Of a DNA stretch of 64,000 nucleotides, positions 1 to 64,000 are shown piece by piece. Made by a program: the position numbers and the translations under genes. Source of the DNA: Harriotta raleighana (lineage: Eukaryota); contig JBNZDD010013599.1 in assembly GCA_050575255.1 (NCBI GenBank), positions 1,042,088-1,106,087 of the forward strand. Direction: 5' to 3'. Position 1 is the stretch's first letter. Each line of letters begins with the position of its first letter. Below the pieces are notes generated by a model. It was not told where the DNA came from and did not search any database. It was given only the letters and a program-made list of their open reading frames with translations.

Positions 1-23700: not shown

Positions 23701-24454
23701 GTGTGTCCCGAATCCCGTATCAGTTTTAATCATTAGCAGAGGATTACGTCCATGCAATCCCTGGTTTTATGGAAGGAAAGACATTCCTGGCTAATCTAGG
23801 GGGAGCTTAATGAAAGGATGATGGAACGTGACGAATTACTACTTGAAAGGTTGCCTCACAAAGGTTGCTTTGCGTAGTTGTGTAACACAAATGCAAGTTG
23901 TTGTTGTTGAAAGACACAACACTGGGATGGGGTGGGGTGGTGCGGGGGAGTGGAGGCGAAGAAATTTGATTGGGAGAAATTCTCTCACATAAAGTAAAAG
24001 TAATCCTGAGCCATTTTCCTCAGATATTCACGTCATACAGCGGGTATGACTGTATGATTTTCGTTGCTGTTGCTTTGCTATAAGAGATCTCTGCCCAGAT
24101 TGAGTTACAGTATTTTAGGTTGGAAAGAATTTCTCAGCTGCACTGTTTTCCCCGTGTCCATGTGCTGATCGAGAGGCCGGTAGGAGATTCGAGAGTTTCG
24201 CGGCTTTCGTTTCAGGTTTCAATCCCGTCCGATTCAAATTCACACGGAGAGATGAAAAATATGAATTTCTAATCATTATTGTTTTTTGATAATAGTGTTT
24301 TCGCGGGAACAATTCAACTGCAAGTTGTTTTATCAGTGACTGCTTTACAGTATCATTTCTTTTCTTCCCTTTGCCCTTTCTGCCTCTGTCCCCCAAGCCT
24401 TTATACTATCCGCAGCCAGGACTTCAAGACAAAATGCAAACATTTTTATTTTGT

Positions 24455-24750
24455 GGCGGGCGTTCTGTAGCTCAGCGGTTAGAGCAAGCTCGCCTTGCCA
24501 AGCGAGAGACCCGAGTTCGATCCCCAGCGGGGCGAAATCTTGGGCAAGTTTATTTACTACACAGGCCTGAAAATATTCCGCCCACAAAAAAAAAAGCAAA
24601 GAATAATAAATTGGTCATTTCAATCCACGACTGTTTGTGCGTTTGACGCGTTTCACCCACAAAATATACAGTATATGCTGTGAAAGTGCTTTGAGACCTC
24701 CAGAAGATGTGAAAAGCCCTACATCAAATGCCAGGATTATTATTATTAAT
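24455..24750 (+). mobile_element. Near full-length tRNA-derived SINE (same family)
   Basis: TAGCTCAGCGG...GTTCGATCCC head, same body and (TTA)n tail. Confidence 0.9.
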
Positions 24751-27296
24751 AGACTGGATGCGTTGTACACTGTTGTTGGATCCTATATGACAGGGAGGCT
24801 CTGAATGCATTTCAAACTCTTATTGATTTTCCGTTTAACATTTTTACTGCTTCAATCGAACGAGCCTGTCTGTGCAATGCTGAGTTGTGTCAATTGAGAA
24901 ATCAAGTTAAATTGAAAAGCAAAATATAAATAAACTCCGGAGTGACCAGAGGGTGAAATTCTTTCTCGGAGCAGTTTCGGATCAGCTTCGGTGTCTTAAA
25001 GGCAGCTCAGACGAATCAAGAGTCTGTAAGCACTGCTTCAGTGCTCCAGTTATCAAGCATTCACTATCTGAATCTTGTTCGAGGAACAGATAAAATCTCT
25101 TCACGGGGTAAAACAGTCAACAACTGAATCAGAAGAAAGCATAGAGTAAGCAGAGAGCATGTTCCTGCTGCGGAAAACTTGTGACTATATATATCAATAT
25201 ATAAAATAAAAGGTGTTTTAAGCCTTCCTATTCATGTACTGTACCCAATGTAACAGAGTAGAACCTAATAAACAGCTCATGAAATGTACGCTGCCTCTCT
25301 CTCCGCTCTCCACACCCACACCCACACACACACACACCCACGCGTTTCTCAAATCATAAAACACTGCACCGATCAGGAAGTTTAACAATTAAAAAAAAGG
25401 CTTCATTTCACAGATATTTGGATTGGCGTTGTCACACATATCAACTGATACCCAGGAAACCTTAAATCCACACTCAGTCAGCAGGAATACTTAATGAGGG
25501 CAACATCAAAGGGCTGACTACAGTGAACAGCATTGGGAACAGAGCTATGACATCTGAGCCATATGCACGCAGACAAAAGCACAGACACCCAATGTCAATA
25601 CTTCAAGAGAACAATGTTGTCCTTGGGTTAAACAGGTACTGTGTTTACTGTCGGACTGCCACGTTAATAATATAATTAGACGCTGGAAACACAGGGAGAA
25701 AACCATGACACAAAGATACAACGGGGCCCACGGACTTTGCTAACTTTAGATTTTAATCATAAAACTAACAGAAAGGGCGTAGCCTGTAAACTAATGAATA
25801 GAGACAATTCTTCCCGCAGGAATACAAGTCTGTGCTATCTGAGCTTTCTGGATTCAGGCCAGTAACAAGTTTATTTCCACCCACACATCTGCACATTTCA
25901 TGTCTGGACATAGTGCGCTGTTACTTATTTTGGGTTGAAATTATATGAACTGCTGTTCCAAAAGCACATTGCTAGTCTAGGCACAGTGTGGTTTAACTTG
26001 TCGTTCTGTAAAATTATAGGAATTACTGTTCCAGAATATTCAAAAGCAAATGTAAGTTACATTGAATTTTGCAAGTCGGGGCGGGTGACACTTAAGTTTT
26101 GTGAAAAGAAAAATCCATCGAGACAACACGTGGATTATGTAAAAAAAAATGGGGTAGCAAAAGAGTTCCATCCTCTTAAGAACTTGGAAAATAATGAAGA
26201 CAAGAGACAGAGCTGTGAGCTTTGTTTAAACACAAGGAAGGTACAGGCTGAAGGAGGGGAGAGCAGCACAAACTATTCAAGACTCAAAAAGGATGTGCTG
26301 GGAGCAATCATTATAGGATTATTGATAAATCAGAGAGACAAACGACTGGACTCCCCGAGTTCCCGAGTCCCGGAGCCTACACACGTGGCCACAGATTCCT
26401 CACCTCAATAGTGTTGACAACTGAGCAGTGACGGATTCAGGGGATGCAACATCAAGTTATCAATCATTGTAAAGTGGCTTAGAATATTAAGTCACTCCTG
26501 ACTCAATTTCCCAAAGGATTCCCGAAAACAGTACCTTCACTGATTTTAACCAGCGGCTCGTTGGAAGTAAACTACATCAAAATCCTCACCACGGACACAG
26601 CTCGCTAACTCAGAATGTATTAGGTGAGGTTAGTATGATTGACCCAGACTGAAGTGAAAGCAAAAGTTTACTTCAGTTGAATCAAGACAGCAGTTTGCAA
26701 ATACCCCTACGTGTTTAGTGAGTCGCGTGAAAAGGTCATCCGTCCACGATGAAACATTTAAATTGAAGGGAGCAGAAAGGAAATAAATATCTTCAAGGGA
26801 TTTGTTTCTGTAAAGCTAATTCTGTTTGCTGTCGGCATAAAGCTCACTCAACTGGTGGCTTCAACAGCAAAATCTCCAGAGAGAGAGAGAGAGAAAAAGG
26901 AATTAAGCTAATGCCAATATTCTCTGACGATCCTTCAGCCAGACAAACTCAACAATCATTCGGAACAACTAAAGCCACAAGGTCAGTGATTTCCTATTAG
27001 AAAGCAGTATGGAGCAGTCAAAAATAATTATCTTGTGTGTATCTTTTTTTTTTTAAAAATGATGAAATGAGCTCCGATACCTGAACTAACTTGTCTACCT
27101 CCATCCAGTTTTTGGCATGCATAACATATCAATGCTGTGGATACTTGGCAGTGACGAGATCCACATAGATTCAAAACTGCCACCCACCCACATCTCCCAA
27201 CCCCCCCCCCCACACCTACTTTTGGTGCTCCAATGGAGTAAGAATCATTTTAACATTTAAAACAGACTATTTTACACACTGGTACCTCTCTTATGC

Positions 27297-27302
27297 TTTA
27301 TT
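27297..27302 (-). terminator. Candidate CDC42BPB polyadenylation signal
   Basis: tttatt on + (AATAAA on -), about 1.5 kb after the stop in an AU-rich 3'UTR; other tttatt hexamers exist (e.g. near 25870). Confidence 0.4.
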
Positions 27303-28772
27303 GACAAGTCCATTTTCAATATTTTGTCAAAGCACAATTCCATAATTACAAAGAGTGGTTAGCTGAATTGTAAGACTACCCACTTTCACAAATTAACATT
27401 AAAAAAAAATCAAACTGTTTCACCAGTAGTGTTAGGCTCCACAGTGAGCCCTTTCGTATTTTAAGTAAATGATAAAAGAAATTCTGATTAGTTGCTTAAT
27501 GTGACATGTCACAATTACCATCCAATATGCAGGGGAGCTGGGTGACTAAAACATGCAAATTCTTTACAGTGATCTATAGGGAACTTATACTGCATCTGTA
27601 TAAACTGTAAATTGTCATAAATACATCACAGAAGGCACACGGGTGCGATGACAAATTTGATATACTGGCTGTGGTGTACAAGCCTTTAATGCAATACGGA
27701 CACAATCCTATGAGTAATAATGTTATCATACACTGAACTTGAGTTTTATATATGTACACATACATACAACACACACAACCACACATTAACTGTAACCACG
27801 GGGGAACATATCATCGTCTTGGGGCACAGAATGTATAAGACTGCTGTGGATTTTTTTTTCAAAAGAAATAACCAGCACAACATTTTTGAAGGTATGGATA
27901 TATTCATGCGAGCGAGGACTTACAAAATGAACAGCAAATTAGAGCAGCTTTTCTGTATCCCGGAGTCACCCGCCTTATACCTATAATACCTCATCCGTAA
28001 TCAGAACAATTACATGTTTGTGTGTGTTTTACAATAGCTGTATATCTGAGCTGCTGTAGTTCTACGTAAAGATTTTCCCTAACATTAATTTCTGCAGTGG
28101 GTCCATAAACATTTATAATCCTGGTTGTAGTCTCTTACTACAGGACAGCACAACAAAAGCAAATCTATTTGAGAGATTAAAAACAATAATACAAAATGCA
28201 ACTAAAATTCTTATTCACAGTATTATTTACTGGTTTCATGTATACCCTGAAGATAACAATTTTTTTTTCTTTTTTTTAAGCTACTGTAATAGGAATAGTA
28301 CAAGGACAATTTTATTTCACCGTTTACCAACTATATTAGAAATCTGGCAGGAAAGTTTGGTGCAAAAGACATTGGCCCTCATAATCCCAAATTCTCAGCA
28401 ATTCACTCGGCTGGTGAAGGATAACGGTCAACACTGCACAAAACCTAACGCTCAGGGAATATGATACTTAAAGAGTCAGTCACTTTTGTTTCCTGGGCCG
28501 ACCTTGGAAATATACGGGGACCTTATTCATAAATGATCATGGATATATAATTTAATGTGCAATCTGCAAGAATTAACAGAAAAAAATATTCTTCATTCTT
28601 GGCACTTTCTTGTAGTAAGACTTTAAATTCAGCAGAAATCCATTTTTCACGTGGCGGGGGTGNGGGGGGGGGAGAGGGTGGTGTGGGGAAAGGGGTGTAA
28701 GAAAATCTATGACAATAAAGAATCCTATTAGTGTGTGGCAGATGCACTATAAAGTATTACTAGAGGCAATGG

Positions 28773-28904
28773 TCATGCATCGAAGGTGGAGTGGTCCAAA
28801 CCATCCAGTGTCATTTGGTTCCTGTGGGGGGAGTTTGGACTTGGTGGGCTACTTGGATTTGAGCTGTTTGAAGGAGTTGAATGCCTCGTTGAATCTGAGT
28901 CCTG
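28773..28904 (-). CDS. CDC42BPB: CDC42BPB last exon
   Basis: [43 protein letters not shown]; CAGCAG tandem acceptor. Confidence 0.93.
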
Positions 28905-29039
28905 CTGATAAGAGACAATAAGAGAGAAAAAAAACATTAATCTGTTCACTTTTGTGGCTCCTTTAATTGGGAAAATTAAATTGAAATTCTGGATGTCGCT
29001 GCATCGCAATGAACCCAGAGGACAAACGGAGGTAATTAC

Positions 29040-29098
29040 CTCTTTTTCAAATTCTTGCTCAGGATCTGATATTTTACGTGATGAAACAGCTTCCCCAC
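29040..29098 (-). CDS. CDC42BPB: CDC42BPB penultimate exon
   Basis: (G)[19 protein letters not shown]|gtaatt. Confidence 0.88.
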
Positions 29099-30195
29099 CT
29101 AAACAAGAGGATAAACAGTGAAATAAGGCCTTGACATTTTCTTGGCAAATGTTTCATTTTTACTGTTGCAACANATGGGGGGGGGGGGGGGGGGGGGGGA
29201 AGGACGTAAGAATATACCATTGGTATCAGTTTTCAACTCATTCCTGACCCAAATACAAAAGGATTACAAATTGCAGTTGGAGTTTTGCCCTTTTTGAATC
29301 TGTCCCTACTTCTATGACTCTACTCTGCAAAGGATATGGGGGGAGAGCAGGGAGCGGGACTGATCTGGCTGAACTTCTAAAAAAAAAGCCAGCACAAGCA
29401 CAGTGGACTGGACAGATGCTTTCTGTGCTGTCATCTTCCATAATAAGCAAAAAGAGCCAGTGACAATCTTTTAAACATAGTGCAATCATGACGTTCAGAT
29501 GCAAGTTGAGCTTCTATCGTGTCAATTTAAACCGACTGCGTTTTCTGTTCATAATCATTTCTTGCCGGATTGACTTTTCGTGTTAAATCAGGACTGTAGC
29601 TACTGACTGGTTTAGCTAACAGGGATGTTCAAGTCCCCACATCTTAAATAATTCTCCCTATTACCCCTCCAGGAATAGGGACAATCAAAAGCCCATTATA
29701 AAATAAAAGACAAATCCAGATTTTTCTCGAGTTTGACAGCTTGTTTGATGTACAACGATATCAAACACCAAAAAAAAAAAAGGGCTTCAGGACAACATAT
29801 TTTTCACCTGCCTTGGAAGAATTTAAAGACAGGGCTGCAGTGAATAGCCTATTTCTTAAGATGATCAACCAATTGAAAGGCATCTCACTGACAATAACAA
29901 TCTGCAATTGCAATTTTAACAGTCCAATCTTGCCTTCCAATTTTCAAGACTCTGCAGGTATTTGTTTCAGATTTCCAGCACCTGTAGTATTTTATCTTTT
30001 GAGATCTATTTGTGTGATCTTTTGAGTCATACAGGAGTCTAGCGGTGTGCAATGTTTTGGCCAATTTTTTTTTTGTAATGTGCTTGGGGAAGATGCTGTT
30101 TGCTTGTTTCTACATGACCTGGGAGAGAAAAATCCAGACAATACAAATCATTTCCAATGGATATATTTCAACTATCGCATCATTAATTACTCTAC

Positions 30196-30304
30196 CTGAT
30201 GCTGTACGTGAAATATATTGCTTGCTTCGCTGTTGCCTTGAAAGATTGGAATGGGAAGCACGTTTCTCTCTCGATGGCTCATCTTGTGTTACTGGCAATA
30301 CACT
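30196..30304 (-). CDS. CDC42BPB: CDC42BPB exon ~35
   Basis: SVLPVTQDEPSREKRASHSNLSRQQRSKQYISRTAS+G|gtagag. Confidence 0.87.
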
Positions 30305-30446
30305 CTGCAGTAAGAAGTGAAAATTACAATACATTTCCCCCTCCCCCTATATAATGAAATGCTCAACACCTTTATAAACAATGAGTTTACGATGATTTTG
30401 CTTTTGGAGGGCTTAGCCAGCTGCAATTTGGGATAGGAATTCCTAC

Positions 30447-30635
30447 CCTGACTGAGGTAGAGGAACAGGGGCAGGAAGAGGAAGAGAGCAGAGGGAAGCC
30501 TTGCAGTGAGGACTGATCATTCTGGAGATAGATTTCAGCAGAGAGTGTGTTCATGTGATAGATGTGCTCGAAGTTGGTTGGAGGAGAAATCTGGGCATGC
30601 TGTCGAGAGGATGAAGGGGAAGGAAAATCTTTCTG
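30447..30635 (-). CDS. CDC42BPB: CDC42BPB probable cassette exon encoding a second CRIB motif
   Basis: ttag|QKDFPSPSSSRQHAQISPPTNFEHIYHMNTLSAEIYLQNDQSSLQGFPLLSSSSCPCSSTSVR|gtagga; 189 nt, phase 0-0, no stop. Confidence 0.8.
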
Positions 30636-31573
30636 CTAAGTCAACAAAAGGAAACAGACTAGTTAATTATTTTAGGAATAATATCAACAAAACCATTGTG
30701 TTATTCTACGATTCCATTATTTTTTACAACAGGTTCAGATTTTATGCCAAACTTTCACAGAAACGATTGGGTTGTAAAGAATGAATTTAATGATTTAATC
30801 TTTGGATTTGCTTTTAAGAATCGTCAAACTTACGATTTTATGTAAAACTGGTAAGACGTATGTAAAACTGGTGATTTTTTTTTAAAAAGCAGCATTTAGA
30901 ATTTGGGACAACTATTCAGATTTACTTTTTGCGTTTCACAAGGTAAATGCAAAAAGTGTTGAACGCAAGAAAATACAACGCCAGTGATCATTCGGCCATT
31001 CATGCACTTTTGTTTTTAAAATATCATTTTTTTTTGGATACCTGCCAGTCAAACACTCCTTGCCTGAACTTGCAAGATCTTGGGTCATATTATTACTTGT
31101 AGACATTTTTTTTTTGAACACAGGGTAAATACAACTTTCTGTCAAAATCCAATATATTAATCTGACAATTAAAAGATAATTTTGATTCAAAACAAAACAT
31201 CATGGCCCCGAAAGCACAGTGACGTTTTCGTAATAAAAGAGAATTAGAAAGTGCAAATATGCTGAGCACAAATGCAGTGTTAGATAAGCAGTTTAGCAAT
31301 TGTGCAATGTGGCTACATGAATAGGTATAGACGAAAACCTTGCTGAATATTTCGCCTTAAATCACTCCATTTGCTTTTGCTACCCCACAATGTGACTTGC
31401 AGGGTGAATAATGCTTTGAACAATTCGCATAAGCAATAGTTTCCAGATAGGATTTGGGCAAAATGTCATCACTCTTCACTACTTCCTTTGGTAATCGGAC
31501 TAAATCGAGACAAGCATTTCAGCCGGACCAAACCATTACTGTGGTTTATGATCTGATCATAGATTAGTCTTTA

Positions 31574-31756
<183 letters not shown>

Positions 31757-31828
31757 TCAGAAGTTTTTTTTTCTCAAAAAAAAGTGTGTTTCCAGAAAGA
31801 ACATTAAAAAAAAAGAAGGTTGTCCTAC

Positions 31829-31949
31829 CTTCTTTGTAGTAATCTTTCTTCTTCTGATACTTTAAATGCAAACCTCTTCTTGCTCCGGGTTCTGAGCATC
31901 TGCTTTTTGCTGTTATCAGAGGTGTCCGGTACAGTCAAATCATCCCCTT
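31829..31949 (-). CDS. CDC42BPB: CDC42BPB exon ~33
   Basis: [39 protein letters not shown]. Confidence 0.95.
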
Positions 31950-32843
31950 CTGTAAAAATTACATGACAACAAATTTCTAAGACCAATTGTATGAGACGAT
32001 TTGGAACTCAAAGCCTCTAATGTTTTGTTTAGTCAGAAACAGGGCCCAGATTTCAATGGGTAATAAAAAAAAGTAAATGAATCTACAAACAAAATAGGAT
32101 AGATTCATGCAATAAATATCAACCCTCCTACTGTCAAGACACTAATTTTTTTCCCCTTTTATCAAAACTATAATCCATAGCTGTTCAATATAAAATAACT
32201 GCGTTTATCCAATTCAAGTAACAAAAGTAATATTCCACAATATAAATGTTCTGCATTTATTCACATTTAACATTCCTGGACACAGAACCACAGAAACAAA
32301 ACAAAACTGATGATCAGTTTCAGTTCATTAATACTGGCTCAAGACTGAGAAAAGCAGAGGTAGAGAGAAAAATAATCACATACACATGTGAAAAGGGTGG
32401 GGTGGAACAGTCCTCAAGGTTAAATTGTATTAAAACAGCCAAAAGCCACATAACCTAGAAGGTAGACAAAGTAGCAAGTGTTCCACTTTCAAAAATACTG
32501 TTTTCAAAAAGAAAGCAACAATTTTATTCTCCTTTGTTCATATTAAACAAATCTTTGCATTTGTTATGAAGTCCATAGCGTGAAAACATAGCAAAGTGCT
32601 TCACAGCTAATTGCTGGTAAGCATTGTGTATTTTTCAATGGGAAGTGTGGCAAGTACAGTACTATAAAACTGGGTGTAAGTTATGGGGTTACCAACTATT
32701 TCTTTATCTGTTAAGTTTTATTCAGTTTGTAAATTAATAAATAATGTCTTCCATTGGACAAGGTGAAATACATGTCCCTACAAGGATTATTATTATTTCT
32801 TCATGCATCACATTAAGTTACGGATGAAATGAGTGAAACAAAC

Positions 32844-32926
32844 CTGAGTAGTTTTTCTTGAAGTATATTAACCGTGCGGGTTCTGAGTTGAGTTGGTTTA
32901 GTGTTCCATCAGCATTTAATGGTCGG

Positions 32927-32928
<2 letters not shown>
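32844..32928 (-). CDS. CDC42BPB: CDC42BPB exon ~32 (CNH end)
   Basis: [28 protein letters not shown]; acceptor preceded by (TG)21. Confidence 0.92.

Positions 32929-32930
<2 letters not shown>

Positions 32931-32972
<42 letters not shown>
32931..32972. repeat. (AC)21 microsatellite adjoining a CDC42BPB splice acceptor
   Basis: Read directly from sequence. Confidence 0.95.
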
Positions 32973-32977
<5 letters not shown>

Positions 32978-33071
32978 GAAAAGAGCTGATATGAATACTG
33001 TGCCACATAATTTACTGGGTGTCTAAAATAATAATTTTCATCCAGAGTAAAGTTTGCCAGTACATCAGTAC

Positions 33072-33169
33072 CTTCCGAAGGGGAATTGTCTGTACCCAGT
33101 CCATAGTGTTTGCATCAAAGACATCCACACCATATTCACTGTAAACTGCTAGATATGAACTGCTGTAAA
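33072..33169 (-). CDS. CDC42BPB: CDC42BPB exon ~31 (CNH)
   Basis: [32 protein letters not shown]. Confidence 0.94.
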
Positions 33170-33944
33170 CTGGTGTGGGTAAGAGAAATGAAAAATCAAT
33201 TATATAACTAAATTTATCAAAAAGCACTTTGCATTTAGTTATCGCATCAAACTGCCAACCTGTTCAAACTAAATCTGTAGCAGGATTCTCAGAAGCACTG
33301 TTAAAAGTCTTGGGTACAAGTTAGCGGTCTGATTTAGGAGAACTGGCTTGATTGGGACTCAATTCTCTCTTCCTGTGACATCTGACTCAACAGATGAGGG
33401 GGAAAAGCAGGAAATATAGGGATTGTTGTCTTCAAATTTCTATTGCCGCATAAAGTAGTGCAGTCGTGTGAGCTGGATGCCACAGTTATATACCTGCACA
33501 TAACACTTTGAAGCGAAGAGCTGAGTTCAGATAACTTGTGCATAAAATAAAAGCTGAAACCAGCTCCTGCTGATCTCAGACTGCCAGCAAAATTCAGCAA
33601 GTTTCAAAAGAGAATCTCCATATATATTGCCTGAAGACAAGGGCAATGAATTATCGACCGCAAATCTACTTCTAAACTCACCACCATCTCAAATTGTAAA
33701 ACAAAAAAAACACTTTAGAAAGGTACCAAGATAAATGATTGGAATTTGGTGAAATCCTTTTAAATGTTAATTAACCACCATACTTAGATGTTTAAAAAAC
33801 AACGTGTGAAAGAAGCATTAGATGTAATGCATTTAACATCTCTCCGCCATATAATAAGGAGAGGGCTGTGTGTTATTAACAACAACCACCTACATTTATA
33901 TGGAGACCTTTATATGGGGCAGGGTCTCAAGAGCGTTTAAACAA

Positions 33945-34045
33945 AATATACAGTCAATTCACTTTCTGGTATATTCTGTGAAGTGCTTTGAGACATCTCA
34001 AAGATATATGGCGATACATCAAATACTGTACAAGGATTATAATAT
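33945..34045 (+). mobile_element. SINE 3' fragment
   Basis: aatatacagtcaattcactttctggtatattctgtgaagtgctttgagacatc. Confidence 0.7.
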
Positions 34046-34121
34046 GCTACTGTTAAACACAAAAATATACAATGCATTTCTCCGATCAGCACAGAAGTAA
34101 ATAATATACATAAATACGTAC

Positions 34122-34718
34122 TGCAGGCTAACGGAACCGCAGGCCACATGAGTTCTTGAGTCCGTGACCTTCTCCCTAGTGAGTCCACATACACACCCAC
34201 ATGGCTGAAGCAGAGCAAGAATTCCCTGTTACTAAGTTCCACTGCACAAAGAGCATCAAAAGGCTGCTGCGAGAGAAATGCAAGCGACGGGTCATTTGGA
34301 TTTACCAGGATAACGGAGGGCCCATCTCCCTGGATATTAAGCAGCGAGAATCCAGAAGGGTAGCCAACACAAAGCTTTTCCTCAAATAGCATCATCCATT
34401 GCACATTGCCACAGGCCTGAACCTCATGAAATTTCTTGTAGTACGGTTTAGTTCGGCTAATTTCATAGCACATGACTTGCCGCTTCACCGCCACAAAGAG
34501 ACAGGACACAATTCCCTGCCGCAGATATCCAGTAGTCATAGTCTGGCAGCCTTTTGTTTCAGCGAGTTTAATATCAAAGCTGGTCTCAGATCCATCAAAA
34601 GCAGCCCATGGGTAAAAATGAACATGTCGATTGCGCCCACAGATAAGGACAATGAGTTTTTCTTTGGGTATAAGCTCAATCTGGTAGACTTTCTTACAGT
34701 CCGCTGCTCGAACGATCA
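34122..34718 (-). CDS. CDC42BPB: CDC42BPB exon ~30 (CNH domain)
   Basis: [33 protein letters not shown]...[17 protein letters not shown], 597 nt. Confidence 0.96.
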
Positions 34719-35053
34719 CTGCAACCAGAGAATATTTGTTACCATATGAAAACATTGCATCATTTTCCGCATTTTGTAAAGCAATTACAATTGTCAAGCT
34801 GCTTTATTTGCTTACAGAGTGGCTCAGGTTTTCAATCACGTCGGCATTTTAAAACTGCGCTGGAAAAAAGGATATCGGAACAAATGCTTGCTTTTGTAAC
34901 CAAAAGAAAATTTCTAATTGAGTATTATTTCCATAAATGTACATTTCAAAAAGCGTAAATTCTCGTATTTATTCTTTCACTGCAACGAATAAATGAACAA
35001 AGTCCACCGTACCAACACAAATTAAACATGGTAATGATTTTTTGATGGCTTAC

Positions 35054-35116
35054 TATCTCGTGTTAACTCTATCGCATACAGTCCTTCCTCTGTGCCAAGT
35101 GCTATACGTTCACGAT
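35054..35116 (-). CDS. CDC42BPB: CDC42BPB exon ~29
   Basis: (D)RERIALGTEEGLYAIELTRD, 63 nt. Confidence 0.92.
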
Positions 35117-35431
35117 CTATGAGAAAAAACCCAAAACAGGTTAGTTTCTGCAAAATTAAATTGTACAATTTTTTAAAAGTTTGAAAGCGTATTGCCCTTA
35201 GTTTGTCTCATAACTCTTCTCCCCCCACCCACACCTTCTCTTTCACTACACAAAATCCACTACACACACACTGGCTACCTCATTTGCTACGCAAAATAGT
35301 CTCTCCACTTTACGTTATATCCTGTAAAGCGCTTTCAGACATCGACAATGTGAAAAGACACTATACCAAATGCAGAGATTATGATTATTATTATTACTGT
35401 TATCTAAGATCACGAGTTACCTATATCTTAC

Positions 35432-35648
35432 CTATAACAGCAGCAGATAAACTTGTTTTAATAAAAGGTAGTGTACTGTCATACGCTTCTTGTGGAATAA
35501 ATACAACTTTGTTCCTAAGTTTATTTTTTTGCAAGATGCTCTGCAATCCTTCTAGTATTCCAACCCATTTTCTCTTCTCATTTTCACTTTCAGTCAGGAT
35601 TAGTAGTGAACAGGTTTTTGATGGTGAGGAGAGTAGTGAGGTCGTCAC
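35432..35648 (-). CDS. CDC42BPB: CDC42BPB exon ~28 (PH end)
   Basis: [39 protein letters not shown]...SAAVI. Confidence 0.95.
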
Positions 35649-36557
35649 CTGTAGAATAATTAATCGCAGTTAAAAGCAGTAACTGGGCCCAATTAATTAC
35701 GTGTGAATACAAAGACAGCAAATAGTGTTTCAGGGAATAAAGAGAAGTTGGGATCATTTGGAATCCTTCCACAAAAATGCAAAACATATTTCTGGCCATT
35801 GGTCTGAGTAGTTTATATTACACTACCCCATCACACTGAGCCAATAAACCTGGATTTTAATTTCACATTAAGGTGAAGAATGTCAGCATTGTGGAGTGGA
35901 ATGCAATGTCAGCAATGAGCAGTGCCAGTGTGGTTACGAATGGCCACAGGCACATTCCTTCTAACTTCCCCAATCATGTACCCAGACCAATGATTCAGAA
36001 CAATACCTTGCAATACCCCAACCTGCAATCACTGCAACATTGCTCATTTGCCACATCCAGTGAACTGCAATGCTCTGACAAGGCCTAAAAGTCAACGACA
36101 ATCTGTCCATGTTGATACTCAACAAACTCATTTCATGTAAGCCCGTGACCGCAAAGAATGGCAGTTTTCATCCCACCAAACGTGATCCGCCACCTTCCAC
36201 TATTCTTTACTCAAACTGTTAAGGCGCTACACAGACTCAGTGTTTACACACTTTACAATATAAACTATAATACTGTGTGAGCTGAACACTTGACCACAAC
36301 TGCTTCCAAATATTCCCCATGTAAATATCCTCATGTAATAACTCCAAGTGATAACCCCATGTAAATATCCTCGCATAGAAATGGAACACCTGGCTATTTC
36401 TATTTGTCCAAATCCACCTATTCATCTGAGAAGATGATTCTGCTCAACAGTTTTAATTACTTTAAAATATTACCTAAAATGTTCATGAACCATATAAGTA
36501 TAACTTAGAGCACTTTTGGGCAATTAACTTTAATCAATCATATTGATAGAGGTCCTG

Positions 36558-36945
36558 ATAGACCTGATAGAGATCTTCAAGATCATGAAAGGTTTCGACA
36601 GGCTGGATAGGGAAAAGCTATTTCCTCTGGTAGGTGTTTCTGTGACCCCTGGTCACAGTCTTAAGATATCTACCAAAAGAAGCAGAGGGGAGGTTAGAAG
36701 AAATTTTTTCACTCAGAGAGTTATTTGAATATAGAATGATCTGCCTGAAAGGATAGTGAGGTCCGATTCGATAGCAGCTTTTAAGAGAGAGCTGGGGAAG
36801 GCGGGATNTGGGGAAGGCGGGATTGCAGGGTTATGGGGAGAAAGCTGGTGATTGGGGTTAATAAAAGTGACATTGCTCTGTCAGAGAGTCAGCACAGACT
36901 CGATGGGCCGAATGGCCTCCTTCTGTGCCATAGCATTCTATGATA
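36558..36945 (+). mobile_element. CR1 LINE 3' end
   Basis: DLIEIFKIMKGFDRLDREKLFPL...RRNFFTQRVI; tail gatgggccgaatggcctccttctgtgcc..ATTCTATG. Confidence 0.92.
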
Positions 36946-37032
36946 TGCTGACAAATCGCTTACTTGCTGTTTCTCCCTCACAAATCAATGTTTTTTTTTA
37001 AAAATTGAAAAATTCTTCAGACTAATCCTTAC

Positions 37033-37114
37033 CCTGAATATACAAGGGATGTCCTTCCTAGTGGCATGAATGACATCGGACGCAAGAACAGAACTCACAG
37101 AAAAGGCTTCATCT
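37033..37114 (-). CDS. CDC42BPB: CDC42BPB exon ~27 (PH)
   Basis: [27 protein letters not shown]. Confidence 0.94.
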
Positions 37115-38197
37115 CTATAAATAAAGTTTAAGTATTAAACACAGTCCTCTACTTTAAGAGAAATACAATAACAATTAACAAAATTAACAATTAACAAAAG
37201 CAATAACTGTAGGAAAAGCTTAAGGAACAGCACACAAATCTTACAAATGTCTCATCTCTTGCCAATTACTATTAGCTATTAATCAGTTTGGATATTCTTA
37301 AGCATTATGTGTTACTGCAATTTTTTTTGACAAGAAATGAAGGATAAAGGTCCAAAATCTGGTTAGTGGAAAGATTTAAAAATATATATAGTTTCTATGA
37401 CTAGCCAAGTTTTATTTACTTTTCTCAATTATCTGTCTTTGGTGATCGTAAAAAAAACTATTTGTTGTTGAAAGTTGATTTGTGTCCTGACAAATATCAA
37501 TGTTTGCTCAATTTTATTAAATCCAAGCAAGTCTACTCAAATTAGCTTCTTCGGGTTATCTCAGCTAACACACAATAGCATATCTTCTTCGTGAATCAGT
37601 GTGAAGTTAGTCAAATTATTTACATTACTGAGGAACACTAAAGATTACTAAACTAGAAGTACCATTTTAAATTGCAGTGATGCAATCCCACTTAGAGAAA
37701 GGAATTAGGAAATAAATATGCTACTGAACTATACAAATCGATTAAAGGTTGCAAGAGATCATTTTGAAGAGAGTGAGATATCAGCTATATTCAGAATTTT
37801 AGTAAATTTACTGGAAACATTTTTGGCTGTTGGATTAAAATAAACTGTGGATTTTTAGTTCCATGAAAACCAATTTTGTGAGGAAAGAATAGACTCAATT
37901 AGATAATTCCCCAATGAATGTGACAAGTTAAGATCTCATAGCAGCGATAGGGAAATGCAATATAGCAGATATTTCTTTGGTTTTACTTGAATAATCACAT
38001 TTTGGAAATATCTGTTTTGCTGCCAAGTGAAAACCTATATTAAGTCAATTCCATATTAAGGAACTGACAGCCTATTGGCCCCTGCAACACAGATTATACC
38101 TCCTCCTACACTATAGGAAAATGAAAATATCAGAATATTAATGATTTTTCATTTTGTTTCTTAAGAGTTTATAATAATGATAATAATAAAGACTTAC

Positions 38198-38337
38198 CTC
38201 AGGTCCAGGACCTGACTGGCAACAACTCCAGGCTGCATAGATTTGCCTTCAGCCACGTCATACAGAAACAGTTTACAATCACAGACCACTGCATACGCAC
38301 GCTGCCAACCTTTCTTCACCCCTGTGGGCTTGGGAAC
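38198..38337 (-). CDS. CDC42BPB: CDC42BPB exon ~26 (PH)
   Basis: [46 protein letters not shown]. Confidence 0.95.
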
Positions 38338-39349
38338 CTCGAGTGAGAGAGGGAAGAGACAAAAGATTAGTGCCTGAACAATGCATGGAAATGGAATTGC
38401 AACAGTAAGAGTTTTGTGCATCTCCTTGTCAAATTACTGTTCCAGGTTTATACTGTGAAGTGCCTACTTTGCTGGCATTTTTTTCATCTGAGTGCGGTTT
38501 ATAATTCTACTTATTCTGGCCCTAAGTTCCATCGTTTAAATTTTATTAGAGGCACTTTACTAAAGGAATATACAACACAATATTTGTATTCTCCATATTA
38601 AAACAAAAATTACATTCCCTTTCCCCACTGCCAAATGACCTATAACACCAGACAAGAGCTTGGCATTTTTCCCCCAGCCAATTAAGGCAAAAGTGTCTGC
38701 AGTTACAGTTTTATCATGCAATTACAGTGAAACTGGATGTTAGAATCAATTGGATAGGCCTCCCATAACACAAGGATTCTTTCTATCTGGAGTCATTTAA
38801 TAAATAAACAGTCTACTCAATGCAGCATCACGAGGTTTCTGAAAGTACTGCAATATCCTTCCTCTAATCTCCTTTCTCACGAACCTATAAGAAAAAATTC
38901 CTGGAGTCTGCCTTCAACAAGTCCTTCACAAGTCTGAATCTAAGCCATCCCGGGCTAGTACCTGAACATATTTGAAACTTGTGTCCTGATTTACATCGTC
39001 TACTAGACCATCTCGCGAGGTTTGAAATACCACAGAAGGACTGCATTTGTCACAAGCGAAAACAGCCCAGCCAGATGAGCTTGACCTGTACCTGCTTTAA
39101 CCTGTGAATCACTGAGCGCAAGCAGTGCTGTAAAATGACTCCCCCCCCACCCCCACCCTCCCAAAAAAAAGTAAACACTATAGAATTGTATTCATCAGGA
39201 CTATCATTGCTTAACGATAGCTTTACACCTGAAAGGCACACCACCTTCTGTGCAAATCTTTCCAATGCACATACTGTAAACACCATTTGAACTGATCTTT
39301 GTCATGAATAACACGTCATCCAAAGTTACACTGCAGCAGATCTCATTAC

Positions 39350-39483
39350 CTTTACGTAGCCTTTGTAAGCTGTTCCTATCCCTCTCTGAACATCTATTCC
39401 GAGCGGCCTCTTTGTTTGCTCAGGGATAGGGCATACTTGAGGGGCATTGTCCTTGCATAACACGTGGCAAATAAAGGAGCAGA
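39350..39483 (-). CDS. CDC42BPB: CDC42BPB exon ~25 (C1 end)
   Basis: [44 protein letters not shown]. Confidence 0.95.
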
Positions 39484-39815
39484 CTGCGGAAGAAAACAGA
39501 AGAAATGTATAATATGAAGAGATGGAGGCATGTAGGAGGAGGGGTTTAATTGTAACCAAACGTTGCACTATTAAAAAATGGACCACACCAACAAAAATCA
39601 AACAGCGACTCTTTTAGATGAATTAGCATTTTTTTTTGCTTTGCTTAATACTCTGTGTGCAAACACTTAAGTGCCTGCAAAATACAATCTTTTATAAAGA
39701 AAATGCTCAGTGTGTGCAAGTGATTTACACACCACAATGTTAGAATACTCAAACCGTAATACTGAGCAGTAAATCTGGTGTACAGTAAGTTCTGGAGTAA
39801 CAACATGATACTCAC

Positions 39816-39921
39816 CATCACAGGCGTATCCCTGTCGAACTAAGCCAACCATGAGAGATGTGCAATGGCTGCACTGTGTAGGGCTGGAGAAAGTTCTGAT
39901 ACTCACTTGATGAGCTTTAGG
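39816..39921 (-). CDS. CDC42BPB: CDC42BPB exon ~24 (C1 start)
   Basis: [35 protein letters not shown]. Confidence 0.95.
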
Positions 39922-40259
39922 CTGAATAAGAGAAACGTTTTTAATAAACCACATTCAATAGACAAAAGTAATGACGTCTATTTTGTTTAGAATGTGTTCA
40001 GAATGTAAAGAATTCAGTGCATTCGATTAATTTTAATGTAAGCAAAGCCTGCAGCCCTATGAAGCAGCTTGGAATCCCTCCCAATGTTATTCATTTACTT
40101 CCTCCTGTACGATCTACACTTTTAATAGATAGTGTCAGGCACAAGCAAAACTGTTTTTACGACTAATTGAATTGAACAAATTCATATTACTTTTGGATTT
40201 CTAGGGCACATTTATGGCTGATTCTATGCAACGAACAGACTATTTATTTAAAAAAATAC

Positions 40260-40331
40260 CTTAGGCAAAGGAATTGGCTGTACAAATATAGGAGTAGCGA
40301 CTGGGGTGGATCTGGGGGTCATTGGCGGCTC
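40260..40331 (-). CDS. CDC42BPB: CDC42BPB exon ~23 (proline-rich linker)
   Basis: gcag|EPPMTPRSTPVATPIFVQPIPLPK|gtattt, 72 nt. Confidence 0.78.
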
Positions 40332-40559
40332 CTGCAATTCACAAAACAACAATTGACAATCCTGTCCACACTCAGAAATTTGACATTTTCACGATTAACC
40401 AAAATTAATATTTATATCAGCGACGACAATTTTGCGAGTCAAACGTGCTTAAGGTTCAGGAACAAAGGGAAAGACGGAGGCCCTCCTGACTGGCTCGCGT
40501 CAGCGCCTCCGCACCTCAGGCACTGGCACCATCAGACTCCGCCACTACCCCACCCCCCC

Positions 40560-41165
40560 CCACGCTGCTGAAACATTCATCCATGTTTTCATCACATCTC
40601 GGCTCGACTGCGGGAACTCTCTCCTTGTTGGCCTTCCCAGCTCCTCCCTTCACAGGCTGCAGATTATTCAGAATTCTGCAGCTCGTGTACTCTCCCGCAC
40701 CAGGCTTCGTGACCACATCACTTCCACCCTCGCCCGTCTCCACTGGCTCCCCATCCCCCAGAGGATCGACTTCAAGATCCTCGTCCTCACTTTCACGGCC
40801 TTGCCCCCGCCTATCTCTCTGACCTGCTGTCTCCCTATCAGCCTGCCCGTCCCTCCGTTCAGCGGGCTCTGGCCTGCTCCGCGTCCACCACCCTAACCCC
40901 CCAACCATCGGTGGCCGGGCTTTCAGCCTCTCTGCCCCCACACTCTGGAACTCCATCCCGCTGTCCCTTTCCCTCACCTCCTCCTTTAAGACCTTCCTCT
41001 TCGACCATGCCTTCTGCTCCCCTCCTAACTCTCTCCCCTCTCCTACTCTCCTTCCCCCTACCTCCCCAACACCCGCTCGGGTCCCGACATAACTATTCAG
41101 CGCCTTGGGATGTCCTCCCGACGTGAAAGGCGTTCTATAAATGTAATTTTTTGTTGTTGTTGTTG
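40560..41165 (+). mobile_element. L2-clade LINE, 5'-truncated 3' end
   Basis: ORF2 C-terminal relic AAETFIHVFITSRLDCGNSLLVGLPSSSLHRLQIIQNSAARVL...LHWLPIPQRIDFKILVLTF; tail ggatgtcctcccgacgtgaaaggcg..(TTG)n. Confidence 0.92.
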
Positions 41166-41654
41166 AAAGGATCATACGTTCATGTCAGCATCACATTGCA
41201 CAGAATAACAGTTTTAAGTACGATTTAAGTGTATGGGGCTTTATGCAGCATGATTCAATTCAATAAAGTCTGAATACTTCACAGCTTTGGCTTGATAAAC
41301 CTTTTGCTTCCAGTTACCAATTTTGTGACTGCTTAAAAACTGTTTTCACAGAAATGTTAGATTTACATTCATGTTCCCGCAATAAATTTATTTGGTGGAA
41401 TCCGTTAACAAATTAGAAATGCGAGTTATGTAAGTTCCTATATAGCAAAAGCGTAAATTGTTTTAGAACTGGTATTTGGTTATAACCGAACCATATAAAG
41501 CTTACTTTCTTGAGATAATACTCTCTTATGGAAAAGGCTCACTCAACATAATAGGACACTATTGGAAGTTTCTCCCAAAATGTTCAACGCCTTCAGAAAC
41601 AAGCTCAATTGCTTCGAAGGTTTTCTGGAGAAACGAAGGATATTGCGTACTTAC

Positions 41655-41753
41655 ATCCTGCTGTTCGGCAAGACTAGAAATTGACGGCGATGGAGAACGG
41701 GAAGATGCTTCTGGTCTTAGACCCCCGGGATCCGACTCACTAATGGAGCCACT
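41655..41753 (-). CDS. CDC42BPB: CDC42BPB exon ~22 (serine-rich linker)
   Basis: SGSISESDPGGLRPEASSRSPSPSISSLAEQQD|gtaagt, 99 nt. Confidence 0.85.
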
Positions 41754-42069
41754 CTACAAGAAAATAGTTTTGAAAGTGAACGTCAAGAGAAATGACCGCG
41801 CTAAATCTAAGCTATTGTACCTTGATAGGAAATCCAAACTTATACTTAACAACAAAATGCTGAATTTTATATCAGTGTTTGGAAGAGCACCAAGTTTGTA
41901 AATGTGTAATAATCGCAATCTTTACACCTGGTACAGCAGTTTTCACATTGGGAGAGTATCCCAATGCGCTTCACTGAATAGAATGCAAAGTATTTTGGGA
42001 TGGAGCCAATTTGCACATAGCAATGTCCCACAAATAGCCTTGAAGTGAAGGAACAATTTTATTTTGGGC

Positions 42070-42290
42070 AGTGAAGGACAAGACACCTCCTTGCCAATAG
42101 TGGAAAGGTTCATCTGAGCAGTCAAATGGGACCTCAGTTTAACATCTTGTCTGAACGATGCCATCGCCAATAATGTGGTGCTTTCCCCAGCACTGCAATG
42201 GGAGCATCAGGCGAGACAATGTGAGTTCAAAGTCCATGATGTGGAACCACAATTTACTAACTCGGGAGGTAAAATGCCACCAAGCGAGAC
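42070..42290 (-). mobile_element. Deu-domain-like SINE relic
   Basis: Reverse strand reads gatggcatcgttcagacaagatgttaaactgaggtccc, preceded by cattgcagtgctgggga. Confidence 0.6.
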
Positions 42291-43496
42291 AGATGTTGAC
42301 ACGAACAAATTGCAATACAGAATAACAGTTGAAGCAAATGGCACCAAATATAGCAGATCAATTTTTTTTTGTGATAACAGTATCGTTGGGTACCCTAAAT
42401 GGAATTTGGTAAGCATAAAACATATAAAAAATAGAACAATTCAGAAAATACAGTTTAGAAATAGTTCAAAAATTGCTGGAAAGGTAAGAATTCTCTCAAA
42501 GCTCTGCTAATGGTCTATTGAGTTACACTAAGCCATCCAGAAAACTGCAGGACTAAATAATGCTGCAAGCTTCATTAGCTAAACATACAATTGCTTTCAG
42601 CACTTCTGGTTCAAGGAGGAAAAATCTGTTAGGATCCCGGTGCTTTTACCATGCAGAGATCCAACCCTACTGGAAAAGTTATGTGTAGATATCAGCTTAA
42701 AAAAAATAAGAACCAGTGGTAGAAAAGTCTGATGCCTTTGGAAGCATCCCCTGTTGAAAAAAACAGATAATTCAAAAAAGGAGGAAAGGAAAAAATTCTT
42801 GGCAAAAAATTATATTTTCAATAATTTGTTTCGACAAGCCTTTTTTCTCTCCTCCCTCCCTTTCTCCCAACCAAATGAGCTTGGTTCCCAGCCCCCACCA
42901 AAACTGCCCTGAAAAATTGCCACATCTGTGGGATGATTTTCCCCCCGTTGAAAAAGTCTTGCTTTTAACCCCCTCATCGCCAAACCTCCGTGCACCATCT
43001 GGCAGCAGTAGGCGCTCGCTTGGGGAGGAAAAAAATCAATCGCGATTGTTGTTCCTACTCAAGTGTACTGGTGTGGATCTTGACCGAGGATAACGCTAGG
43101 GCCAGCCACAATGGCTCCGTTTGAATAGCTAAGGCTCATACATAAAAAAGGAATACTTCTGGGAGATACCAAAGGACGCCCAGCGACAGTGGAATTGTAT
43201 TCCAGTTCAGGGCAATTCTTTTGTAATCTCGTCAACTGAGTCCAATGTTTAAGTGGCCAGTTATAAGTGGGATGTGTACGTAAGAAAAGAAAGGCCAACT
43301 TCTCAAGGTTTCAACATTAACAAAATTACATTTATTGAGCGCTTTTCACATCGGGAGGATGTCCCAAAGTAATGGTGGCCTGATAACCCCCAGAAGTGTG
43401 GGCTTTCACACTGAAAGCCAGCTAGTCAGTCAGTGCGGGAAGCTAGCTTGTCAATCCATGTATTGTACTTCCGGTTAGCGCAGCTCCACAGGACAA

Positions 43497-43602
43497 ATAA
43501 TAATACTTGCATTTGATAGTGCGCTTTTCACGTCTTCCAGATGTCTCAAAGTGCTTCACAGAAAATGCTCTAAAATGAATTGACTGTATATTTGTGGGCG
43601 AG
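43497..43602 (-). mobile_element. SINE 3' fragment
   Basis: aataataatacttgcatttgatagtgcgcttttcacgtcttccagatgtctcaaagtgcttcaca. Confidence 0.78.
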
Positions 43603-45135
43603 ATGAAGCCATGGTACAACCAAGGACACTTTAGAAGGCGCAGCGGAAGTCAACATTGCCTTCTGGAGGGGATTGCAGAAAATGGGCATAAAACCCTGCA
43701 TGTATGCTCATACATGATTCAAGGCACTTTAAAAAAAATTTTTTTTTGGGTAAAGCATGGTTCCAAGCTTAACACAAACAACATACTGTTGGACCCTGTT
43801 ACACCATGCTGTTATTTAGGTCTGTGTATAATGTGGCAGCACAGAGGTATACAAAAGTGAATGACACACAGCCTCTGTTGCATACAAGCAGCTACCTGGC
43901 TTCCCAGCCACCACGCCAAATGTTCATAAGAGTTATTCTTGGCTTCCTACACTTACACCCATCTGGCCTAGTGACATCCACAACAATATCATCAGCAGTG
44001 TGCTGACCTAGAGAATGACCCGTTTTATGAACACAAAACACTGTTAATGACACAGGACAGACTGGATTCAAATACCTAAATATAAATCAATTGTGGAGTC
44101 TTAACTTGTTCGGGATATATTCAGGCATTTCTTTATGTAGGGCTCACTTCATTATAACGTATAAAGCTTTTTCCCATCCATACAAGGATCAAGTTGTATC
44201 GAGTTTGAGGTATAATTAACTTGAAATCACCTATCAAATTACAAAGAGTTACCAGTTCATCCCTGAACCTTCATTTACTCACAGCTGACTACAGAAAGGA
44301 TGCTGTCAGGGATGGTAAAATGTTTTCTTACATGTCTGTTCTTTATAAAGCAGGGCTTGATGGAAGACATCAAGTTGAATGGGGAAGGTAACAAAACAAG
44401 AAGAATCATTAGAACAGTATTTCACAGAGCAAAGGGTGAGGTATATAATCACCGAGCACCTGGAAATCTCAAGAATGGTTATGCCGTGTGCTCAGGAGTT
44501 CAAATAAATGATGATAACGTCCTCACTAAAGCAGAAGATGTGACCAAGGGATAACATTGCCCCACATCAGATACCAAAGCCGGTCAATATCCAACACTTT
44601 GTTGGCAATGCATCCTCTACAGTTCAACAGTTTTCATACTGCTCACTCACTACCACTCGTTTCATATTAATAAAACTGAAGCACCTTATATAACTAAAGC
44701 ACCACACAAGTGGCTATATAACAGATGAGGCCTAATTAAAAAGTCTACTCCAGCCAATTTTATTTGAACCCCTGAAGTTAATATTTTTTTTTTTACACAC
44801 TGGTTCTGCTGTTAAACAAAAGCCATTGAAAATACATCAGTTTAGCTGTTTAGTAGAACAACATAAAATTTTTACATTTAGTAGAATGCTGAATTACAAA
44901 GGGCTTTTTTTTTAAGTAATGGGAATAAGATTATTCTGCGTTTCTCCAAATGTTACAACTTCGAAGTTATGGCAAAATATGTTGTTGTTTAGTGGTTATG
45001 AACACCAATGACTGAATAAGTAAAGGAGATTTCATGTAAAACGATTGCGGAGGCGATTGGCAGGGTATAAAGGTCGGTTAGCTCAAAGGGTCGGGGTAAT
45101 GCAAGTTGGGTCATAAAGTGCTTACAGAAACTTAC

Positions 45136-45186
45136 TTCATCCCAAAACGCAAGAAGAGACGATGCAGATGAGGTAGAAATAAAGTC
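45136..45186 (-). CDS. CDC42BPB: CDC42BPB probable 51-nt cassette exon
   Basis: caaag|DFISTSSASSLLAFWDE|gtaagt, phase 0-0. Confidence 0.7.
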
Positions 45187-45587
45187 CTTTGAGTAACAAA
45201 TATGAGAAAAATACACTTAGCATGTCCCCTTTTCAAGTTCAAAAACGTAGGAACCAGGATACTCTCTTCAAGCTTCTCTGTGTAGAATTTGGGTTTCCAC
45301 TGCTTTAAAAGAAGTTAACTTGTTGGAAGTTTTTGAAAAGTTATAAATGCAATAGCCAGAATCAAACTACATCTGCTTTATGGAGGAGTGTGTGGACTGC
45401 GTGTACTTCTGCACCGACATGAACTGTTTTATGTCTCACACCAAATGAATTTGGCATGTGTCACAATTCACAATTACTATGCCATTTGGTTACTATTTTA
45501 AAAATTACACAGATACCGCTATAAAAATAACACAGGTCAAATGCTCTTTGGTTTGAATTTGCCACTAACTCTTTAATAAGCACTCAC

Positions 45588-45667
45588 TTTAAATCCCAAA
45601 TCATGTGGAATTGGAGAAGTGTTAAAGTAGTCAAATATAGAGTCTTGAAAATCTGGAAGCTTGAGAC
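45588..45667 (-). CDS. CDC42BPB: CDC42BPB exon ~21
   Basis: (G)LKLPDFQDSIFDYFNTSPIPHDLGFK. Confidence 0.93.
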
Positions 45668-45805
45668 CTTTTGAAGAAAAAGAAAAAATTAAAACTTGCT
45701 TTTTTTTAATAAGAGCCACACTTATTTACAGATAAATATAAAGCAATCCAGGTCTGGTACGTATAACACCTAGTAACAATATGACGCACTGTATAAATTA
45801 CTAAC

Positions 45806-45903
45806 CTTGCTCAGTTCTGACTCTACTTTCTTCCAAGTCTTTCTTTAAAGTTTGTATCTCTTCAACAAATTGTTGATTTCTACGATCTGAGTCCCTCAAT
45901 TTA
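45806..45903 (-). CDS. CDC42BPB: CDC42BPB exon ~20
   Basis: KLRDSDRRNQQFVEEIQTLKKDLEESRVRTEQ. Confidence 0.9.
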
Positions 45904-46321
45904 CTGTAAATACATTTTCAAAGAACATGAGTAGAATACAGGACGCGTGCGGATTTAACAGTTAAACAATACAGTTTATATTGGTTTTGTGCTTTTCACA
46001 TCGAGAGAGTGTCTCAGGGTACTTGACAATGCTGGCTCGGCACTTGAGCAGGAATTGGGGAAGCTGAAGTGGTGTGGAGGAGAAAGATGACAAAGTGCAT
46101 CTTGTTCTTGTAAATAGCCACATAAAACCTGTCTGAAATTTTAACAGTCAATATTTTTAAAATATTACATTCCTGCCAATATTCTCTGAAAAACACTTTT
46201 GCCTGGAGAACCCTGATATCCTTTGAGATTTCCTCAGATCCACTGCCATACCTTACATCACTGATGATACAAAAAAAGATGCATTATAGATCCAGGATCA
46301 GGATAGTAAAAAATCCCATAC

Positions 46322-46470
46322 CTCTCCAAAGCCATGTTTGTAGCTTTCACTCTACCCAGCTCTTCCTGAATTAACTGCTTCGCACGCATTTCTGTTTCAA
46401 GGGCTGACTGCAGCTCTAGCCTGGCTGACATATCCAGCTTTGCACTACGTCGCACTTTCCATAGGGGGTC
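46322..46470 (-). CDS. CDC42BPB: CDC42BPB exon ~19 (DMPK-type coiled coil)
   Basis: [49 protein letters not shown]. Confidence 0.95.
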
Positions 46471-47458
46471 CTGGGAGTAAAGCAAAAAGGAAATGTGAGC
46501 AAATAATCATGCAAATTTCAAGGAATGCACATTTACTCCTTAGTCGGGAGTCTCAGCAACAGAACCTCCTTGATTTCTCAAATAATTACAGTGAATCTGA
46601 ACATCTTTTATTTTCTTTAAATGACACTTGAAAAATATTGAAACAATGATCACTGATTGGGAACATTGGGGCAAATGGCTAGGGAGAGATATAAACCTTA
46701 AGAGTTAAAATCAAGGGCAATTTAGAAGATTAAATCCTTGAAACCACCTCTTAGTAATAAAGAACTCCGATCATAATTTTACTCTTGTGTCTTCGAGTCC
46801 GAGTTTCCCTTCGAAATGCTCTAAAATGTTATCAGGATTCAATGATTAAACAAGGGTAAAATAGATATTTTAATCAGATTCTAAAAGGATCTGGAGCAAG
46901 ATATTTTCCTGTGTTTTTGCTAATCTATGATCAGCGCTGCATAAAACAGAGCAACCAATACCATATTCTTCTTAATTCATCAAAAACAATTAGTTTCTTT
47001 AAGCTTCTCTGTAGAAATACGACCTTTGTATTGCAGATTGTAAATTAAACACAAAATATAAAGCAATGGCTGCATCAATTACTCTTCAATGCCATAGCTG
47101 AAAAATTATATGCTGCTAGATTTGAAAATTGTCCATTTAGTGAAAACAGACCTTTGCATTAATTACATTAATTAGCCTTGGCATTGCATCTGGTTATTGT
47201 TGTGGGTTGAGGATATCCAGAGGCTTATTCAGGGAATCGGATTATTTTATTGGAGAATTAGGAAGATCAGGAAAAAGGTGAAATTAAAACTTCAAAAATA
47301 AAAATAGGACACAGGAAAAAAATAGGACAGTAAAAAAAATCCACAGGTAAAGTATATTAACATTTAATTAGATCCTCCTGGCATGAAAGGCACTCTACAA
47401 ATATAATTTTGCTGTTAGCGGTGATAACCTGTGACTTGGGATTTAAAGTAAGTCTTAC

Positions 47459-47564
47459 CAGAGTTCTTGAACCGAGACTGGAATTTCGCAGAGATTCGAG
47501 TTCTTCTGTCATCTTTGATGCCAGAGCCTGCAAATATCCTCTCGCATCCTTCTCATCACTTACC
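47459..47564 (-). CDS. CDC42BPB: CDC42BPB exon ~18
   Basis: [35 protein letters not shown]. Confidence 0.95.
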
Positions 47565-47871
47565 CTAACACGATAAAAGAATGAATTAGCCCTGAAAGTT
47601 CCTTAATTACATTATCAACAAAAAATATTAAATTATTACATGCAAGCCTCTTCAGTTTAAACCTTTACACACACACACACACACACACATAAAAGGATCT
47701 GATCCATAAATATCTACTTATTATTCCAGTAGTGTATAGCTAATGGTACAAATTGCAAAAGACTTTGTTTAAGTATTCAAATATTATTCATTATCCCCAG
47801 AAGCAGATTTGCATGGTCGACACATCAAAAGTTACCGCACTTTTAGATTATGATCGATAATTCGAACATCA

Positions 47872-48111
<240 letters not shown>

Positions 48112-48544
48112 TTAAAGAGTTTGAAAACATTTGAATGGCATTTTTCAGGGCATTTTAAACCCAAATTCACAGTATTTTGTGACAGTCGATAAGAATATTA
48201 AAATCATAACCTATCACCCGGTAAGGCGTGTATAATTACATAGTGGATTTTCAACCCCATGGAGACCTACACCTCACAACAGGATGCCACTTTGTTGGAA
48301 GCAGCTAAAAGGAGTTGTGGTAATTGATCTCTAAAGAGAAATTGTCCAGCACTCAAGACCTTCCCGGGTGCAAGAAATCTTAGCTGGGAAGAATCAGTCA
48401 TGGTCTGGTATAAGTCATGGTCAAAAGTGGCTTAAGTTAAACAAACAGAATTCAAGACGTCATGGGAGGGGAAAGAAGAGGGCGGCAGAATTAAAGTTGA
48501 GAATTATGCACTGTGATCAAAATATAAATGTATTAGAGCCTTAC

Positions 48545-48650
48545 TCTATCGTTCTCGGCTGAAAACTTCTTGTTCTCTTCGATGAGCATGTTTTTCTCAC
48601 ATTCGTACTTCTTTTTCAGCTCGCTCAGAGTTTCTTCCATTTCGTTTTGC
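48545..48650 (-). CDS. CDC42BPB: CDC42BPB exon ~16
   Basis: QNEMEETLSELKKKYECEKNMLIEENKKFSAENDR. Confidence 0.92.
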
Positions 48651-49404
48651 CTATAGACAAAAAGCTAGATATATTCCAAGTTTCTTATCACGCTACAGAA
48701 CATCAATGGAGCACTTCCATTACACAGAATTTAGAGTTTTTCTGATACAATGAACTGATACTGTGCCTTATTTTGTTGAAAATCCATATGTGCTGGGATT
48801 CGAAATGAAGGTACATCTCATTTAGATGTACCACAACAGATCAGGCAAAGACAAATCAAGCCGCTCACTGACCCAGTTTGTTACTTTCCTCTTCAATAAT
48901 GATCAGATCATAACATTACAGTTAGAGCTATTAATATTATTAACGAACATCAACATTATCCTATTGTTTCCCAAACAAGTAAATGCAGTTTGTAATGGAA
49001 CTTACTTTATACTTTGCAGTAAAATTTTTAGAAATCTGACAAAGATTTGTAGTAGAAATGAGTCAGCTAAAAAAAATTCGCAAAGTAATCAACCAGGAAT
49101 ATTGATGATGCAACATCTACATTTTTATAATACTACATTGCTTTTCCAGTGAATTTTTAGAATATTCATGTATGAACACAATATTACAGTACAGTAATTA
49201 GATTACATTGAGCAAAGTTTCTGAATGGTGAACCCGTCCTGAACTTACCGTTACAAACTCAGTTTCAAATGACTGGAAAATAAAAATGAACAGACACATT
49301 TTATAGATTCTTTCTTGCACCAACCTTGAGCTCTGTAATAGCAGTCCAAAAATATTATGAAAATGAAATAGAAATTAATTTTGCAAGAAGCAGAGGCTAT
49401 TTAC

Positions 49405-49649
49405 CTGTCTCTCTTGACTTTCTCCAATTTGTCTTTCAGCATCATGACATCTTTCTGCAGAGCTAAGTGTTGGGCGTCTGAATCATGCAGCTCCTTCCGA
49501 AGGTTCTTAATTTCTGTGCAGTGAGCAGATTCACATCTCACAAGTTCCTCTTCGTAGAAAACTATTTTCTTCTCCAGTTCGGATTTTACCTTCGACAGTT
49601 CCTGCTGGTGCAGTAAGGTGGAGCCACTTGTTCGACCTCCATGCTTTAG
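49405..49649 (-). CDS. CDC42BPB: CDC42BPB exon ~15
   Basis: [38 protein letters not shown]...KDKLEKSKRD. Confidence 0.94.
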
Positions 49650-50037
49650 CTAAAAATACAGAGGGTTGGGGGGTGGGGGAGAGGAGAAAGAAAATATTGG
49701 ATGACCAGGATCACTGTGATTTCATTTGTTTGCATCTTGTGAGTGATTCTGGGTTCCTGTAGAAAAATCTCAGCAGTCTTTTGATTTACAAAGATGTTAT
49801 AAGACTTCTGGGTAACCCCAGCTGTCAAAGCTAATATGTTTTGTGTATAGATGAACAATCCACTGATGTGGTTGGTTGTTGGGAGCGAAAAAAACATTTT
49901 TCGTCACTATATAGCACACTGTTATGAAAGACTCCTGTGTCTGCTACGTCTGAGCACACACTTAAATTTTTCGGCACTTACTTCCTTAGGGAAAAATAAA
50001 GTTTTAAAACAAAACTTTAATGTTTTTATATTCTAAC

Positions 50038-50148
50038 CTTGAGCCCCTCCATCTCGGTTTCCAGCTGCTTGGAGTAATTCTCACTATGTTCCCGTAGCTT
50101 CCGTTCTTTTGATCCTTCAGCAACGGCATCTTCCAACCGAGCCTCCAG
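50038..50148 (-). CDS. CDC42BPB: CDC42BPB exon ~14
   Basis: [37 protein letters not shown]. Confidence 0.94.
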
Positions 50149-51448
50149 CTGGAACAAACATGCAGTAGTTAATGAAACCCTTTAGGTGCAATGTATTATG
50201 CAACACAAAATTTATGTGATCTTTTGTATAAAACCCTATTTTGTATACGTACGAACCTTGGGAGAATTGCAAATCACGTGCGCATCAAAATCCAAAGAAG
50301 AGTGATTGTTTTTGAGTTGAATAAGAACTGAGAATTTGTATGGTTTTCAAATTAGAATTTCTTCAATTTTAATTTGATGTACTGCTTTGGAAATTGGGAT
50401 AATATGCAGCGATTATAAACCTCTTATTTACAAGTTTTTTTCCCCTAATATTGATTATCATCCACTTGAATAACATATTGCCATTTGAGCAAACTCAACA
50501 CTGATGTTTTGTTGCAATGTACTCTGTACTTTACTGCATTTATTAAACGCAAAGTTGCCCGTGAAAAACTAAACAAATGGTTGCTGTTAATTTAGTCTTA
50601 TTTTCTGTTTGCAATTACACACCAAATTTGTTTTCAGGAAGGACTACGATGTGGGAAAGATCCTGATCATTTCAATAAAGTTTGCTTAATAGTTAACATT
50701 ATACAATCTAGCTGCCTGTACTATATGGATAGGGAAGGAAAACATTATGCTCAGAAATCTATCCACAATCAATTAAATTTAAATTCTGTGAGGCCCATCA
50801 ATCCTTTTTATTCACTGTTCTATATCGATAGAGATTTACTACAGCATTAGTAAGAAGTAGGTCAGCTTGAAGAGCAATTGGATAATAACCATCTTAATTG
50901 GAAGCTTTGGAAATTTTCAGAACTTTATTTTGTTCCTTTTTTTTTAATAAAAGAAAAACTGTCTTTGAGAATGACACTGCTGGGTCTGCCAGGGAACCCA
51001 CTGAAGGGAAGAGGTTAGAAATCTCTTTTGCTCTCCATAACCAGGAAGTAACAGGGAGATATATACATTGAAAAAGAATTGAGCAAAACAGTTAGCACTT
51101 CTTGAGTTTCAGCGCTTTTCTCTTACTCAGTATCTTACAATACACTCGTAATGTTGTCGTGGCTATGTTCAACACTTCACGTTCTTTTATTTGGCACTAA
51201 CCCTGAATTAAGATGAATTCAACAAATATTAAGGAAACATGCATTAAATGTTGCCCCAGGCTAGAAATGGGAATGGCTCAACATTTTGTGGTGAGCTTCT
51301 TTTTGAGTTCAGGTCAGCAGAAAACCAAAGGAATTCACAATTATGGTTATTTCTTCGAGTTTCTTGCTGTAAGTGATCCATCTTAGGCCTGCTGCAGCTT
51401 CTGCCCATCATTAACTGGCTCATCTACTCCAATAAGTGCTCAAACTAC

Positions 51449-51691
51449 CTCTTTCCTGGCCCTCTCCGCTTTCCGGATTTCCTGCCGCATGGAGTCCATC
51501 TTCTGCATAATCACTTCCAATTCCTCCTCTTTATCGCGCAGTTGTCGAGAAAATTTCTGTTTCTGCGAACGCATTTCCGCCATCCGTTCATTGAGTTCTG
51601 AGAATTCCTGCATGGCTATCTTTCTCTGATGATGTGCATCCTTCAACTCTTTGGTTTGGGACTTTTGCCTTTCCAGAGCTTCAACAAGTTG
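51449..51691 (-). CDS. CDC42BPB: CDC42BPB exon ~13
   Basis: [46 protein letters not shown]...ERARKE. Confidence 0.95.
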
Positions 51692-51945
51692 CTATTGAAA
51701 TTGCAGAACAGATGTTAGTCTTAGCTGGAGTTCACTTTGCCAACCAGTGCTCCACACATACCATCTATTAATACACGTAAGCTTTTCCTCTGGCTTTTGA
51801 TTATCAAAATATGCAGTGTTGAACTGCAACTGAAGCAAAGACTTGAGATTTTACTTTTCAATCTGTGTTTGTCAATGATCAGGCTATTCAGCTGGCTAAG
51901 TCAAACTTCCCAAATATTAGAAATTAATTTCTCGCAGTTAGTTAC

Positions 51946-52079
51946 CTTGTGATTTTCATCCTTTTCTTGTTTAAGTGCTCTGATCTGTTTGTCAAGTGCT
52001 TTTATTTTGTTTGCAGATTCCTCAAAATCTTGACGGACAGACACTGCATTTTCAAGTTGCTGTTCTAACCGATCAGATT
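51946..52079 (-). CDS. CDC42BPB: CDC42BPB exon ~12
   Basis: SDRLEQQLENAVSVRQDFEESANKIKALDKQIRALKQEKDENHK. Confidence 0.93.
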
Positions 52080-52701
52080 CTGAGGAAATAAATCAACAAA
52101 AACTAAGACATTCGCCTTCAAAATAAGCTTAAAAGCTCCTCCAAGTAGTTCAGTTAGTCGTGACTAGCTAGAATAAATTGCCATATAAATCCAGGAAGAC
52201 CCTAGATTTGTTTTTTGCTTGCCATGGATTAGGTTATCTCGACCAGGGCAGCAGTTGGTCAATTGATTTCAGCACCTCTAAGATTGTAAGAAGAAAAAAA
52301 ATAAAAATGAAAGGTAGGGTTTGCATTATCAGCATCTTGGGATGTCCTCCCCAACATGAAAGGCGCTCAACAAATGTAATTTTGTTGTGTTGTGACGATT
52401 ACTAATCAAATGACTTTTGCTGCTAAAGAGTACAGGTGTGGACACTCCTTATGCATAACACACATTATGATTTTTCTGTGACAAAACAAAAATTTCCGAT
52501 TGAATTGGAGCTTGGAAACTGGCTGAGCTATGCGAGTGTGCGGATCAGCCTCTCAAGATTAATGCAGGAACTGTTCCGATGCGTCAGGCCAATGGGGGGG
52601 ATAAAGAATTTTCTTTTATGGGAGGGCACCTCCCTAGGGAAGCGCGCTCTATACCTGGTTTAGCACATCCAGTGAATAGATAATAATTCCCCTTACAATA
52701 C

Positions 52702-52821
52702 CTGCTATTTTCTTCCGCAATTTTTCAATCTCCTCATTTAACTTCTTGATTTCCTTATCTCTGTTGCCAGTTCCCATTCCGCGTGGTGAACCAAGATGTG
52801 ACTGGATAGCCGGTGTAGACT
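52702..52821 (-). CDS. CDC42BPB: CDC42BPB exon ~11
   Basis: [39 protein letters not shown]. Confidence 0.93.
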
Positions 52822-52929
52822 CTGTGAGCAATGTGTACATATTTTTTTTAAATGGTATAGGATTAAAACAAGATCCATCCTAAGTCACTCCAGCAGCTCC
52901 AGCAGCTATTAGGAAAATGTTAAACTCAC

Positions 52930-53096
52930 CTTGCAGCTTCTTATATAGTTCCAGTTTTTCTTGTTCAAGTCGTCGTATTCTCCGCTCATAAGCCTCCACT
53001 TGCAAACTGTTTTCCAAGTCTATTCGTACATCTGTATCCTTGTCAGTCGAATCCAATAGTTTGACATTCTTCAAGGAACCTCGGTCTGAAAATGGA
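52930..53096 (-). CDS. CDC42BPB: CDC42BPB exon ~10
   Basis: [12 protein letters not shown]...[26 protein letters not shown]. Confidence 0.94.
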
Positions 53097-53679
53097 CTAA
53101 AACAAGCAAATCAAATCATCTACTGTTACAATCTTTAAATCAGAATAGCAGACCATTAAATAAACCACACATTACCTGACTTCACATCATGAAAGCAGCT
53201 ATGCAAATTTACTTCAAATTTTTCAAGAAACCATTTGAAAATTAGCAACTGTGCACTTCTCAACCCATCCTTTTAACTCCATCAACCTCAGGATCAGAAT
53301 TTAAGTCAAATCACTTGACCAGCATAATGAACTGTTAAACTAAGAAATTTACAAGAGTGGTTCTGCTAACGGGTCATACACAGCTTTCTGTTTCAGATGT
53401 CTAATGCCAGTATATTTCACTCACAATAAAAATACTAAATGTACCCTTTAATGCTGTTTCATATAAACCTAAGAAAGTGACATTTTATATGGATTTTAGG
53501 TGAGTGTTGCTTTACTGAAAAGACATATATAGAGGTACGTTGGTTTATTGTTATCAAGCACAGTAAATTGATATTTATGTAATTTACTTGAAATAATAGA
53601 AAATTCAACAAATTGCCTGTTAGAACACTGAATTGTATCCTTTGAACATATAGGGGATAAAGGATTTAAGTTGTCTCAC

Positions 53680-53759
53680 CTGTTCGTGGTAAATGTGAAG
53701 CCTATAAAAGGTAGATGAAGACCAGAAAAAGCAGTGTGAGTGGCTGGAGGTACCAATTC
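53680..53759 (-). CDS. CDC42BPB: CDC42BPB exon ~9 (AGC hydrophobic motif)
   Basis: ELVPPATHTAFSGLHLPFIGFTFTTN. Confidence 0.95.
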
Positions 53760-54551
53760 CTAGGGTCAATGGAAAGCATGTATTAACATAAAACAGCAAT
53801 CTAGTGATTTTTAAAAAACAAAGATAATGTGGGTCAATCTCAACCAATTAACAGCTGAGGAAAATTGCATTACCAATTTAATTAAGCGAGCTGGTTATCA
53901 CAATTACATGTTGTCGTATCTGGAGTATTTAAATAATGGCAAATCCATTATGTAACTATTGATGTTTGAGAAAAGTCAATAAAGCAGCCTGATGTAAAAA
54001 GCACTGCCTCAAACAGCAGATGGTCACAGGTTCGAATCCCAAGGCTGCTTGATAAGCAAACTAGTGTGCTGGGCTGTATCTATAATGTGTTTAGACAGGT
54101 CTCGCCCTGGCTGCTGGCTGAAGCATCCAGTTATAGCACTGCGTGCTACAGGGGGAGGAAAACTGACAAAAGCTCTTTAATCAATGAGTAGCTGAATCAA
54201 AGATGCACAAGTCTGCAGCTTGCCAGAGCTTAACAAACATTGGAGGAAGAATATAAATAGGTAAGGAGAAAAAATAGGGAATTACAATTAGAGAACTGAG
54301 CTTGTCTGGAGGATGACTGTAGATTTGATGATTCGAGTAGCTTTCTCATAATGCTCTAATTTCTATGAATCTATGACTCCTACAGAGTGAAATACTATCA
54401 TGGGGTAAGGGATTATTTGGAAAATGATAAATTAAAATAAGAATAATCTAAGGATTCAATCTTTAGTTACATAATGTCATACATCCTACTGAGATACAAG
54501 TAATTTTATACCATTTATATCTGGAAGACAGTAGAATACTAAGTTACTAAC

Positions 54552-54800
54552 TGGATTTTTGAGCACATCGTCATCTACATCAAAGTTTGAGGTATCGGTC
54601 GGACTGCTAACATCAGGAATATAAGGTGCTTCAGTGTTTCGAATATTGTCCCAATCTATCCCCTTGAAAAATGTATGTTTTTTGAAATCTTCCATTCCAT
54701 TCTTGCCAATCCGTTGCTCTCTACTGCAGATAAGGTGCTGAATCAAATCCTTAGCTTCGTCAGACACATCGGAGAGATGAGATGGAAACTGGAACCGTTC
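54552..54800 (-). CDS. CDC42BPB: CDC42BPB exon ~8 (kinase C-terminal region)
   Basis: [28 protein letters not shown]...[26 protein letters not shown]. Confidence 0.96.
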
Positions 54801-55218
54801 CTATCAAAGATTAACAAAGTATTATGGAAAATATTACACAAGCAGAGAATGCACATTAATATTATATCATTTCTGGATGGAAGTCAGCTGTTGTTCAGAG
54901 AAGGCAGCCTGTACATGCACTTAACATGGAAGTAAGGTTTCATTCAGTTTTACTATACACTCAAGAGAATAAGCGCTCTGAGATGCCATCCGGCGTGGAG
55001 GGCGCTATATAATTCAAAGTAGTCGTTGTTGTTGATGAGAAACTACATATAATTCAAATAACATGCATATCTACACTACTCTAAAGAAAACAATAGCTTG
55101 TAATTTAAGTATGCCAAAATTCCAGTAAAAATGTAGTAACTATTTGATCATTTGCCATAATTATTTAGAGGTGGAAATTAACATTACACCCAAAAGGCGA
55201 TTTGTTGCAATAGCTTTA

Positions 55219-55476
<258 letters not shown>

Positions 55477-56017
55477 CTAAGGATAAAGACAAATAAATCC
55501 ATTGGGAGGTACATACACATTTTTTTTAAAAACAGCAATCATTAAGACATAAATAACAGCTTTCATAATGGTATAATTCAAACAGCAGACATTAGCTTGG
55601 CCAGTTTCTCAGTTCTCTATTTTTTAAAAATAAAATTCAACTCCAAACATTGGATATCTTATTTCTTCCCAACACTGCTGTTTGGCAGGCATCAACGGTA
55701 GGAAGTCATGTTTATAACCAGACCGAACAAATTGTTACACTTTAAGCTCCAAGTTGACTGCGGCCGGACACTGAAATAAACATCCAAGCAAAGTTTGACG
55801 ATAAAGAGAGATTTGAAAAATGTGGAAAGGGAAATTGCCCCAAAGATGCAGTCAATCACAACTGAAAAATACAACTTGTAGTCTCAAAATGCCAAGCTCT
55901 AAAACTTAATGCAAGTCATATTCTCTGGTCGAAGCATTTCTAGACGATTACCAAGGTCCACAACATTGTGCCAGTGCAATCGTTACTAAAAATGCCTGAG
56001 CTTTAATGTAAGCTTTA

Positions 56018-56200
<183 letters not shown>

Positions 56201-56370
56201 TCACAAATGCTTCACCTCAAAACACTTGCAATGTCATATTCCAGCCTATCATCCTAGTGATTGTTAGATACTGAGAAATGGGCAGACCAACAATTAGTTT
56301 TTTTTTCTCTCATGGTCATTCACTGGCGAAGAGTGAGGCTGCTGAGCTTGAGGAATCTGAGGCAATCCAT

Positions 56371-56692
56371 TAATAATAATAATAATCCTTGCATTTGATA
56401 TAGCGCTTTTCACATCTTATCGACGTCCCAAAGCGCTTCACAGAATATACTGTAAAGTGAATTGACTGTATATTTCTGGGCACAATGCGGCAGCCAATTG
56501 CGCACAGCAGCGTCCCACAAACAGTCATGGATTGAAATGACCAATTTTATTATTGTTGTATTTTTGGAGGGATTACTATTAGGCATGCGGAGTAAGGAAA
56601 CTTGCCCTAGGTTTCGCCCTGATCTGCCGGGATTCGAACACAGGTCTCATGCTTATAAGACAAGTGCTCTAACCACTAAGCCACAGGAGTGA
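56371..56692 (-). mobile_element. Full-length tRNA-derived SINE (same family)
   Basis: Reverse complement of head, body and (TTA)n tail. Confidence 0.92.
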
Positions 56693-58210
56693 CTTATGTC
56701 ATGTCATGTGATGGTAGTGATTTAAACAGGCAAAATAACCCAAGATTGCGATCCATGTGCCCAGTGACAATGCCAGTTAAAAGGTTCACAAGCAAAATGA
56801 ATATTTCAGGAAGCCTTAGTGCAAAGGAAGTGGAATCAATCATACACATTTAATCCGGGCATTAATCTGGGAGTTCTAAATCAAAATGACCATGTTTGTT
56901 TCTTCAAGGAATTCAGTGTATCGGCCTCCATCACTCTTCATGGTAATCTGTTCAAGCGGTTAATAACTATGGACATGACCTGAGTCACTGAGGATCACTT
57001 GGTGAGGTGCTTGACAGAAGCCATCATGGGTTCGAACTACTATTCTGCACCACACCATCAATACAATTTCATTTGATAGAGTTGTACAATGAAATTGTCA
57101 GCGAAAGAGCACTGGAGGTTTACAATTCTATAAAAGCTCAATGAAAGTCGTAATGGAAGTTGGCTATTGTTCAGATTTGCAGCCTTGGAGTGGAGTTTCG
57201 GGTTAAAAAAGAGCCAGATCTTGCTGACAAAAATCCCTTTGTTCAAGATCAAGTTTGAATGAAAAATTGAAACTTTAAATTAGTACAAAGATGGAATTCA
57301 AATTTGTAAAAACAAAGATTATTTTTCTAGGCCAATCTCAACAGAACAAGCTGAAAAACGTTCTTTTTTAATTAAGATTTTTTTTATTAGGATATCTGAA
57401 GCATACTATATTCCAACTTATGAACTTGCGTTTCTGCAGACTTTCATGAAATGTTTGTTTATAAAAGTCATTCTTTGCTTTCTGGCTTCTACTCTGTAAC
57501 CTAGGCCACACATTCCATCGCCATATTCTGTACATCTGTTCAGTTCCAAACTTACATCTGTGCAGCACAGCAGAGATTCCACTGGGGCCCAATAGCATGT
57601 TGCTTAACACTCTTGATTCAAGACTCTTGATCACTGGTTAAAGCCTTAAGGCTCCCTAAGCAGTTCACTAAAACTACAAAGTACAGAGAATGGTGGTGAG
57701 TTTGTTTGTGAGAGTCCATGGATTATTTATCAAATATTCAGATCATAGTGACCAGAGTAAAGCAGGAAACAACCAGACTAAATAAACACATTATCATCGT
57801 GACTGACTGGTAAGAGTTAAAACACACAGGATGCCTAGGAGCAATTGCAAGTGGTTCAGACATTAAAGCTCAAGACTTGCTCTTGCTTCATAAAACTTTG
57901 GAAACTCTTGACTGGATTGCTATCTACCTTCGCCATAGGTGCTGTAGAATCAGTGTGTTGCAGTGAAAAGAATACAAATATTTGTAACTAGAGATTTCCA
58001 TGAATAGCGTGTAACATTTGCTCAATTCTTATTTTCTTCCTCATTTTATTAAGTTCCTCTCGCATATTTTTCATGCCTCTTATTTTAAAATAATTGTTGA
58101 GTTCCCCATTGGGTGTTTTACTTGTTCCCAGTTTGATTTGTTGCAAGGAAGTTGCTATGACTAACAGGCATACCGAACTACTTTAATTCCTATTTTACTA
58201 CACAAATGAN

Positions 58211-58212
<2 letters not shown>

Positions 58213-58265
<53 letters not shown>
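58213..58265. repeat. Poly-G run (53 nt) next to an N join
   Basis: Read directly from sequence; length unreliable. Confidence 0.7.
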
Positions 58266-58266
<1 letters not shown>

Positions 58267-58518
58267 GTTGGTCTCAAATTCTGCAAACATGAAAGATAGC
58301 TAGATATGTACATTCCACATGTTAGCCCAGCGCCTTAGGACGTCCTCCAACATGAGAGGCACTCTGTAAATGTCATTTTGTTGTTGCTGTTGTTGCGATT
58401 ACTGAAGTTTACAGTTCTAAAGAACAGATCAATGTCTACATAAACCAAGTACTGTGTAAACCATAACCTGCAAGTAGTCACTCCTAAATTAACAATAGTT
58501 TAAAAAATTATAACTTTA

Positions 58519-58731
<213 letters not shown>

Positions 58732-58818
58732 TCAAAATTTTAATCAATGATTAATTCATCTGAAGAACTACGTGGGTTTGATTACAGTTACATGACTTTA
58801 AACTGAAAGGAAACTCAC

Positions 58819-58914
58819 CAAGTAGTTTTCATCTTGAAAGGCATAGTGTAATGTAGTGATCCACTGATAATCACCATTCACCAGAACATCCCTTTCTTCT
58901 CGAAAACAGGCAGT
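58819..58914 (-). CDS. CDC42BPB: CDC42BPB exon ~4 (kinase)
   Basis: [32 protein letters not shown]. Confidence 0.96.
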
Positions 58915-60553
58915 CTGTAAATAAGTTTTATTTTATAAAATAGTTTAATTTTTTTGCCAAGCTCTCTCAAATCAAAAGGTAATTGGGGGGGATTTATATT
59001 TCTAAGGGAAAATGTTACTTTCAACCAAAACTAAATATAGTAGCTTTCTTAATTCCCCCACACACTGAAGCTAAGTTGGAAGAAAGCATCTTGGTCACCG
59101 GTATAGTCATTAAAACCAATATTTTCTTGGACAGCTATAAAAGTATCCATATGTTTTTAAACCAAAGATTTGAAAGCAGCATTAGTATTTTAAACTTAAA
59201 CATTTCTAAAGTTGATTCAGCTCACTGGTTGCCTAAACCATTGAATTGCAGTGGTGGAAATGTTAAATTTGGTTACTATGCCAACTACTCTCTATAGCAC
59301 ATTTTTTTGGAGACCATTCTTCTTACATCCACACAAATTATTTAAAATATGATTCTGCATATTATGTTACATTAAACACGATCACATATTTTGTGCATGG
59401 GAATTTATCGAGTGGGGTGGGGGAAACTTACCATCCACAAATACAACTAGCCTGATCACTGGCTGCTGTCCTTTCTTACTCAAACATTTTGAGACGATGA
59501 TCCGAGCCCAAACATACTAATTTTAGAGGATAAATTTCACTATATTGGTCTGTAATGTGAGCAGGTGTGTACACAAAGAACTGACAGCTGGCAGCTAGCT
59601 TTAAGAGACCAAACTAAGAATGTTCTTGCTCCATTTCTTTCTCTCAGAAACACTACATGTACAAATCAGCTTCATAACAAGAGGATATATGAATGTACAT
59701 TATATGTCCTCTTATTTGAATGTGGCATATGTATTATTTAGATTCTAGCAATCAGGTTTGCAGTAGATAGCTACTGAAAAAACATTTCTGAATAGCCGAT
59801 CCCTCGAAGGAACTGTCAGTTTTTATTGGGAAAACATTGATTAACCCCATTTTCAAGACACCAGTTGATAATTCTTTTCAAATATCATCTTCCATAACAT
59901 GTGTAACAGTCTTGTCTGTAGGACAAATCACATCCAGTACATCACTGAATGTCAGGAAATATCATAATGCATTTTTTGTTGACACCCCAACACAACAGCC
60001 AGTTAAAAAAAAGTAGAAATTTTACATCACCTATTACCAGTTTATCCAAATTCCACTTAACATTAAATTCAAACACCATTCAAGCCTTCAATGGGAAATA
60101 CGCACAACAAATATTGGAATAGGCTGCACTGACTCATTTGTGTGCATCAGACCTCTTGATTTAATCAAGGTCTTGTCCGCTTTACCACCACAACTATGAT
60201 GCAATGTCTATTAAAAATTATCTGAAAGGCTATAGAAATTTTTCAATGGTCCAGATTTGTCCAAGATCTGATACAAATATTGAGGATTGTAATCTGAAAT
60301 CCATACAATCAAAATATTTATTCTGAATGGCAGTATTTGAGGAAATACACACATACCCATCCCCACCTCTCCCACATAAAATGAATGCCTAGAAAATGTT
60401 TTCAAACAATAAACATATATAAAAAGAAACATAGCAACTTAAAGAAGAGTACAATAATAGAGTTGGTATATATTTGTGGTGCACTTGTAATATTCAACTT
60501 CAACTGACATATGTTTATAATAGAAAGGTAAAGTATGATTTGCTGATACATTA

Positions 60554-60790
<237 letters not shown>

Positions 60791-63384
60791 TCACCTACCT
60801 GCAAACATTAAACAATTTCTAATTGTTTTACATTGTGATTATGCAAGTTTTAAGATGTCTATGTTTCCTTTTGCAAAAAATTCCAACTTGTTTTACATGG
60901 TTAGCATTTTTATATTCTGCAACAACAACAACTTTGATTTATATAGCAAACATTTCTGTTTGTCATATGTGTTATCAGTGCTAAGGAATGGCATATGTCC
61001 TAAATTAAATTGCTGTTGATTTGATCGCTCCACTACTTGAAGTAATGTTAGTGTTTCCATAGCTTAAAAGTGAAGACTGAGCACTACTAAAACACAATCG
61101 CAAAATTGTACACAAATAGCTATTCTACCATTGTGCAAAACGGTCCAGGACACAGAAAGGACCTTAAGGGCAAACTCTGCTTGGCAATTTCCGCAAAAGG
61201 AAGCACATGGATCTTAAAAAACATTTAATGAATCGGTGATTCAATCAGCAGTCATCCTGGGCAATCGAGCCACATATTCACTTGGTAGGTAGTGCAGGAA
61301 GGAACGTCCGACCAAGTACTTTGAAACATTGAACTCTCTCTTCAGCTGGCAGCAGGTGGCCACATTAAGGAAGCTAATCTGATGATACAGCAGTTAAGAA
61401 CTCTGTGTCCAGAGGAAATGTACATCCAGAATTGCCAGTGTTGTGGAAAGAAACCTTCTTCTGATAACTCCCTTAACTTTTATGGGAACTGAACTTCCAG
61501 CGTATAACTTATTGGTGCAAATTTTGTTCTCTCTGACACAACTCAGTATAAAAAAAGTCAATTCAACAATCCTAAAGACCTAAAGTCATGAAGCGCAGTT
61601 AAAAATTAATTGAATTATGACAACAACAACAACGTGCATGTTGTTGACCTCTTCACACAGGTCAGCATTTTGGAAAACTTAGATGAATAGTCATTTATGA
61701 CATTGCAAAACAGCAAAGTTGCCATACAACAACAGCAACTTACATTTGTGTAGCACCTTTCACATCAGGAGGAGGCAGCTAACAGTATTGAGGTCATGGA
61801 CACTAATCACAGAACTGTTATGCAGACAGTCTGTTAACAGTGTTAAACAACAGTAAATGCACTGTCTTTGGCAAACTGAAGATAATCTTGGCAATTTATC
61901 ACAAGATTCAAAGGAAATAGGAGCTGCTGGGTAGAAATAAGAGTTGATGGGTGAATTTTTGATGGTTTAAAATTAAGACTCATCACAAGAGAAGTTTGAA
62001 TGAAGAACAACAACACAACAAAATTACACTTGTATAGCTCCTTTCATGTCAGATGGACGTCCTTTCAGAAGAAGGCCCTTCAGCCCATTTCATCTCATCG
62101 TTCCATGCTGTCCTTTCAAAACAAGCTCTTTTTAAAATCCTGAACACTTTTGGTTGAATGAAATTGCTGAATTTACTACACACAGAGATTTCTTCAGGTT
62201 TATATCAGTGTAAGATTTCAGAAACGGACAGCATTAAATAATATGATGGCATTTAGCCTCTCTTTTAAGCAGGAGGCTTGGAATTTAAGGAAGAATCCCA
62301 TAAATTTCCTGTGTGTTGATGATGGTTGTGTCAAAACTTTGATGCTTTTCAGTCACCAATTCTTGACGGCAGTAAGTGGGTTTTAATTCCCAAAGCTCAG
62401 ATCACATGTCTGACAGTTAAAAACATAAGAGACATTTGAACTACCTTAGTGTAGGATATAATGTACCCAAAGCTCAAACTATGCACCTCAGAATAAAGAC
62501 TATTAAAATGTCTGAAGGATTCTAAGGTTGTTTCATGTGTCATATAAAAGTGAATATCCTCACAATAGACAATTTAAAAAAATCTGTGTTTGAGTGTGTG
62601 TGTGTGGGGTGGGCGCAGTACACACTGTGCTTTCGGAAAGATTAGATATACAAACTGAGCTGGGAAGGCAAGACACAAAAACAGGAATTGGGAGGTCAAT
62701 CTTTTTTAAAGAAATTAACATTTATCAAAAACACTTAAGATATCTGGCTATGTTTATTCCATGTAATTAAAATGCAGTCACAAGAAAATGAAACAGCAAA
62801 AAAAATACCCATCGTGAATTTTGTTAAATTATCTCTAGTTTTCAATAATTTTATTGAAATAAAATAATTTTATGTTAACGAAAACAAAATACATCATTAA
62901 TGGATTAAAATTAAATCATTTTCAATTTATCACAAATAGAAATGTTTGGCAATGACCACCACAGCCATCACGCATAAGAAAAACTGGCCTTAGCATTAAG
63001 GAATCAAACCTGGCCTGGGTTAAGGAATCAAAAAAAAATCCCTAACCCCTGTTTGGAAGAAAGACTGGAGTAGATTAACCCTGCTGGCTCTCTCTGCACA
63101 AATTCAAATGAAAAATGTTTTCTCAGTTGACACACAGAAGTGTAGCCAGCACTTGCAATTCAGGCAAAACAAAGATCCGCAAGATACTCTGTTGAGAGAT
63201 AAATTCTCTAGATTCCACTGGAGAATCCTTTTACCATTATTGACTTCACTCTTTAATCATTTGCACACCACAGCATGAGTCAGTACCTTCAGAAATGAGG
63301 GGAAAAATTGGCAATCAACAATTTTGAGAGAGAACTGTACCGATCAGAATAATCCTTATTCTGTAATATATTTTTTAAATGAAT

Positions 63385-63540
63385 TGGTGATTTCAATCCA
63401 CGAGTGTGGAACACTGCTGTGCGCAATTGGCTTCCGTATTTCTCCCACAAATATACAGTAAAGTCACTTCACAGTATATTCTGTGAAACGCTTTGAGACG
63501 TCTAGGTGTGAAAAGCGCTAAATCAAATGCAAGGAATATT
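63385..63540 (+). mobile_element. SINE 3' half
   Basis: tttcaatccacgagtgtgg...cccacaaatatacagt...aaaagcgctaaatcaaatgcaagg. Confidence 0.8.
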
Positions 63541-64000
63541 GTTAAGATTTTGTTGAGCAAAGGTATTATGCTTGGCAGTTTCAAATGCGACATTTTAATA
63601 TACAGCTCCCTCGCCCGAAAGAGAGTAATCATGAAGCATGAGTAACTGCTGTGTCTCTATAGCTAATATAACAAACAGTGTGCTGTTGTGCTATTGACAT
63701 CACAATTGCTTTGTGACAATGGCAGCATCCTGATACAGGAATCTTCCTTTGAATTTGTATAAGCTATTGTACACAAATGACATTTCTCATTGTATTGATT
63801 TAAATGTGCAAAGGCACAGAATGCAGTTCAGGAAACCACATTTGACCACCATTTCCCGTCACTGAAAATATCCTCTTCCTGACTGTATCCTGTAAGTGGT
63901 CTCATCCTCTGCAGTGCTCCTGCAGTGATTAAATATAACCTACTTTAATATTCATTTTTGTAACCGCAAGAGAATGCAATGCACAGGTATTTTCAGTCTT

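Follow-up and report, generated by a model that had tools for sequence, protein, structure and literature searches.

Does MRCK-beta, the product of CDC42BPB, carry a single CRIB (Cdc42/Rac-binding) motif or, when a further exon is spliced in, two? The question is raised by a stretch of Harriotta raleighana DNA of 64,000 nucleotides (the window), in which a sequence-only reading had proposed a hidden, in-frame exon encoding a second CRIB core in tandem with the canonical one. Tan and colleagues, working on MRCK-alpha splicing in 2003, reportedly found a second CRIB in that paralogue. MRCK has been described as a dimer that is tethered to the membrane by polyvalent weak contacts, two CRIB-Cdc42 contacts among them, and its kinase activity is not raised by Cdc42 (bioRxiv 2022.03.11.483953; PMC3940853). 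Two histidines of the canonical motif (CRIB1) are needed for Cdc42-dependent cortical localization of human MRCK-beta (PMC10470461), and MRCK-1 of C. elegans has one CRIB, located within its last 58 residues (PMC11634028). We report here that the additional exon, judged from comparative sequence analysis, is a conserved cassette exon in CDC42BPB and that, in most of the jawed-vertebrate classes examined, predicted beta proteins contain an orthologous exon.

Results

Sequence similarity and gene order identify the host gene as CDC42BPB (MRCK-beta), in agreement with the sequence-only reading. A tblastn map recovers some 28 coding pieces between 60673 and 28776, and the coding exons (28773..60673, minus strand) reach from about residue 89 to the stop codon; tblastn found no match in the window to the first 88 residues of MRCK-beta. 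The summed identity is 67.8-70.1% to beta proteins versus 62.2-62.6% to alpha proteins, and identity to Callorhinchus is 94% over 199 residues. In a tree of CNH exons (16 rows from alpha and beta, gamma left out) the two paralogues split with a support of 100/100, and the window gene is sister to Callorhinchus milii beta (100/99). By this placement and the identity, the DNA stems from a cartilaginous fish related to Callorhinchus, probably a chimaera. An assignment to alpha is ruled out by the identity sums and this tree. On the plus strand, and tail-to-tail with CDC42BPB, lie a TRAF-type MATH domain exon (5501-6094) and amnionless exons (12720-18085), the neighbor domain scan having covered 55 of 181 frames. 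TRAF3 and AMN are the neighbors of human CDC42BPB, in the same order. Rfam gives just three weak tRNA-like matches in the window (34-41 bits; 22738-22810 and 24461-24535 on the plus strand, 56624-56686 on the minus strand), probably tRNA-derived repeats, and none near the additional exon.

Direct reading of the minus strand from 30635 to 30447 confirms the proposed segment. The predicted cassette exon, which we call the CRIB2 exon (30447..30635, minus strand), comprises 189 nt of phase 0-0 and encodes 63 aa, its 63 codons being free of stops and its AG/GT boundaries preserving the frame. With a slash marking the junction, the acceptor reads ...ccttttgttgacttag/CAG behind a pyrimidine-rich tract and the donor GTCAGG/gtagga. 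The acceptor is a tandem one (ttag/cag/) and the exon can start at 30635 or 30632; use of the distal AG at 30632 yields a shorter form (30447..30632, minus strand) of 186 nt and 62 aa. The upstream intron (30636..31600, minus strand) is 965 nt long and ends in the pyrimidine tract and the tandem NAGNAG acceptor, and the downstream intron (30305..30446, minus strand) measures 142 nt. The constitutive CRIB1 exon (31601..31718, minus strand; phase 2-0, motif at 31643-31681), of which spliced contigs occur in 4 of 4 RNA runs, has a 3' end in phase 0 (CTG/gt), and the next constitutive exon (30196..30304, minus strand; phase 0-1), joined straight to 31601 when the CRIB2 exon is skipped, opens in phase 0. 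Because both flanking exons meet in phase 0, the reading frame survives either inclusion or skipping. The constitutive exon preceding the CRIB1 exon (31829..31949, minus strand) has a start that was set by eye and an alternative acceptor at 31946. Further downstream, the penultimate coding exon (29040..29098, minus strand; 59 nt) is followed by the last one, which runs to the stop codon (28773..28904, minus strand). The 3' part of the gene holds two further tandem NAGNAG acceptors on the minus strand, at 28904/28901 and 31949/31946. A scan for splicing motifs was uninformative, with one TGCATG at 371 nt upstream of the CRIB2 exon and none in its downstream intron.

Within the CRIB2 exon, the second CRIB core ISPPTNFEHIYHM (30552..30590, minus strand) lies 42 residues beyond the first in the window translation. 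The window CRIB2, ISPPTNFEHIYH, matches the core I-S-x-P-x(2-4)-F-x-H-x-x-H, and consensus match and translation agree on the position proposed earlier. With the V/M position left open, it fits 7 of 8 consensus positions; there is no closing Gly, the V-G that ends the 16-residue CRIB consensus being replaced by M-N. Both histidines of the CRIB1 type are kept together with the rest of the core. PMC8847673, from which the CRIB consensus is taken, describes cores with one or two changes as still able to bind. A comparison with the Pfam PBD profile (PF00786), suggested by the sequence-only reading, returns CRIB2 as a match (E 0.0067), but at 17.1 bits, under the curated cut-off of 21.3; the match is confined to profile positions 1-15. 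The CRIB1 exon reaches 21.7 bits, just over that cut-off. CRIB2 has the I-S-x-P-x2-F-x-H-x-x-H core in common with the canonical CRIB/PBD of PAK, WASP, ACK and MRCK, but unlike these it lacks the Gly after the core and the inhibitory-switch region. Among solved structures searched to E 10 there were two matches, neither significant; likeness to the PAK2 CRIB in 9lbf is weak (E 1.5, not significant). A protein atlas search gave no usable match.

In six frames of the whole window the CRIB core occurs twice, namely in the two CRIB exons, and 60 second-order Markov resamples of the window contain it twice in total. This rarity, together with conservation among homologs, rules out a chance open reading frame. 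CRIB2 is borne by 126 of 130 proteins collected by similarity, a set that was picked by likeness and is therefore biased toward conservation. The search pattern demanded the Pro, the Phe and the two His; Ser, Glu and Tyr of the core are identical in all 126, though the pattern left them free. The Gly after the core is missing in 126/126, with Ser, Thr or Asn in its place. Several CRIB motifs in one chain are also seen outside MRCK: in six proteins (P0133, P0136, P0139, P0140, P0141 and P0146), Pfam scores 3-6 CRIB repeats and no other domain is clear. P0133 is an uncharacterized lobster protein and P0146 a prawn protein. These multi-CRIB proteins arose separately from MRCK.

The idea that the exon is hidden, or special to this lineage, finds no support. 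A search with the 63-residue peptide yielded three long proteins among 163 candidates, the beta proteins of Callorhinchus, a lungfish and a turtle. Over about 60% of the peptide, the lungfish and turtle proteins are 70-73% identical to it, and Callorhinchus beta (UniRef100_A0A4W3IYB5) reaches 85% over the aligned part; the exact window peptide is absent from the protein collection searched. The CRIB1+CRIB2 region of the turtle, used as query against cluster representatives only, gave 1458 matches. The best 120 consist of 117 beta-type and 3 alpha-type proteins, and every one of them has two CRIB cores. Represented among these 120 are chimaera, sturgeon, bichir, gar, bowfin, many teleosts and frogs, and on the amniote side a turtle, a crocodile, two anoles and three bird models. 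Predicted beta isoforms that share the exon, its place and its core are those of zebrafish (XP_021324168.2), Xenopus laevis (XP_041427898.1) and gar (XP_069049172.1), and the same exon is found in Pelodiscus (XP_075782627.1), in lungfish (XP_043929521.1) and in the Callorhinchus protein named above. Pelodiscus has annotated isoforms of both kinds, some with the insert (3/7 members) and some lacking it, and such pairs also exist in Xenopus laevis, gar and Polypterus. Annotations in sturgeon, paddlefish, bichir and cyprinids include both tandem-acceptor forms. All these CRIB2-bearing beta isoforms are automatic gene models and known here as predictions. With annotation from fish to reptiles, novelty of the beta exon is largely refuted, although no mammalian beta with the exon is among the matches listed. 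The three Callorhinchus models (P0003, P0006, P0007) all include the exon but continue past its donor into intron sequence, and they are without the true C-terminal exons. The distance from CRIB1 to CRIB2 is 41-43 residues in most sequences, except for spiny-rayed fish (P0079-P0132), in which a longer Ser/Pro lead-in places CRIB2 about 46-52 residues after CRIB1.

MRCK-alpha does have an extra-CRIB cassette, as the sequence-only reading had stated. In 117 of 122 alpha proteins examined, a cassette of 61-64 aa with a CRIB core directly follows the CRIB1 exon; it is found in gar, crocodile, marsupials and placentals and is present in the curated mouse protein NP_001346473.1. Like that of beta, this cassette is inserted at the junction right after the CRIB1 exon, is optional and ends in Arg. 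Its CRIB2 lies 41 residues after CRIB1 and has an I-S-x-P-x-N-F-E-H-I/V-Y-H-M core followed by S-A-E-x-F/Y-L, as in beta, whereas the last 25 residues differ and are Pro-rich in alpha and Ser-rich in beta. The alignment of the beta exon profile with that of alpha spans 48 columns (probability 98.6, E 7.9e-16), while either CRIB2 exon profile aligns with CRIB1 exons over 22-30 columns only; in the part after the motif alone, the likeness of alpha and beta is weak (probability 9.6, E 0.0034). A motif tree (34 columns, midpoint root) separates 16 CRIB2 rows, alpha and beta together, from 15 CRIB1 rows with 100/100. A recent lineage-specific duplication of CRIB1 is ruled out by the exon profiles and this tree. 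The homologous cassette found at this junction in MRCK-alpha supports the earlier proposal that the cassette is older than the alpha/beta duplication, and one ancestral cassette would be the simplest history; this age estimate draws on alpha and beta sequences, with mammalian beta, gamma, lamprey and invertebrate sequences left out.

A human CDC42BPA cassette exon termed E37 has been confirmed by RT-PCR, with a higher inclusion in cardiac progenitors than in stem cells (SI -1.8; PMC2764345). The left E37 primer given there encodes MGPGD, with which the CRIB1 exon ends, and the right one lies, by eye, in the MDQGSD stretch; between the two sites, primate and carnivore alpha proteins differ by a 62-residue CRIB2 insert. 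Because its primers flank that insert, human E37 corresponds to the alpha CRIB2 cassette. Another CDC42BPA exon, which changes in hypoxia (PMC5879922), is a different one, its primers being located in exons 12 and 14.

Apparent losses of the beta exon are seen in some birds and in mammals. In songbird models (Geospiza, Catharus and three unnamed ORFs; P0048, P0299-P0309) the start of the exon matches the window exon one base out of frame, and in some songbird rows the invariant CRIB2 Tyr is changed to Cys. In hawk models (Buteo, Accipiter; P0064, P0310-P0316) the reading either ends directly behind the core or passes through the core in the wrong frame. From these sequences, which are gene models and not genomic DNA, we infer two separate frameshifts in the bird beta CRIB2 exon. 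Mammalian beta is not represented among the best 120 of the 1458 matches to the turtle query, whereas marsupials and placentals retain the alpha cassette. Exon-less beta proteins score 57-60 bits with this query, the list ends at 85 bits and exon-bearing tetrapod beta proteins score 105-183 bits; in the alpha search, mammalian alpha with the cassette makes up almost the whole of the listed matches. Because the listed scores exclude exon-less beta and mammalian alpha is plentiful, we consider it fairly likely that the exon was lost from mammalian beta. However, scores exist for cluster representatives only, and the best 120 of 1458 likewise include no shark, ray, coelacanth, snake or salamander; absence from that list is thus weak evidence of loss.

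For RNA evidence, 4 of 10 matching runs were aligned (X1, X5, X6 and X7; shares 0.05-0.06 across the ten). Their sequences are assembled contigs of a relative, in which rare forms are dropped by assembly. The skipping joint 30304-31601 is present in X1 and X7, which come from two studies, with matching loose ends in X5 and X6, whereas an inclusion joint of the kind proposed earlier occurs in 0/4 of these runs of the relative. Three runs cover the CRIB2 exon solely by contigs that extend into both introns, and X7 has no coverage. Skipping is hence common, yet inclusion is not shown to be absent, because contigs drop rare forms.

The same contigs allow a comparison with the relative. Within the CRIB2 exon there are at least 11 substitutions in 189 nt (at most one more) and no indel, versus up to 28 substitutions in 298 nt and four indel events in the flanks, and the rates of 5.8% and 9.4% do not differ significantly (p 0.17). 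Nine changes are non-synonymous over about 143 sites and two synonymous over about 46 sites (Fisher p 1.0). As these numbers match those of the sites, no purifying selection is visible at this distance outside the core; inside the core, the sole amino-acid change is Ile/Val. The ten changed codons of the relative agree with the Callorhinchus protein in 10/10 cases. Two contigs that belong to another gene, in X5 and X6, match just 33 nt of the core (30551-30583). Their loose ends, translated by eye, resemble the alpha cassette of gar (TVHSAENFL following the core), so an alpha cassette seems to be present in the relative too.

Discussion

As a gene structure, the CRIB2 exon is ordinary: it is part of public predicted models of many species and mirrors the known MRCK-alpha cassette. 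In the open-licence literature, a scope that excludes most subscription papers, we found no paper on a second CRIB in MRCK-beta. A query there for two, tandem or extra CRIB motifs with MRCK led to a Dictyostelium protein, as far as the accessible text goes, and the accessible portions of PMC10354065, PMC13753119, PMC8412110 and PMC3983107 make no mention of a second CRIB. Measured against the open-licence literature, it seems that beta's exon, its apparent age beyond the alpha/beta split, its broken copy in some birds and the failure to find it in mammals are unreported so far. The age of the exon and its apparent losses are the part worth following. CRIB2 would have originated by duplication of CRIB1, no later than in early jawed vertebrates; in beta it may subsequently have degenerated in some birds and was probably lost from mammals, whereas alpha would have kept its own.

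What might a second CRIB do? MRCK relies on weak multivalent contacts, both histidines are kept and slightly altered cores can bind, and for these reasons we moderately favor the view that inclusion of CRIB2 raises the valency from two to four per dimer and tightens membrane recruitment. CRIB2 would bind GTP-loaded Cdc42, and inclusion of the exon would turn two sites per dimer into four. The effect would be a tighter or lower-threshold recruitment to Cdc42-rich membrane, not a catalytic activation. Inclusion is expected to be tissue-restricted, with skipping as the common form. A bias of the beta exon toward heart or muscle is a prediction by analogy, made because the human alpha cassette is cardiac-enriched (PMC2764345).

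An unlikely alternative is that CRIB2 switches specificity and binds a GTPase other than that of CRIB1 (Rac1, TC10/RhoQ or TCL/RhoJ), acting as a receiver of a second signal or as a coincidence detector. Alpha and beta share fixed differences between CRIB2 and CRIB1, namely the core Glu and Tyr and the lack of the GPGDG turn, and in both a conserved S-A-x-x-F/Y-L segment follows the CRIB2 core. Moreover, binding of Rac1 by MRCK-alpha has been reported, with CRIB affinities unmeasured (PMC3940853). However, the core residues of CRIB2 are those of a standard CRIB and give no pointer to a particular other GTPase. The sub-threshold Pfam score and the missing Gly would also fit a segment that does not bind GTPases at all but serves as a Ser/Pro-rich spacer, a phosphorylation patch, a docking site for another partner or an intramolecular decoy. 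Conservation that is also strong outside the CRIB, for instance in the PSPSSSR lead-in and the Ser run of beta, points the same way, yet the most invariant columns in both paralogues are those of the CRIB core with both histidines, which is hard to explain if no CRIB-like interaction takes place, and we regard a non-binding segment as quite improbable.

Equally improbable in our view is that the exon, functional in bony fish and amphibians, is a relic in the cartilaginous lineage, rarely used and under relaxed constraint. Such a history would be in line with skipping as the only form in the four runs of the relative, with the nine non-synonymous against two synonymous changes, with the read-through of the donor in three Callorhinchus models, with the lack of any shark or ray among the matches listed and with the decay visible in bird models. 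Against it stand the intact frame, splice sites and tandem acceptor, the lack of any indel in 189 nt compared with four indel events in the flanking introns, a core in which Ile/Val is the sole amino-acid change, and the 70-73% identity shared with lungfish and turtle across about 60% of the peptide. We hold to added valency as the preferred reading. If the beta exon has the age and the losses proposed above, it would be a small and well-bounded test object for the question of CRIB affinity and splicing in MRCK that is raised in PMC3940853.

A more far-reaching scenario, which we put forward as speculative and rather doubtful, is that MRCK gained a splice-controlled second GTPase-binding site of distinct specificity before alpha and beta duplicated. 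Both paralogues would have retained it in fish, amphibians and reptiles other than birds, while beta would have lost it independently in songbirds, in hawks and in mammals. Two-site MRCK in mammals would then be alpha only. If true, two kinases that are usually deemed redundant would have an inherent difference in function, biased toward heart or muscle. If the apparent loss from mammalian beta is true, zebrafish and Xenopus would possess a two-CRIB form of MRCK-beta that is missing in mammals, a difference that would matter where these animals serve as CDC42BPB disease models.
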